A stretch of DNA of 63,534 nucleotides, filler included, from Nitrospinota bacterium (lineage in GTDB: Bacteria; JAUXIQ01): NCBI GenBank assembly GCA_030620925.1. It is 13 parts of 13 records of this genome, joined end to end, with 100 filler letters (N's around TTAATTAATTAA, not from the genome) between each part and the next. Parts side by side here need not be neighbours in the genome. Positions count along the whole stretch, not along the records: positions 11,657 to 16,730 come from JAUXIQ010000185.1; 12 more parts are not named here. One strand, given 5' to 3'. Below, piece by piece: positions 1-63,534 of this stretch. A program made the position numbers and the translations under genes. Position 1 is the first letter of the stretch. The number at the start of each line of letters is the position of its first letter. Below the pieces are notes generated by a model. It searched no databases. It had not been told where the DNA came from and saw only the letters and a program-made list of their open reading frames with translations.

Positions 1-57
1 AACACAGATAAACCCGGATTGCAGATAAATTAATTATCAGTGTTCATCTGTGGTTCC
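1..57. repeat. Truncated intergenic inverted-repeat element (AACACAGAT...ATCAGTGTTCATCTGTGGTTCC type)
   Basis: ACAGATAAAC (4-13) is near-complementary to GTTCATCTGT (42-51). Resembles a recurrent REP-like palindrome family; cut by the window edge. Confidence 0.45.
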
Positions 58-139
58 ATTAGGGGGAATATACTAAACGGCTGAAGGAAGTTCAACAGGA
101 CTTTGCGCGGGATGCAAAAAACATGATGCAGGGTCTTTC

Positions 140-441
140 TGCAGGAGCGGCATCCGCGGCGGGCGGGACTCCGTTCTGTATGACAGGATACAGTGTCGTA
201 GGGGCGGGTTTCAAACCCGCCCTAATGGGGCGCCTGCAATACGCCCCTACAATCGCGCCTGGAAGGCGCTCCTACCTGGCTCTTGTAGGAGCGGCATCTT
301 GCCGCGACTGGTCGCTCCTGTCCCGCGGATTCAGAATGACAGGATGCGGAGTGGTGCGTAGGGGCGTCCCGCGGCACGCGGGCCCTCGCCTGGGCAGGCA
401 CCAGACCTGCCCCTACAATCGCGCCTGGAAGGCGCTCCCAC
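140..441. repeat. Cluster of GTAG-family REP palindromes (two nested REPIN-like units)
   Basis: GTAGGGGCGGGTTTCAAACCCGCCC (198), GTAGGAGCGGCATCTTGCCGC (285), GTAGGGGCG (358) with matching ...CCTAC ends. A 30-bp exact direct repeat lies at 243-272 and 409-438. Confidence 0.8.
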
Positions 442-490
442 GAAGAAGGGGAACAACCCCGCTATGCCGGATTATTTGCCTATCGTGGGA

Positions 491-1939
491 TTATCTGTTG
501 ACCACCAGGTAGAGGTTCGCGCCGCGCCTGTTTATGAGCATCAGCAGGCGCTCTCTGCGCGGGCCTTCCTGTATGGCTTTACGGACGCCTTCCGGCTCTG
601 AAACCTCCTTCCAATCTATTTCCAGTATGACGTCGCCTCGCCGCAGACCGGCCTGACTTGCTTTGCTGCCCTGCTTCACTTTTGTGATGAGAACCCCTTT
701 ACCTTTTTCTATGCCCAGCTTTTCAGCGAGTTCCGGGGTGAGCTCCTGAAGGGAAATGCCTATTTCGTCTTCCGTTTCGGCAATGACTTTCTCCTCCTCT
801 TTCTCCTCCTTCGTGCCTACGCGTACTTCCATATCTTTAGTTTCGCCTTCGCGCATGATGGTGAAAGAGGCGATAGTGCCGGGCCGGGTTTTCTTTATAT
901 CTCTGGTGAACTGACTGATGTCTTCTATTTCTTTTCCCTGGAAGCTTATGATTACGTCGCCCCGTTTAAAGCCCCCTTCCTGCGCGGGGCTGTCGGGGAG
1001 CACCCTGGCGATGATGGCCCCTTTGGGCGAAGGGAGTCCGAAGGATTCGGCCAGCTCCGGGGTGACGTTTTGAATGTAGACACCCAACCAGCCCCGCACC
1101 ACGGTTCCCTTCTCCCGCAGCTCTTGGAGAATATCCCTGGCGGTGTTAATGGGGATGGCGAACCCCAGTCCCTGCCCCTTGGAGTATATGGCGGTGTTGA
1201 TGCCGATGGCGCGTCCCTGGAGGTCTATGAGGGGGCCGCCGCTGTTCCCGAAATTAATGGAGGCATCGGTCTGTATATACTCGTCGTAGGGACCTCTCCC
1301 CAGGGATCGCCGCATGGCGCTGACCACGCCCACAGTGACGGTATGCCCCAGGCCGAAAGGGTTGCCGATGGCCACCACCCACTGCCCCACTCGGACTGAG
1401 CCGGAATCGCCTAGTGAGAGGGTAGGGAGGGTATGGGGTGCATCTATCTTTATGAGGGCTATGTCCGTTTCTTCATCCCTGCCCACTACCGTCGCTTTAA
1501 ATTCCTCCCCGTCTTTTAAGATGACGGTGATCTCTTCGGCCTCTGCTATAACATGGTGGTTGGTGAGGATGTATCCTTCGCCGTCAACTATGAAGCCTGA
1601 GCCCAGGCTCTTTTTCTTGAGACCGCGATGAGGGTCTTCTCCGAAAAAGCGTTCGAAGAACTCCTCGAATCGAGGACTCCATTCCTTGAAACGTGTGCGG
1701 GGTCGTCGCTTTAAACTCGGAATGTTTAATACGCCTCCGGTGGTGCTGATATTCACCACGGCGTCCTTGACCTTTTCAGTCACGTCTGCAAAAACATCAG
1801 GCCCGAAGGGCGCCTGCCTCCCCTGACCGGCATGCAGCGAGGAAAATATTGAGTATGAGCTTCTCTCGATACTCATGGGGGCCAGGGTCAGGGCGATGGT
1901 CAGTGCCAGGAATACAGACAATGGTTTTGGGGCTCTCAT
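491..1939 (-). CDS. DegP/DegQ (HtrA, Do-family) periplasmic serine endoprotease with two PDZ domains
   Basis: Signal peptide, LGSGFI, TNHHV (His), DIALIK (Asp), DASINFGNSGGPL (Ser), RGWLGV PDZ1, second PDZ. Confidence 0.95.
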   Translation of the reverse strand: MRAPKPLSVFLALTIALTLAPMSIERSSYSIFSSLHAGQGRQAPFGPDVFADVTEKVKDAVVNISTTGGVLNIPSLKRRPRTRFKEWSPRFEEFFERFFGEDPHRGLKKKSLGSGFIVDGEGYILTNHHVIAEAEEITVILKDGEEFKATVVGRDEETDIALIKIDAPHTLPTLSLGDSGSVRVGQWVVAIGNPFGLGHTVTVGVVSAMRRSLGRGPYDEYIQTDASINFGNSGGPLIDLQGRAIGINTAIYSKGQGLGFAIPINTARDILQELREKGTVVRGWLGVYIQNVTPELAESFGLPSPKGAIIARVLPDSPAQEGGFKRGDVIISFQGKEIEDISQFTRDIKKTRPGTIASFTIMREGETKDMEVRVGTKEEKEEEKVIAETEDEIGISLQELTPELAEKLGIEKGKGVLITKVKQGSKASQAGLRRGDVILEIDWKEVSEPEGVRKAIQEGPRRERLLMLINRRGANLYLVVNR

Positions 1940-2024
1940 TGCTCGGACCTCATGGGTAGAGCTGAAATCAGGTACTTTTTATATTAGACGGAAAATGGCT
2001 GATACCGTTGGCACTTGAATAAAC

Positions 2025-2053
2025 TTGACAGTGGTGCGCACATTTATTAAATT
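2025..2053 (+). promoter_or_regulatory. sigma70-type promoter for the pgi-pmi/lepA/lepB unit
   Basis: TTGACA-17 nt-TAAATT. Confidence 0.6.
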
Positions 2054-2078
2054 TAAGCTGTATAATGATTATTGTGCG

Positions 2079-2113
2079 CCCTTTGCACCTCTTGTGTAAA
2101 GGGTTTTTTGTTT
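2079..2113 (+). terminator. Intrinsic terminator-like hairpin in the 5' leader of pgi-pmi
   Basis: 10-bp stem CCCTTTGCAC/GTGTAAAGGG, 5-nt loop, followed by TTTTTTGTTT. Confidence 0.55.
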
Positions 2114-2139
2114 AGGCTGCGAGTGGGAGGTGATTAATT

Positions 2140-3201
2140 ATGGAGTCTAAAGAGAATAAAGGCCCGAAAACCATCGATGCCTCCAGCATGGCCGAGCATC
2201 TCTTCGGTCTTCCCGACCATGTGAAGGATGCTGTGCGTTTATACGCTGAGGCCCCTTGCAGCTACCCCGGCGAAGATGTGAGAAACGTGGTCATAACGGG
2301 TATGGGCGGCTCGGCTATCGGGGGGGACCTGTTGCGCTGTGTGGTGGAACGGGATATACAGGTGCCCTTGAGCGTGGTGCGCGGGTACCGGCTGCCTGCC
2401 TTTGTAAGCGGCGGCACGCTGTTGATGGGCGTGAGCTACTCAGGCAACACCGAGGAGACGTTGAGCACGTTCCGGCAGGGGTTGGACAGGGGCGCCAAAG
2501 GCTATGCCATAACCAGCGGCGGCAAACTGGGAGGTATAGCCGAAGAGTTCAGTATATCCTGCGTGAGTATCCCTGCGGGTATGCCGCCTCGCTGCGCGCT
2601 GGGGTATCTTTTCGTCCCCCCGCTTCTTGCCCTGGCCGACACCGGACTGATACCCAACAAGGATATGGATATAAATGAGGCGGTGGGAGTGCTCATGGAA
2701 TTGAGGGAGAGTTATGGGCCTGAATCTCCCCTGGAGGAAAACCCTGCCAAGAAACTGGCAATTGAACTTTTGGATATGGCCCCGGTCATATACGGGTCGG
2801 TGGGAGGCACCGAGGCGGTGGCGCTGCGCTGGAAAACACAACTTAACGAGAACGCTAAAACTTACGCCGCCTACAACGTAATTCCGGAGATGAATCACAA
2901 CGAGATAGCGGGATGGGAAGCACAGCCCGAACTTTCGGCCAGGACGATAGCCGTTTTCCTGAGGGACGATGATGATCATCCCTTGGTCAACAAGCGCATA
3001 GAATTTAACAAGCCCATTCTGAAGGAGAAGGGTCTCACGGTTCGTGAGTTCCAGTCGTTCGGGAAGTCCCTGCTGGCCCGGCTTTTTTCTCTCCTCTACT
3101 TTGGCGATTACGTGAGTTATTACCTGGCGATCCTCTACGAGATAGACCCCACACCGGTGAAAATAATAGAAGAACTAAAGTGGAAGCTGGAGCAGGAGTG
3201 A
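2140..3201 (+). CDS. Bifunctional phosphoglucose/phosphomannose isomerase (SIS domain, archaeal-type PGI/PMI)
   Basis: [45 protein letters not shown] motifs; GGAGG RBS. Confidence 0.93.
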
Positions 3202-5000
3202 TGAAGCGAGGCGGAACAAGAAATTTTTCCATTATCGCCCATATAGACCACGGTAAGTCCACCCTTGCCGACAGGATACTTGAGCTCACCGGTGCCCTCA
3301 GCGAGCGGGAGATGCGGGAGCAGGTGCTGGATACAATGGAGCTGGAGCGTGAGCGCGGTATTACCATAAAGGCACAGACGGCCAGCTTGAATTACAGGGC
3401 GCCGGACGGGAAGGAATATTTGCTCAACCTCATAGATACGCCGGGTCACGTCGATTTCAGCTACGAAGTCTCCAAGAGCCTGCAAGCCTGCGAGGGGGTG
3501 CTCCTCCTGGTGGATGCCACTCAGGGGATCGAAGCCCAGACGCTTGCCAACGCACACCTGGCCGTGGAGCAGGGGCTGGAGATAATTCCGGTAATAAATA
3601 AGATAGATCTTCCCAGCGCGGACGTGGAGGGTGTGAAACGCCAGATGGAAGATGCCCTGGGTCTGGACGCTTCCGAGACGCTGGCCGTCAGCGCCAAGGA
3701 AGGTTGGGGCGTGGAAGAAGTCCTCGAGGCCATAGTTGAGAGGATTCCTGCGCCGCAAGGGGATGAGGAGGCACCCCTCAAGGCGTTGGTGGTGGACTCG
3801 CGGTTTGATCCCTACCGGGGCGCCGTGGTGCTCATCAGGGTGTTTGAAGGTAAGGTTGATGCGGGGGCGAAGATAATAATGGCTTCCACGCAAAAGGAGT
3901 ATGAGGTAAGCGAAGTGGGGGTTTTCACCCCGCGCATGGAAGAAGCGAGTTCCCTTGCGGCGGGTGAAGTAGGCTACCTGATAGCAGGGATCAAGCAGGT
4001 CAAAGACACCCGTATAGGAGATACTGTTACCGAACCGCGCCGGCCGACCGATGCGCCGCTCCCCGGCTTCAAAGAGGCCAAGCCCATGGTCTTCTGCGGT
4101 CTCTACCCGGTGGACAACGGGCAATACGATGAGCTGAAGGATGCGCTGGATAAGCTGTGGCTCAATGATTCCTCCTTCCATTATGAGGCTGAGACATCCA
4201 GCGCCCTTGGATTCGGCTTTCGCTGCGGCTTCCTGGGGATGCTGCACATGGAGATAGTGAGGGAACGGTTGGAGCGCGAATACGACCTGGAATTAATCAA
4301 CACCGCTCCCACAGTAGTCTACCAGGTGTTGAAAACCGACGGCAGCGTGCTATCCGTGGACAATCCTTCTAAACTTCCTCACCTCTCTTCCACCTCGGCC
4401 ATCGAAGAACCTTACGTGAACGCCACTTTGATCCTGCCCGATAAGTTTCTTGGGCCCATCCTGCAGCTGGCCCAAAACAGGCGGGGAGTGCACAAAGGCA
4501 TGGATTACCTGGATACCAGCAAGGCGCTCCTGCGGTATGAATTTCCCCTAAATGAAATAATAGTGGATTTTTATGATAAACTTAAATCTCTCAGCAAGGG
4601 TTATGCGTCTTTAGATTATGAGCCCGTGGGTTACCGGAGGTCGGACCTGGTGAAGCTGGACATCCTGATAAACGGTGAGCCGGTGGATTCGCTATCGCTT
4701 ATAGTGCACAGGGATAAGGCTTACCATAAAGGGAAACAGCTTATAACCAGGCTCCGGGAGGTGATTCCAAGACAGCTTTTCGAGGTGGTGGTGCAGGCCG
4801 CCATAGGCAACAAGATCATCGCCCGTGAATCGGTGTCGCCGCTCCGCAAAAACGTTACCGCCAAGTGTTACGGCGGGGACGTAACCAGAAAGCGGAAGCT
4901 GCTCGAGAGACAGAAGGAAGGCAAGAAACGCATGAAGAGCGTGGGGCGCGTGGAAGTGCCTCAGGAAGCGTTCACGGCGGTGCTTAAACTAGAGGACTGA
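3201..5000 (+). CDS. lepA: Elongation factor 4 (LepA)
   Basis: [45 protein letters not shown]. Start placed at ATG 3201, which overlaps the upstream TGA. Confidence 0.98.
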
Positions 5001-5013
5001 AGGAAAACCGGGA

Positions 5014-5598
5014 ATGGCAGACAAGGGAAAAAAAGTAAGGAAAAAATCGGCGAGCAGGGAATTCACAGAAGCCATAGTGATAGCCATCATAGCGGCCTTC
5101 TTGATCCGGGGCCTGGTGGTTCAGGCGTTCAAGATACCTTCGGGGTCCATGATACCAACGCTGGAGATCGGGGACCACATACTGGTGAATAAGTTTATCT
5201 ACAGGTTCAGAGAACCCAAGAGAGGGGATGTAATCGTATTCAAATTTCCGGGAGATGAGAAAAAGGATTACATTAAGCGCGTGGTGGGCCTTCCCGGGGA
5301 GTGGGTAGAAATGAAGGGGACCACCATTTACGTGAACGGTACGCCGCTTGACGAGACTTACACGCGCTACAACCACGGAATATCGCAGAGGAACGGCTTC
5401 CGCCCACTGTTCGTGCGGCCCGGTTACCTCTTCGTGATGGGGGATAACCGGGATAACAGCAGGGATAGTCGATCATGGGGACAATTGCAAATAGATAAGA
5501 TAAAGGGAAGGGCGTTCCTCATCTATTTTTCCTGGAACAAGCACGGAGATTTTACCCACAAGGTAAGGTGGGGCAGATTGGGAGATCGGATACATTAG
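5014..5598 (+). CDS. lepB: Signal peptidase I
   Basis: IPSGSMIPTL (Ser), YIKRVVG (Lys), MGDNRDNSRDSR; follows lepA. Confidence 0.97.
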   Translation: MADKGKKVRKKSASREFTEAIVIAIIAAFLIRGLVVQAFKIPSGSMIPTLEIGDHILVNKFIYRFREPKRGDVIVFKFPGDEKKDYIKRVVGLPGEWVEMKGTTIYVNGTPLDETYTRYNHGISQRNGFRPLFVRPGYLFVMGDNRDNSRDSRSWGQLQIDKIKGRAFLIYFSWNKHGDFTHKVRWGRLGDRIH

Positions 5599-5647
5599 AG
5601 CGGCATCCTTTTGCATCATATTTTCGAGAACTATTTCTTAGGCTTTA

Positions 5648-6487
5648 CTATTCCTGCATTTCGGCAAGGCAATCGCTCAGTTTCAGGAAATCCTCGATTC
5701 CCAGCTCCTCCCCCCGTATTCGGGGAGGTATGCCGGCCCCGTGAAGCGCCTCTTCTATTATGCTTTCTTCAAGAGAGGGGCGAAGAGCCGCCAGGATACT
5801 GTTCTTGACGGTCTTGCGCCTATGGGCGAAGGAAGCACCTACCAGGCTGAAAAATAGCCGCCTGTCTTTGGGATGGACGCGGGGGGCCTCAAGGAAGGTG
5901 AATTTTACCACTGCCGACGCCACCCTGGGCGGAGGGCGAAAGGCGCCGGGGGGGACTATGAGCTCTAATTTGGCATCGGAGTAATACTGCACCTTAATGG
6001 TGAGCGAGCCGTAATCCTTGCCCCCCGGGGAAGCGGTAAGCCTGCGGGCCACCTCTTCCTGGAACATTAGAGTCATGTCGGTGATGCTGTCCCTGCTTTC
6101 AATCAGGCGCATGAGAAGGGGTGTGGCGATGTAGTAGGGCAGGTTTCCTATGACCTTGAATGGGGCGGGCAGGGTCTGATAATCGAAGGTGAGGGCATCT
6201 GTGTTTAGTATGGTGAGGTTGGGAATATGTTTAAGCTTGTCGTGCAGAAAGGCACTAAGCCTCTTGTCGACCTCCAGCGCCGTGAGGTGCTTTACTCTGG
6301 GCGCTGCGGCGGTGGTGAGGACGCCCGTGCCCGCTCCTATTTCCACCGTGTAGTCTTCTGTTCTTAAATCCGCAACACTGAGGATGGCTTTGAGGATAGA
6401 GCCATCCTTCAAAATATGCTGACCCAGGCGCGGTTTGTGCGGTTTTCTTGTGCGGGGCCGCCGGGGGGAGGCCCTTCTTTTACTCAA
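5648..6487 (-). CDS. rsmA: 16S rRNA m6,2A1518/1519 dimethyltransferase KsgA
   Basis: LGQHIL, VEIGAGTG, GNLPYYI, MFQEEVARR, FRPPPRVASAV. Start taken as TTG 6487 overlapping the pdxA stop; the ORF is open to 6535. Confidence 0.95.
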   Translation of the reverse strand: MSKRRASPRRPRTRKPHKPRLGQHILKDGSILKAILSVADLRTEDYTVEIGAGTGVLTTAAAPRVKHLTALEVDKRLSAFLHDKLKHIPNLTILNTDALTFDYQTLPAPFKVIGNLPYYIATPLLMRLIESRDSITDMTLMFQEEVARRLTASPGGKDYGSLTIKVQYYSDAKLELIVPPGAFRPPPRVASAVVKFTFLEAPRVHPKDRRLFFSLVGASFAHRRKTVKNSILAALRPSLEESIIEEALHGAGIPPRIRGEELGIEDFLKLSDCLAEMQE

Positions 6488-6564
6488 CGTCTTTGCCTCT
6501 CGCACCGACCAGTTCGGCGGCCAGCTTAACGGCATTCAAAAGGCTTGAAGGGTTTGCTTCGCCT
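6480..6564 (-). CDS. pdxA: 3' end of probable 4-hydroxythreonine-4-phosphate dehydrogenase (partial, not in ORF track)
   Basis: Manual translation GEANPSSLLNAVKLAAELVGARGKDVE* resembles the PdxA C-terminus; pdxA-rsmA synteny is well known. Confidence 0.6.
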
Positions 6565-6664
6565 NNNNNNNNNNNNNNNNNNNNNNNNNNNNNNNNNNNN
6601 NNNNNNNNTTAATTAATTAANNNNNNNNNNNNNNNNNNNNNNNNNNNNNNNNNNNNNNNNNNNN
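6565..6664. other. Artificial contig spacer
   Basis: 44 N + TTAATTAATTAA (stops in all six frames) + 44 N. Confidence 0.99.
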
Positions 6665-7700
6665 GCTTTTTCGCCAGTTCCTTGACCACCTCCAGGCGCA
6701 GGGTGGGCTCTCCCAGGCCGCAGAAGACGACCTCTTCGTAGTCCCCATCGGCGTTCTTGATCGCTTCCCACAGCTCTTCCACCGTGGGGTCCCTCTGGAG
6801 ACGCAGGTTGTGCCCCTTGACGTAATCGGTGAAGAAGCGCATGCAGAACGTGCAGTGGTTGGTGCACTCGTTGGTAACGTTCAGGTAAAGGGAATTGCGT
6901 ATCCGGTATGCGAGCTGCCCCTCTTTCTCTATCTCACCCACGCCCAACAGTCGGTGCACGTTGAGGGTGGTGATCCTTGCGACGTCCTCCGCCGTCAACC
7001 CTTGCAGCTCAGCCAGTTTCTGCGCCACGTGGAGCACGTAAGCCGGCTCGTTGCGTTTACCCCGAACCGCCTGCGGGGAAAGATAAGGGCAGTCGGTTTC
7101 CACCACTGTGTTATCCAGATGCAGTGAAGAAGCCACGGACTGCAGTTTTCGTGCATTGGGGTAGGTGAGGGGGCCGGCGAAGGATACCAGCAGCCCCATC
7201 CCGATGCACTTTTCGGCCAGCTTCATGTCCCCTGAGAAGCAGTGCATGATGCCCTTTACCTCTCGCGCATTTTCCTCTTCCAGTATGCGCAAGGTTTCCG
7301 GGTGTGCCTCGCGGCTGTGGACGATGATAGGCAGCTCAGCGTCTCTGGCTATGCGTATCTGCTCTCTGAAGACCTCCCGCTGTTTTTCCCTGGGCGAATA
7401 ATCCCGATGATAATCGAGCCCCATTTCGCCCACCGCCACTACCCGCGGATGCTCCAGAAGCTCCCTTATGGTTTTGAGGGTTGCGGCATCCGCTCCACCG
7501 GCGTCGTGGGGATGTATTCCCGCCGCGGCGTAGACGCACTCATATTTCTCGGCCAGCTTGACGGCCGCCTCGCTCGCTTCCAGGGTGGAGCCGACGGTGA
7601 TTATGGTGGTGACCCCCTGATTTTGGGCGCGCTGCACCACTTCGTCGAGGTCTTCCCGGAAGGCTTCCATCTCCAGATGGGCGTGCGTATCAGTCAGCAT
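6665..7700 (-). CDS. tatD: TatD-family DNase fused to a TatD-associated radical SAM domain (3' truncated)
   Basis: DTHAH, GIHPH, GEMGLDY, HCFSG, ETDCPY, then in-frame YLNVTNECTNHCTFC (CxxxCxxC) and VVFCGLGEPT. Confidence 0.92.
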
Positions 7701-7835
7701 TTTCTCTTAATTATTGAGTGGTTTTAAAGGAAAAATCCCGCTTTCCGCGGGACTCGATCTTTCTCCTGAAACATTCAAGTAATAATATGAATCCGTTTTT
7801 AAGGGGACCTCTACTAAGAAGTAATGAGAGGTGCA

Positions 7836-9755
7836 TCAACGCACCTTGGCTCCCGGCTCTATATCTCCCGCCATGGTGACCAGGATGATATTATCCTCAT
7901 CTCCCGCCGCCAGTATCATGCCCTGAGATTCTATCCCCCTGATGGTTGCGGGCTCAAGGTTGACCACTACCACCACTTTCCTGTTCACCATGTCTTCAGG
8001 CTCGTAGCACTGGGCCATTCCGGCCACCAGGGTCCTCTCCTCGGTTCCGATGTCCACCCTCAGTTTGAGCAATTTTTTCGCCTTTTCCACCTTCTCCGCA
8101 GATTTGATAATTCCAACCCGCAAATCCATCTTCTGGAACTCTTCGAAGGATATAAGCTCCTGCCCCTTAGTGTCTACCATTTCTTTCTCCACTTTGACGG
8201 ATATTTCCCTGGCCCGATTTTCATCGATTCTAGGGAAAATCTGCTCCCCGGGATTTACCCTGATGCCTGCGGGTAGCAACCCCCATCTGCCCGCTTCGGA
8301 AAGGGTCTGCTGGTCGGGCTTTCCTTCCATGCCCAACTGGGCCCACATCTTTTCCGCCGATTGGGGTATGAAGGGGTTTACCAGCAGGGTTACCATTCTC
8401 ATGGCTTCAGCGGTATTGTAGAGCACCGTTCCCAGCCTCTCTTTGTCACCCTCCTTCTTGGCCAGAGCCCAGGGGCTGGTCTCGTCGATATATTTGTTGA
8501 CTGCGCCTATTAGTTCCCAGATGGATTTTAGGGCCCGGTCGAAAGCAAGCTGCTCCATCAGCTCGTCCACTTCGCCGAAGGTCTGTAATGCCTTTTCTTT
8601 GAGGGCTTGGTCGGGACCCTCTTCGGCGGCGGGCGGGGGGATTTCGCTGTCGCAGTATCTATCCACCATGGTCAGGGCGCGGTTGAACAGGTTGCCCAGG
8701 TCGTTGGCCAGGTCGCTGTTTACCCTGTGTATGAAAGCCTGGTGTGAGAAATCGCCGTCCAGACCGAAGGGGACTTCCCTGAGCAGGAAATAGCGCAGCG
8801 GGTCAACGCCGTATTCGTCTATCAGGCGATTGGGCTCAACTACGTTGGCCAGGGACTTGGACATCTTCTTCCCCTCCACCGTCCACCACCCGTGCCCGAA
8901 GATCTTTTTGGGGACGGGGAGCCCGGCGGACATGAGAAAGGTGGGCCAGTAGACGGCGTGGAAGCGCAGTATGTCCTTGCCTATGAGGTGCACGTCCGCG
9001 GGCCAGAAGCCTTCGAACTTCTCTCCTTCGCCGTTTTCGTATCCGAGGGCGGATATATAGTTTACCAGTGCGTCGAACCAGACGTAGATGATGTGCCCGG
9101 GGTCCGCGGGTACCTTGATCCCCCACTCGAAGGTGGTGCGGCTGATGCTCAGGTCCCTCAGGCCGCTCTTCACAAAACTGATTATCTCGTTTCTTCGGCC
9201 CACAGGGTTTATGAAATCGGGGTTTTCCTCTATGTGCTTCAGCAGCCTGTCCTGGTATTTGGACATTCTGAAGAAATAGCTTTTCTCCTTGACCACTTCC
9301 GTTGGGCGTTCGCAGTCGGGACAGTTGCGGTCGGGGGCCTGCGTTTCCGTCCAGAAGGTTTCGCAGGGGACGCAGTAAAGTCCCTCGTAATCCCCCAGGT
9401 ATATGTCGCCATTGTCAAAGACTTTCTGGAAAAAGGTTTGCACCGTCTTTTTATGCCTGGGGTCGGTGGTGCGGATGAAATCGTCGTTGGAGATGTTCAG
9501 CTTTTGCCAGAGCTCTTTGAACCTTTCCACGACCCTGTCGGCGAGCTGCTGCGGGTCCTCGCCCTGCTCTCTTGCGGTGCGCTCCACCTTCTGGCCGTGC
9601 TCGTCGGTCCCGGTGAGAAAATATACCTTTTTTCCCGTGACCCTCTTGTAGCGGGCTATGACGTCTGCGGCCACCGTGGTGTAGGCGTGGCCGATATGGG
9701 GGACATCGTTGACGTAATATATGGGTGTGGTTACGTAAAAAGAATCTACAGCCAT
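7836..9755 (-). CDS. metG: Methionine--tRNA ligase with C-terminal tRNA-binding domain
   Basis: PHIGHAY (HIGH), KMSKS, CVPC/CPDC knuckle, C-terminal DLRVG...SQGMILAA. Confidence 0.98.
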   Translation of the reverse strand: MAVDSFYVTTPIYYVNDVPHIGHAYTTVAADVIARYKRVTGKKVYFLTGTDEHGQKVERTAREQGEDPQQLADRVVERFKELWQKLNISNDDFIRTTDPRHKKTVQTFFQKVFDNGDIYLGDYEGLYCVPCETFWTETQAPDRNCPDCERPTEVVKEKSYFFRMSKYQDRLLKHIEENPDFINPVGRRNEIISFVKSGLRDLSISRTTFEWGIKVPADPGHIIYVWFDALVNYISALGYENGEGEKFEGFWPADVHLIGKDILRFHAVYWPTFLMSAGLPVPKKIFGHGWWTVEGKKMSKSLANVVEPNRLIDEYGVDPLRYFLLREVPFGLDGDFSHQAFIHRVNSDLANDLGNLFNRALTMVDRYCDSEIPPPAAEEGPDQALKEKALQTFGEVDELMEQLAFDRALKSIWELIGAVNKYIDETSPWALAKKEGDKERLGTVLYNTAEAMRMVTLLVNPFIPQSAEKMWAQLGMEGKPDQQTLSEAGRWGLLPAGIRVNPGEQIFPRIDENRAREISVKVEKEMVDTKGQELISFEEFQKMDLRVGIIKSAEKVEKAKKLLKLRVDIGTEERTLVAGMAQCYEPEDMVNRKVVVVVNLEPATIRGIESQGMILAAGDEDNIILVTMAGDIEPGAKVR

Positions 9756-9798
9756 CACCGCCTCCGGCGGGTTGTTTTCAATCCGTGCAGCTTCAGTA

Positions 9799-10641
9799 TT
9801 ATCTTATTATTCTTAGCTGCGATGGGTCGTCGCATTTAACCTCTATTCTTGTGCCGTCCTCCAATTCCAGGACGGCCATTTCTTTCAAGAGGTCTATCTT
9901 CATCACTATCCCTTTTCCCTCGGGGGTCTCCATTCGATCTCCGGGGGAGGGCAATTCTTTTTTAAGTTTCTTGTAACATTGATGCTCGAAAGACAGACAA
10001 CACATCAGACGGCCGCATAACCCTGATATCTTGGAGGGATTCAAGGGTAAGTCCTGGTCTTTGGCCATCCTGATGGTAACCGGCTCGAAATTGTCCATGA
10101 AAGTCGCACAGCAGAGTTTCCTGCCGCAGGGGCCCACACCGCCCAACAGCTTAGCTTCATCCCGTACGCCTATCTGCCGCATCTCTATGCGGGTCTTGAA
10201 TTTTTGCGCAAGGTCCTTGACCAGACCCCTGAAATCCACCCTGCCGTCGGCAGTGAAATGAAACACTGCCTTGCGCTGGTCGTCACGGAATTCCACGGAG
10301 ACCAACTTCATTTTAAGTCCCCGCTGGGTAACCTTGGAAAGGCAGAATTTATACGCCTCCTTTTCCAGGGTTTTTTTGCTGTCAACGGCCGCTTCGTCTT
10401 CCTCGCTGGCTAACCTGAAGACTTTTCTATGGGGTTGCCTTACCTTGCAGAGGGGCATGAGTCGCGGCTTTTCAGCCACCTCTCCGTATGCCTCCCCTCC
10501 TTCGACTTCAACCATGCACTTATCGCCGACAGAGAGTTTGCAATTGTTTTCCAGATAATCGTGGATCCTGGCGTTGTTTCTGAATTTTATGCCCACAACG
10601 AGGGCGTTTTCTACTTTTGCATCAGAAGGTTGTTCGCTCAT
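9799..10641 (-). CDS. ricT: PSP1-domain / RicT (YaaT) family protein
   Basis: FTADGRVDFR, RIEMRQIGVRDEA, GPCGRKLCC, SGLCGRLMCCL. Confidence 0.92.
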   Translation of the reverse strand: MSEQPSDAKVENALVVGIKFRNNARIHDYLENNCKLSVGDKCMVEVEGGEAYGEVAEKPRLMPLCKVRQPHRKVFRLASEEDEAAVDSKKTLEKEAYKFCLSKVTQRGLKMKLVSVEFRDDQRKAVFHFTADGRVDFRGLVKDLAQKFKTRIEMRQIGVRDEAKLLGGVGPCGRKLCCATFMDNFEPVTIRMAKDQDLPLNPSKISGLCGRLMCCLSFEHQCYKKLKKELPSPGDRMETPEGKGIVMKIDLLKEMAVLELEDGTRIEVKCDDPSQLRIIR

Positions 10642-10645
10642 TATA

Positions 10646-11278
10646 TTATATACCTGCCTCTTTGCAGGCCCGCCTCACGGATTCATGCACCTCTTCCATA
10701 TTTCCCGAGGCATCGATCAGGCTCAGCCTTTCAGGTTCCTGCGCAGCCAGGTCCTTGTATCCCTCCCTGATCCGGTCGTGAAACTCAAGGCTCTCCTGGT
10801 GGAACCTGCACGATTCGCTTCCATCGTCCTTTTTCCGGTGTCTTTCGAACCCTAAACCGGGTTCGCAGTCCAGGACTATGGTCAGATCAGGCTCTATACC
10901 AGAGGTGGCCAGCTTATTGAGCTTCTTAAGCAGATCAAGGTCCAGCTTTCGTCCGTAACCCTGGTAGGCCAGCGTAGAATCCGTGAATCGGTCGCAGATG
11001 ACTACAAGACCCTTCTCCAGGGCGGGCCGAATGACTTCTTCAACGTGCTGCGCTCGATCAGCGAGGAAAAGATAAAGTTCCGCCTTAGGGGAGATTTTCG
11101 TTCCAGCGGAGTCTTTAAGTATACGTCTGAGCTCTTTCCCCAATAGAGAGCCGCCCGGTTCGGCGGTGGTAAGCACCTTTTTGCCTTCTGCCTCGAGGGC
11201 GGCGCGCAGAAGCTTCATCTGGGTGCTCTTCCCGCAACCCTCCACCCCTTCTAATGTGATTAGTTTCCCTCTCTCCAT
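10646..11278 (-). CDS. tmk: Thymidylate kinase
   Basis: EGVEGCGKST, EPGG, ADRAQH, CDRFTDSTLAYQG. Confidence 0.97.
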   Translation of the reverse strand: MERGKLITLEGVEGCGKSTQMKLLRAALEAEGKKVLTTAEPGGSLLGKELRRILKDSAGTKISPKAELYLFLADRAQHVEEVIRPALEKGLVVICDRFTDSTLAYQGYGRKLDLDLLKKLNKLATSGIEPDLTIVLDCEPGLGFERHRKKDDGSESCRFHQESLEFHDRIREGYKDLAAQEPERLSLIDASGNMEEVHESVRRACKEAGI

Positions 11279-11357
11279 ATTATTAACAAGGTATGTTCAC
11301 ATCATTTTTGACGAATATATCAGCTATTTCGAACCCTCTTACAGCGTATTCCCGCTA

Positions 11358-11386
11358 AGTATAGCACATGGGTTTCAGCTTTTCAC
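11358..11386 (-). promoter_or_regulatory. Extended -10 sigma70 promoter upstream of tmk
   Basis: Minus strand GTGAAA-17 nt-TATACT with TGn directly before the -10. Confidence 0.5.
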
Positions 11387-11412
11387 TTTAATTCAGCCTC
11401 GGATTGTCCCCA

Positions 11413-11556
11413 TCAGGTGCCCTCGTCGGCAAGGTTCTCCAGGCGGGCCGTCATCGTTTTGTAATGGCTGCCCGGCCAGTATATACGCCGGCAGCGGGGG
11501 CAGACCGAAAATTTTGTATGTACCGTGTAAATATAGTCGGGGACTTTACCCTCCAC
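11413..11556 (-). CDS. C-terminus of Mut7-C RNase (PIN/Zn-ribbon) domain protein (partial, not in ORF track)
   Basis: Manual translation VEGKVPDYIY...FSVCPRCRRIYWPGSHY...*; CxxCxxxYWxGSH is the Mut7-C signature. Confidence 0.8.
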   Translation of the reverse strand: MEGKVPDYIYTVHTKFSVCPRCRRIYWPGSHYKTMTARLENLADEGT

Positions 11557-11656
11557 NNNNNNNNNNNNNNNNNNNNNNNNNNNNNNNNNNNNNNNNNNNN
11601 TTAATTAATTAANNNNNNNNNNNNNNNNNNNNNNNNNNNNNNNNNNNNNNNNNNNN
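11557..11656. other. Artificial contig spacer
   Basis: N44-TTAATTAATTAA-N44. Confidence 0.99.
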
Positions 11657-11864
11657 GATCAAAGGGCTCTTCGTGCAACTGGGTGACCCGGCGATTCTGG
11701 CCCAGCAGAAATCACTGGAGCTGCTCAGAATGATGATGAGTCGCGAGGCGCTCCTTTCCGCTTTCAGCGACGTTTACCTGATAGTGGGCCTGCTCATCAT
11801 GGCCACCATTATACCCGCGGTTTTCCTGCGCATCAGTCCGCCGAAGTCATCGGCGGTGGATTGA
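11657..11864 (+). CDS. C-terminus of DHA2-type MFS efflux transporter (partial)
   Basis: REALLSAFSDVYLIVGLLIMATIIPAVFL resembles the last TM helix of EmrB/QacA-type transporters. Confidence 0.6.
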
Positions 11865-11898
11865 TGCTCTTAAGAGATGGAAATTCTTATGGGATATG

Positions 11899-12672
11899 TT
11901 ATAAACCGATTTTTTTGAGGAGGTTTTCTGCGGCTGTTACGCTCGGTGAGGAGGGAGGCAGGTCGATTACCGGTTCCCCTCGAAAATCGTAGGCGGTAAC
12001 ATTTTCATCATCAGGTATATAACCGAAAATTTCCAGCCCCAGGGAGGACGCGGCGTCTTGCAGCTCCCCCTCGCGGCCCTTTACTTTGTTGATTACCAGA
12101 CCTTTCTTGCCCAGCTCCAGGGCCGGGTCGTTTTTTGCGATTTCCTGGATGAGGCCCGCTGTGCGGAACGCCCTGCTCGATGTGTCGGTCACCATCATGA
12201 GGACGTCTATCTTGGGGACCACGCGCCGGTTTATCTGCTCCGGCCCGGCTTCCCCGTCCACCACCGTCACGTCGTATTCTTTTGACAGCGTATCGATGCC
12301 GTAGCGCAGGAGGTCGTTCACGCTGCAGAAGCAGCCCGGTCCCTCGCCCCGCCCCATCAGCAGCAGGTCGAACCCCGCTCCCCGGTGGAGGCAGCTCTTC
12401 ATGCCCTCCCTGATATGCCGGCTCTCCAACTCTTTCCGCGCCGCGGGATCGTTGATGACCTCGTCGCGGATCTGCCCCACCGTCCTTTTTACCTCCACCC
12501 CCAGGGCGTGGGGAAGGCTCACCGCCGAATCGGCGTCTATGGCCAGAACGCTCTGCTTCCCTTCTCCGACCAGCACCTTGACCATCAGGGCTGAGAGCAC
12601 GGTCTTTCCTGTGCCCCCTTTGCCGGTAACGGCGATGACTGTGCCTTTTTTGTTTGTAGAGGTATTTTCCAT
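11899..12672 (-). CDS. CooC/AcsF-like MinD-type (SIMIBI) ATPase with CxC motif
   Basis: Deviant Walker A GKGGTGKT, IDAD, MGRGEGPGCFC, DGEAGPEQINRR, NK, IPDDE. Confidence 0.88.
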   Translation of the reverse strand: MENTSTNKKGTVIAVTGKGGTGKTVLSALMVKVLVGEGKQSVLAIDADSAVSLPHALGVEVKRTVGQIRDEVINDPAARKELESRHIREGMKSCLHRGAGFDLLLMGRGEGPGCFCSVNDLLRYGIDTLSKEYDVTVVDGEAGPEQINRRVVPKIDVLMMVTDTSSRAFRTAGLIQEIAKNDPALELGKKGLVINKVKGREGELQDAASSLGLEIFGYIPDDENVTAYDFRGEPVIDLPPSSPSVTAAENLLKKIGL

Positions 12673-12683
12673 TATGAGAATGT

Positions 12684-13940
12684 TCAGCCTAACAGGGTGG
12701 TAATAAAGTCTTGCAGCTGGGCCTTGATGGTATCCGACGATTTCATCCTGGGGTCTACGAAATCGATATCGAAGATGAAGATGGGTATGCCAAGCTCATC
12801 CTGTATGTTGTCTTTCACCAGCTTGATGGTGGCCCAGGCGTGTTTGCAGGCGAAGTTACCGGCGAAAATAGCTGCATCCGCCTTGTAGTCTCTGCATATA
12901 TTTATAACCATGTCAGAGTAAATCTCGTAAGGGCCGTTAGCCATGTGCCCCATAGGGGTATAGGTCAGTCTTTCGGCGAGGCCCAGAAAGATGGATTCCG
13001 TGTCGGAAACGTCTTCGATGGTGTTAGCTGAAAAGTTGCTCAATCCATCCTTAACCACCATGGCCCCGAACTCCCTCTCCATCCATCTGAAAATACCCGT
13101 ATCGAATAGGACGGGGGTGAACAGTGAAACCAGCCTTATTTTTTCTTCAGGGATGGGCCCTCTATTTTCCTCGACTGCGGCTTTACCTATTTCATACTGT
13201 TTTTTGTAGAACTCGACCAGCCCCGGGGTCCCAGACATACTGACGCATAAGCTGCCGGTTACCATCAAATGAAGTGAAGAAAGAGGACAGGGGACGTTTT
13301 TCCTGAGCTCGTTTATCTTCGCCAGGTAGCGCAAGGCTTCGTTGGAATATTCCACCACTTCCCGCAGCCTGTCCTCGTCGAGCTTCCTGCCGGTATGCTC
13401 CTCCAGGAAGGAGACGACTTTTTTCAGCTCCCCGGCCATGTATTTGTAGCTGCGCTCGTTTTGGGTATAAGGGGTGTCGATGCAGAAATGGGGAACGTCT
13501 AAATACTCCGCAATGGTGTCGAAGGAGGCCAATCCCGAATCGCAGGGATGCGCGGCGTGCACGATGGCGTCGGGGAGGGGTAAATCTCCCGCCATTGCGG
13601 CCCCGATCATGCCTTTATTGACCCCGCATATATGGTCCGGCACGTAGCGCTGCGCATAGTCCAGATATTTCATCAGCCCCTCCCGAGAACCCGCCAGCAA
13701 AGAGGATATTCCTTCCGGGGAAACGGGGAATATATCCATGGCATAAAATAGTTCGGGGATTGTGCCTGCGCTCATCCAGATAACCGGCTGGCCTCTATCC
13801 TTTGCGGTGTAGAGGTCTTCGTAGTATTTGGTATTCAGGTCGTAAATCCATTTATCTTCCGGCCTCTTCTCGGCAATGTGTTTATTAATGGCCTTAAAGT
13901 TTTCCGATAAATACTTAAATACATTCGTGCTCGCTTCCAT
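12684..13940 (-). CDS. 2-hydroxyacyl-CoA dehydratase family subunit, alpha-like, paralog 2
   Basis: PELFYAMD, DHICGVNKG, HPCDSG, FACKH (three cluster Cys), FLEEHTGRKLD, DFVDPR. Confidence 0.88.
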   Translation of the reverse strand: MEASTNVFKYLSENFKAINKHIAEKRPEDKWIYDLNTKYYEDLYTAKDRGQPVIWMSAGTIPELFYAMDIFPVSPEGISSLLAGSREGLMKYLDYAQRYVPDHICGVNKGMIGAAMAGDLPLPDAIVHAAHPCDSGLASFDTIAEYLDVPHFCIDTPYTQNERSYKYMAGELKKVVSFLEEHTGRKLDEDRLREVVEYSNEALRYLAKINELRKNVPCPLSSLHLMVTGSLCVSMSGTPGLVEFYKKQYEIGKAAVEENRGPIPEEKIRLVSLFTPVLFDTGIFRWMEREFGAMVVKDGLSNFSANTIEDVSDTESIFLGLAERLTYTPMGHMANGPYEIYSDMVINICRDYKADAAIFAGNFACKHAWATIKLVKDNIQDELGIPIFIFDIDFVDPRMKSSDTIKAQLQDFITTLLG

Positions 13941-14016
13941 TATTATTCCCCCTTAATTATTAATACGAACCGCCGCCGCGTTTTGAGAAGCTGCGCTCCG
14001 TTTTTTCACCGGTTGT

Positions 14017-15273
14017 TTAGTTTAGCAGGGTGGTGATAAAGTCCGCCAACTGGGCCTTTACGGTTTCCGACGATTTCATCCTGGGGTCGACGAAGTCTAA
14101 GTCAAAAATGAATGTGGGGATACCCAGCTCGTCGTAGATTTTATCCTTTATCAGTTGGATTATTGCCCATGCGTGCTTGCAGGCGAAGTTGCCGGCGAAA
14201 ATGGCTGCATCCGCTTTGTAGTCCCTGCATACCTCTATGGCCCAGTCGGAGTATATCTCTGTAGGGCCGTGGGCCTGATGTCCCATGGGCACACTGGTTA
14301 ACCTCCGGGCGAGGCCCATGAATATGGAGTCTCTGTCCGAAACGTTCTCAATGGGGTTGGCTGAGAAATGGCCCATCATATCCATGGTCACGATGGCCCC
14401 GAACTCTTTCTCCATCCAGTCGAAAATCCCCAGGTCGTAAAATATGGGGGTGTAAATCCATGCCAGCCGTATCTTTTCATCCGGCAAGTGGCCCTTATTT
14501 TCTTCGACGGCTGTTCTGGCTATTTCGTACTGCTTTTTGAGGTATTCAATTAACCCGGGGGTTCCCGATAAATTGAAGCATGCACTGGCGTTCAGCGTTA
14601 AAAACCATGAGGAAAGGGGACAGGGGACGTTTTTCCTAAGGTCGTTTATCTTTGTTAAGTAGCGCTGGGCCTCGTTGGAGTTTTCTACCACTTCCCGCAG
14701 CTTGTCCTCATCTAGCTTCCTGCCGGTATGCTCCTCCAGGAAGGACACCATCTTTTCCAACTCCCTGGCCAGATATCGGTAGCTCCGTTCGTCTTTGTAA
14801 TAAGGGGTGTCAATGCAGAACTGGGGGATATCTAAATACTCCGCAATGGTGTCGAAGGAGACCAGTCCTGAATCACAGGGATGCGCGGTGTGCACGATGG
14901 CGTCGGGCAGGGGCAAATCCCCGGCCAGGGCGGCCCCGATCATGCCCTTATTGACTCCGCACAGGTGGTCCGGCACAAAACGCTGCGCGTGGTCGAGATA
15001 TTTCACTACCCCCTCTGGCAAGAGAGAAAGGACTCCGGATAAATTCTCAGTGCAAACGGGGAAGGTATCCATGGCGTAAAATAGTTCAGGGGTAGCGCAG
15101 AAACTTCTCCAAACCACAGGCTGGCCCCTGTCTCTGGCTGTATAAAGGTCTTCATAGTATTTGGTATTCAGGTCATAAATCCATTTCTCTTCCGGCATAT
15201 TCTCGGTAATTTGTTTACCAATAGCCTTAAAATAATCCGAAATATCCTCCAATATGTTGGTACTCGCTTCCAT
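14017..15273 (-). CDS. 2-hydroxyacyl-CoA dehydratase family subunit, alpha-like, paralog 1
   Basis: Same motifs as the adjacent paralog. Start placed at MEASTN by parallel with paralog 2 and a GAGGGG RBS. Confidence 0.88.
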   Translation of the reverse strand: MEASTNILEDISDYFKAIGKQITENMPEEKWIYDLNTKYYEDLYTARDRGQPVVWRSFCATPELFYAMDTFPVCTENLSGVLSLLPEGVVKYLDHAQRFVPDHLCGVNKGMIGAALAGDLPLPDAIVHTAHPCDSGLVSFDTIAEYLDIPQFCIDTPYYKDERSYRYLARELEKMVSFLEEHTGRKLDEDKLREVVENSNEAQRYLTKINDLRKNVPCPLSSWFLTLNASACFNLSGTPGLIEYLKKQYEIARTAVEENKGHLPDEKIRLAWIYTPIFYDLGIFDWMEKEFGAIVTMDMMGHFSANPIENVSDRDSIFMGLARRLTSVPMGHQAHGPTEIYSDWAIEVCRDYKADAAIFAGNFACKHAWAIIQLIKDKIYDELGIPTFIFDLDFVDPRMKSSETVKAQLADFITTLLN

Positions 15274-15278
15274 CGCTG

Positions 15279-16400
15279 TCACCCCTCTACCATTTCTAAA
15301 AACGCATCCAGCCTGTTTTTTATCTGGCCCGCTCCGCTCAATTGATATTCCCGCTCCAGCGTCAGGACGGGGACACTATCTTCCTCTAATTTTTTATGGA
15401 TATACATCGATTCCCCGGCCCATAAATCGCAGTGGCGCATCCTCTGGTAAATCACGCCGTCCACCTTGAAACGGTCTATCATCTCCTTGATAAAACCATA
15501 TATTTGAGGAATCTGCCCGGCCATCCTGGAACAGGCCGGTCGGCTCAGGTATGCTCTGGCCAGGTTGGACATGATGTCGCCGTCCGTGGCCACCGGCTCC
15601 ATGGCATAACGGCTGCCGAAGCAGAGGCCGTCGGTCACCACCAGCCCCCCCGCTTCTTCGATAATCTGGGTGAACTCCAGGTCGTCGTAGGCGCTTCCAA
15701 CTATCATCAGTCGCGCCCTATAGTCGGTTGAGCCCTCCTTGCCCTTTATTTCCTCTAATAAATCTTTCAACATTGAATTAAACTGTTCCTTGGGCATGGC
15801 CGTACCCGCCAGCACCACCTGCTGGGTCTCGCTGCCGGAGATGGGAGGGTTATCCCCCTCCCTCAAGCTGTACAGTTCCTGGAGAAGCGCCCGGCTTTCG
15901 TTATAGACATCGATGGAATCCTTCAGCTTCTCTTCAGTGATCTCTGTATCGAAAGAACTTTTGAGGCTGTCGCAAAAGGTGGCTATTTCCTCGGTGAACC
16001 ACTGCACTGCGTCTTCATTGATCTTGTGCGGCACGCTTAAAAAATGCATGTAGTCACAGCCCACCTTTTCTTTCCAGATATCGTAAAGCCTGCGGATATG
16101 GTCGCAACTGTTCAAAGAGATCAACCCGTCAAGGAACTCGTATTCTCCCTTCAAAGCATATTCGAGGCAGCTTTTGACGAAAGTGCAGTTATAGGGAGAC
16201 ATGAGCGCGTCGGCCTCAGCCGTAGACTTGCAGCCTATGGGTCTCAGCCGGTAAGGGAGCGTTCCCGCCGCGTGAAGAACTTCTTCAGGCACGTAAGAGC
16301 AGAAATACCCGGTGATCTTCCCCCCCTTCTCTTTCCACTCTTTCGCAGCGGAATTATAGATGGTGTCTGCGATTTCGTTTATTTCCTCGAGGGGCGCCAT
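15279..16400 (-). CDS. 2-hydroxyacyl-CoA dehydratase family subunit, beta/double-cubane-like (Cys-rich)
   Basis: FCSYVPEE, NCTFVKS, NSCD, LCFGSRY, PACSRM, RHCD; C-terminal GQIKNRLDAFLEM. Confidence 0.88.
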   Translation of the reverse strand: MAPLEEINEIADTIYNSAAKEWKEKGGKITGYFCSYVPEEVLHAAGTLPYRLRPIGCKSTAEADALMSPYNCTFVKSCLEYALKGEYEFLDGLISLNSCDHIRRLYDIWKEKVGCDYMHFLSVPHKINEDAVQWFTEEIATFCDSLKSSFDTEITEEKLKDSIDVYNESRALLQELYSLREGDNPPISGSETQQVVLAGTAMPKEQFNSMLKDLLEEIKGKEGSTDYRARLMIVGSAYDDLEFTQIIEEAGGLVVTDGLCFGSRYAMEPVATDGDIMSNLARAYLSRPACSRMAGQIPQIYGFIKEMIDRFKVDGVIYQRMRHCDLWAGESMYIHKKLEEDSVPVLTLEREYQLSGAGQIKNRLDAFLEMVEG

Positions 16401-16469
16401 GGCTCTCTCCTTTTCGTAATCTCGACTAAAACATCAATGGCGTAAAACGATTGATTAGTATTTTCGCTC

Positions 16470-16497
16470 ACTATAGCACATTGTTGATGGTAGTCAA
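16470..16497 (-). promoter_or_regulatory. sigma70 promoter of the dehydratase-family/CooC operon
   Basis: Minus strand TTGACT-16 nt-TATAGT with extended TGn, about 70 nt before the AGGAG RBS/ATG at 16400. Confidence 0.6.
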
Positions 16498-16730
16498 TGA
16501 AGTACTTCCAATTGGCAGGATATGTCTTACGTTCACCCGCAGAATCAAAAGGATGAGCGGCGTTATCGGAAAAAGATATTAGATGGAGGAGGGCTTTGGA
16601 GTGGTTTATTATTATAAAGGTGTTTGCAGCATATAAAATTTTCACCGATTTAAAAGGAAATTAACTCGGACCGAGGATTATTGAGGATTATTTATGAGCA
16701 CGCCTGAAAAAATGGCCAGTAAAACGGGCC

Positions 16731-16830
16731 NNNNNNNNNNNNNNNNNNNNNNNNNNNNNNNNNNNNNNNNNNNNTTAATTAATTAANNNNNNNNNNNNNN
16801 NNNNNNNNNNNNNNNNNNNNNNNNNNNNNN
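16731..16830. other. Artificial contig spacer
   Basis: N44-TTAATTAATTAA-N44. Confidence 0.99.
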
Positions 16831-17092
16831 GGCCCTCCACGATGGTTTCCAGGTCCGCATGGCCGAACTCGGTGATGAGTCCGTTTATGCGGACGATCTT
16901 CTCCTTGTCTCCGAAGTCGACTGTTTTAAGCGCATCTAATACCTGGTTGCGGGCCTCTTCTTTCTGAGAAAGGGCCACGCCGTCTTCGAGGTCCAGAACG
17001 AGGGCGTCGGCGTCCAGACCGATGGACTTGCTCAGCATCTTTTCGCTGGAACCGGGTACGTAGAGCACGCTTCGTCTGAATTTTCTTTTCAT
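16831..17092 (-). CDS. CitE / HpcH-HpaI family CoA-ester lyase (3' truncated)
   Basis: RRSVLYVPGS, LDLEDGV, VRING. Confidence 0.9.
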
Positions 17093-17209
17093 GATGTCGC
17101 CTTTCATCGGTGGGTTGAGCTTAAGGCTGAAAAATTTTATCTAATACCTGGCGGCATCTAAACCCCGAACAGACGGAGCCCGTACACACCAATAAAGCTT
17201 ATCTCCTGA

Positions 17210-18514
17210 TTACAGAGCGATTATCTTCTCCTTTTCGACGACGTCTCGAGTGGCGTTTCTGGTATCCACCACCAGGTGCGACTCGGCTACTATCTTTCCA
17301 TAGTCGTAGTCGCTGTGGTTGGTGATGATCACCGCGCAGTCGAAGTGTTGGAGACGGCCGTCTTCTATTTCGGTATATTCTACCTCATAGACAGGGGGGA
17401 GGGATTTGATACGTGGGTCATGATATTTAACGATAGCCCCTCTATCCTGAAGGATGCGAATTACATCCAGGGCCGGGGATTCCCGATAATCGCTGACATC
17501 TTTTTTGTAGGCCACCCCCAGAATCAATATTTCGGAGCCGTTTACGGGTTTCTTTTGAAGGTTCAAGCCCTCGGCGACTCTGTTGGCCACGTGATAGGGC
17601 ATGTCCATGTTTATGTCTTCCGCCAGCTCTATGAAGCGGGCTTTGTAGTTCAACGCCCTGAGCTTCCAGGAGAGATAATGCGGGTCCACGGGGATACAGT
17701 GCCCGCCCAGCCCCGGGCCGGGATAGAAGGGCATGAAGCCGAAAGGTTTGGTGGAGGCAGCATCTATGACCTCCCACACGTTCACTTTGAGGCGATCGCA
17801 CATGAGGGCCACTTCATTGACCAGCGCTATGTTGACTGCCCTGAAGGTGTTCTCCAGGAGTTTGACCATCTCCGCGCTCCCCGTACTGCTAACCACCACC
17901 ACCTTTTCCACCACCTGCTGATAAAGGAACTCGGTTATCTCCGCACAGGCGGGGGTTATACCTCCGATGACTTTGGGAGTGTTACTGGTGCTGAACACGC
18001 TGTTTCCGGGGTCTACCCTTTCGGGCGAGAAGGCGAGGAAGAAGTCTTCACCCGCTTTCAGGCCGGTGGAGGACAGCGCCGGCAGCAACACCTCTTCGGT
18101 GGTCCCCGGATAGGTGGTGCTCTCCAGGACGATGAGCTGGCCCCTTCTGAGCCTCTTTTTTATCTCTTCCGTGGCGGCAACTATGTTGGATATGTCGGGG
18201 TCTTTGGTTTTGCGCAGCGGGGTGGGGACGCAGATGCTTATGGAATCCATCTCGTTTAGCACATCGAAGGAAAGAACGGCTTTGAGCTTACCACTATCAA
18301 CCAAAGGTTTTAATGAGGAGTGGGTTATATCTTCGGTATGGCTGAGGCCTTTATTGATCATCTCCACTCGGTTCTGGTCCACCTCCACACCGGTTACGGT
18401 GAAACCGGACCTGGCGAACTCCACGGCCAGAGATAGGCCCACGTAGCCCAATCCCACAATGCCTATCCTGGCTTCTCTGGACTTGATCTTCTCTTTCAGG
18501 GTTTTGTTATCCAC
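17210..18514 (-). CDS. UDP-N-acetylhexosamine 6-dehydrogenase (WbpA/WbpO-like nucleotide sugar dehydrogenase)
   Basis: GLGYVG, CVPTP, ESTTYPG, FSPERVDPGN, KLLENTFR, GGHCIPVDP. Confidence 0.93.
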   Translation of the reverse strand: MDNKTLKEKIKSREARIGIVGLGYVGLSLAVEFARSGFTVTGVEVDQNRVEMINKGLSHTEDITHSSLKPLVDSGKLKAVLSFDVLNEMDSISICVPTPLRKTKDPDISNIVAATEEIKKRLRRGQLIVLESTTYPGTTEEVLLPALSSTGLKAGEDFFLAFSPERVDPGNSVFSTSNTPKVIGGITPACAEITEFLYQQVVEKVVVVSSTGSAEMVKLLENTFRAVNIALVNEVALMCDRLKVNVWEVIDAASTKPFGFMPFYPGPGLGGHCIPVDPHYLSWKLRALNYKARFIELAEDINMDMPYHVANRVAEGLNLQKKPVNGSEILILGVAYKKDVSDYRESPALDVIRILQDRGAIVKYHDPRIKSLPPVYEVEYTEIEDGRLQHFDCAVIITNHSDYDYGKIVAESHLVVDTRNATRDVVEKEKIIAL

Positions 18515-18585
18515 CCTCTTCTCCTAAAGGCGGTATCGTGTAACGCATTTTCGTCGGGCACATATATCGGGTGTGCCCGCAGCCC

Positions 18586-19695
18586 TCAGAGGGTCTCGGC
18601 CGCAGCTTTCAATCTTTCCGCTACATGTTCTACGAAGTCTACTTTCATCCCCGGCCAGAGGGGGAGGCTCATTACCTGTCTGGCCGCCCCTTCGGATATG
18701 GGAAAGCTCCCCTCTTCCATATTCAGATACTGGTATGCTTTTTGACGGTGAACCGGCAAGGTATAATATATTCCTGTAGAAACACCCTCTTCAGCCAACC
18801 TGTCTTTTAAGGTATCCCTGGTGTTAGCCCTGACTACGTAAAGGTGGTAAACGTGCTTTGCTCCTTCAATGCAGTGCGGAGTTATTATACCAGGGACATC
18901 TTTGAGAAGGCGATTATAGATTTCAGCATTCTCCCTCCTCTGCTGGTTCCAATGCTCCAGACGCCTGAGTTTTACCCGCAGCACCGCGGCCTGAATCTCA
19001 TCCATTCTGCCATTGACGCCTTCAAGGCCGTGCTCGTTCCAGGAGTTGCGGCCGTGATTTCTTAATGACTTCAGGGTTTCGTAAAGGTCTTTATCGTTGG
19101 TTACCACTGCTCCGGCGTCCCCCATAGCCCCCAGGTTTTTGGATGGGTAGAAGCTGAAGCAGGCGGCCCTGGAGATTCCTCCCACCCGGATACCTTTGTA
19201 CTCGGCCCCGTGGGCCTGGGCAGCATCCTCCAAAACCTCCAGGCCGTGCCGTTTGGCTATAGAATTAATGGGGTCCATGTCGGCGGGTTGTCCGTAAAGA
19301 TGAATGGGGATGATGGCCGCTGTTCTGGAGCTGATGGCCTCTTCCAGGAGGCCCGGGTTCATGTTGAAGGTATCCGGTAAAATGTCCACGAAGACGGGCC
19401 TGGCTCCAGTCAGGGTTATAGCCGCCGCTGTTCCCACGAAGGTGAAGGGGACAGTGATTACTTCGTCCCCCGAGCCTATGCCCATTGCTTTCAGAGCGAG
19501 ATAGAGGGCATCTGTTCCGGAAGATACCCCCACGGCATATCGGGCATCGCAGAAGGAAGCATATTCCTCTTCGAACAGGGCCACTTCCTCACCGCTTATG
19601 AAATGGCCGCGGCTGATTACAGAGTTGATGGCCTCCTTTATTTCGGCTTCTATAGCCGCGTGCTGTGCTTTAAGATCCATAAGAGGGATGATCAA
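18586..19695 (-). CDS. DegT/DnrJ/EryC1/StrS PLP-dependent sugar aminotransferase
   Basis: SSGTDAL, EDAAQAHG, SFYPSKNLG (PLP Lys), GRMDEIQAA. Confidence 0.93.
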   Translation of the reverse strand: MIIPLMDLKAQHAAIEAEIKEAINSVISRGHFISGEEVALFEEEYASFCDARYAVGVSSGTDALYLALKAMGIGSGDEVITVPFTFVGTAAAITLTGARPVFVDILPDTFNMNPGLLEEAISSRTAAIIPIHLYGQPADMDPINSIAKRHGLEVLEDAAQAHGAEYKGIRVGGISRAACFSFYPSKNLGAMGDAGAVVTNDKDLYETLKSLRNHGRNSWNEHGLEGVNGRMDEIQAAVLRVKLRRLEHWNQQRRENAEIYNRLLKDVPGIITPHCIEGAKHVYHLYVVRANTRDTLKDRLAEEGVSTGIYYTLPVHRQKAYQYLNMEEGSFPISEGAARQVMSLPLWPGMKVDFVEHVAERLKAAAETL

Positions 19696-20045
19696 TGTTC
19701 TTACTCCATCGGGAAGATGTCACGGTTCGCGGTATTTCCAACCGCTATTAATCATCGGCATTTTCGGCATTTTATTGAATGCCTGAGGGTGGGAAAATGC
19801 TTCCTCATGAAGTTTTAAGTTAATCGAGAAAATTATAAGCTATATATATGCCGCAGGCAAATGAAATATGGTTTATTAAGCTATAGTAAAGGTTTATATC
19901 ATGATTTTGCAAATTCAGTCTGGATTGTGTTCTCGCATTCTTTGTTGATAAATGAGTTATTATTTGTTATGTTATATTATAGGTAGATATGCGGAATTCG
20001 TTATATTTAACTCTTTAACAGCTCTGGAGTAAAAGGGATAAAACA

Positions 20046-20113
20046 ATGATTATTAAGCGTGGCATACTTTACACGCAGGTTTTTATTCTCATGGTCTCCT
20101 TCCTGTGGCTCCC
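20046..20113 (+). CDS. Possible start of an exported protein (3' truncated)
   Basis: ATG after AAGGGA; MIIKRGILYTQVFILMVSFLWL is signal-peptide-like; only 22 codons visible. Confidence 0.3.
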
Positions 20114-20213
20114 NNNNNNNNNNNNNNNNNNNNNNNNNNNNNNNNNNNNNNNNNNNNTTAATTAATTAANNNNNNNNNNNNNNNNNNNNNNNNNNNNNNN
20201 NNNNNNNNNNNNN
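20114..20213. other. Artificial contig spacer
   Basis: N44-TTAATTAATTAA-N44. Confidence 0.99.
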
Positions 20214-20670
20214 ATGGCTCACCGACCAGATGGAGAAGCGCATGGCGGCCGTCATGGAAGAGATCGAAGCCTCAGGCGGTATGGTGGCGGGTATCGAAAG
20301 CGGGCGTATTCAGCGGGATATCGCTCGACAGGCCCTGGAAGACGAGATGCGCCTGGCCCGCGGTGAGAGAACCGTGGTGGGAGTGAACCGTTTCGTGGAC
20401 GAAGAACCCCAGGAGGAAGAATTAGAGACGTTCGAGATGCACCCCCAGACCCAAGAGAAACAGTTGGCCAAGCTCCAGCGGGTGAAAGAGGAGCGCGATC
20501 AGGCTCAGGTCGACCGGACCCTCAAAGCCCTCAAGGAAGCAGCGGCGGAGAAGAACATTAACCTCATGCCCTGTTTTCTTGACTGCGTCAGGGCCTACGC
20601 CACCCTGGGGGAGATGGTAAGTGTCCTGAAGGAGGTATACGGCACCTACCAGGAACCTTCCTCCTTATAG
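20214..20670 (+). CDS. Acyl-CoA mutase (methylmalonyl-/isobutyryl-CoA mutase) large subunit, C-terminal part (5' truncated)
   Basis: GGMVAGIESG, VVGVNRF, NLMPCFLDCVRAYATLGEM. Ends without a B12-binding domain, so a split-type mutase. Confidence 0.9.
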
Positions 20671-20692
20671 CCATTCAAATCGGAACTTTGTT

Positions 20693-20865
20693 TTAACCTC
20701 CCACCCACTTTGACGTAGGGAAGATTCAAGGCAAGAGTGAATATTTGAGGTAGGGGCGATCCCGCCTGCCGCGGGTGAGGTTAGGGTCCTTCTTCTGTTC
20801 CAAGTCCCTCCCCCTTGATCCCGCCTTCCGCGGGACGTTCCGCTGGGGAGGTTAGGAGAGGGTGA
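20693..20865. repeat. Composite intergenic palindromes with nested mini-hairpins
   Basis: TAACCTCCCACCC...GGGTGAGGTTA and CCCTCCCCCTTGA...TGGGGAGGTTAGGAGAGGG arms, with TCCCGCC(T/G)CCGCGGG-type hairpins at 20760 and 20819. Confidence 0.65.
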
Positions 20866-20936
20866 ATATAGAATCCAGGGGAACATTGAAGTTATAGATA
20901 AAACGCCAGGGTTCAGGCAACGAAGCTTGGATTTAA

Positions 20937-21800
20937 TCATATTGAATCAGATAAAAGGCGGCTGACGAAAAACTCCAGGAACCTCTCCTTATCTGACCCC
21001 GTCGCCGCTCTGACGTTAGAGGCCCCTTCCTTTTTCAGGATCAGGCCGCCGTCATCAACCTCCAGGCAGACCTCCTCCCATCGGGCCATGGATTCTTCAA
21101 TCAATATGCCCACCGTGAAGGGGTCGTAGAGGATCAGCCTCCTCTCAGGGTAAAAAGCCTTCCACTGAGGTATCAGCCTGCTCAGGGCCCCGTTCAACGG
21201 AGACGAAAAACGGGTCAGCTCGTCCATCTTTTCCCGGGGTAGTTCCAGGTTCCAGGTGGCGTCGAGACCGACCATGATTATATCCGCCCCCGAGCCGAAC
21301 ACCTTCCCGGCCGCCTGCACGTCTGAGTAGATGTTCCATTCAGCCTGAGGCCGGTCGTCGCCCTTGTAATCTTTGCCCATCGAGCCCCCCATTATCACCA
21401 GCTTCAGGCGCTGCGCCGCCTGTGGAAACCGATCGAGGACGTGGGCGATATTGGTGAGGCTGCCCAGGGAAAGATAGACCGGCCTGTGAGCGGCATCGGC
21501 TATTTCACCATTCAGGAACAGGAGAAAATCCTCAAAGCTCCCCACCTCAGCGTTTCGGTAGTCCTCTATGAACTCCCCGTGGCTTAGTTTCCCCTTTCCG
21601 CCGGGCGTTCCCCTGTAGACGGGCACATCGCTCCGGCCCGCTGTTTCCAACAGCTTTGAAGCGACGAGCGCCCTCTCCTCCTCGTGGCGGTTATTGGTGA
21701 CCACCCCCTTAAGCACAAGCTCGGGGGAGCGCAAAAGCAGCGCCAGGGCCAGTGCGTCGTCTATATCATCGCCTATGTCGGTATCCACTATGACGTCCAT
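20937..21800 (-). CDS. Inosine/uridine-preferring nucleoside hydrolase family protein
   Basis: N-terminal DTDIGDDIDDA Ca-binding motif, LGSLTN, IMGG, AEWNI, LYDP. Start corrected to ATG 21800. Confidence 0.9.
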   Translation of the reverse strand: MDVIVDTDIGDDIDDALALALLLRSPELVLKGVVTNNRHEEERALVASKLLETAGRSDVPVYRGTPGGKGKLSHGEFIEDYRNAEVGSFEDFLLFLNGEIADAAHRPVYLSLGSLTNIAHVLDRFPQAAQRLKLVIMGGSMGKDYKGDDRPQAEWNIYSDVQAAGKVFGSGADIIMVGLDATWNLELPREKMDELTRFSSPLNGALSRLIPQWKAFYPERRLILYDPFTVGILIEESMARWEEVCLEVDDGGLILKKEGASNVRAATGSDKERFLEFFVSRLLSDSI

Positions 21801-21801
21801 A

Positions 21802-23511
21802 CTATTTATCCAGCCAGACGTTCTTGAAGCGAACGATGTCCATGGGGTTAGCCTCCATGTTTCTAAGGTATGGTTGAGCCAGCCGGTAGACCTCGCTGTG
21901 GGTGAGGAACAGCCAGGGGGCGTCCTCAACGGCTATTCTCTCCGCTTCCATATAGAGCTTCATCCGTTTTTCGCCGTCGGTGAGGGAAAGGGCGCGCTGG
22001 TAGAGCTCGTCGAAGCGGGGGTTTGAGTAGCGCGTGGAATTGGGGCCTGCGGGGGAATGGTTCTTGCCGTACAGAAGGGCCAGAAAATTTTCCGGGTCAG
22101 GATAATCGGCGATCCATCCCAACCGGAAAAAATGGGGCTTTCCCCTATCGATGGAATCCAGGTGCTGGGGCCAGGAGACCACCATCAATTTTACTTTGAC
22201 ACCCACCTCCGCCAGCATTGCCTGAACAGCCGCCGCTATGTCCTCGTTGAGCGTGCCGCCGGAGTTGAGCTGCAGGGTCAGCTCCGGAAGACCCTCCCCT
22301 CCGGGGTATCCCGCCCGGGCCAGCAGCTCGGCGGCTTTATCGAAATTGTAGCGGTAATCTTTCAGGTCTCCCCTGTAGCCCGGAATCCCCGGCGGCAGGA
22401 CACCCCTTGCCGGAACCCCCCTCCCGTTGAGCACGTGCTTGATGATAGCTTCCCGGTTCACGGCGTAGTTCAATGCCTGGCGCAGGAGTCTATTTCCTGC
22501 GAAGGGTTCCTTATCCATCATGAACCCGTAGTAATGGACGTCCAGGCTGGGCGCGGTGAACAGCCGGTATTTCCGGTACTTCTTCTTGAGCTTTCTCTCC
22601 GGGGTCATAACCTTGGTCCAAACTTCCTCAGGGATGCCTGTGTAATCCAGGTTGCCCCGGTCGAACTCCAGGAAAGCCATCAGGTTATCCCTCAGCAGTC
22701 TTATTCGGATGCCGTCCAGTCGCGGCAGCTTCTCCCCTCTTTCATCCTTTCCCCAGTAGTTCGGGTTGCGTTTGAGCAGGACGTGCACCCCCGGTCTCCA
22801 TTCCTCGAGCACGAACGGCCCGGTGCCCACGGGATGACGGAAGAAATCCACCCCGCGGCACTCCACCACCTCCCTGGGAACCACCCATGCGTAAGACATG
22901 GCCAGCAGATCGAGGAAAGGAGCGAAAGGCTTTGTCAATTCGATGCGGAGAGTGCTGTCATCCAGGACTTTAAGCCCCGCCACGTCCATTACCCCCGGTT
23001 TCCTTCCCTCCTCTTTTGCGGCGAGGAGCTCCCGGCGGTAGGCGTCCATACCTTTGACCCTGCCCCTGAAAATCCACCATCCCGTGGAAAGCACAGCGGG
23101 GTCGGCTATGCGCAGGAAGGAATACTTTACGTCATGGGCGGTGAGTTCACTGCCTGCACCACCCGGGAAGCATGGATCATCCTGAAAGCGCACTTCCTTC
23201 CTGAGGCGAAAAGTCCAGGTAATGCCGTCAGGCGACTCCCAGGATTCGGCCAGGCCGGGCCTCAACTGAAGCTTATCATCAAGCTCCAATAGACCCTCGT
23301 AAATCTGACTTGCGATAAGGCTGGAAGCGGTGTCCCCCACCCTGGCCGGATCGAGACTTCTGATTTCACTGGTGAGAGCGGCCTTGAGGGTTCCTCCCCT
23401 CTTCGCTTCCTCGGCCCATGCCCGGTAGCCGGATAAGAACGAAAGGTCGGCTGATAAAATAAGACCGATCAGCAGGAAGGGAATAATCAGTGCCCGGAAT
23501 CTCATTGTCAT
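21802..23511 (-). CDS. ABC transporter substrate-binding protein, family 5 (peptide/nickel-type)
   Basis: SLDPA, IYEGL, PGLAESW, VGTGPF, RQALNYAVNR, GWIADYPDPENF; N-terminal hydrophobic segment. Confidence 0.92.
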   Translation of the reverse strand: MTMRFRALIIPFLLIGLILSADLSFLSGYRAWAEEAKRGGTLKAALTSEIRSLDPARVGDTASSLIASQIYEGLLELDDKLQLRPGLAESWESPDGITWTFRLRKEVRFQDDPCFPGGAGSELTAHDVKYSFLRIADPAVLSTGWWIFRGRVKGMDAYRRELLAAKEEGRKPGVMDVAGLKVLDDSTLRIELTKPFAPFLDLLAMSYAWVVPREVVECRGVDFFRHPVGTGPFVLEEWRPGVHVLLKRNPNYWGKDERGEKLPRLDGIRIRLLRDNLMAFLEFDRGNLDYTGIPEEVWTKVMTPERKLKKKYRKYRLFTAPSLDVHYYGFMMDKEPFAGNRLLRQALNYAVNREAIIKHVLNGRGVPARGVLPPGIPGYRGDLKDYRYNFDKAAELLARAGYPGGEGLPELTLQLNSGGTLNEDIAAAVQAMLAEVGVKVKLMVVSWPQHLDSIDRGKPHFFRLGWIADYPDPENFLALLYGKNHSPAGPNSTRYSNPRFDELYQRALSLTDGEKRMKLYMEAERIAVEDAPWLFLTHSEVYRLAQPYLRNMEANPMDIVRFKNVWLDK

Positions 23512-23551
23512 TTTGGTGCGGCGTTCCTTTTTATCCCCTTTTATGGTGGCT

Positions 23552-24180
23552 CTACTCGCCCTCTCCCAACAGCTTTTGGAGGCGCTCCTCGATCTCATCC
23601 CTGCTCCATCCTTCCTGGCGGAGCTGCTTCCTGAGTTTCTCTGCTATTTCCTGTCGCATCTGTCGCTTGGCGTCCGCCTCCATTTTTTCCTCGGTCTCTA
23701 TTTTGGATACTCCTGTTTTGGAAGAAGACGACGGCCCGGAGCGCTTCGTTTCCTTTTTAACCACGGGAGGAGGCGCAGCGGTTTTCCCTCTTTCTCCGGT
23801 GCTTTTGGAATAGGTGACCCGCAGGGAGTAAAGGACATTTCCACTCTCCTCTCTTTGGAACATGGCTATATGGGAAACGCTGGCCTTCTTACGGAGAGTT
23901 TTTACTATCCGGTCTATACCCTTGTCCAGCGGGAGGTTTTTGAAATAGACATCTACCTTCACGCCCTTTGGAAATCCTGAGGTGACCAGTTTAAATCTCG
24001 CCTCTGCGGCTATTTTCTTCAGCAGAGCCTCGGCCCCGGCATTCACCGCCCTTACCGAGAGGCGGGAGTTTTCGTAACGCACTTCAAGCACCCTCTGCTT
24101 ATCCGCAGACAGGGATACGGCAGGCAGGGCCAACATGGTTCCCGCCAGCAGAAACATTACGGTTCCTGTCTTAAAGCGCA
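23552..24180 (-). CDS. Exported hypothetical protein with STN/secretin-N-like segment (5' end at contig edge)
   Basis: Signal peptide, then LSVRAVNA..LLKKIA..V.VYFKNLPLDKGIDRIV; charged helical C-terminus. Confidence 0.55.
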
Positions 24181-24280
24181 NNNNNNNNNNNNNNNNNNNN
24201 NNNNNNNNNNNNNNNNNNNNNNNNTTAATTAATTAANNNNNNNNNNNNNNNNNNNNNNNNNNNNNNNNNNNNNNNNNNNN
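24181..24280. other. Artificial contig spacer
   Basis: N44-TTAATTAATTAA-N44. Confidence 0.99.
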
Positions 24281-25599
24281 CCAAGATAGGGGCGGTGCTC
24301 GTCCCCCTCAACTTCAGGTTAGTGGCCAGAGAGCTTAACTACGCGCTGGACGACTCCGGCGCGTGCACCCTCATCGTAGGGCGGGAGTTCCTGGAGACCA
24401 TAGAGACAATGCGGCCGGGGCTCAAGACGGTCAAAAACTTGGTGCTCATGGATAGCGCCCCTCCTGAAGGAATGATGGCCTACGAGGACCTGCTTGCCCG
24501 TTACCCTGAAGAGGAGCCCCGGGTGGAAGTGGGCCTGGAGGACAAACACCTCATCGTCTATACCTCCGGCACCACCGGCATGCCCAAGGGAACGCTCTAC
24601 ACTCACCAGACCACCTGCTGGAATTCCATCGACCAGATAACCGATTTCGGCTTCACCGCTTCGGATATAGTGCTGGCCAACGGCCCTCTCTACCACGTGG
24701 CTTCCATCATCATTCTCACCATGCCCATGTTTCACCTCGGGGGCAGTGTGGTCTTGATGCCCAGCACGGGGTTCGACCCCAGAAACGTGGTGAGTCTCAT
24801 AGAGGAGGAAAAAGTCACCATCACCGTCCTCTTCCCCATTATGCTCAAAGAGATACTGCGCGTGGAAAACCTGGGGGATTACGATACCTCTTCCCTGAGG
24901 TACTTGTTCGTAGGGGGTGAGCCCGTTCCGCTTAGCACGCTGGAAGGGGCCATGAAATCTTTTCCCGGGGCAAAAGTCATCCAGGGCTACGGCCTCACCG
25001 AGGGCTCACCCATGGCCGCCTACCTGCCCTGGGAGCACGCCATGAGAAAGTTGGGCTCCGTCGGCAAGGCCGTCGCCCATCTGGAAGTAAGGGTGGTGGA
25101 CGATGAGGGGAGTGACGTGACGCCGGGACAGGTGGGAGAGATATGGACGCGAGGCCCCGCGGTATCCGAAGGCTACTGGATGCGCCCGGAGGCCAACCGC
25201 GAGACTTTCGCCGGCGGCTGGTGCCACACCGGCGATCTGGGCCGGGTAGATGAAGAGGGTTTCATCTACATAGCGGGTAGGAAGAAAGACATGATAATCA
25301 GCGGCGCGGAAAACATCTACCCTGCGGAGATAGAAGACGTCCTCTACAAACACCCCGCCATCGTCGAAGTAGCCGTCATCGGCGTACCCGACGACAAGTG
25401 GGGCGAAGCGGTTATGGCCTTGGTGGTGCCCAAACAGGGTCACCAGCTCACCGCCCAGGAGGTCATCGACTACTGCAAAGACAACCTCGCCAGCTACAAA
25501 AAGCCCAGGTATGTGGAATTCACCGACTCCCTCCCCCGCACCGCCTCCATGAAAGTTCAAAAACACAAACTTCGAGAGAAATATTCCTTGAAGAAATAA
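24281..25599 (+). CDS. Acyl-CoA synthetase / long-chain fatty acid--CoA ligase (5' truncated)
   Basis: YTSGTTGMPKG, QGYGLTE, HTGDLG, GRKKDMIISGAENIYP, LPRTASMKV. Confidence 0.93.
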
Positions 25600-25614
25600 C
25601 TCTGCAGGGCTTAA

Positions 25615-25825
25615 TCGCGGCAAGATGCCGCTCCTACAAGTCGCCGTGGACTCGCGGGTTCGTTCCTGTCATTCTTCGTCTTGCCTTCCGCGGGATTGCC
25701 GAGGGAGTATAAAACCCCGCCACAAGTGACGGGGTTCGAACCCGCCGAGGCGGGATGTGATGCTCCCAACCATGAATGGGCGAGTATGCAACGCAAAAGT
25801 TTTGAGGAGGGCGTGCCGCGGGATG
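25615..25825. repeat. REP-type palindrome cluster
   Basis: 25615-25639 is the exact reverse complement of 283-307. Also hairpins ACCCCGCCACAAGTGACGGGGT and CCCGCCGAGGCGGG. Confidence 0.75.
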
Positions 25826-25850
25826 GGTATGCATCAAGGAAAGAGTTTAT

Positions 25851-26978
25851 TCAGTATCGGCGGGCGAGCGTATTGATGAAGATGCTTATGAGGCCGGCAA
25901 GCATGAAATATCTCAGCAACACCTCTATGGTAACCAGTATCTCGGCACTGAGATTTAAAGGCACCACGTCGCCAAACCCGATGGAAGAGAAGGTTATTAT
26001 GCTGTAATAGTATGGCGTCCACCAGGAATCGGGAGCAGTCCCCGTAATACTGATTATGGGGCTTATTCTTTCCATGCTTTCAAAAAAGTTTCGGAGCAGC
26101 GGCCAGAAACTAAAATATTTGGACAGCTCATAACCCGCATACAGAAATCCAAAAAACATGGAAATGCCCAGGGACCACGCCAGCCATCTCCAAAAACTGC
26201 GGCCGTAATCACAGGTAAGCCACCAGAGAGAACCTAAAACTTTGAGCTTCCGGTTCTTCTGGGCCCTCCTTTTGAAATCATCGATGTACTGCTGGTCTTT
26301 TATAAAACGTTCCAACGAAGGGTTTTTCGACCAGTCGACATCTCTCGTATCGGCCCCGACTAAATTCGTATCTCTATCATATTCTATTGCAAACAGATGG
26401 GCTCGCTGAAGGTTTACTCCGAGGAGGTAGGCGCCTTCAAGGTTCGCTCCGCTGAGGTCGGCTTCCCGGAGGTTCGTATTGTAGAGGGAAGCTTCCTGGA
26501 GGTCCGCCCCCAGGAAGATAGCTTCCTGAAGGTTTGAGCCGTTGAGGGCGGCCCCCCGAAGGTTCGCCTGCCTCAGGTCGGCTGCTTTAAGGTTCGCTCG
26601 CTCTATCCGGGCCTCTTCAATATCAGCCTGAACCAGGAAGATGCCTTGAAGATTCCCTTCCTCCATGTTGGCCCCACGCAGGTTCGCTTTCCAGAGGTTA
26701 ACCCCCTGAAGATTCGCCCGCCTGAGGTTGGCCCCCGCAAGATTCACCTGCTTGAGGTCGATTCCCTTGAGGTTTGCATCAACGAGTATAAACTGCTCCA
26801 AATCCCCTTGCCGCTCTCTCGCCAGGCGCACGATCCTGTCTTTGAGTCCGGTTTTTTCTTCCTCCGGTAAATGCTCCCAGCAGGATTCATAGGTCGTCAG
26901 CGCCAGTTTTCTGCATTTTTCCTCTCCGCACTCTATTTCATCTCTTTTGAGGTTGAGCTTTTGTCCATCTTCAGGCAC
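25851..26978 (-). CDS. Pentapeptide-repeat protein with C-terminal 2TM potassium-channel-like domain
   Basis: More than 20 A(N/D)Lxx repeats; CDYGRS, TM1, pore helix YYSIITFSSIGFGDVVP, TM2. Confidence 0.88.
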   Translation of the reverse strand: MPEDGQKLNLKRDEIECGEEKCRKLALTTYESCWEHLPEEEKTGLKDRIVRLARERQGDLEQFILVDANLKGIDLKQVNLAGANLRRANLQGVNLWKANLRGANMEEGNLQGIFLVQADIEEARIERANLKAADLRQANLRGAALNGSNLQEAIFLGADLQEASLYNTNLREADLSGANLEGAYLLGVNLQRAHLFAIEYDRDTNLVGADTRDVDWSKNPSLERFIKDQQYIDDFKRRAQKNRKLKVLGSLWWLTCDYGRSFWRWLAWSLGISMFFGFLYAGYELSKYFSFWPLLRNFFESMERISPIISITGTAPDSWWTPYYYSIITFSSIGFGDVVPLNLSAEILVTIEVLLRYFMLAGLISIFINTLARRY

Positions 26979-27130
26979 TTGGTACCTCCATTTAGAATAA
27001 GGGTCGATACCTTTTATATTACCAGAGAGACGAAAATAAATCAGCAGTTAGTGAGGGTATGCTCGCAGATTTCCCTCCTGTGGCCGTCCTTAACCAAGGC
27101 AGGCCCAGGTATATCTGAGCTTAGCATATC

Positions 27131-27926
27131 TTATCTTGTAAGAACACTGCCGGCCTGTGCGCGGAGGTGGGAGCCGCCGGAGACGGTGAGTGCGCCGTTG
27201 ACTATGACGTGGGCGATGCCTTCGGGGAACTGTTTGGGGTCTTCATAGGTGGCGAGGTCTTTTATACGTTGATGGTCGAAGACGACTATATCCGCCTTGA
27301 ACCCTTCCTTGATCAGCCCTCTGTCTTTTAAGCCCATTCGTTGCGCGGGCAGAGAGGTGGCCTTGCGCACGGCCTGGGGCAGGTCCAGCACGTTTTCATC
27401 GCGGGCGTAATGTCCCAGGATGCGGGGATACGTGCCGTAGAGCCGGGGGTGAGGTTTGCCGCCCCTGATGCCGTCGGTGCAGACCATCTGCGCCGGGTGC
27501 TGCATGATGCGCCGCACGTCGGCTTCGTCCATGAGATGTATTATCATGGATACCGCCAGGTCCTCCTCCACCAGGAGGTCCAGGGCCGCGTCTGCGGGGT
27601 CTTTCCCTACGATATCTCCGATCTCCGCCAGGCTTTTCCCCTCCAGTGGCTTGTTCTTCTCGGTTTGCACGCCCGAAATCACCACGCCCTCCCATCCTGC
27701 CAGCTTGACGAAATTCTCGCCTTTGCCGGCTTCAGGACTGAGGCGCTCTTTAATCTTCGCCCGGTCCGATGGGTCCTGAAGATGATCGAGCAGTTTCTCC
27801 GGTCCCCCCTTGAACGTCCACGAAGGAAGAACGGCGTGAAGCACTGTGCAGCCTGCCAGGTAGGGATACTGATCGAAGGTGAGGTCGAGGCCCTTATCCC
27901 TGGCCTCGTCTATCATCTCCAGTAGA
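27131..27926 (-). CDS. N-acyl-D-amino-acid deacylase (D-aminoacylase), C-terminal part (5' truncated)
   Basis: DQYPYLAG, CTDG, PHPRLYGTYPRILG, ADIVVFD, VIVNG. Confidence 0.92.
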
Positions 27927-28026
27927 NNNNNNNNNNNNNNNNNNNNNNNNNNNNNNNNNNNNNNNNNNNNTTAATTAATTAANNNNNNNNNNNNNNNNNN
28001 NNNNNNNNNNNNNNNNNNNNNNNNNN
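27927..28026. other. Artificial contig spacer
   Basis: N44-TTAATTAATTAA-N44. Confidence 0.99.
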
Positions 28027-28673
28027 AAGCGTTGAGGGAGTCGGGCGCCGAATGTATCGTCGGAATAGATGAAGCAGGAAGAGGCGCTCTGGCCGGCCCT
28101 GTGGTAGCGGCGGCGGTAGCTTTACCACCGAAGACAAGTATAGACAGCCTCAACGATTCCAAGCAGCTCTCGGCAAAGAACCGTGCAGAACTCTTCCCTG
28201 TGATTATAGACACCGCACTGGCCGTAGGTGTGGGAATAGCGGTAAGAGAAATAGTAGACCGGATCAACGTTCGACGGGCCACGCAAGTCGCCATGGCATC
28301 AGCAGTCTTAGACCTACCCATCGACCCCGACGCACTGCTTATAGACGCCCTGCACATACCTCAATTATCCATCCATCAGGAGTGCATAATCAAGGGTGAC
28401 AGCCTGAGCCAGTCCATAGCAGCGGCTTCGGTGATCGCCAAAGTGACCAGGGATAATATCATGTGCTATTATCATCAGCTCTACCCCCAGTACGGCTTCC
28501 AACAAAACAAAGGCTACCCCACCAGAAGCCATCTGGAATCTATAAGAATCTTAGGCCCATGCATACTGCACAGGGAAACGTTTCGCGGGGTAAAAGAACA
28601 TATTTCGTCTGCCCAAATGGAGTATGACCAAAAAGATTTCTCCTTCAAGCGGGAAAGAGAATATGCAGGATGA
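28027..28673 (+). CDS. rnhB: Ribonuclease HII (5' truncated)
   Basis: GIDEAGRGALAGPVVAA, DSKQL, KGD, AAASVIAKVTRD, NKGYPT. Confidence 0.96.
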
Positions 28674-29058
28674 GAGAAAAGCGCTTGGGAAGAAAGGCGA
28701 AAAGATAGCTGAGAAATTTCTCAAGCGAAGGGGTTACAAAATCGTCGAGCGTAACTATCGCTGCCGCTTCGGCGAAGTCGACCTTATTGCGGTAGATGGA
28801 GAATGCCTGGTCTTCGTAGAAGTAAAAACCAGACGCGATGGAGGATCAATCCCCCCTCAGTTTGCCGTTGACAGACGTAAACAGAGCCGCTTGACGCACC
28901 TCGCCGCTTACTTCCTCTCCCATAATCCCAGCCTTAAAACGCAACCGCAGTGCCGCTTCGACGTGGTGGCCGTAATCACGGACGCCAGAGGAAAGAAGCC
29001 GTCAATAGAGTTGTTTCAAAACGCCTTCCTGCCAAAAAACACCCGATTCACTATCTGA
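28663..29058 (+). CDS. yraN: YraN family (UPF0102) PD-(D/E)xK nuclease-like protein
   Basis: LGKKGE, RNYRCRFGEVDLI, FVEVKTR, CRFDVVAV; rnhB-yraN synteny. Confidence 0.92.
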   Translation: MQDERKALGKKGEKIAEKFLKRRGYKIVERNYRCRFGEVDLIAVDGECLVFVEVKTRRDGGSIPPQFAVDRRKQSRLTHLAAYFLSHNPSLKTQPQCRFDVVAVITDARGKKPSIELFQNAFLPKNTRFTI

Positions 29059-29167
29059 ACGTCAATGCTATATATTTTGTCTTATCCAATAGACAACTGA
29101 GCCAGCGAATACCCTATGTCTTCACTCGGGGAGGAGAGGGGAAGGAAAAATTGCAGGGTGATTTCCG

Positions 29168-30133
29168 TTAACCACCCCCGACTTCCTCTACTTCAGTATC
29201 CTGATCAAAGTTTATCTCTTCCAGCGTACCGATAACATTTCCTACGCCTTTGACACTCTCTATGAGACCGGCCACAGGCAACATGCCTTCGCCGATCCAT
29301 ATTCTGCCGTCACCCGTCTTGGAATCGAAAATTTCCTTGGGGATATCAACCATCAGTAAATACGTGTCGTAGAAGTCTTGCTCCCCGTTGTTTTGCAATT
29401 CTATCCGCTCCTCATTCGTGGCCACTCTGACGTCAAAATGAGTAACGCCCTTGATGGTGGGAACGGTATCGATCCGGTAGTTCTTGCCCTCTTCTAACTC
29501 ACCGAACACGCCCTGACGAAAATTGTAAAAAGCCGATAGGACATCGTAAAATATCTTACCCTCTGGGATGTCACTGCGTTCATTCTTTTCTAATAGACCG
29601 TTCTTCAGCAACCTCCAGTTATATCGCATTGAGTTATAATCCATCCAGCTTTCATACACTTCCTCAGTTTCTCCGTAAGAAATTACCCTCTTGTGATACA
29701 CGGCCCTCAGTTGACTGCCCCCGTCTATCAATTCAAATTCCGATCTGTAGGTGTGCCTCCGATGCTGGGTGATCCACCCCACAAAACCTTTGGCTTCGAC
29801 ATCCAAAACCGCATAATACCGACCTGGGGTCTCGTTCTCCCCAAAATAGAATTCAGCTTCAGCGATTCTTCTGAACCAGAGGAAGCTGAGCCTGTAAATG
29901 AGAGTCTCTCCTACTATATTCAGGAAGGAGTTCTCTTCATCCTTATCTATAATCCGGGGGGTGTAAAAATCATCTCCGCCTTCAGCCCCCGCTAAAGGGA
30001 TAGGTGATGAATAAGTGAAAAGTGAGTCCAGCGTGGGGAAAGAGATCAATAGAAATAGCAAGCTCAGCAAAAAAACTAGCTTAAACAACCTGGACGCCTT
30101 AACAAATAAATTTCTTAAAACCCCTTCAATCAT
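29168..30133 (-). CDS. Exported protein, probably DUF3108 family
   Basis: N-terminal TM/signal; GETLIYRLSFLWF...KGFVGW...DVLSAFYNFRQG pattern. Confidence 0.6.
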   Translation of the reverse strand: MIEGVLRNLFVKASRLFKLVFLLSLLFLLISFPTLDSLFTYSSPIPLAGAEGGDDFYTPRIIDKDEENSFLNIVGETLIYRLSFLWFRRIAEAEFYFGENETPGRYYAVLDVEAKGFVGWITQHRRHTYRSEFELIDGGSQLRAVYHKRVISYGETEEVYESWMDYNSMRYNWRLLKNGLLEKNERSDIPEGKIFYDVLSAFYNFRQGVFGELEEGKNYRIDTVPTIKGVTHFDVRVATNEERIELQNNGEQDFYDTYLLMVDIPKEIFDSKTGDGRIWIGEGMLPVAGLIESVKGVGNVIGTLEEINFDQDTEVEEVGGG

Positions 30134-30405
30134 CTTTTTAACTCGATGTTAAATATACTCAAATAGGTCTATAACCTTTCTCATACTAAGATTGTCCTTT
30201 TAGTCAAATATAACTGTACCGGAGATTACAGACCACTATTTATTTAGGTGAATATGATGCACAGGTTATGCGCGCGGGTGGTTGCGATATTTCGCGGTCT
30301 TTCGCCGGAAAAGGAGGGCCTGCAATTACCTGAAGACTGGTGCGAAATGGCAGTGGGGGTGAATTACAGAAATAAAAGTCTATTCGATTTTAATTGGGCT
30401 CTTTA

Positions 30406-31701
30406 TTAATGGCCGACAAGCGCAGGGGAGAGGACCCTTTTATTGCTCTTGCGACGCCGGTAAGTCTTGGTAAGCTCAAGGAAAATACCCACATCCCGCT
30501 CCAGGTCAGTCTGTGTGCCATCGAAGTAGAATATTTTTATGGGTAATCCTTCATGGTCGCGACTCACGGTGGGATAGATAGCCTCGCTGGTGATGCCGTT
30601 CATGCAGGTGAAGGGGCTGATGTCCACCACACCATCCGCCCCCTTATGGTAGAGATAAATCGTCTTACCCACGTTGAGCACCATTTCACCCAGTACTCCT
30701 TCCGGGGGTAGATAGGGTTTACTGTGATTCAGGACGGTTTTTATATCCTTGGGCTCCTCGTAACCCAGGAAGTCTTCATGAAAAGGCTCCAGCAGACTGT
30801 GCTCATCCTTCTTCTGAAACAGGTTCTTGAGCCATACTCGAAGCATCTCTCTTGAAAACCGTTTCCCCCTGCGAATGAGCCCCTGAGTCTGGCCCCAATT
30901 GGTATACCATACCCACTCGGAGATGTCCGCCATCCAGGCCTCCCCGCCCTGTTCTTCGATGACCCTGACTAAGTCATCATTGCTGAAGCGGTTGAGCCGA
31001 CAAAATATTTCTCCTACCACACCGATAAGCGGCCGCTCGGAGTCATACTTTATGGGAATCGCATTAAACTTCTTCCTGCATTCAGCAAGCGTTTCCACCA
31101 TCCTTTCCAGGCGCTGTTCTTGATCTATCCCCTGCACTTCGATGACGGCACAGAGGAGATCGAGGCACTCTTCAAACACCCGGTCCGTCTCTCCCTTGTT
31201 TATTTCATAGGGTCTGGTCTGGAGCAGCTTTTTACGTATAATATCGGCGGCCACCAACGCCCGCCAGGCGGTGCGCATCAACTCCCCGGCGTGCTCTCCC
31301 ACACCCTCGTAACCGTTAGCTGCGGAAGGGGAACAGACCATCGCTTCGGGGTGGCCCATATCGTCCAGCAGTCTTCGTAAATAGGGAGCATACTGGCCGA
31401 ATCGGCACGGACCGTTAGCGGTGGGCATGAAAAAAGCGGTCTTCTCGGGTTGAAAATCGCCGCTCTGGATGATCTTCATAAAATCTCCCACGGTGACCTT
31501 CTGCGGGTAACACTCGTCCCCGGAAGTAAACATCCCCCCCAGCTCGAGGGTGCGCTCATCCGAGTCGGGGGAGAGTGTGGCGTCAATACCGATTGACCTG
31601 AAGGCGGCGGCAAAGGTGCGCGCGCCGGTGTAGGTCATCCTGGGAATATAAAGAGTCCGTCCTTCTAAAGACTGGCCGTTTGAGGAGCTTGCTGCCACCA
31701 T
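30406..31701 (-). CDS. Partner of the CoA-activase/DUF2229 protein (2-hydroxyglutaryl-CoA dehydratase-like)
   Basis: SGDECYP, GPCRFGQY, VVGEIFCR, SPFTCMNG; overlaps the upstream gene by 37 nt. Confidence 0.82.
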   Translation of the reverse strand: MVAASSSNGQSLEGRTLYIPRMTYTGARTFAAAFRSIGIDATLSPDSDERTLELGGMFTSGDECYPQKVTVGDFMKIIQSGDFQPEKTAFFMPTANGPCRFGQYAPYLRRLLDDMGHPEAMVCSPSAANGYEGVGEHAGELMRTAWRALVAADIIRKKLLQTRPYEINKGETDRVFEECLDLLCAVIEVQGIDQEQRLERMVETLAECRKKFNAIPIKYDSERPLIGVVGEIFCRLNRFSNDDLVRVIEEQGGEAWMADISEWVWYTNWGQTQGLIRRGKRFSREMLRVWLKNLFQKKDEHSLLEPFHEDFLGYEEPKDIKTVLNHSKPYLPPEGVLGEMVLNVGKTIYLYHKGADGVVDISPFTCMNGITSEAIYPTVSRDHEGLPIKIFYFDGTQTDLERDVGIFLELTKTYRRRKSNKRVLSPALVGH

Positions 31702-34700
31702 CTTAACATCCCTTTACTGTCTAAATACGCTTCGCAGCGGGTCATCATTCCCGCGTCGTTGCTGTGCCCGTCGAACTGTAGGGAAAGAAAAGGTTTGCCT
31801 GAAGCGTTGTTGACAAAATGCTTGATAAATGAGTCTGGCCCGCACTTGAAGTTGGTGAGATATATGATATGCAGGTTCGGGAACTGACTGACGATCCTCG
31901 CCGCGGCAAGTATCTTTCGCCCGTAGCTCCAGTACATGTTGTTGTTTATATCCTCGATGTCAACTTCGTCCACAGGGAGAAAATCCATGGGGATGACGTT
32001 TATGCCGTAGTAGTCCCGGAGCTTGGAAGGGACGTCCAGGTTCACCCCTTTATCGTAAATGTTGTAAGGCCGCCCCACCAGTACTATCCCCGGCTCACCG
32101 CTCTCTTTCAAACGCTGAAGCGCTTCCTGTCCCAAATCCTGCAGCCTGTCTTGAAATTTTTCCTGAGCATCATAGGCCCGCTCAACGGCTATCTCAGCTT
32201 GATCCCTCAGAATCTTATATTTCCTGGCCAACTTTACTAATACCTCGGTGACACTTTTTCGCCCATCGCGAAACCTGATGGTGGGCTTGATAAAAATATC
32301 ACTCCTGGACTCGAAAAAGGGCGACCGCCCTATCACAAAAGGCAGCGTCTGCCCCCAGGGACAGACGTGAGATTCCACCGCCGGATCGAAGGCTTCCGCG
32401 TTTACCTGGTTGGGCAGAAAAACATAATCGACGCCCATGCCCATAAGCTCAGCCACGTGCCCGTGCGCAACCTGTATGGGAAAACAGGGTTCAGCCACAG
32501 TGTACTCTATTCCTTCATGCGCGATGCTCTTGTTGGTCCGGGTTGAGACCTGCACGCTGAAGCCGATGTTCTCGAAAAAGGTACGCCAGAAGGGAAACCT
32601 CTCGTAGGTGTACATTGTGAGGGGAATGCCTATGGTGGGCCCGGAATTGGAAGGCCGTAACGTCCCACCGAACATCATCTCATTTCTCATTTCCTGAAGG
32701 TCGGGGATAACGGGCTTTCGCTCCGTCTTCGCCTGCTTACGGTAGCGGTCGGAGCATTTATCACCCCAATAGGTTTTCTCTCCCTCTACATCGAACATCT
32801 GTATATCGCAGAAATTGGTGCAGCCCTGGCAGGAGAATTCCTTGAGGCTGTAATCTACATCTTCAATCTCGTAGCCGCGGAAACCTGTTTCCCCTTCAGT
32901 GTTTTTCATCTTATCCATGGCCAGGAGGGCTGCGCCTATGGCTCCTATAACTCCGTTGTGAGGAGGAACGATTATCTGTTTATTCAATATTTTGGAGAAG
33001 GCTGCGGCCACGGAGTCGTTGTACGCCGTTCCTCCCTGAAAGAAGATGGTCTCTCCGATCCTCCGCCCCCACACCACGCGGTTAATGTAGTTATAAGCAA
33101 TGGAATAGGCCAGGCCCGCCAAAAGGTCTTCTTTCTTCGCCCCGCGCTGGAGGTAGGAGTTGACGTCCTGCTCCATGAACACAGTGCAGCGCTCGCCCAG
33201 GCGTATGGGGCTAGAAGAACTGAGGGCCAATTGAGCAAACTGGTCCTTTATGCTGACTTCAAGCTCTTCGGCCCGCTCCTCCAGAAAGGAGCCGGTGCCC
33301 GCGGCGCAGGCTTCGTTCATGGCGAAGTCCACAACCACACCGTTATCAAGGCTTATGAACTTGGAGTCCTGTCCGCCGATTTCAAAAATGGTGTCCGCCT
33401 CCGAGCTGATCAGCTTATTGCCGATATAGTTGGCGCCCGTCTTGTGGGCGGTAATTTCGTCGTTGATTGTGTCGGCGCCCACCAGTTGCCCTATGAGCTC
33501 CCTGCCGGAACCCGTAGTGCCCACACCTTTCACTCTGACGCGGCCGCCCAATTCATCCCGCATCTCCGCCAGCCCGCGGGCCACAGCCTGTATGGGCCGG
33601 GCTTCGGTACGGGTATATATTTCGTAAACCACTTCGCCGTTTTCGTCTGCCATCACCAGGTTAGTGCTCACAGAGCCTATGTCTATCCCCAGATAGACAT
33701 CTACCGGTTGCCCGTCATCAGGTAAATTATAAGGTTTCACCCTGTCTCTCAGGAGGAGGACGTTGTCCATGGATAGAGGATCACTTACCGGGAACTGATC
33801 GACCTGTTCGTGGTTTCGTATGGAGGCCGGAGCCGATACCGTTTCGCCACCGCTTGCTTCGGCTTCCATCAGCGCAGCACCCAGGGCCCCCAGCCAGGCA
33901 TAATAGGCGGGTATGAAGAGCTCTCCCTCCTTCAGGTCAAACACCTCCTCCATTGCCGCCACCACACCGGCGTTAGCAGCAACACCGCCGGTGAAAGCTA
34001 TGACCGGCTCTATCTTCTTCCCCTTGGTGATCGCACCCTTGAAGTTGCGGGCGACGGCATCACACAGACCCTTAAGCACCTCAGCCGGTAGATAGCCCTT
34101 TTGCTGGGCGTGGATCATATCGGATTTGGCGAACACAGAGCAGCGGCCGGCTATCTTGGCCGCTTTGGAGGTTTTCTGAACGATTGCCCCCACTTCGTCT
34201 ATTTCGTATTTAAGGCGCAGGGCCTGTTGGTCCATGAAAGAGCCTGTACCCGCGGCGCAATCGCCGTTCGTCTCGTAGTCCGCTATTCCCATTCGGCCCC
34301 ATGCCCTATCCCGCTCAAATCTGATATATTTAGAGTTTTGTCCACCCATTTCAAACAGGGTGCGAACGTCAGGGTAGAGGGCCTCGGTACCCCGGGTTAT
34401 GGCTTTAAACTCATTTTCGACATTGGCGCCCAGGATTCCTCCCACCAGTTTAGCTCCCGCTCCCACTATTCGTATGCCCTTCAATTCTTCCTGAGGCACC
34501 AGCGAAAGAATCTCTTCGAGTATTCGACGCGCGGCATCGATAGGTTGGCCCCGCATCCTGCGGTACTCAGAGACAAGGGTCGGGAACGAATAACCCGCAT
34601 CGATCTCGGCATCCCCGCCCATCACCCTGAACCCTGCACGGTTGATCGCTTCCGTCGGCGGAAGCTCATCCCCGTTCGTTCTCAACAGGGCCGCTTTTAT

Positions 34701-34739
34701 GCTGACAGTTCCGATATCGATTCCAGCGAAATAGGACAT
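31665..34739 (-). CDS. Acyl-CoA dehydratase activase with two ASKHA (BadF/BcrAD) domains plus DUF2229-like domain
   Basis: GIDIGTVS and GIDIGSVS; GGQNSK and GGQDSK; CAAGTGSF twice; RCSVF/RCTVF; CQGCTNFC; PCFPIQVAHGH; NFKCGPDSF. Confidence 0.9.
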   Translation of the reverse strand: MSYFAGIDIGTVSIKAALLRTNGDELPPTEAINRAGFRVMGGDAEIDAGYSFPTLVSEYRRMRGQPIDAARRILEEILSLVPQEELKGIRIVGAGAKLVGGILGANVENEFKAITRGTEALYPDVRTLFEMGGQNSKYIRFERDRAWGRMGIADYETNGDCAAGTGSFMDQQALRLKYEIDEVGAIVQKTSKAAKIAGRCSVFAKSDMIHAQQKGYLPAEVLKGLCDAVARNFKGAITKGKKIEPVIAFTGGVAANAGVVAAMEEVFDLKEGELFIPAYYAWLGALGAALMEAEASGGETVSAPASIRNHEQVDQFPVSDPLSMDNVLLLRDRVKPYNLPDDGQPVDVYLGIDIGSVSTNLVMADENGEVVYEIYTRTEARPIQAVARGLAEMRDELGGRVRVKGVGTTGSGRELIGQLVGADTINDEITAHKTGANYIGNKLISSEADTIFEIGGQDSKFISLDNGVVVDFAMNEACAAGTGSFLEERAEELEVSIKDQFAQLALSSSSPIRLGERCTVFMEQDVNSYLQRGAKKEDLLAGLAYSIAYNYINRVVWGRRIGETIFFQGGTAYNDSVAAAFSKILNKQIIVPPHNGVIGAIGAALLAMDKMKNTEGETGFRGYEIEDVDYSLKEFSCQGCTNFCDIQMFDVEGEKTYWGDKCSDRYRKQAKTERKPVIPDLQEMRNEMMFGGTLRPSNSGPTIGIPLTMYTYERFPFWRTFFENIGFSVQVSTRTNKSIAHEGIEYTVAEPCFPIQVAHGHVAELMGMGVDYVFLPNQVNAEAFDPAVESHVCPWGQTLPFVIGRSPFFESRSDIFIKPTIRFRDGRKSVTEVLVKLARKYKILRDQAEIAVERAYDAQEKFQDRLQDLGQEALQRLKESGEPGIVLVGRPYNIYDKGVNLDVPSKLRDYYGINVIPMDFLPVDEVDIEDINNNMYWSYGRKILAAARIVSQFPNLHIIYLTNFKCGPDSFIKHFVNNASGKPFLSLQFDGHSNDAGMMTRCEAYLDSKGMLRWWQQAPQTASL

Positions 34740-35065
34740 ATCTTCCTTCCCTTAATAAAAAGCCCATTTAAATCGCAAAAGAGTTCCCTATAAACATATG
34801 CAAAAATGGTTCCTTACAAGACCGACCAGCAAAAAAACAGTCTTAAACTTTAAAGCATTGAAATAATTAAGAATTTAACCTTCATCCTTAAATTAAAATT
34901 GATTTGGCCCTTCCAATCTATGTAAAATATTCAATGAGGTGCGTGTCATTTAGATACTTTATCTTGTCATCATCGGAAAGGAAGTGTTATAATGCTACAA
35001 TATCTGGGTTGTGGATTGCGCTGTGTTTCATTATGATACAAATACTGCTGTTTTCAATTACCCTC

Positions 35066-35165
35066 NNNNNNNNNNNNNNNNNNNNNNNNNNNNNNNNNNN
35101 NNNNNNNNNTTAATTAATTAANNNNNNNNNNNNNNNNNNNNNNNNNNNNNNNNNNNNNNNNNNNN
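35066..35165. other. Artificial contig spacer
   Basis: N44-TTAATTAATTAA-N44. Confidence 0.99.
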
Positions 35166-35760
35166 TATCCACCAGCTTATTCCAGTATTCCACGATCTCT
35201 TTCAGCCGGTCTTCCACGGCCTTCTGGTTCACCACGCTGACCACCACTTTGGACTCCGATTTGGTTTCGCTCCGGCGCTTCAGCGTGTAATCGATATTTT
35301 TCACGAGCGTGGCGAAATCGAGCCCGGCTCGCACTTTCGAGTAGGTCTCCGGGTCGGCCGCATCCACGCTGACTTCGATGGTGTCCGCTCCGCAAGCCAG
35401 GAGGCGATCGGCCTTTTCCGGGGTGAGCAGTGACCCGTTGGTTATCAACCCGATACGCGCCCCCGCCGATTTAGCGTATTCGATCAAGTCTAAAATCTGC
35501 GGATGCAAAAGGGGCTCGCCGCCCCCCGAAAGCCGTATAAAAGACTCGTACCGCCCGCACTCATCGGCAAGTTTTTTGAAGATATCCTCCGGCATGAAGG
35601 GGGTATTGGCATAATCCTTACGTATCTCGGAATTGGTGTAGGGGCAGTGGGGGCATCTTGCGTTACAGACGTAAGTAACCGATGCCACCACCATCAGGGG
35701 GAACTCTTCCGCTCCTTCTTTGAAGTTGTATTCCTCCGGTATATGTTTAATCTCACTCAA
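35166..35760 (-). CDS. Radical SAM protein (3' truncated)
   Basis: CNARCPHC, GGGEPLLHP, ITNGSLL, VSVDA, YSKVR. Confidence 0.9.
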
Positions 35761-36263
35761 GTATTTTCCCCTTTACCCGCAGGTTTCAACTTTTTTCCAA
35801 ACCGAAACCCTTTAAACAATCTATTGTTAAACTCTCTTTCGGCGGTTCCTTCTCTGAGATAACCGTTTTTTTCAAAGGCCCTTTGAGCTATATGATTATC
35901 ATGAAGAACCCACGCCCAAACACTCGTTAAGCCTTTCTCTAAAGCCACCCTCTCAATTATTTCAAGGAGTCTGGTGCCGAACCCCCTGCCGGGTTCCCTG
36001 ACGAAAAAGGCGACTTCCCCATGCCTGTTTAAATACAAAATCGTAACCCCGCATAATATATTATCTTCGACTATCCCCCTTATCTCTATATCTGCATTTT
36101 TCAACCATTCCCTGGTCTCATCGATTTCTACAGGCGACGTCAGGAGCAGGTCTGCATAACTGTTTCTTAAATTCACGTATTGAGCGATAAAATCCTCGTC
36201 TTTTCCACAAAACCCTTTTAAATCTATTATCTGAATCGCATTCAAACCGGACGTTTCTCTCAT
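35757..36263 (-). CDS. GNAT-family N-acetyltransferase
   Basis: PGRGFGTRLL acetyl-CoA motif, N..AQRAFEKNGY; visibly more AT-rich than its neighbours. Confidence 0.8.
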   Translation of the reverse strand: MRETSGLNAIQIIDLKGFCGKDEDFIAQYVNLRNSYADLLLTSPVEIDETREWLKNADIEIRGIVEDNILCGVTILYLNRHGEVAFFVREPGRGFGTRLLEIIERVALEKGLTSVWAWVLHDNHIAQRAFEKNGYLREGTAEREFNNRLFKGFRFGKKLKPAGKGENT

Positions 36264-36275
36264 TAAACTTTTTTA

Positions 36276-37199
36276 TTACTCTGTCCTTAAGAACTGCGCG
36301 CTGGCCGCCTGCCAATCCTTACACTGTGCGCAGAAAGGAGGCAGCTCATCGTAATTTCCACTCAGGTGAAGCTGGCGAATCGACTCGAGCTGACCCTGCC
36401 ATACCTCTCGCACGGATTGATGGTTCAGGTCTCCCGCCACGTACTTTGCGTCGAAATCGACGGCGCAGAGCACCGCTCGCCCGTCCCAGCAGATGTTCAT
36501 GGTGCGTAAGGCCCAGTAGCAGGGATGGCGGTCTTCAGAGGTCAGGTTCTTCGCCTCAACCGTATTGGCCCAGCTAACCATGGGCCTTATCTTGACCGTG
36601 GCGCCTCGTTCCGCCCAGTATTTCGTGAACGCCTCGATCTCATGCGCGTTCTCCTCCATCTCCACGAACTGCACGAAGACCTTCGGCTTGTCCACGCCCA
36701 TCTCTTTTTCCAGTCGGAGCAACCGGTTGACGTTCCCCACAACTTTTTCGTAATCGCCCTTGACTCTTATCTTGGCGTATGTCTCTGGCGAAAAGGAGTC
36801 TATGCCCACGTAAATGGCATCGAGTCCCGACTCGATGAGGCTGCGGCAGGCATCTTCGTCCAGGAGGTTGGCGTTGCTGTTAATCACCACGTCAGTCAGG
36901 CCCTTCTTCTTGGCGTAATGGATCATCCAGTAGAGCTTGTAGCGCAGTATAAGCGCCTCGCCGAAAAAGACCATCCAGACACGGATGTCTTTATCCACCT
37001 CGACGATCTCGTCCACGATTTTTCTGAGGAGCATCATGTCCATGATGCCCTTCTTGCGGGCCATCACCTGGTGGCCGCACATAGAGCAGGCGAGGTTGCA
37101 ATAGTTGGTGGTATCCAAAAGGACCACGGACGGAAAATCGCCTGAGTCGGATAACCGCATGGCTTCCTTATTATTATCGACAACTTTTTGTATCTTCAT
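36276..37199 (-). CDS. Radical SAM protein with Twitch/SPASM auxiliary-cluster domain
   Basis: CNLACSMC, FFGEAL, NSNA; C-terminal PCYW...WDGRAVLC...FCAQC. Confidence 0.9.
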   Translation of the reverse strand: MKIQKVVDNNKEAMRLSDSGDFPSVVLLDTTNYCNLACSMCGHQVMARKKGIMDMMLLRKIVDEIVEVDKDIRVWMVFFGEALILRYKLYWMIHYAKKKGLTDVVINSNANLLDEDACRSLIESGLDAIYVGIDSFSPETYAKIRVKGDYEKVVGNVNRLLRLEKEMGVDKPKVFVQFVEMEENAHEIEAFTKYWAERGATVKIRPMVSWANTVEAKNLTSEDRHPCYWALRTMNICWDGRAVLCAVDFDAKYVAGDLNHQSVREVWQGQLESIRQLHLSGNYDELPPFCAQCKDWQAASAQFLRTE

Positions 37200-37293
37200 C
37201 GCGTTTTAACACCTCGATCAAAATTTAAGAGATGAGAAAACATCCGTTCATTGTAGAGACTCTAAGTTCAAAGCCGACAACGGTTGCAGCGGC

Positions 37294-38616
37294 TCATGCT
37301 ACTATCGCCGCCTCGTCCTTTTTCAAAACATACCTGCGCCATGCCGATTTATACAGCTCGAAATCCGACCGCTGCGGAATAAAAGCATGCCAGAATCGTT
37401 TATCGACGAAAATGAAATATACGATGCAGATTTGTATGAAGCCCGCTGCGTAAGTCAAAGACTTGGCCCAGGCCGCCCCCACCAGTCCATACCTGGGAAT
37501 CAGATAAATATTGAGCAAAAAGTTTACGACCAACATCATTAACGCCAGTGCGCTCAACTGCCAGAACCACCCCTTCCTGACCCATAAGGGGGACATGAGC
37601 TGAGCGAAAGTGGACATGCCGGTGCCCACCAACATAATCTTGAGGGGAAGGACGGCGGGCAGGAAAGCTCCGCCCGCGTATATGAGTACTATCTGTTTTG
37701 CTAAAACCACCGTCAAAACGGTGGCGCCGACGATGAGCATGAAGGCGTTCCTGCACACCACGCTGTTTACATGCTCCGCCTCCTTCATCTCTTTTTTGGA
37801 GACCTCCGGGTAGAGCACGGTGCTTACGGCCTGCGACAGAAGAAACATCATCCGGCTGGCGGCGATGGCAACGGCGATATAGCCCACCTGCTTCGACGAA
37901 AGGAAGTAATTGACCATGGCTATTTCCATATATCCGTAAAGGAACGTGGAAATACTGCTGATATGCAGCTTTGAGCCGCCGAAAACCAGCTTCTTTAAAA
38001 GCTCCCTATCCACCTTCCATTTTCCGGGTGCAATCTTTTTCGTGTAACTGAGACCGACGAACGCCCCGAATCCGAAACCTATGACGGCCGCTAAAAGTGC
38101 CCCCATCACCCCGTAACGCCAGAGGATGACCAGCAGCACCACGATCAACAGCTTGGCCAGGCCGCTGAACAGGTTCACCAGGTTGAATTGAAAAATTTTC
38201 TGGACGCCCTGCAGGATGGACCTGAAATAGTGCATTATGAGCGCCAGGGGAATAGTGGCAAACGCAAGATATAAAAATTGAGAAGGAACCCCCTTATAAA
38301 GAGTATCGCTGAAGAAAGGAAGCGTGGCCAGAAACAGGGCATACAACAGGGCGCTGATAACCAGTGAAAGAAAGAGCGAGTTGCCCGCAAATCTCTCCAG
38401 AGCGTATTCTTTCTTGCCCACGTAGTGGATGTTCATCATGTTAATCGACAGGTGCCCTATGGTGAAAAACGCCATGGGATAAAATATTGCGACGGCAAGT
38501 ATCCCCTTGCCCGCGGGCCCCAGGGTGCGGGCGGTTATAACTCCCCAGACCACCTCGGCCAATAAGACCAGGAGCAGGGAAAAGAAAGTAATGCTACTGT
38601 CCTTGACTATAGACAA
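37294..38616 (-). CDS. Wzx-type polysaccharide flippase
   Basis: ARTLGPAGKG, about 12 hydrophobic segments, LIPRYGLVGAAWA. Confidence 0.88.
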   Translation of the reverse strand: MSIVKDSSITFFSLLLVLLAEVVWGVITARTLGPAGKGILAVAIFYPMAFFTIGHLSINMMNIHYVGKKEYALERFAGNSLFLSLVISALLYALFLATLPFFSDTLYKGVPSQFLYLAFATIPLALIMHYFRSILQGVQKIFQFNLVNLFSGLAKLLIVVLLVILWRYGVMGALLAAVIGFGFGAFVGLSYTKKIAPGKWKVDRELLKKLVFGGSKLHISSISTFLYGYMEIAMVNYFLSSKQVGYIAVAIAASRMMFLLSQAVSTVLYPEVSKKEMKEAEHVNSVVCRNAFMLIVGATVLTVVLAKQIVLIYAGGAFLPAVLPLKIMLVGTGMSTFAQLMSPLWVRKGWFWQLSALALMMLVVNFLLNIYLIPRYGLVGAAWAKSLTYAAGFIQICIVYFIFVDKRFWHAFIPQRSDFELYKSAWRRYVLKKDEAAIVA

Positions 38617-38674
38617 ATTGAAAACTCCCGCCGGGTCGTAATCTCTAAAAACATTTCAACAAAATTGTGAATTA

Positions 38675-39355
38675 CTATTCCTTGATTCCTACGAAGTAGA
38701 CTGCATCGGCAAATTCACCCATATTCTTGTTTCTGATGACAATATCCAGATATTTCAGAGGAAAAACTATGAAATTAATTATCAGCCCCACCAAGCTCCG
38801 CGCCCGCCCACTGAAAAATGAGGATATATAGCTGCTTATGAAGACGGTTACGAATGAAAACGGGCCCGCGCTCACACCGCTCTTTATCTCTTTAAAATCA
38901 GAAAAAAGTGTTCTCAGCCCTTCCACCGTGAACCTGTAGTAATCGTGCTGCGTATGCCCTACCTGCAGGAAAGGAACGTTTACGCAGACGTGGCCTCCTC
39001 TTTTCAATACCCTGCCAATCTCAGACGCCACGACCCAGGGTCTGGGGACATGCTCCAGTACGGCATTGCAGAAGATGCATTCAAAAGACTCCTCTGCAAA
39101 AGGCATATCATGGGCATCTCCTACCACGTCAGGAGAATTTGATTCATCGATGTCTAAATTCAACATATCTACTTCAATATACTGGTCAAAGAGTCCCGGC
39201 CCGGAACCTAAATTAAGCACCAGTGAGCTGTCTTTATATTCATTAACGGTGTCAAAAATGCTCTTATCCCTCCAGCGAACTGCCAGGGTATAGGAATAAG
39301 TTAATACCCGATAACCTGTTTTTTCTAAAACGTCCATGATCCTGTTAATTTTCAT
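38675..39355 (-). CDS. Class I SAM-dependent methyltransferase (Methyltransf_11-like)
   Basis: VLNLGSG, GDAHDMPF, VLEHV, RVLKRGG, DYYRFT. Confidence 0.88.
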   Translation of the reverse strand: MKINRIMDVLEKTGYRVLTYSYTLAVRWRDKSIFDTVNEYKDSSLVLNLGSGPGLFDQYIEVDMLNLDIDESNSPDVVGDAHDMPFAEESFECIFCNAVLEHVPRPWVVASEIGRVLKRGGHVCVNVPFLQVGHTQHDYYRFTVEGLRTLFSDFKEIKSGVSAGPFSFVTVFISSYISSFFSGRARSLVGLIINFIVFPLKYLDIVIRNKNMGEFADAVYFVGIKE

Positions 39356-39359
39356 CCAT

Positions 39360-39989
39360 TCACGCCTTTTCACCGAACAACTCCCTCTCCACAAGCTCAC
39401 ATACTATATGCCCCACCATGATATGGCATTCTTGTATCCTCGCAGTATCCTCAGAGGGCACGCAAAGGCATCGATCGACAAGCTTCTTTATTTTTCCACC
39501 CGATTCCCCGGTGAGGGCGATGGTCAACATTTCTTTATGTTTGGCGCTCCTCAATCCCTCTATTATGTTTTTGGAATTGCCACTGGTGGAAAGACCGACA
39601 GCTATGTCCCCTTTTCTCCCGTTGGCTTCGATCTGCCTTGCGAAAACCTTGTCAAAGGAATAATCGTTACTGATGGCGGTTAACGCGGAGGTATTCACGT
39701 TAAGGGCTTCCGCGGGCAACGCACTCCTATCCATGTAGAACCTGCCCGAAAGCTCAGCCGCTATATGCTGGGCGTCCGCCGCACTGCCCCCGTTGCCGAA
39801 AAGATAAATCTTGCCATTGTTCCGATAGGCGTTAATTATCAAATGTGCTATTTCCTCAATCATCTTGATGCGTTCCAACAGGCCTTTTTTGACCTCTATA
39901 CTTTCCTCGATCCTGGAGCGTATCGAACCCGTAAAACGGCTGCCCGATTCGTGGGAAGATTGCTTTTGCGTAATCCGAGACTGCTTCAT
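39360..39989 (-). CDS. gmhA: D-sedoheptulose-7-phosphate isomerase
   Basis: GNGGSAADAQHIAAE, TAISNDY, STSGNS, TARIQECH. Confidence 0.95.
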   Translation of the reverse strand: MKQSRITQKQSSHESGSRFTGSIRSRIEESIEVKKGLLERIKMIEEIAHLIINAYRNNGKIYLFGNGGSAADAQHIAAELSGRFYMDRSALPAEALNVNTSALTAISNDYSFDKVFARQIEANGRKGDIAVGLSTSGNSKNIIEGLRSAKHKEMLTIALTGESGGKIKKLVDRCLCVPSEDTARIQECHIMVGHIVCELVERELFGEKA

Positions 39990-40101
39990 GGTAATATCCC
40001 TCTACGTAGGTTACATCGAGATGTTTATCTTGCGGAGGGCATTTAAACTGCGAGAGACTATTGCGCCGTTAGAGACCGGCCTCGGAGTCGGGCCAGGTCG
40101 C

Positions 40102-41058
40102 TTACATGCTCCTGCGGAAATAATCAAAGGTTCTTGACAGGCCTTCACTGAAGTCTACTTTCACCTCGTAGCCGATCTGCGCCCTCGCTCTGGATATATC
40201 CGCCACGCTGCATCTGATGTCTCCAGGCCTGGCCTCGGTATACTCTCTGGCTAGCTCTCTTCCCAAAACGGCTTCCAGATGCACCACTAAATCATCGATG
40301 GTTATGCGTGCTCCGCATGCAACGTTGAACACCTCTCCCCCGATACCCTTTATATCGGCAACCGATATATTTGCCTGAACCACATTGTCCACGTAGGTGA
40401 AATCGCGGCTCTGTTCACCGTCCCCATGTATTTCGAGGGGCTCCCCCTTCAGGGCCTGCCCGATGAATTTCGGAATGACCGCAGCGTATCGGGACTGCGG
40501 GTCCTGACTGGGGCCGAATACGTTGAAATAGCGCAGGCTGACGGTCTCCAGACCATACTCTTCTGCGAATACCTTGCAATACTGCTCGCCGGCCAGCTTT
40601 GAGATGGCATAGGGAGAAGCCGGGAGGAGAGCCTGTGTCTCAATCTTAGGTGCATCGCCTGAATTACCGTATATAGACGACGAAGAGGCATAGACCAGCC
40701 GATTTACTCCGGCATTGCGTGCCGCTAAAAGCAGGTTTAAAGTTCCTCTTATATTAACATCGTTGGTATAGGTAGGGTCTTCTAGGGACCTGGGCACAGA
40801 CCCTATGGCCGCCAGATGGAAAACAAGTTGAGCATCCCGGCAAGCCTCCAGGCAGTTTTCCTCATCCAGCAGGTCGCCCTCTATCAGCTCCACCAGCCCT
40901 TTGCCTACCACGTCCCCCAGGTCCGGGAAGACCAGGTTCTCCTTCCTGCCCGTGCTGAAGTTATCCAGCACCCGCACCCTGCGGCCCTGCTCGACCAGCG
41001 CCTCCACTAAATTAGAGCCTATGAATCCGGCTCCTCCGGTAATAAGATATATGCTCAT
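40102..41058 (-). CDS. NAD-dependent nucleotide-sugar epimerase (WbpP-like extended SDR)
   Basis: TGGAGFIGS, HLAAIGSVPRS, ASSSSIYG, PYAISK, RYFNVFGP. Start corrected to ATG 41058. Confidence 0.92.
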   Translation of the reverse strand: MSIYLITGGAGFIGSNLVEALVEQGRRVRVLDNFSTGRKENLVFPDLGDVVGKGLVELIEGDLLDEENCLEACRDAQLVFHLAAIGSVPRSLEDPTYTNDVNIRGTLNLLLAARNAGVNRLVYASSSSIYGNSGDAPKIETQALLPASPYAISKLAGEQYCKVFAEEYGLETVSLRYFNVFGPSQDPQSRYAAVIPKFIGQALKGEPLEIHGDGEQSRDFTYVDNVVQANISVADIKGIGGEVFNVACGARITIDDLVVHLEAVLGRELAREYTEARPGDIRCSVADISRARAQIGYEVKVDFSEGLSRTFDYFRRSM

Positions 41059-41289
41059 TACTCTAACCTTAGCTAAAATCCGCCCTTTAGTATTAGTACC
41101 GTTTCCTTGAACCGGGCCGTGCGGGAAATTATCTCTTCTTATAACCCGTAATACACCTACAACAGAAATCACCCGGGATAAATTCAAATAAGTGGTTACG
41201 GGTTTCAGTTGAATTATCCGATAGCAAAGATATCAAGCAGCGGAACACACTGAAACACTACAGAATAATGGAGGGATTCCTTCCCTCGA

Positions 41290-41389
41290 NNNNNNNNNNN
41301 NNNNNNNNNNNNNNNNNNNNNNNNNNNNNNNNNTTAATTAATTAANNNNNNNNNNNNNNNNNNNNNNNNNNNNNNNNNNNNNNNNNNNN
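41290..41389. other. Artificial contig spacer
   Basis: N44-TTAATTAATTAA-N44. Confidence 0.99.
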
Positions 41390-41801
41390 GGGGGAACGGG
41401 TCTACGAATTTTCCGAGTTTCTGGTGAAGGTGCTGAAGGTGGAGGAGGTAAAGTGCACCTATTCGGGCAGGGTGACTTACCACCATGCCTGCCACCTCCT
41501 CAGAGAGCTGGGAATAGAGGACGAGCCTCTGCGGCTGCTCAAAAGCGTGCAGGGTCTCCAGTACGTGGAGATGCAAAAAGCCGACCAATGCTGCGGATTC
41601 GGGGGGGCGTTCTCCATCCGCTACCCCGAGATATCGCAGGCTATCGTGGACGACAAAATAGCTCAGATAAAACAATCCGAGGCGGATACCGTGGTGACCA
41701 ACGACACGGGCTGCATCATGAACCTGTCCAGCCGGATTAACCGGTTGGGGGAGCGAATCAAGGTGCTTCATCTGGCCGAGCTGCTGGCCGGTATCGAATA
41801 A
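41390..41801 (+). CDS. lutA: Lactate utilization protein A (CCG domain), 5' truncated
   Basis: YHHACHLLR, QCCGFGGAFS, DTGCIMN, HLAELL. Confidence 0.9.
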
Positions 41802-41838
41802 TGGAAAACTTTAACTCCAGGGTATAGGGGGGCACGGT

Positions 41839-43269
41839 TTGTCCCGAGGTCAGGATAGCTTCAAGCAGAGATACAACAGAGCCCTCGACGAGGAATTTCT
41901 CCAGGAAGCCCTGGAGAGGGCTACCACCCGCTTCAGGCTCGGGCGCAGCCTGAGCCTGGAAGACATAGAAGACTTCGACGCCCTGCGCCAGCAGGGAAAA
42001 GAGATAAAAGAATACGCCCTGGCCCAGTTGGACGTGAATTTGGGCGCCCTGGCCAACCGCGTGGAAGAGGCCGGAGGCAAGGTTTTCTGGGCCCAGACGG
42101 GTGAGGAGGCCAATAAATATATCGCCGACCTGGCCGCCGACAAAGGGATCAAGCTGGCGGTCAAATCAAAGTCCATGACCACCGAGGAGATAGACCTTAA
42201 CGATTCCCTGGCCGAGGTGGGCGTGGAAGCGGTGGAAACCGACCTGGGGGAATATATCATACAACTGGCCGGGGAGAGACCTTCTCACCTCCTGGCTCCC
42301 GCCATCCATAAGACCAAGGAACAGGTCGCCGAGCTTTTCTCCGAGAAGCTGGGTGAAGACCTGCCCAACGATATCGGCGCACTCACCATGGCGGCCAGAA
42401 GAGCGCTCCGCCAGAAGTTCCTGAACGCCGACATGGGCATCACCGGCGCCAACTTCGCCGTGGCCGAGAGCGGAACAATCGTGATTATAACCAACGAGGG
42501 CAACGGCCGCCTGGCCACCTCGCTGCCGCCCGTTCACGTCGCGGTCGTGGGTATTGAAAAAGTCATCCCCACGCTGAACGACCTCTCGGTGCTGCTCAAA
42601 CTCCTGATCCGCAGCGCCGCCGGCCAGAAAATCTCCAGCTACGTGACCATGGTGTCCGGCCCCAGGAGAGGCTGGGAGATAGACGGCCCCCGGGAATTTC
42701 ACCTGGTGCTGCTGGATAACGGCCGCTCCCGCATACTGAACAGCGAATACCGGCAGTCGCTGCACTGTCTGAGATGCGGGGCCTGCCTCAACGTCTGCCC
42801 CGTCTACTGCAAGATAGGCGGCCACGCATACGGATGGGTCTATCCGGGCCCCATCGGCGCGGTTATCACGCCTCTGTATAACGGCCTGAAAGAGAATAAA
42901 GACCTGCCTCACGCCTCCACACTGTGCGGCGCCTGCATGGACGTCTGCCCGGTGATGATAGACATCCCCGAGATGCTGCTCAAACTCCGGCGGGACGAAG
43001 CGGAGCAGAAGTTCGGGGGCCTGTGGGAGAGGCTGGCCTTCAAATTCTGGAATTACGGTGTGGGAAGCGAAGGGAAATATAACTTCTTCAGCCGTCTGGG
43101 AAGGAAGATGCAGTCGCCGTTCGTCAGGAACGGGAAGATCGCCAAACCCCCATTCCCCTTTTCCAGGTGGGCGAAGGAAAGGGATTTCCCGCCCCTGGCC
43201 GAAAACTCTTTTCGTGAGCGCTGGGCCGCCATGGAAAACGACCACCCTTCTGAGGAAGCCGACGGATAG
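41839..43269 (+). CDS. lutB: Lactate utilization protein B (LUD + ferredoxin)
   Basis: KSKSMTTEEI, ETDLGEYI, NEGNGR, CLRCGACLNVCP, STLCGACMDVCP. Confidence 0.95.
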   Translation: MSRGQDSFKQRYNRALDEEFLQEALERATTRFRLGRSLSLEDIEDFDALRQQGKEIKEYALAQLDVNLGALANRVEEAGGKVFWAQTGEEANKYIADLAADKGIKLAVKSKSMTTEEIDLNDSLAEVGVEAVETDLGEYIIQLAGERPSHLLAPAIHKTKEQVAELFSEKLGEDLPNDIGALTMAARRALRQKFLNADMGITGANFAVAESGTIVIITNEGNGRLATSLPPVHVAVVGIEKVIPTLNDLSVLLKLLIRSAAGQKISSYVTMVSGPRRGWEIDGPREFHLVLLDNGRSRILNSEYRQSLHCLRCGACLNVCPVYCKIGGHAYGWVYPGPIGAVITPLYNGLKENKDLPHASTLCGACMDVCPVMIDIPEMLLKLRRDEAEQKFGGLWERLAFKFWNYGVGSEGKYNFFSRLGRKMQSPFVRNGKIAKPPFPFSRWAKERDFPPLAENSFRERWAAMENDHPSEEADG

Positions 43270-43279
43270 GAGACGGTGA

Positions 43280-43982
43280 GTGAACGATAGCGAGACCAGG
43301 GGACAAATTCTGGAAGAGGTGAGGAAAGCCCTGCTGACCGGGGAAATAGCCCCCATTGGCGGCCGCCAAAAGCCGGAAACATCCGAATCGCCCCCTTCCG
43401 CGGAGAAAATAGAGGCCCTCACCGGGAAATTCGTAGAAGAGGCGGTGCTCGTCGGCGGTCTGGTGCACCGCGCCGCGGATGCCGAAGAGGCCAGGAACCA
43501 TCTGAAAGGCATAATCGAAAAATGCAAGGCCAAACTGGTCGTTCGCTGGGATGACCCCCTTCTGGCGGAATTGGGATTGGACGACGTGATGAAAAAGGCC
43601 GGTGTGGAAGTAATCACCGAGAACCTGCGGGTTCTGGCTGACGCGGAAGAAGGGGGATATGCCCCTCCGGAGAAGATCGAAGAGGCGCGCGCCTTCGTGA
43701 AGCAAAAACTGGCCCAGGCCGATCTGGGTATAACAGGGGCACAATACGCCATCGCTGAAACGGGCACACTGGTCCTCTCGACCGGAGAGGGGCGGGGGCG
43801 CGCCGTAAGCGCTCTTCCCCCTGTGCACGTGGCGGTGGTCAAAGCGGAAAACCTGGTCTCCTCCATGGGAGAGCTTCTGCCCCTGGCAAGCGGGTCTCAA
43901 GGTAGGGATATCCCGACCATGGAAAGCTGCTTATACTTCATAACCGGTCCCAGCCGCACGGGAGACATAGAGCTTGAGCTGA
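43280..43982 (+). CDS. lutC: Lactate utilization protein C (LUD domain), 3' truncated
   Basis: AIAETGTL, SALPPVH, ITGPSRTGDIE. Confidence 0.92.
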
Positions 43983-44082
43983 NNNNNNNNNNNNNNNNNN
44001 NNNNNNNNNNNNNNNNNNNNNNNNNNTTAATTAATTAANNNNNNNNNNNNNNNNNNNNNNNNNNNNNNNNNNNNNNNNNNNN
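43983..44082. other. Artificial contig spacer
   Basis: N44-TTAATTAATTAA-N44. Confidence 0.99.
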
Positions 44083-44376
44083 ATCGGGAAAAAGGATTTT
44101 TCGTCCTTCAGGGCGGTATCCAGCAGCGATAGGAACCCCATCCGGAACGTTCTGAACGCGCAGGTCAGCTCCAAGGGCGATACCATACGGTTCGAGCTGG
44201 AAGCGGAATCGTTCCTCCGCCACATGGTACGCGTCATCGTGGGTACCATGGTGGAAGTCGGCAGAGGAAAATTGAAGCCGGAAGAAATCGTGGAAATATT
44301 GGAGGACAGGGACAGGGCGGCGGCCGGGCCCACGGCAACCGCCAGCGGATTGTATCTGGTGAAGGTGAAGTATTGA
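44083..44376 (+). CDS. truA: tRNA pseudouridine(38-40) synthase, C-terminal part (not in ORF track)
   Basis: Manual translation IGKKDFSSFR...FLRHMVRVIVG...AAGPTATASGLYLVKVKY*. Confidence 0.93.
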   Translation: MGKKDFSSFRAVSSSDRNPIRNVLNAQVSSKGDTIRFELEAESFLRHMVRVIVGTMVEVGRGKLKPEEIVEILEDRDRAAAGPTATASGLYLVKVKY

Positions 44377-44428
44377 GAAGTGGTGAGCTGATGGTCCATA
44401 CAACCGTCCACTGATAGGGGAGGGCAAT

Positions 44429-44779
44429 ATGAAGCCGACAGTGATGAAGATGTCCAGGAACGTTCAATTTTCCCGTACCATGGAGCTGGATGATTTAAAA
44501 AATCTTTTCTGGGGCTACATCGACGGCGTATTGGAGGAACTGCTAAAAAGCAGTACGTTCGATTTGCACTACTTGATGTTCCTCTTTTATTCAGGGGTAA
44601 AAACCTACTTACTCTACAGCATAACAGACCCCAAAGAACCACCTCTCTCAAGAGGATACATAGAAACGCCGGTGGGAGCGGGAACCATCGAAATCAGCGT
44701 CGTGGCCGGAGGAGTGGACTTTTCCACCATGGAAAACGCCTTTGTTAAACATGCCCTCAAGTTACAGAAGGAAGCCTGA
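44429..44779 (+). CDS. Hypothetical protein (116 aa)
   Basis: GGGAGG RBS, fills the truA-trpE gap on the same strand; no family recognised. Confidence 0.6.
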   Translation: MKPTVMKMSRNVQFSRTMELDDLKNLFWGYIDGVLEELLKSSTFDLHYLMFLFYSGVKTYLLYSITDPKEPPLSRGYIETPVGAGTIEISVVAGGVDFSTMENAFVKHALKLQKEA

Positions 44780-44817
44780 GTCCGCCTTCAGGTTGGTTCA
44801 GGGGAGGGGTGGTTTCC

Positions 44818-44846
44818 TTGACACCCTCCCTCAGTTGTGATAGTTT
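44818..44846 (+). promoter_or_regulatory. sigma70 promoter upstream of trpE
   Basis: TTGACA-17 nt-TAGTTT with extended TGn. Confidence 0.55.
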
Positions 44847-45009
44847 TCAGGCGGATCGAATATTTCCTTTACCGGCAACACTTTGCAGGCCGTTAGCTAT
44901 CGCTTTCGGTGATAGGAATAGTTATGCAGGGGCAGCCCCGCGGAACGCGGGATATGGCCTGCCCGGATGTCGGCCTTGCCGTTTTCGGCGATCAATATAG
45001 GGAATTATT

Positions 45010-46512
45010 GTGAGCACAAATAAGGACCAATTATACAAACCGTCCTATGAAGAGTTTTGCCGATTGGCTGAGAAGGGAAACCTCATACCCGTCTACAGGG
45101 AGATAATGGCGGACCTGGAGACGCCCGTCTCCGCGTTCCTCAAGATAGACAGCGGGGATTATTCCTATCTGCTGGAGAGCGTGGAAGGTGGTGAAAAATG
45201 GGGCAGGTATTGTTTTTTAGGGAGCCAACCGTCGGTCGTCTTCAAATGCAAAGGCAATCAGGTTGAAATTATACGGGATGGCATCTCCACCAAGACGGAG
45301 GTGGAAGACCCCTACCAGGCTCTCCAGGAACTCATGACCGACTACAAGGCCGTTGAGGCGCCGGAGCTCCCGCGCTTTTTCGGGGGAGCCGTGGGTTATT
45401 TGAGCTACGATATGGTCCGCTACTTCGAGGAGCTTCCCGAAGATACAGTGGACGAGCTGCAGTTTCCCGATGCCATGTTCATGATAACCGATACCATACT
45501 CATCTTCGACCATATGGCCCACAAGATTAAAGTGGTCTCCAACGCCCACGTCAAAGACGGGGACAGCAAGCAGGTCTATCAGGAGGCGGTGGACAAGGTG
45601 GAGGCCATAATCTCACGGCTCAAAGGCCCCGCCCCGGCACGCCCTTCCACGGGGCCGGTGGATGAGGCCGAAGAACCCGCGTTTTCGTCCAATTTCGAGA
45701 AGGAAAAGTTCAAGCAGGCCGTCCTGGCCGCCAAGGAATATATCAGGGAGGGGGACATCATACAGGCGGTCATTTCACAGAGATTCTCCGTGCCCATCGA
45801 TATAGACCCCCTGGATATCTACCGCGCCCTGCGCACCGTCAACCCATCCCCTTACATGTTCTTCCTGAAGCTGGAGGGCTTGCAGCTTGTGGGCTCTTCC
45901 CCTGAGGTTCTGGTGCGCCTGGAAGGAAATAAGGTGGAGCTGAGACCCATTGCCGGCACCCGCCCCCGGGGAGCCACTCCGGAGGAAGATATACGGCTCA
46001 CCGAGGAGTTGCTCGGCGACCCCAAAGAGCGGGCCGAGCACATAATGCTGGTGGATCTGGGCCGCAACGATGTGGGCAGGGTGTCAAAACTGGGCTCGGT
46101 GAAAGTGGACGAGCTGATGGTGGTGGAGAAGTATTCTCATGTGTTGCACATAGTGTCCAACGTAAGCGGTGAGTTACTGGAAGGGAAAAACTGTTTCGAC
46201 GTTTTGCGGGCCTCTTTCCCCGCGGGAACTCTCAGCGGAGCGCCCAAGATCAGGGCCATGGAGATAATCGAAGAGTTGGAGCCCTCCAAACGGGGCCCTT
46301 ACGGGGGAGCGGTGGGTTATTTCAGCTTCTCGGGCAACATGGATACCTGCATCACCATAAGAACCCTCTCCGTGTACGACGGTATGGGGTATGTCCAGGC
46401 CGGGGGAGGCATAGTGGCCGATTCAGACCCCGACTCCGAGTATCAGGAGAGCGTGAACAAGGCCACCGCACTGTTCAGGGCGGTGGAGCTGGCCAGGCGC
46501 GGACTGGAATAA
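45010..46512 (+). CDS. trpE: Anthranilate synthase component I
   Basis: LLESVEGGE, NPSPYM, SSPEVL, PIAGTRPRG, EHIMLVDLGRND, PAGTLSGAPK. Confidence 0.95.
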   Translation: MSTNKDQLYKPSYEEFCRLAEKGNLIPVYREIMADLETPVSAFLKIDSGDYSYLLESVEGGEKWGRYCFLGSQPSVVFKCKGNQVEIIRDGISTKTEVEDPYQALQELMTDYKAVEAPELPRFFGGAVGYLSYDMVRYFEELPEDTVDELQFPDAMFMITDTILIFDHMAHKIKVVSNAHVKDGDSKQVYQEAVDKVEAIISRLKGPAPARPSTGPVDEAEEPAFSSNFEKEKFKQAVLAAKEYIREGDIIQAVISQRFSVPIDIDPLDIYRALRTVNPSPYMFFLKLEGLQLVGSSPEVLVRLEGNKVELRPIAGTRPRGATPEEDIRLTEELLGDPKERAEHIMLVDLGRNDVGRVSKLGSVKVDELMVVEKYSHVLHIVSNVSGELLEGKNCFDVLRASFPAGTLSGAPKIRAMEIIEELEPSKRGPYGGAVGYFSFSGNMDTCITIRTLSVYDGMGYVQAGGGIVADSDPDSEYQESVNKATALFRAVELARRGLE

Positions 46513-46572
46513 AAAACAGACTTTCTAAGAGAGCCTTTGCTAAAAAATTCGATCCGGGCTGAGCTACTAATT

Positions 46573-46599
46573 AAAAAAAATACCAGATCATTTGGTATT
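46573..46599 (-). terminator. Probable intrinsic terminator of the sirtuin gene
   Basis: Minus strand AATACCAAATGATCTGGTATT hairpin running into a T-tract, just after the stop. Confidence 0.45.
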
Positions 46600-46607
46600 A
46601 CCTTTTA

Positions 46608-47393
46608 TTAAACTCTTTCCCTCACTGCTTCAACCAGCAAAGGAAGTATTTCGCCGGGGTTACCACGAAGTGAAACATCGCAAGAAAGGGAGATGGCCGT
46701 CTGGGCAGGGTTAATTTCCACTAACCTGCCTCCCTCCTGTTTAACCATTTGGGGCAGGGCGGCGGCAGGATAAATCTCGGCGGAAGAGCCCACCACTATC
46801 ATCATGTCCGACTTGGCAGCTTCTTCGTTACACTGTTCCAGCACGTCTTCCGGTATGGGCTCGCCGAAATGGACCACATCGGTTTTCACGAAGCCCTGGC
46901 ATTCGGGACATTTTGGTGGATTGTTGGAATCGGCGAACTTTTCCCGCTCAAATCTTATTCCACACTGGCCGCATCTCATCTTAAAAATATTGCCGTGGAT
47001 TTCGACCAGATGCTTTAATCCTACTTTCCTGTACAGGTTATCCGGAGACTCCGTGACCAGAAATTTAAGGACCTCCAACTCCTCCAGCTCTTTCATGGCA
47101 AAGTGAACGGGATTGGGCGCAGCCGTTTCCTGGCGCTCGCGCCTTATCCTGAAATACTCGGGAGGGTCTTGATAAAGTTGCCAGTAAGCGTGGGGGTCTT
47201 CTTTGAAAAGCTCATAACCCTGTAGATATTTTTCTATATCAGGGTCCCATCTCTCATCATCAGAAAGCTTAAAGGGGGGGACGCCGCTTTCGGCCGATAC
47301 GGCGTGTCCTGAGAGGGCAGTGAAGTATTTGGTCACTGAGATAAAATCAGCTACTGTTTCGATGAGTCTTTTCTCGACTTCTGGAACGCTCAT
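46608..47393 (-). CDS. Sir2/CobB-family protein with degenerate NAD-binding motifs
   Basis: SAESGVPPF, EIHGN, CGQC...CPEC Zn ribbon, VVHFGEP, GSSAEIYPAA, EINP. Confidence 0.88.
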   Translation of the reverse strand: MSVPEVEKRLIETVADFISVTKYFTALSGHAVSAESGVPPFKLSDDERWDPDIEKYLQGYELFKEDPHAYWQLYQDPPEYFRIRRERQETAAPNPVHFAMKELEELEVLKFLVTESPDNLYRKVGLKHLVEIHGNIFKMRCGQCGIRFEREKFADSNNPPKCPECQGFVKTDVVHFGEPIPEDVLEQCNEEAAKSDMMIVVGSSAEIYPAAALPQMVKQEGGRLVEINPAQTAISLSCDVSLRGNPGEILPLLVEAVRERV

Positions 47394-47776
47394 CACAATC
47401 ACCCAAATCCTGAAAAGTTATTCTTTCACCATCCGGCGCGACGATTGGCAGGGATTTATCTCGAAATGCGTTCCCGTTCTTAATACTATAAACTCCTATA
47501 AAACTTATCAAGGGAAAACGGCATCTGTTGAGCAGCGTCGGGAATCCTTCGCCGGGTTGAGGCGGGCGGGGAAGCGACCCTAAGTCCTGCGGCGGCCGCT
47601 GAGAACATCAAAGCACGGCTCCGAATATTTAAAGTTTCAAAAGCGTCTATTATTAGTGAAAAGGGCCCCGCAAGAAGTTTGTATAAACAGTGGCCGCGGA
47701 GAAGAGTGTATATATATTTAAATTTAGATGCGGCGAGTATAGGAATATGTTTGGACATGCAGGAGGAAATCGAAAA

Positions 47777-48397
47777 ATGAACAAAAGTAGTATATTATTG
47801 GTAGCCTTCGTCGTCTTGAGCATGGTCGCTCTGGGTTGTACTGCAACTACCACGCAGAAAGGCGCAGCCATAGGCGCCATCGGCGGGGCATTGATCGGCC
47901 AGGCTGCCGGCCGCGACACCAAGAGCACGATTATCGGCGCCGCCGCCGGGGGACTTACCGGAGCCCTGGTAGGTGACGTGATACAGCAGGAGCAGTTAGC
48001 CCGCGCAGAGGCAGAGAGGGAAGCCGCCGAAGCTCACAGGGAACTGGACGCACTGCGATCCGAAGAGAGGCAGCCGGCAAAAACCGCGGTGACCTACCCC
48101 CAGGGCCAGTATCAGCATGACCCCACGGTGGGGGAATTCACCAACAATACCCCATGGGAAGTCAAGGTCTTCGTGGATGCTCCCACCAACGACCTGCAGA
48201 GGGTTCCCCACCTGGCACTGGGACCCTATGAGACCGCACCCGCCAACCTGGATATCGGGGAACATCGGGTGAGCGCCACCGCCTACGTGAAGACCCAGTA
48301 CGGTGAAAGGCTGGTAGGTCGGTATGAGAGTCGGCTCTACGTTGATCCAAGGGATCGCGGTTGGAGAGTGAACTTCAAGGACAAGTCATTCAATTGA
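47777..48397 (+). CDS. Glycine-zipper lipoprotein
   Basis: AGGAGG RBS, lipobox ALGC, GAAIGAIGGALIG...GAAAGGLTGALVG, coiled coil, beta-rich C-terminus. Confidence 0.82.
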   Translation: MNKSSILLVAFVVLSMVALGCTATTTQKGAAIGAIGGALIGQAAGRDTKSTIIGAAAGGLTGALVGDVIQQEQLARAEAEREAAEAHRELDALRSEERQPAKTAVTYPQGQYQHDPTVGEFTNNTPWEVKVFVDAPTNDLQRVPHLALGPYETAPANLDIGEHRVSATAYVKTQYGERLVGRYESRLYVDPRDRGWRVNFKDKSFN

Positions 48398-48505
48398 GCC
48401 CGGCGGGGCACCATCTGCTGCGACGCCTGATCAGTGACGCAGGGTATCATTCGCAGAGATGATATTTTGCACCTATCGATGGGTCGGCGACTGTCAAATA
48501 ACGGG

Positions 48506-48605
48506 NNNNNNNNNNNNNNNNNNNNNNNNNNNNNNNNNNNNNNNNNNNNTTAATTAATTAANNNNNNNNNNNNNNNNNNNNNNNNNNNNNNNNNNNNNNN
48601 NNNNN
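48506..48605. other. Artificial contig spacer
   Basis: N44-TTAATTAATTAA-N44. Confidence 0.99.
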
Positions 48606-48703
48606 CAGGGTCAGCGTAGAGAGATAATCGGAAACGATTGCTTCGGCGAACCGGAAAGGGGAATGGAACATCAACAGGCGGTTAGAGAAAATGGAGAGGT
48701 GCC

Positions 48704-49264
48704 TTGGCCATTAACAAACGTGATAGAACGGCCATCAAATTGGGGGTGGCCGTCGTGGCCGCTCTCCTGCTTTACCTGTTGGCGGTAGAGCCCTGGGTTG
48801 AGAGGCAGCAGCGTGTAAGGGATCAGTTTGAGGCCAAGACTATTCTTCTTCAAAAATACCGGAGCGTGTTGAGCCAGCGTGAGACGCTGGAGGAGGAGCT
48901 GGAGCTGCTGAAAGGCACGCTGGACAACCTGGAAGGCAAGCTGCTGGGGGGCAAAAAACCTCCACTGGCCGCGGCGGAGCTGCAGAAAATCCTCAAATCG
49001 GCCGCCGAGCAGGCCGGTGTTAAAATTGTGAGCGAGCGCATCCTCGATCCCGTGGTGCGGGGCCATTACATGGAAGTTCCCGTGGAGATAAACATTAAGT
49101 GCAACGTAACCAAGTTTGCACTGCTCCTTTTCGAGATAGAGAAGTCCCCCAAGTACCTTTCAGTAAAAGAGATGAACGTGAGGGGAGACCACAGGTTAAA
49201 CCCCAAGGAAGTGAGCGGAAAACTGGTAATCACAGGCCTCATAAGGAACCCGGAGTCGATTTGA
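48704..49264 (+). CDS. Type II secretion GspM / PilO-like protein
   Basis: NKRDR + single TM + coiled coil + LLFEIE..P.YL.V ferredoxin-like domain; upstream of a secretin. Confidence 0.8.
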   Translation: MAINKRDRTAIKLGVAVVAALLLYLLAVEPWVERQQRVRDQFEAKTILLQKYRSVLSQRETLEEELELLKGTLDNLEGKLLGGKKPPLAAAELQKILKSAAEQAGVKIVSERILDPVVRGHYMEVPVEINIKCNVTKFALLLFEIEKSPKYLSVKEMNVRGDHRLNPKEVSGKLVITGLIRNPESI

Positions 49265-49346
49265 TACGGATACAGGATATAATAAAGACCACCTTGGGAT
49301 ATTGTCGTTTCATGAGCGATAAAACATGCTTAATCGGCGGTGAACC

Positions 49347-50078
49347 ATGCGGGGACTGATATTCAGCATCATAATATCTGCCGTTGCCTTCTTCGGAGGT
49401 TTCCATTTGCACCAATACCTCTCTCCTGAGAGCTATCTCCTCCGAATAGATTTGGAACAACCACGCCGAACAACAGATAGCGGCCCCAAGAACCATTTCC
49501 TCGACCCGGGCTCAATCCATTTCAGCAATTATAAGGTTATCAGCCAGAAGAACCTGTTCAGACCGGAGCGTAAGGAATGGATTCCTCCCCCGAAAGTCGA
49601 TAAGCCGCCGCCCAGGAAGCCGGTAAAAGCCAAACCCAAAACGCCGCCGCCCCGGCTGACCCTTTACGGCACCATTATCTATGGAGAGAATGTCAGGATA
49701 GCCATAATAAAAGGGGGCGGAAAGGGAGGCTCTCCCGGGCAGAAGAGGAATTATCGTCTGGGTGAGTATATATCAGGCTACCTCATACAGGAGATAGGCG
49801 AGGATAAGGTGTTGCTGGTCAAGGAAGATGATAAAATCGAGCTGAAGCTCAGAGAGGGGAAGACCCTGCGGGCAACGCAGCCGGGCCGCACCAAACAGAA
49901 GCGGCAGGTAAGAAAACCTTCCCCTGCAGCGGTGAAGAAAGGCTCCCCGGGGAAAAAAGCGAGCGAAGGACCTGAACGAATAGTGGTCAAGGGGCCCGGA
50001 GGAAAGGAGATAGTGAAGAGAAAGAAGGTGATTCGCACCCCATTCGGCCCTAAAACCATTTACATTGAGGAGAGATAA
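49347..50078 (+). CDS. GspC-like T2SS assembly protein
   Basis: N-terminal TM, NLFRPER, Pro-rich linker, LTLYGTII..AII...YRLGEYISGYLIQEIGEDKVLL. Confidence 0.65.
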   Translation: MRGLIFSIIISAVAFFGGFHLHQYLSPESYLLRIDLEQPRRTTDSGPKNHFLDPGSIHFSNYKVISQKNLFRPERKEWIPPPKVDKPPPRKPVKAKPKTPPPRLTLYGTIIYGENVRIAIIKGGGKGGSPGQKRNYRLGEYISGYLIQEIGEDKVLLVKEDDKIELKLREGKTLRATQPGRTKQKRQVRKPSPAAVKKGSPGKKASEGPERIVVKGPGGKEIVKRKKVIRTPFGPKTIYIEER

Positions 50079-50237
50079 TAGTATAAAATTGTGGTCTCTT
50101 TATTATTAAAATGTCAGGGCCCGTACGTTCAACACACCAGGGCGCCGATGGGCCCTCGTGAAGTCGTGCGCGGGGCCGGAGGATTATCAGGAAAAAGAGA
50201 CGATACGAAATACTAACTTTGCGCGTAAGGATTAAAT

Positions 50238-52478
50238 ATGAAAAAGATTGTATCCACGGGGGTTCTTGTTTCTCTTATATTCCTCCTCGCCGCTTGCCAG
50301 AGGCCACCATATACGCCGGCCCGCTTCAAAGGTAAAGCTGAAGCCCCGACCTCCCGGTCGGAAGCCTTGCAGCAACGGCCCGTGGTCGGGAAGAAAGAGG
50401 CCGCGCCCCGGGCCCGGGCGCAGCAAGAAAGGATGACCGCTGAGGCCCCTGCGGGCCCCCCGGAGATAAGAAGCTCTGAACGTGTGACCCGGGAGGTGTT
50501 GGAGAAAGAACCGGCTGCCAGGCGACCCGCCCCCAGGGCCGGCCGCGGCGCCGAGAGGGAAGAGGTGGGGAGAGGATACGTAGCGCTCAACTTCGATAAC
50601 GCAGATGTTTACGATTTCATTCAGAGCGTGAGTGAGATAACGGGCATCAACTACGTCGTAGCTCCCGGTGTTGCGGGTAAGATAACCGTCCAGACCTCGG
50701 GGGGCATTCCCGTGGAGGACGTCCTGAAACTCATGGATACCATCCTGGGGGTTTATAAACTGGCCGCCGTCGAGTCAGAAGAGATTTATAAAATCGTGCC
50801 TGTGGAGCAGGTGAAAAAAGTTGGGCCTGAGATGTTTATGGGAAGAGAGATTGGGGCAGTGCCTCAGGGAGACAAGGTTATAGTGCAGATCGTGAAGCTC
50901 TACTACCTTTCTCCGGGAAAAGCTATAGAGCTGCTCCAACCATTTGCCGGCGTGAGCGCCGAGATCATACCCTTCCCGCTGATGAATACGATGTTGATAA
51001 TCGATTCAGCCGCCAATGTCAGGCGGTTGATGGGGCTTGTAGACCTTTTTGACGTGGACCTGTTCGAAAACCTGGGGGTCGGGTTTTTCCCCCTGCAGCA
51101 TATCCTCCCCTCCGAACTGGCACAAGAGCTTCAGGATATATTCGCCGCACTGGGCATCAGCAGTATTTCCGCCGGCGGCGGACTGGAGATGATCCCTTTC
51201 GACAGGCTGAATTCCCTTTTGATCATTGCCTCTACGCCTCGGTTGCTTAAGAGCGCCGAGGACTGGTTGCGGGAGCTGGATAGGCCCACTATCGACGCAG
51301 GCATCCAGACGCATGTCTATTATCTGGAGAGCGGTGATTCCGTTAATATAGCCGACATTCTGAGACAACTCTTCCTCGGCCAGGAGAAGAAGACACCTCG
51401 TCCCCCCGGCCCGCAGGCGAGGCAGCAGCGCACACCCGCACCCAAAGAGGGAGCGAAGAAAAAAGCCGCCACTCGCCCCAAAGCACCGACACCTGGCAGG
51501 TCGAGGCTTACTGAGCTTGTCAGGGGAGAGGTCAAGATAGTGGCTGATGAGGCCACCAACGCCCTGATCATTCAGGCGTCCCGCAGCGATTATAGGATCA
51601 TTGAAAAGACCATCAAAGAGCTTGATCTCAGGCCCAAACAGGTGCTTATCGAGGTGCTCATCGCCGAGGTGACGCTGACCAAAGGGCTCGACTTCGGAGT
51701 GCAGTGGACGGTGGGCCACTCCAACGAGAGCAAAAGCACTCAGGGCATGGCAAAAAGCCTGTTCGTGCCCGCAGCAGGCATAACGGATATATCCGATTTT
51801 AAGGAATTCTTCACCTCACTTGCCGCCAGCACCACCGGCTTTACCTACAGTCTTACAAGCGGTGATGAAATATTCGCGCTCCTGGATGCCCTGGCCACCG
51901 TAACCACCGTGGATATCCTCTCCTCACCTCACATTCTGGCCTCGGACAACAAGGAGGCCACCATCAACGTGGGCGACGAAGTGCCCATAGTGACCTCGGA
52001 GCAGCTGCCGGTGGGAGTGGAGGAGACACGCTTTCGGAACATTCAATATCGACAGACGGGCATTACGCTGACCGTTACCCCGCATATAAATTCAAAGAAC
52101 CTGGTGACCATGGATATTACTCAGGAAGTAAGCGAGGTGGCGGCAGCCGGTCTATCGGCTGTACAGCTGGAAACACCAACTATCAGCACGCGCGTCGTCG
52201 AGACCACCATAGTGGTGCAAAACGGCCAGACCATCCTCATGGGAGGGCTTATTTCAAGAAACAAGCAGAAGGTGACGACCAAAGTGCCCTTGCTGGGAGA
52301 TATCCCGATATTGGGCTGGCTGTTCAGGTCCTCTTCAGACACTTACGCGAGGCGGGAGCTGATCCTTCTCATCACTCCGCGCGTGATATCCAACGACGTC
52401 GATGCAGGGAGACTGACCAAAGAGTTCACCCACAGAATCGAATCCCTGAAGGAAAGAATGAAAGAGCTGAAGCGGTAG
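50238..52478 (+). CDS. gspD: Type II secretion secretin GspD (lipoprotein signal)
   Basis: LNFDNADV N0 domain, N-domain repeats, LDLRPKQVLIEVLIAEV, KVPLLGDIPILGWLF, ELILLITPRVI; lipobox LAAC. Confidence 0.93.
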   Translation: MKKIVSTGVLVSLIFLLAACQRPPYTPARFKGKAEAPTSRSEALQQRPVVGKKEAAPRARAQQERMTAEAPAGPPEIRSSERVTREVLEKEPAARRPAPRAGRGAEREEVGRGYVALNFDNADVYDFIQSVSEITGINYVVAPGVAGKITVQTSGGIPVEDVLKLMDTILGVYKLAAVESEEIYKIVPVEQVKKVGPEMFMGREIGAVPQGDKVIVQIVKLYYLSPGKAIELLQPFAGVSAEIIPFPLMNTMLIIDSAANVRRLMGLVDLFDVDLFENLGVGFFPLQHILPSELAQELQDIFAALGISSISAGGGLEMIPFDRLNSLLIIASTPRLLKSAEDWLRELDRPTIDAGIQTHVYYLESGDSVNIADILRQLFLGQEKKTPRPPGPQARQQRTPAPKEGAKKKAATRPKAPTPGRSRLTELVRGEVKIVADEATNALIIQASRSDYRIIEKTIKELDLRPKQVLIEVLIAEVTLTKGLDFGVQWTVGHSNESKSTQGMAKSLFVPAAGITDISDFKEFFTSLAASTTGFTYSLTSGDEIFALLDALATVTTVDILSSPHILASDNKEATINVGDEVPIVTSEQLPVGVEETRFRNIQYRQTGITLTVTPHINSKNLVTMDITQEVSEVAAAGLSAVQLETPTISTRVVETTIVVQNGQTILMGGLISRNKQKVTTKVPLLGDIPILGWLFRSSSDTYARRELILLITPRVISNDVDAGRLTKEFTHRIESLKERMKELKR

Positions 52479-52550
52479 ACAAGATAGCAGGATAAATGAT
52501 GTCTCTCGCAGTACAGGATAAGACGCACGATTCACCCTGAGTAATAGGTT

Positions 52551-53483
52551 ATGAGAACCTTGATCACCGGTGGAGCGGGTTTCCTGGGTTCACACTTATG
52601 TGATTATCTGTTGGATAGGGGGCACACGATTGTATGTGTTGATAACCTCATTACCGGCAGTACCCATAATATAGCCCACCTGGCCGGAAATAAAAACTTC
52701 AGTTTTGTCGAGCACGACGTTACGGAGCCTATATCCGTTAAGGGACCGTTCGATTATGTGCTCCATTTCGCTTCTCCCGCCAGCCCCATGGATTATGGTA
52801 AATACCCCCTGGAAACTTTGATGACAGGGTCTTTGGGGACGCGAAACACGCGGGAATTATCTCTGGAGGGAGGGGCGCGCTTCATGCTGGCTTCCACGTC
52901 CGAGGTATACGGTGATCCGCTGGAGCACCCTCAGCGGGAAGACTATCACGGCAACGTCGATATCACGGGCCCCAGAGCCGTATACGACGAAGCCAAGCGC
53001 TTCGCTGAAACCATCACCATGGCTTACCACCGAAAACACCGCCTCGATGTGCGTATCGCAAGAATATTTAATACTTATGGACCCCGCATGCGGCTGGGTG
53101 ACGGGAGAGTTATCCCCACTTTTATGGAACAGGCAATAAACGGGGAAGATCTCACCGTATTCGGGCGGGGCACGCAGACCCGCAGTTTCTGCTATTACCG
53201 GGATATGGTCGAAGGCTTGTACGGCCTCTTGATTTCAGACGTGATAGAGCCGGTGAATATAGGAGACCCCAATGAGATGCCGGTGATAGAATTGGCCATG
53301 ATGGTGCTCGAAATCTCCGGTGCTGGCAGCGGTATCAAGCATCTGGATCTGCCCAAAGGAGACCCCAAAATGAGGAAGCCGGATATCTCCCGGGCAAAAA
53401 ATTTGTTGGCATGGGAACCCCTGACGCCCCTGGAAGAAGGGCTCACGGAAACCCTAAGCTACTTCCAGGAATTGTTAGAATAA
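52551..53483 (+). CDS. UDP-glucuronate decarboxylase-like SDR
   Basis: [51 protein letters not shown]. Confidence 0.92.
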
Positions 53484-53562
53484 TCCGCAGGTTAAGGGAG
53501 GGTAATTACCGCCCCGGTGAGGTTCGCTGCTTACTATTGCCGCGTCCTCGGAGGAGTTATGC

Positions 53563-53591
53563 TTGACAGCAGAATGATGTAATGCTAACCT
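53563..53591 (+). promoter_or_regulatory. sigma70 promoter of the rpmH operon
   Basis: TTGACA-17 nt-TAACCT with extended TGn. Confidence 0.6.
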
Positions 53592-53774
53592 TTAAAATGT
53601 ATATTGCTGAGTTAAAATAGATTCTGTTGAAAAATACGAAATTATTTACATATTTACCTGATGTTTAGTAATCGATCGGCTGCTGCACGACGCGAATGAA
53701 TTACGGTATATTCGTGTGATGTTGTACGGTCCCCCTTAAACAGAGTGCCTCGGTAACAGCATGGGAGGCGGCAT

Positions 53775-53909
53775 TTGAAGCGAACGTATCAACCTTCACG
53801 GATTAAGCGGAAAAGAACTCACGGCTTCATGGCCAGGATGAGCAGTAGGGGGGGGAGAAAGGTCCTGCAGAGGAGGAGGGCCAAGGGGAGAAAGCGGCTT
53901 ACCGTATAG
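53775..53909 (+). CDS. rpmH: 50S ribosomal protein L34 (not in ORF track)
   Basis: GGAGG RBS, TTG start; [44 protein letters not shown]. Confidence 0.97.
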
Positions 53910-53947
53910 ACCATGCTTCGGGCAAGCCCCCTGGCACCAGGCAACGG

Positions 53948-54355
53948 ATGAGACCATATTCCCTTAGTAAAAAAGAGCGGATCAGGAAGAATTACGAGTT
54001 CCAGAGGGTTTATGGCCAGGGGAAGAAGGTTGTAAGCCGTTATTTCGTCATCTACTGGATGGAATCGGAAGACACCATCAGAAGGCTGGGTGTCAGTGCA
54101 TCCAGGAAAATAGGTAAGGCGGTTAAACGAAACAGGGCCAAACGGCTGACCAGGGAGGTTTTCAGACGCAATAAGTATTGCTTGAGTCCCGGGGTAGACC
54201 TGGTAATAGTGGTGCGAAAAGGCCTGGCAGAGCAAAGCTACTCGGCGATAGAGACACTTTTCATCCACGAGTTGAACCGGATAGAGCGAAGCAGAGAAAA
54301 ATTTTCGCATCAAGGGACCATCTCCTTCAGTGCCGGAGCGGAAAGAAAGAATTGA
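53948..54355 (+). CDS. rnpA: Ribonuclease P protein component
   Basis: RLGVSASRKIGKAVKRNRAKR (RNR motif); synteny. Confidence 0.95.
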   Translation: MRPYSLSKKERIRKNYEFQRVYGQGKKVVSRYFVIYWMESEDTIRRLGVSASRKIGKAVKRNRAKRLTREVFRRNKYCLSPGVDLVIVVRKGLAEQSYSAIETLFIHELNRIERSREKFSHQGTISFSAGAERKN

Positions 54356-54400
54356 AAGTCGTCTGAAAATAACTACTGCCCTGAAAGAAAACCGGCAAGA

Positions 54401-54610
54401 ATGACGAAAGCGTTAGTCTTTTTAATAAAAGGTTATCAGAGGTTTATTTCCTCTTTTCTCCTACCGGCGTGCAGGTTCACCCCCAGCTGTTCCTCTTACG
54501 CTATCCAGGCCCTGGAGAAGTATCGTCTGTTTAAGGGTAGCTGGCTCATCATAAAGCGCCTGTCGAGGTGTCATCCCTTGGGCGAAGGCGGTTACGACCC
54601 GGTGCCCTGA
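54401..54610 (+). CDS. yidD: Membrane protein insertion efficiency factor
   Basis: YQRFIS, CRFTPSCSSY, RCHPLGEGGYDPVP. Confidence 0.96.
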   Translation: MTKALVFLIKGYQRFISSFLLPACRFTPSCSSYAIQALEKYRLFKGSWLIIKRLSRCHPLGEGGYDPVP

Positions 54611-54711
54611 TGAGAGGTATATTAGAATTAGTTCAGGGAAGATATAAGCGAGAGATTAGTCTATTTCCATATCTTTAATTGAATGCTCTAACCTTTTTGA
54701 GGTGAGCCTTG

Positions 54712-56445
54712 ATGGACAAAAGAGCACTGGTGGCGGTTATTTTATCTATGCTCGTTCTGCTTATTTGGGGATATTTTGAGCAGAAGAAAGGTCAGGAAAG
54801 GCAGATACTCCAGAAGAAGTTAGAGATGGAGGTGGAGAAAGAGAGGGTTCCGGAGGTGGAACCTGAGAAGTTTGAGGTGCGGGGAGAGGGGCAAGAGAAG
54901 CGCCCCGGCATAAAGACCCTTACGGATATCCCCTCCTACATGAGTCTCGAACCGCCTCCGGTGAAGGAAATAGTGGTGGAAAACGATCTGGCAACGATTA
55001 CTTTTACCACCCTTGGCGGCAGGCTCAAGAGCTACGTGTTGAAGGAGTATAAGGATAGAGACGGTAATAATCTGGAGATGATACCGGAGCTGGAATACAG
55101 AGATATGCCCCTGGCGCTCGACCTGAGGCAAGAAGGGGGCAAGCTGACCACCTCAGACGGCCGGGAATTTAACGCCACCCTGTTCAACAGCAGGGTAAAC
55201 AGGGCGGTGTACGAAGCCAGCACGCCCAGGATCTTTCTGAGCAGTTCGCGGGGCGACGCCAAGCTCAGCATGTCGTATCACGATGGAACCGGCGTCAAAG
55301 TGATAAAAGAGTTCACTTTTTTTAACGATACATATTCCTTCGACGTCGATGTGCGGCTGGAGGGGCTGGCCAGATATCCCCAGGGCATCCCTTATCAACT
55401 GACCTGGGGTTCTGCTCTCAGTGAGGATAAAAAACGAAGAGGCCGCCAGGCGGGCATTCAGGTGCTCACCTTTGACGGAAAGAAGACAAAGAAGCGGAAG
55501 GCCAAGAAAATAAAGGACGTAATGGTCATAACAGAGCCCGTCCGATGGGTTTCAGCGGGGACAAAATATTTCGTGGTCGCACTGTTGCCCGGAGATACCG
55601 AGGCGCCGGCCGCTTTGCGCAGGGTAATCCCGGATAAGATAGCCATCGGAATGAGGTTCAACGCCGGTGACCGAAAGGCGGGTACCTCGCCTTCGCTTTA
55701 TGTGGGCCCCAAGGAATCCAAGCGTCTGGCGAGATACGGGTTATCGCTGGAAAAGGTCATCGATTACGGCTGGACTCCCTTCGGTGAAACCGCCACCCGG
55801 GGACTGGCCAAACCGCTGATGGCCATACTGCGCTGGTTCTATTCCTTCACCCACAACTACGGGTTGGCCATAATACTGCTCACCATGGTTATCAAAGTCG
55901 CCTTCTACCCACTCACACAGAAGAGTTTCATTTCCATGCAGAGGATGCAGGTGCTGCAGCCCAAGGTAAAAGCCCTGCAAGAGCGCTACCGGAACGATCG
56001 CCAGCGCCTGAACCAGGAGATGATGCATCTCTATCGCACGCACAAAGCCAACCCCATGGGCGGTTGCCTGCCCATGCTCGCGCAATTGCCGATTTTCTAT
56101 GCACTGTACGTGGTTCTCATGTATTCCATAGAGTTGAGGCAGGCCCCTTTCATCTGGTGGATAAAAGACCTCTCGGATTACGACCCCTATTTTGTTACCC
56201 CCATCCTCATGGGGGTGACCATGTTTTTCCAACAAAAAATGAGCCCCACCATGGGGGATCCCAGGCAGGCGAAGATGATGCTCATGATGCCAGTGATTTT
56301 TACCATAATGTTTATCTATTTCCCCGTGGGCCTCGTCATTTACTGGTTGATTAATAATCTACTGACCATTGTGCAACAATTTTTTATAAAAAAGAAGATG
56401 GCCGTAGCTCCTGCTAAACAACCGATAGCGGAGTCCCGCGATTGA
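54712..56445 (+). CDS. yidC: Membrane protein insertase YidC
   Basis: N-terminal TM, periplasmic domain, IDYGW, NYGLAIILLT, NPMGGCLP, ELRQAPF, GLVIYW. Confidence 0.97.
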   Translation: MDKRALVAVILSMLVLLIWGYFEQKKGQERQILQKKLEMEVEKERVPEVEPEKFEVRGEGQEKRPGIKTLTDIPSYMSLEPPPVKEIVVENDLATITFTTLGGRLKSYVLKEYKDRDGNNLEMIPELEYRDMPLALDLRQEGGKLTTSDGREFNATLFNSRVNRAVYEASTPRIFLSSSRGDAKLSMSYHDGTGVKVIKEFTFFNDTYSFDVDVRLEGLARYPQGIPYQLTWGSALSEDKKRRGRQAGIQVLTFDGKKTKKRKAKKIKDVMVITEPVRWVSAGTKYFVVALLPGDTEAPAALRRVIPDKIAIGMRFNAGDRKAGTSPSLYVGPKESKRLARYGLSLEKVIDYGWTPFGETATRGLAKPLMAILRWFYSFTHNYGLAIILLTMVIKVAFYPLTQKSFISMQRMQVLQPKVKALQERYRNDRQRLNQEMMHLYRTHKANPMGGCLPMLAQLPIFYALYVVLMYSIELRQAPFIWWIKDLSDYDPYFVTPILMGVTMFFQQKMSPTMGDPRQAKMMLMMPVIFTIMFIYFPVGLVIYWLINNLLTIVQQFFIKKKMAVAPAKQPIAESRD

Positions 56446-56533
56446 TGCGGGTCTTCAGCCTGGTATCGGGAGAAGGGAAGGAAGACACGCTGCATCCTGA
56501 ACCTGACAGCTAGGGCTAAACAAGGAGGTAGGA

Positions 56534-57175
56534 ATGGAATGGATAGAAGAGGAAGGGAAAACTAGATCGGAAGCCCTGGAGAAAGCTTTGAGCAAGATAG
56601 GCCTGCCGGAAGAGAAGGTTGAAGTCGAGGTAATCCAGGAGAACAAGAAGAAGTTCGGCATAATAGGTACCAGGCGGGTGAAAATCAAGGTCAGCTACGA
56701 CCCCAGGGATAGGGTGGTAGTCATTGCCAAGGAGAACCTGGAAGAGATTCTCCATAAGATGGATCTCACGTGCGTGGTGGAGGAGGCCGAAAGGAACGGC
56801 AGCCTTTGTCTGAACATCATCAGCCCCCAGAGCGCGCTTATTATAGGGAAAAGGGGAGAAACCATTGACGCGCTGCAGTACTTGATGAGCCGTATAGTCA
56901 GCAAAAAGATGAGCCAGAAGGTTAACGTTATCGTCGATACCGAAAACTACCGCGAAAAACACGTGGACAAGATAGAAAAACTGGCCAGGAAAACGGCCGA
57001 CGAGGTCCGTTCCACCGGCCGGGCTGCCTTTTTGGCCCCCATGAACTCGCGAGATCGAAGGATCGTTCACCTCACGCTGCAGGACGACAAGGACGTAAAC
57101 ACCCTCAGCAAAGGGGAGGGTCCCAGGCGGAAAATAAAGATCAGCCCCCGCGCCGGCGGCGAGGTGGAGGAATAG
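56534..57175 (+). CDS. jag: Jag/KhpB (EloR) RNA-binding protein (Jag_N-KH-R3H)
   Basis: EGKT..EA, IIGKRGETIDALQY, MNSRDRRIVH, SKGEGP.R. Confidence 0.94.
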   Translation: MEWIEEEGKTRSEALEKALSKIGLPEEKVEVEVIQENKKKFGIIGTRRVKIKVSYDPRDRVVVIAKENLEEILHKMDLTCVVEEAERNGSLCLNIISPQSALIIGKRGETIDALQYLMSRIVSKKMSQKVNVIVDTENYREKHVDKIEKLARKTADEVRSTGRAAFLAPMNSRDRRIVHLTLQDDKDVNTLSKGEGPRRKIKISPRAGGEVEE

Positions 57176-57253
57176 CGGACCCTTTGTTGCCCCTGTTGAG
57201 TCGTTCACCGGCGTTCAAAGGGGAATTTCCTTACAATCAGTTTTAGCGCAACC

Positions 57254-57665
57254 GTGTATATGGATGAGGAAACCATCGTAGCCCTCTCCACACCGCCCGG
57301 CCGCGGCGGGATAGCCGTGGTTCGGCTGAGTGGACCTGATGCGGTTGATATCGCTCTCCGCCTTTTTATGCTCCCCGACGACCGCCGCCTCTCCGACCCC
57401 CGTTCGCATAAAGCCGTTCACGGTTTCGTGGTCGAACCGGCCACCGGAGAGTATATCGATGAGGCGGTGATGACGCCCATGCTCGCCCCCCGCTCATACA
57501 CGGGTGAGGACGTGGTGGAGATAAGTTGTCACGGGGGGCCGGGTCCGGTTGAAGCCGTCATCCGGCTGTGCATGGATGCGGGGGCCAGACCGGCAGGGCC
57601 GGGGGAATTTACCCGCCGCGCTTTCCTCAACAACCGCATAGACCTCGCCCAGGCCGAAGCGGTGG
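57254..57665 (+). CDS. mnmE: tRNA modification GTPase MnmE (3' truncated)
   Basis: TIVALSTPPGRGGIAVVRLSG, SYTGEDVVEISCHGG, PGEFTRRAFLN. Confidence 0.96.
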
Positions 57666-57765
57666 NNNNNNNNNNNNNNNNNNNNNNNNNNNNNNNNNNN
57701 NNNNNNNNNTTAATTAATTAANNNNNNNNNNNNNNNNNNNNNNNNNNNNNNNNNNNNNNNNNNNN
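57666..57765. other. Artificial contig spacer
   Basis: N44-TTAATTAATTAA-N44. Confidence 0.99.
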
Positions 57766-59591
57766 ACCTATCTACGGGTAGCATAGAAAAAAAGCCGGTC
57801 ACCGAAAAGATGGTGGAGACGGCGCTGGGAGGGATGGGGTTCAGCGCCAAGATACTTTATGACAGCCTTCCCTCCGGTATCGACCCCTACTCCTCCGACA
57901 ACCTCTTTATTTACGCCGCCGGAGTTCTGGCGGGAACCCTGATTCCCGGCTCCTGCCGAACGGAAATAACGTTTAAATCACCGCTCAGTGGCCTTTTCGG
58001 CGATTCCAATTCAGCCGCCCCCGCCCAGATGTTAAAGTGGGCCGGATACGACGCGCTGGTGGTAAGCGGGAAATCGGAAAAACCCGTATACATCAAGATA
58101 GACGATGACAACGTCTCCATAGAAGACGCCGGCCACCTTTGGGGTAAGGACAATTACCAGACGGTGGACATCCTGTGGGATGAATTCCCCGGCTGCTGGG
58201 TCTCCTCCATAGGACCCGCCGGCGAGAACCTTGTCCGCTACGCCAACGTGCTCAACAACAAGACCTCCTCCTTCGGCCGCACCGGCGTGGGAACCATCAT
58301 GGGCGCAAAAAAGGTCAAGGCGGTCGCCGTGCGGGGCACCAAGTCGGTGAAAGCGGCCGATCCACCTGCATTCATGAAGCTGGTGAGGCGCATAACCGAC
58401 GACCTGATGGATCAGCCCTACGTATACCAGTGGCGCGATCTGGGCACCCTTATACAGTTTCAGGACTTCGCCCCCGGTTCCCGGGAGACCCTGGACGCCC
58501 ACGGGTCCGAACAGTTGGACATGGGGGACTGGACACGCCACTACAAGGAAAACGTCAAGAGCGGACTGCATACCTGCCACATCTGCCCCGTGGGCTGCAA
58601 GGCCCAGATAAAAATAGAAGAAGGCAAACACAAGGGACTCGACTTCAACATCTCCTGCCCGGCGGGGACGCTGACCCTCCCCTTTCTTGGCATACTGCAG
58701 CTTCCCTACGAAGATGTCCCCAAGTTCTCCGAGATATGCAACAGGTTGGGGCTGGATACGCTGGAATCCACCTCCATGCTCCTGTTCGCCACCCACTGCT
58801 TCGAAAACGAAGTGATAACCACCGCCGACACCGGCGGCCTTCAGTTCCACAAAGGATTCGCCGATGAGTACGCCCAGCTGCTCACCGACATCGCCCACAG
58901 AAAGGGCCTGGGAGATATCATGGCCGATGGGGTGGTGGGCGCGGCACAGAGGATAGGCGAAGGGGCAAAACCCTTCAGCGGAAATATCAAGGGCTGGAGG
59001 ATGGAACAGGAAGAATTTCTGCGCTGGAGCACCGTCACCTTCGGCCCCGCGGTAAATCCCCGCGGCCCCCAGTTGAACCAATACAGCTCCATCACCCACA
59101 TGCCCGACAGGTCAGAAGAATCCCTCCTGCGTTATGTAAATCGCATCGGTGTGCCGGAGGAGCACATCAAACGAGTAGTCACCGGCGGCACCGACGGCTT
59201 CGACACACCCTTAATGACCTACTACGCGGAGCTTTTTAACAATATCGTCTTTGCCATGAGCATGTGCAATCGGCCCTTTTTCAGCCGGGTCATGGACCTG
59301 AACACATTCACCGAGCTATTCAATACATCCACAGGTCTCGATTACAGCCCCGAAAAGTTGATGAAGGCCGCCGAACGGATTATTAATATCAAAAGACTGT
59401 TCAACGTGCGGGAAGGGGCCGCCAGAAAAGACGATTGTTACCCCGAGGGGCATCTTCCCCCGGAAAGGGAAAAGGAATTCCAGGGGTTCCTGAACAGGTA
59501 TTACCAGGCACACGGATGGGATGAGGAGACGGGTATCCCCACCCCCCAGAAGCTGGAGGAGCTTTCCCTCGAAGACCCTCTCAACAGGTAA
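57766..59591 (+). CDS. Tungsten aldehyde:ferredoxin oxidoreductase (AOR/WOR) family, divergent (5' truncated)
   Basis: Frame open to the contig edge (LSTGSIE...); KSPLSG, LKWAGYD, IGPAGENLV, GRTGVGTIMGAK, CHICPVGC, NRLGLDT, FNVREG, YY..HGWDEETGIPT. Confidence 0.9.
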
Positions 59592-59602
59592 AGGAAAAAA
59601 AA

Positions 59603-60664
59603 GTGTCCATCCTTTTCGAACCCACCGATTTTCTGAGTCTTAAGTTAAAAAACAGGTTCGTCAGATCGGCCACGGCGGAGAATTTGGCCGGCCCGGACGG
59701 AAGGGTGACAGACGACTTTCTCTCGCTCTATACCTCTCTGGCCGACGGTCAAATAGGGCTAATAATTACCAGCGCCGTGCTACCTCGCAGGGATTGGTTC
59801 CCCGCACCGGTTCCCGGCCTGCTGTTCCTGGATGAAGACGACGTCATCCCCGGCTTGAAGAAGCTGGTCCAGGCGATTCATTCCAGGGGTTCCGCCGTTA
59901 TCATGCAGATGGTTCCTCCCGCCATGATGGGTGGTGAAGCGGTGGGGCCCAGCCCTCAGGAAAGTGAGCAAGAATCTCCGGATGTCCGGCCAATGACCGT
60001 TCATGAAATCGAGGCCGCCGCCATGGCCATGGGAGAAGCGGGCAGAAGAGCCCGGGAGGCGGGGTTCGACGGCGTGCAGCTGCACGTCTGCCACGGTGAT
60101 ACACTGAGCAAATTCATCTCCGCCCTGTTCAACCGGAGGAGCGACAGATACGGGGGAACACCGGATAACAGGGCGCGGTTTCTATCAGAGACGGTGCGCA
60201 CCATAAAAGAGGCCGCGGGCGAAGACTACCCGGTGCTGGTCAAAATGAACGCCTCCGATTTCTGCCCCGGCGGCATGACCCTTGACGATTCGGCGGCCAT
60301 AGCCCAGATCATCTGCCGGAACGGCGTCTCCGCCATCGAACCATCCGGCGGTGGACCGGGGGCAAATTACACCGCCAGGGGCCCCGTGGATAAAAACCTG
60401 TGGCACGAAGGCTACTTCGTCGACTTCGCGGCCAGGATCAAACGAGAGGTGGACGCTCCAGTGCTGGCGGTGGGAGGCTTCAGGAGCATTCAGCAGGCGG
60501 AAAAAGTCATCCAGGAGGGCAAGGCCGACCTCATCTCCCTGTGCCGCCCGTTCATAAGAGAGCCGGACCTGATAAAAAGGTGGATGAAAGGAGATACCCG
60601 GCCGTCGGATTGCACCTCCTGCGACGGTTGTATCGCCAGATACCGGAGTATGAAGCCCATCTGC
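59603..60664 (+). CDS. NADH:flavin oxidoreductase / Old Yellow Enzyme family with CxxCxxC (3' truncated)
   Basis: LKNRFVRSAT, AGFDGVQLHVCHG, NRRSDRYGG, VGGFR, CRPFIREPDL, CTSCDGC. Confidence 0.92.
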
Positions 60665-60764
60665 NNNNNNNNNNNNNNNNNNNNNNNNNNNNNNNNNNNN
60701 NNNNNNNNTTAATTAATTAANNNNNNNNNNNNNNNNNNNNNNNNNNNNNNNNNNNNNNNNNNNN
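60665..60764. other. Artificial contig spacer
   Basis: N44-TTAATTAATTAA-N44. Confidence 0.99.
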
Positions 60765-60838
60765 CCGGCTACCTCGTGGCCCCAGCGTTTTTTCCTGAAG
60801 ATAACGTAAGTCCAGAAATAATGGGCGTAAGTTTGCAT
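60765..60838 (-). CDS. Possible N-terminus of a membrane/metal-dependent hydrolase-like protein (truncated)
   Basis: Manual translation MQTYAHYFWTYVIFRKKRWGHEVA, open to the contig edge; MxTxxH start resembles such families. Confidence 0.35.
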
Positions 60839-61198
60839 TGCAGGTCACTTCTTCTTCAGGGGAATAAACCGTACAGCTAACTAAAGTTGTGGTTAAACAG
60901 TTGTCCGATGGCCTCCCGCTCAGAAGCGAATTTTATAATAATCCCCGATAAGTTTGCAAGGAAAACAGGGCCGGGAAGTCATTTTAATTTACCGTCCGCT
61001 TCTTATGAAGGAGTGCCGCCGGGGAAACGGCCCGATTTTTCTCACATTCTCAGGATGATGTGTGTTATATTAGCTAACTTCTCATAAAGAATTACCCGGA
61101 TTTGCGGTCTAATCTGCTTGTTAAAGACCTTTTGCGCGATTCCCAGAACCCTATGATATAAGATATAGATGTCCATAACTCTAACCACGGAGCAGGAA

Positions 61199-62020
61199 AT
61201 GGAGGAAGAAGCTAAAGAGGAAAACCCTCAGGAGAGCGAGGAAGAGGCCCAGGAAGCCAAGGCGTCCGAGGAAAAAGCAAAAATACCCGAGGGGAAAGCT
61301 AAATCGTCCAAAGCAAAAACTCCCAAAGAAGCCGAAACACCCGAAGTAGAGGCTGAAGCGCCGAAGGGAAAAGCCAGGGCCAAGAAAAAAACCGATACGC
61401 CTGAGGAAGAGGCCGAGAAACCAAAGAAAAAGGCCAAAGCTCCCAAGGAAAAAGCTGAAGCGCCGAAGGTAGAAGCCGAAGAAGATGAAGCGCCTGCTGA
61501 AGCCCCCAAACCGGAGGTCGAAGCACCGGCGGTGGCAGCCGAAGCGTCCGAAATAGTAGCCGAGGCATCCGAAGAAGAGGCTGAAACACCAAAGGAGGTC
61601 GCCGAAGCTCCTGAAGAAGAAGCCGAGGCGCCTAAGGAAGAAGCCAAAGAAGATGAAGCGCCTGCTGAAGCCCCCAAACCGGAGGTCGAAGCGCCCGAAG
61701 TAAAGGTTGAGGCGCCCGAAATAGTAGCCGAGGCATCCGAAGAAAAGGCTGAAACACCAAAGGAGGTCGCCGAAGCTCCTGAAGAAGAAGCCGAGGCGCC
61801 TAAGGAAGAAGCCAAAAAAGATGAAGCGCCTGCTGAAGCCCCCAAACCGGAGGCCGAAGCGATTAAGCTCCCGTCGCCGGAGAAGCTGGCACTTAAAGCC
61901 ACATTAAAAGAGCTTAAAACAGTGCGGCTGGAAGCCCTTGAGAAAAAAGAGTCGGACAAGCTCAAAGAGACAAGGAAACAGATTAAAAAAATAAAGCGCA
62001 AGCTCAGGAAAGCCTCTTGA
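61199..62020 (+). CDS. Acidic low-complexity (E/A/K/P) protein with basic C-terminal helical domain
   Basis: Uninterrupted ORF with GGAG RBS; heptad EAPxxxx repeats; C-terminus LKATLKELKTVRLEALEKKESDKLKETRKQIKKIKRKLRKAS. Confidence 0.8.
   Translation: MEEEAKEENPQESEEEAQEAKASEEKAKIPEGKAKSSKAKTPKEAETPEVEAEAPKGKARAKKKTDTPEEEAEKPKKKAKAPKEKAEAPKVEAEEDEAPAEAPKPEVEAPAVAAEASEIVAEASEEEAETPKEVAEAPEEEAEAPKEEAKEDEAPAEAPKPEVEAPEVKVEAPEIVAEASEEKAETPKEVAEAPEEEAEAPKEEAKKDEAPAEAPKPEAEAIKLPSPEKLALKATLKELKTVRLEALEKKESDKLKETRKQIKKIKRKLRKAS
61484..61859 (+). repeat. Intragenic 168-bp tandem repeat (about 2.2 copies)
   Basis: GATGAAGCGCCTGCTGAAGCCCCCAAACCGGAGG starts at 61484, 61652 and 61820 (period 168 nt = 56 aa). 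Confidence 0.92.
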
Positions 62021-62062
62021 GCCACACGGCCAGGGCACTATGCCCTTCCGTTGAGCGGATGC

Positions 62063-62317
62063 CTATGATGAAGACTTGCGGTGCTCGGTGCGCTTGATTT
62101 CCTTATCGAGCTTCTCCAGAGCGCTGTCTATGAGGGACCGGACGGCGAGAAGGTTTTCCCTGCCGGCGTTGCTGATATGCTCAACAAACTCCGGCGGGAA
62201 GATGGATCTGAAAGATTCTCTCATATCATCGTAGGCGTCCAGAATGCCGCCGAACCGCTCCCTCTCTTCGCTTTCTTCGCTTCTTTTTTTCGTTCTGGTC
62301 TTTCTGGCTTGCTCCAT
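62063..62317 (-). CDS. Small helical hypothetical protein
   Basis: AGGAGGG RBS; PPEFVEHISNAGRENLLAVRSLID looks like a conserved motif; family not identified. Confidence 0.7.
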   Translation of the reverse strand: MEQARKTRTKKRSEESEERERFGGILDAYDDMRESFRSIFPPEFVEHISNAGRENLLAVRSLIDSALEKLDKEIKRTEHRKSSS

Positions 62318-62453
62318 ATCCCTGCCCTCCTGATACTGAGAAACGCTCAACTGCATTTTCTCTCATCCCTTTAGAAGAGATGCTTCGTTCCGCAGCATTT
62401 CTTCACGCCCATGCGGGCAAACACAGTTCCAAACGATTATTCTACTACTCTAT

Positions 62454-63404
62454 TTACTGTCCGGCCAGTATTTTATCAACCTCTTCTCTCCCACCCATGG
62501 CCCGGGCGCCGACTCTGGTGCAGCAATAGGCCGCGCAGGCGTTGGCGAAGGCGGCCACACGCTCCAGCTCCCACCCCTGTTTGACAGCGAAAGACAGGCC
62601 GCCCATAAAGGCGTCTCCCGCGCCCGTGGTATCCACCACGTCCACGCTGAAAGCCGGACTGTGCACCACCTCCTCCGGGGTGGCTATGCAGCACCCCTCC
62701 TCCCCGGCGGTGAGGGCGACTATGCCGGGCCCGTAATCAAGCAGTTTTCGGGCCATGGCTTCGGGGTCGCTGAGGCCGGTCAACTGCCTGGCGGCGCTCT
62801 TGCATGGCTTCAGCACGTCCGAAAGGGAGAGAACGGCCATTAGCTCAGCTTCGCTGCCCAGCAGGGCCTCCTGGATAAGGTAGTCGGGGTCTATATCCAG
62901 GTCGAAAAAGACCCTGGTCCCCCCGTCTATGGCTATATTGGCGGCGGTGATTACCGGAGGGAGTGGAAGCTGAGACGCTTCGGTGTGGAAATGGTCCGCC
63001 CCTCGGATATAATCCGCAAAATCCCGCTCGATATCCTCAGGGCTAATGACGGCGGTAACGTTGGGGAACATATAGATGGAGCGCTGCCCCCGGTCGTCCA
63101 CGGGTATCCAGGCGAAGGAGCCCCGCTCCCCTTTTTTCACCATTACCCGGCTGGTATCCATCCCCTCTTCGCGGAAGCTGCGAAGCAGGAGCTGCCCGTT
63201 TTCATCGTCTCCCGTGTAGCCGAACCAACCGGTCTTGAGGCCCATGCGGGCGGCCTGCACAAGGTTATTGGCCGTCACGCCGCCCGGATGAACCTCCATC
63301 TCCCTGACTATTACCTTTTCCTCGGCCCCGATAATGCGGGGAGTCAGGGCGAAATAGTCCACCACGCAGCTTCCCAGGCCCACCACCTCGACCCTGTCGA
63401 CCAT
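62454..63404 (-). CDS. PfkB/ribokinase-family carbohydrate kinase
   Basis: PGGVTAN, G..GDDENG, VDTTGAGDAFMGG, ANACAA. Confidence 0.93.
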   Translation of the reverse strand: MVDRVEVVGLGSCVVDYFALTPRIIGAEEKVIVREMEVHPGGVTANNLVQAARMGLKTGWFGYTGDDENGQLLLRSFREEGMDTSRVMVKKGERGSFAWIPVDDRGQRSIYMFPNVTAVISPEDIERDFADYIRGADHFHTEASQLPLPPVITAANIAIDGGTRVFFDLDIDPDYLIQEALLGSEAELMAVLSLSDVLKPCKSAARQLTGLSDPEAMARKLLDYGPGIVALTAGEEGCCIATPEEVVHSPAFSVDVVDTTGAGDAFMGGLSFAVKQGWELERVAAFANACAAYCCTRVGARAMGGREEVDKILAGQ

Positions 63405-63423
63405 GACCTTTCAACTCCCGCCG

Positions 63424-63534
63424 CTACTTGAATTTACGGAAAATACCGATAACTACTCCCTGTATCTGCAGGTCGTGCTCATCGACCACTATCTCTTCCA
63501 TCTCTGGGTTGGCCGGGACGAGCCGGATCCTCTC
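63424..63534 (-). CDS. lexA: C-terminus of LexA repressor / S24 peptidase (partial, not in ORF track)
   Basis: Manual translation ERIRLVPANPEMEEIVVDEHDLQIQGVVIGIFRKFK* matches the LexA C-terminal pattern. Confidence 0.8.
   Translation of the reverse strand, partial: ERIRLVPANPEMEEIVVDEHDLQIQGVVIGIFRKFK

Follow-up and report, generated by a model that had tools for sequence, protein, structure and literature searches.

Conserved operon pairing of a CooC/AcsF-family ATPase with BzdNO-like subunits in anaerobes hints at an unrecognised metal-maturation step

The window analysed here is a stretch of 63,534 nucleotides from the Nitrospinota bacterium assembly GCA_030620925.1, in which 13 contigs are joined with N/TTAATTAATTAA spacers; all coordinates follow the whole-window numbering. 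The operon contig, JAUXIQ010000185.1, occupies only positions 11657-16730 (5,074 bp). ORF calling and translation yielded four tightly packed ORFs, all on the minus strand, in agreement with the original prediction: a beta gene (15279..16400; 373 aa, BzdN/HadC-like HGD-D protein, PF06050), an alpha paralog A gene (14017..15282; 421 aa from a GTG start, HadB/BzdO-like, PF06050; an alternative ATG start three codons into the ORF gives 418 aa), an alpha paralog B gene (12684..13940; 418 aa, HadB/BzdO-like catalytic-type subunit, PF06050) and an ATPase gene (11899..12672; 257 aa, AcsF/CooC-family MinD-class protein, Pfam CbiA/MinD-class). The promoter proposed 5' of the beta gene (16470..16497, minus strand) is a sigma-70-like consensus match only: TTGACT, a 16-nt spacer and TG-TATAGT agree with 10 of 12 consensus positions and include a TG extension, yet the region shows no enrichment of sites of this kind (2 found vs 4.4 ± 2.0 in shuffles). 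A divergent ORF (start at 16695) and a convergent ORF (end at 11864) flank the operon. The latter had been taken for an MFS gene; what the contig holds is a 68-residue C-terminal fragment (11658-11864, plus strand) with no significant Pfam match, and that assignment is not retained. The transcription unit looks complete on the contig, although "complete", and with it the earlier description of a self-contained unit, applies to the operon alone because N spacers bound the 5,074-bp contig. As had been claimed, no ASKHA, CODH or ACS gene is present on this contig, and no CODH/ACS gene was found among 52 ORFs of the window.

The beta protein matches Pfam PF06050 with an E-value of 8.8e-96, and its best PDB match is BzdN (8S02_B, E 5.8e-49), from the BzdNO structure 8S02 (PMC11971306). 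Pairwise alignment places beta Cys34, Cys72, Cys99, Cys260, Cys290 and Cys324 at the positions of BzdN Cys36, Cys73, Cys100, Cys263, Cys293 and Cys327, which the available text of PMC11971306 gives as the [8Fe-9S] ligands, and all 73 related beta rows keep every one of these six. With all six ligand positions kept, the assignment as a double-cubane-like subunit is upheld, and the sequence indicates that beta should hold an [8Fe-9S] double cubane. An additional cysteine, Cys57, occurs in 49 of the 51 beta rows adjoining the ATPase module and has no Cys counterpart in BzdN or HadC in pairwise alignments. The top NCBIfam model, double_cubane (NF040772), scores 229 bits, below its cut-off of 350, while BzdN reaches 173.5 bits (equivalog cut-off 453.8) and HadC 170.3 bits (cut-off 700). 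Beta therefore resembles DCCP/DCCP-R (6ENO, 7YYL) in its six-Cys [8Fe-9S] site and its best-scoring model; however, DCCP is a single-gene homodimer with an ASKHA reductase, whereas the window system is heteromeric, with distinct three-Cys alpha genes.

Both alpha proteins belong to PF06050 (E 2e-63 for alpha A, 1.4e-65 for alpha B). They are 72% identical and form sister rows in the tree, and the tandem duplication probably provides two isoenzymes with one common beta. Three cysteines of the [4Fe-4S] type are present in each (Cys108, Cys136 and Cys368 in alpha A; Cys105, Cys133 and Cys365 in alpha B); those of alpha B lie at the positions of BzdO Cys95, Cys128 and Cys380 and are conserved in 95, 94 and 94 of 95 alpha rows, respectively. 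PDB matches of alpha B are HadB (3O3M_A, E 1.6e-15) and BzdO (8S02_A, E 2.1e-14). In pairwise alignment the catalytic Glu65 of BzdO is aligned with a Glu of alpha B, and BzdO His131 is replaced by Gly. The alpha scores against the NCBIfam models for BzdO (70.8 bits, equivalog cut-off 448.6) and HadB (85.4 bits, cut-off 750) are low.

The enzyme thus shares with the Bzd reductase (BzdNOPQ) a BzdN-like beta with the six [8Fe-9S] cysteines and an alpha with the three BzdO cysteines and the aligned Glu65, and loci of its relatives encode two distinct ASKHA proteins, one of which reaches the NCBI BzdQ cut-off. It differs by scores far below the BzdO and BzdN cut-offs, the Gly at the position of His131, the duplicated alpha, the lack of ASKHA genes (BzdP, BzdQ) in the window operon and the presence of a CooC/AcsF-type ATPase in the cluster, none being reported for bzd in the available text of PMC11971306. 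The PF06050 alpha and beta pair, the single ASKHA gene of some relatives, and neighbouring CoA-transferase, ECH and ACAD/ETF genes in relatives recall the 2-hydroxyacyl-CoA dehydratases (HadBC/HadI, HgdAB/HgdC). However, according to the same part of PMC11971306 the beta subunits of these dehydratases have lost the full six-Cys double-cubane set and hold a single [4Fe-4S]/[4Fe-5S] site, whereas the window beta keeps all six; moreover, the HadB and HadC cut-offs are not reached and an extra ATPase is present.

Both motifs expected in the ATPase, GKGGTGKT and GPGCFC, were found in its translation. The former (residues 17-24) is a Walker A motif of the deviant type of the Mrp/MinD class, and its G17, K18, G19, G20, G22 and K23 are invariant in both alignments of relatives (21 and 43 rows), as are Cys114 and Cys116 of the CxC motif GPGCFC. 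This motif is aligned with GSQCYC of CooC1 and with GTGCYC of the AcsF-type ATPase of our acetogen ACS-cluster reference (L081), which is encoded beside acsD/C/E/B; the ATPases of the window and of L081 have the stretch MGRxEGxGC[YF]C in common and are 35.5% identical over their full length (E 1e-55), as compared to 28% identity with a CooC adjoining cooS. CooC1 is also the best PDB sequence match (3KJE, E 4.9e-10, 42.7 bits; MinD, 36.3 bits). In NCBIfam, which has no CooC/AcsF model, the ATPase matches MinD and FleN equally well and MrpORP weakly; canonical L081 proteins likewise match only MinD models there, below cut-off. Foldseek of the ATPase model did not separate CooC1, MinD and NifH, all with TM of about 0.7. 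A NifH or CfbC identity was rejected (nifH, 18.6 bits vs 394; CfbC, 19.8 bits vs 402); the CxC is the sole invariant Cys pair, and the NifH-type two-Cys ligand spacing is absent. In a tree, 81 HGD-D-linked ATPases formed one clade (SH-aLRT 97); when 135 library representatives were included, 22 linked rows and 10 representatives grouped in one clade with local support of 99, and the AcsF reference fell in a separate clade of 74 rows (support 98). The linked ATPases therefore form their own clade apart from the tree references of known context, namely one AcsF-type and one CooC-type protein. Several sources give these genes the routine annotation "CO dehydrogenase maturation factor".

We then asked how widely the pairing occurs, using 80 related loci found with the ATPase profile (Bacillota 44, Chloroflexota 22, Thermodesulfobacteriota 7; carriers include the cultured Sporomusa silvacetica DSM 10669). 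The ATPase gene has HGD-D genes no more than 3 kb away in 73/80 loci and somewhere in the locus in 74/80, any other neighbour cluster being present in at most 29 loci. The usual order is beta-alpha-ATPase, with alpha directly upstream of the ATPase in 65/80 loci, and the alpha stop abuts or overlaps the ATPase start in several of them (e.g., L019, L020, L027 and L035). By contrast, phmmer searches with CooS, AcsB, AcsC and AcsD of L081 found CODH/ACS in 0/80 loci. Hence, although the ATPase shares the MinD-class fold, deviant Walker A and aligned CxC with AcsF and CooC1, its clade is separate, never beside CODH/ACS and almost always beside HGD-D. These data establish that the linkage is conserved beyond the window. 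A literature search found no published description of the pairing, which, as the original prediction supposed, is apparently undescribed.

The proposal that the system works without ASKHA proteins fared differently. One or two ASKHA genes are present in the same cluster in 40/80 related loci (pairs in 36/80) and in 25 of the 35 long-flank loci (upstream ≥5 kb, downstream ≥3 kb). The nearest relative of the window, L001, has the order ATPase-ASKHA-ASKHA-ferredoxin; Oscillospiraceae operons read b-a-b-a-K-K-ferredoxin-b-a-ATPase (K, ASKHA), three loci (L003, L010 and L023) have the single-ASKHA order b-a-K-ATPase, and two (L027 and L069) encode ASKHA proteins with BzdQ-level scores that pass the NCBI cut-off. 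A double-ASKHA protein of 1024 aa is encoded on another contig of the window. Because 40/80 loci and this other contig encode ASKHA proteins, the "no ASKHA" premise is not generally valid, and the ATPase is therefore an extra component rather than a substitute electron activator. Of the two roles put forward for it, maturation is favoured by this co-occurrence and that of a NifH-like partner is disfavoured. Nevertheless, ASKHA genes are lacking within 10 kb in ten of the 35 well-covered loci (PF01869 in 0/134 ORFs); an electron-donor role is thus conceivable in those lineages. An ASKHA gene occurs in just 4/22 Chloroflexota loci.

With respect to the metal, the gene immediately after the ATPase gene belongs to the CsoR family in 21 loci. 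Among solved structures its product is closest to the Ni sensor InrS (5FMN, E 2.5e-21), and the InrS-like proteins conserve an HPHVH stretch and the C-H-C positions. Since only one related group (Oscillospiraceae and kin) has these genes, the signal may represent few evolutionary events. Hyp genes were found in only 2/80 loci, with HypB and two copies of HypA in L031 and HypA in L028. The sequences of alpha and beta themselves reveal no site for nickel or another heterometal, just the Cys set known from BzdNO; operon paralogs adjoining or distant from the ATPase gene have this same set, a comparison that offers no true negative control because the paralogs belong to one operon.

Complex prediction, which had been suggested as a check, gave a score of 0.38 for the ATPase dimer with alpha B (runs 0.35, 0.48 and 0.38), whereas the best of three controls scored 0.00; at least 78% of contacts are shared between runs, with a partner pLDDT of 77 or higher. 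The mark for this score was reached by 116/157 solved complexes and by 2/215 mismatched pairs, but passes at 0.60 or under comprise 18/157 solved complexes and both passing mismatches, and most passes this weak are wrong unless the pairing was probable from the outset. The prediction thus lends weak support to a contact between the ATPase dimer and alpha B.

We regard it as an evenly balanced proposition that the operon encodes a BzdNO-like enzyme with a dedicated CooC/AcsF-family maturation ATPase, electrons still being supplied by ASKHA proteins. The enzyme would be of the heteromeric radical Fe-S type and belong to the class I benzoyl-CoA reductase/2-hydroxyacyl-CoA dehydratase superfamily; its beta double cubane would serve electron entry and storage and alpha would perform catalysis with its three-Cys [4Fe-4S] cluster. 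The low-potential electron would come from ASKHA activators, whose genes lie within the cluster in most relatives and elsewhere in the genome in the window organism. The ATPase dimer would deliver a metal, most likely nickel, from its interfacial CxC site to the alpha-beta enzyme in an ATP-dependent manner, or might otherwise complete or repair a cluster in it. Because of its homology with CooC and AcsF and its fixed place after alpha, we infer that the ATPase is most likely a maturation factor, and that it binds alpha-beta and carries a metal for it. The substrate is presumably an acyl- or aryl-CoA, judging from neighbouring CoA-transferase, ECH, ACAD/ETF and thiolase genes.

In acetyl-CoA synthase, nickel is inserted into the A-cluster with the help of the ATPase AcsF (Gregg et al. 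2016, as cited in PMC10134865), and alpha-beta might likewise be a new nickel enzyme, in which the AcsF-like ATPase installs Ni at or into an Fe-S cluster to give a Ni-Fe-S site as in ACS/CODH, the InrS-like sensors tying operon expression to nickel supply; we hold this reading as doubtful. In a bolder variant of it, the same ATPase would also act as an ATP-driven electron gate in lineages without ASKHA. Without any heterometal, the ATPase could be an Fe-S assembly or repair factor whose four interfacial cysteines carry a transient [4Fe-4S] cluster or sulfide, and which helps to build or fuse the beta [8Fe-9S] cluster or reloads a labile alpha three-Cys cluster. NifH aids P-cluster maturation in a comparable way and Mrp/NBP35 proteins carry clusters; the Mrp/MinD class, to which the ATPase with its weak MrpORP match belongs, includes cluster carriers. 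The invariance of the six beta cysteines and the occurrence of Cys57 beside the ATPase module are in line with such a factor, as is the resemblance between the double cubane and P-cluster precursors to which the available part of a review (PMC7317905) draws attention. However, among relatives whose context is known, the ATPase is nearest to Ni-insertion ATPases, and the neighbouring InrS-like and HypA/HypB genes suggest nickel over iron. Furthermore, the ATPase motif is CxC, vs the CxxC of Mrp/NBP35 carriers. Since, in addition, the available text of PMC11971306 and PMC7317905 reports no such factor for a bzd-type reductase or DCCP, we consider this explanation unlikely.

A NifH-like ATP-driven electron donor, replacing or supplementing ASKHA at least in clusters that lack it (the window and many Dehalococcoidia), seems to us quite improbable. 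The ASKHA-less window operon, the ten well-covered loci and the low count in Chloroflexota would fit this role, as would the genes for ferredoxin-domain proteins and flavodoxins that closely follow the ATPase gene in ASKHA-less loci and the nitrogenase Fe protein fold shared by the model. But the same ATPase clade shares an operon with ASKHA in half of the loci, L001 included, the cysteine pattern and model scores are not those of NifH, the window itself encodes ASKHA domains on another contig, and many ASKHA-less loci are short contigs. It is more improbable still that the linkage has no direct functional bearing on the cofactors of the enzyme, the ATPase being a MinD/ParA-like positioning or regulatory protein or serving a different neighbour, for example one of the FAD-dependent or GMC oxidoreductases of several loci. 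Its fold, its equally good MinD and FleN matches and the recurrence of flavin oxidoreductase genes near it agree with this idea, which is countered by the preponderance of HGD-D over every other neighbour cluster, by the abutting or overlapping alpha and ATPase genes, and by the invariant CxC, typical of CooC/AcsF and absent from aligned MinD chains.

To our knowledge, ASKHA ATPases are the only ones described so far for the ATP-driven radical Fe-S enzymes in the BCR/HAD/DCCP superfamily. MinD-class ATPases are listed in Table 1 of PMC7317905, as far as available, for nitrogenase-like systems only. The operon pairing, kept in many anaerobes, hints at a further metal-maturation step; if the ATPase is indeed dedicated to the alpha-beta enzyme, this would represent an unrecognised maturation step, possibly of a heterometal in this superfamily, or a second ATPase class, and the outcome would correct the routine annotation of these genes.

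Thirteen contigs of 2.6-9.1 kb make up the window, joined by runs of N around TTAATTAATTAA (spacers at 6565-6664, 11557-11656, 16731-16830 and nine more), and because the contigs are separate, gene neighbourhood across the spacers is meaningless. The operon is carried by a 5,074-bp contig (11657-16730) as four minus-strand ORFs, which encode a beta subunit (15279-16400, 373 aa), two alpha subunits, A (14017-15282, 421 aa) and B (12684-13940, 418 aa), and an ATPase (11899-12672, 257 aa). The beta and alpha A genes overlap by 4 nt, gaps of 76 nt and 11 nt separate alpha A from alpha B and alpha B from the ATPase gene, and Pfam assigns all three large proteins (beta, alpha A and alpha B) to PF06050 (HGD-D). 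About 290 bp of non-coding DNA lie 5' of the operon. A promoter had been proposed in this region, and a sigma-70-like match is present on the minus strand (16497..16470, 10/12 matches plus a TG), but such sites are no commoner there than in shuffles (2 versus 4.4 +/- 2.0, hence no enrichment). From 16695 a divergent ORF runs for 12 codons to the contig end, where it is cut off. On the other side, a convergent plus-strand ORF ends at 11864 as predicted, but its assignment as an MFS gene is without support, the 68 residues having no significant Pfam match. Judged from the non-coding DNA and the two ORFs at its borders, the operon looks complete within its contig, as the original prediction had it; however, the contig shows only its own surroundings, and the wider setting of the system lies beyond it.

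The solved structures closest to beta are, in order, BzdN (8S02_B, E 5.8e-49), HadC, MbdN and DCCP. The [8Fe-9S] cluster of BzdN is ligated by Cys36, 73, 100, 263, 293 and 327 (Fuchs et al., PMC11971306); Cys34, 72, 99, 260, 290 and 324 of the window beta align with these six, and the six positions are invariant in all 73 related beta rows examined. The reading of beta as a double-cubane-like subunit therefore holds, although its score against the NCBIfam double_cubane model (229 bits) falls short of the 350-bit cut-off. The two alpha proteins, predicted to be dehydratase-alpha paralogs, are indeed 72% identical and each other's closest relatives in a tree of 95 rows: the pair is a lineage-specific tandem duplication. 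An independent alpha duplication is found in a Dehalococcoidia MAG (locus L034, 2469-3737 and 3911-5170; order K-K-b-a-a-ATPase, where b is beta, a is alpha and K is an ASKHA activator gene), whose copies do not group as sisters with the window pair in the tree. The best solved relatives of the alphas are HadB (E 1.6e-15) and BzdO (E 2.1e-14). The BzdO ligands Cys95, Cys128 and Cys380 have their aligned counterparts in Cys105, Cys133 and Cys365 of alpha B; among the 95 alpha rows Cys105 is invariant and the other two are each kept in 94. The position of BzdO His131 is a Gly in alpha B and neither window alpha reaches an NCBIfam equivalog cut-off, so that by this evidence benzoyl-CoA would not be the substrate.

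The translated ATPase carries the GKGGTGKT and GPGCFC motifs on which its description as CooC-like had been based, and among solved structures CooC1 (3KJE) is closest to it in sequence (E 4.9e-10), the CxC motifs being aligned. Its AF2 model (pLDDT 85.5) cannot place it in a subfamily because, in the PDB, MinD, FleN, NifH and CooC1 all match the fold equally, at a TM of about 0.7. Relatives are numerous: 1,111 clusters at E <= 1e-10 among 2,742 candidates scored and, among 1.84 billion library representatives, 2,084, 761 and 193 matches at E <= 0.001, 1e-10 and 1e-30, respectively. Fused forms were absent at E <= 1e-20 among proteins of 451-2000 aa, which is weak evidence. A tblastn search of a plasmid collection returned one record, Acetoanaerobium noterae NZ_CP154629.1, the source of our canonical reference (L081). 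This Wood-Ljungdahl cluster has cooS followed by a CooC-type ATPase gene and, further on, an AcsF-type ATPase gene directly before acsD/C/E/B. The window ATPase is 35.5% identical to the AcsF-type protein over its full length (E 1e-55), with which it has the stretch MGRxEGxGC[YF]C in common, and 28% identical to the CooC-type protein (E 8e-18). NCBIfam is no test of CooC/AcsF membership, since even these two canonical proteins have no matches there other than to MinD models, at scores below cut-off.

The 81 HGD-D-linked ATPases group as a single clade on a long stem (SH-aLRT 97) in an IQ-TREE 'quick' tree of 84 rows, with the AcsF-type reference next outside and the CooC-type reference as outgroup. 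A FastTree analysis of 135 of 150 library representatives (230-300 aa), 22 linked rows and the two references grouped the linked rows with 10 representatives (99), inside a clade of 67 rows (99), and placed the AcsF-type reference in a separate clade of 74 rows (98). Because both trees set the linked rows apart from the AcsF-type reference, they support the separate ATPase clade that had been anticipated, on the basis of two references of known context and, for the second tree, a fast method. Besides the usual ATPase gene behind alpha, L046 has another just before its ASKHA pair (4777-5526); the encoded protein is CooC-like and very divergent, and comes closest to the CooC-type reference (E 2.5e-34).

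Loci were collected by a profile scan with one genome per species, the best 80 of 101 confirmed loci were kept (labelled L001 onwards), and their ORFs were labelled by phmmer with the window's own proteins as queries. Among these best 80 of 101, an alpha gene lies immediately 5' of the ATPase gene in 65, HGD-D genes are found within 3 kb in 73 and anywhere in the locus in 74. Four of the six loci without HGD-D genes (L028, L038, L041 and L050) extend only a short way on one side or both; the others are L004 (3.4 kb upstream, 4.4 kb downstream) and L005 (10 kb on each side). The 80 loci belong to Bacillota (44), Chloroflexota (22) and Thermodesulfobacteriota (7), with two records labelled Myxococcota, two labelled Pseudomonadota and three without a phylum. 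None of the 80 has a CooS, AcsB, AcsC or AcsD match by phmmer with canonical-cluster queries, and CODH/ACS was likewise absent by Pfam from 27 neighbour-cluster representatives, from 134 ORFs of 10 loci and from 71 ORFs of 11 loci. The predicted linkage of CooC-type ATPases to HGD-D genes away from CODH/ACS is thus conserved, but not its exclusion of ASKHA genes, which 40 of the 80 loci carry.

The genes that recur around the ATPase are in keeping with acyl- or aryl-CoA metabolism, with no one substrate singled out. Family-I CoA-transferases are neighbours in 29 of these best 80 of 101 loci, and enoyl-CoA hydratases, acyl-CoA dehydrogenases with ETF, thiolases, SDRs and MarR or LuxR regulators also recur; Dehalococcoidia add a 339-aa Fer4 protein, flavodoxin, FAD_binding_4/CCG pairs and GMC oxidoreductases. 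The Fer4 protein (L007 11709-12725, homologs in 13 loci) is encoded after the ATPase in many loci of Dehalococcoidia, where a flavodoxin gene is often present as well; against solved structures it matches through its C-terminal 2x[4Fe-4S] ferredoxin domain only, its 270-aa N-terminal part having no match. Elsewhere in the window, a 5'-truncated gene for an aldehyde:ferredoxin-oxidoreductase-family protein (57768-59588, plus strand) directly precedes one for an Old-Yellow-Enzyme-type flavoprotein (59603-60664, plus strand). Aryl-CoA reductases are among the members of both families.

The most economical account of alpha-beta is a BzdNO-like enzyme, whose ATP-coupled electron supply would be of the usual ASKHA kind. 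The statement that the system has no ASKHA activator is true of the window operon but not of the family: the 40 loci with at least one such gene include 36 with two, and of the 35 loci whose flanks reach 5 kb or more on the upstream side and 3 kb or more on the downstream side, 25 have ASKHA genes. Typical orders are K-K-b-a-ATPase, b-a-ATPase-K-K and b-a-K-ATPase, with b-a-b-a-K-K-ferredoxin-b-a-ATPase in Oscillospiraceae, and the larger K proteins of L027 and L069 score 389.1 and 400.5 bits, above the NCBI BzdQ equivalog cut-off of 380.2. The nearest relative of the window ATPase, in L001, is followed by K-K-ferredoxin. The genome itself encodes ASKHA-type activase modules on another contig, as seen from a protein of 1024 aa that combines two BcrAD_BadFG domains with a DUF2229 (31668-34739, minus strand); the next ORF (30409-31701, minus strand, 431 aa) has a weak DUF2229 match. 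A rival explanation gives the ATPase a NifH-like donor role in lineages without ASKHA genes. Only 4 of the 22 Chloroflexota loci among the best 80 of 101 have a K gene, and PF01869 is absent from 134 ORFs of ten well-covered loci, mostly from Dehalococcoidia. A conserved 91-aa Cys-rich ferredoxin-like ORF (L069 2429-2701 and 15 homologs; no Pfam match at E <= 1e-5) was also noted; in Oscillospiraceae operons it separates the ASKHA pair from beta, and in L001 it comes after that locus's pair.

If the ATPase handles a metal, nickel is the first candidate, given its homology, its invariant CxC and the genes for InrS-like and HypA/HypB proteins seen in some loci. In 21 loci within L048-L079 (for example L069 6134-6505), all from Oscillospiraceae or unclassified Clostridia, the ATPase gene is followed by a CsoR-family gene at a distance of at most 70 bp, and one further copy lies 3.3 kb away. 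The protein has a His-rich N-terminal stretch and a Cys...His...Cys pattern, and among solved structures it best matches the nickel sensor InrS (5FMN, E 2.5e-21, 79 bits; HPHVH aligned), with CsoR copper sensors behind at about 50 bits. InrS needs Cys53, His78 and Cys82 to bind Ni(II), and the same work warns that the metal sensed is not predictable from the fingerprint (PMC4235346). Sporomusa silvacetica DSM 10669 has two copies of HypA and one of HypB (3421-3774, 3823-4497, 18976-19323) in its 20.7-kb locus (L031), where they flank a b-a-ATPase-...-K-K cluster and are the only hyp genes; in L028, HypA (4561-4926) lies four genes after the ATPase. These leads are suggestive and phylogenetically narrow. 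A link to isoprene reductase was rejected: in A. wieringae the oxidoreductase linked to HypA/HypB resembles glutamate synthase (901 aa), whereas the neighbour in the present loci is of the amine-oxidase type.

Assembly of an Fe-S cluster by the ATPase, with no heterometal, is another rival explanation. We compared Cys and His positions between beta and alpha proteins encoded beside the ATPase gene and those encoded away from it, and no nickel-site candidate was evident in either subunit save the subfamily-specific beta Cys57, the sole difference (49/51 rows beside the ATPase module versus 10/22 others); the 'away' paralogs are no real control because they share operons with ATPase-adjacent copies. 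The residue aligned with Cys57 is Glu in BzdN and Gln in HadC; Cys57 sits a few residues past an Arg that in BzdN contacts the distal sub-cluster, and this seventh conserved Cys is a possible extra ligand. The ATPase might also have a role unrelated to the alpha-beta enzyme. A partnership of the ATPase dimer with a dehydratase subunit had been proposed, and complex prediction with two ATPase copies and alpha B (43-row alignments) scored 0.38 (runs 0.35, 0.48 and 0.38) against 0.00 for the best of three controls, with contact agreement between runs of at least 78%, partner pLDDT of at least 77 and no interface reported. The mark is passed by 116/157 solved complexes and 2/215 mismatched pairs, but passes at or below 0.60 comprise only 18/157 solved complexes and both mismatches; predicted binding of the dimer to alpha B is thus weakly supported.

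No paper linking CooC/AcsF-type ATPases with HAD, BCR or DCCP genes was found by full-text searches of a library with few subscription journals. Table 1 of a double-cubane review names only ASKHA ATPases for the superfamily (PMC7317905), and a 2026 genomic-context study of CODH considers CooC only beside CODH (PMC13056359). The parts of the system are known and their combination is conserved and undescribed within this literature, an earlier mention elsewhere being possible. In the BzdNO-like enzyme we favour, the cluster or metal content of alpha-beta would need a dedicated chaperone of the CooC/AcsF type.
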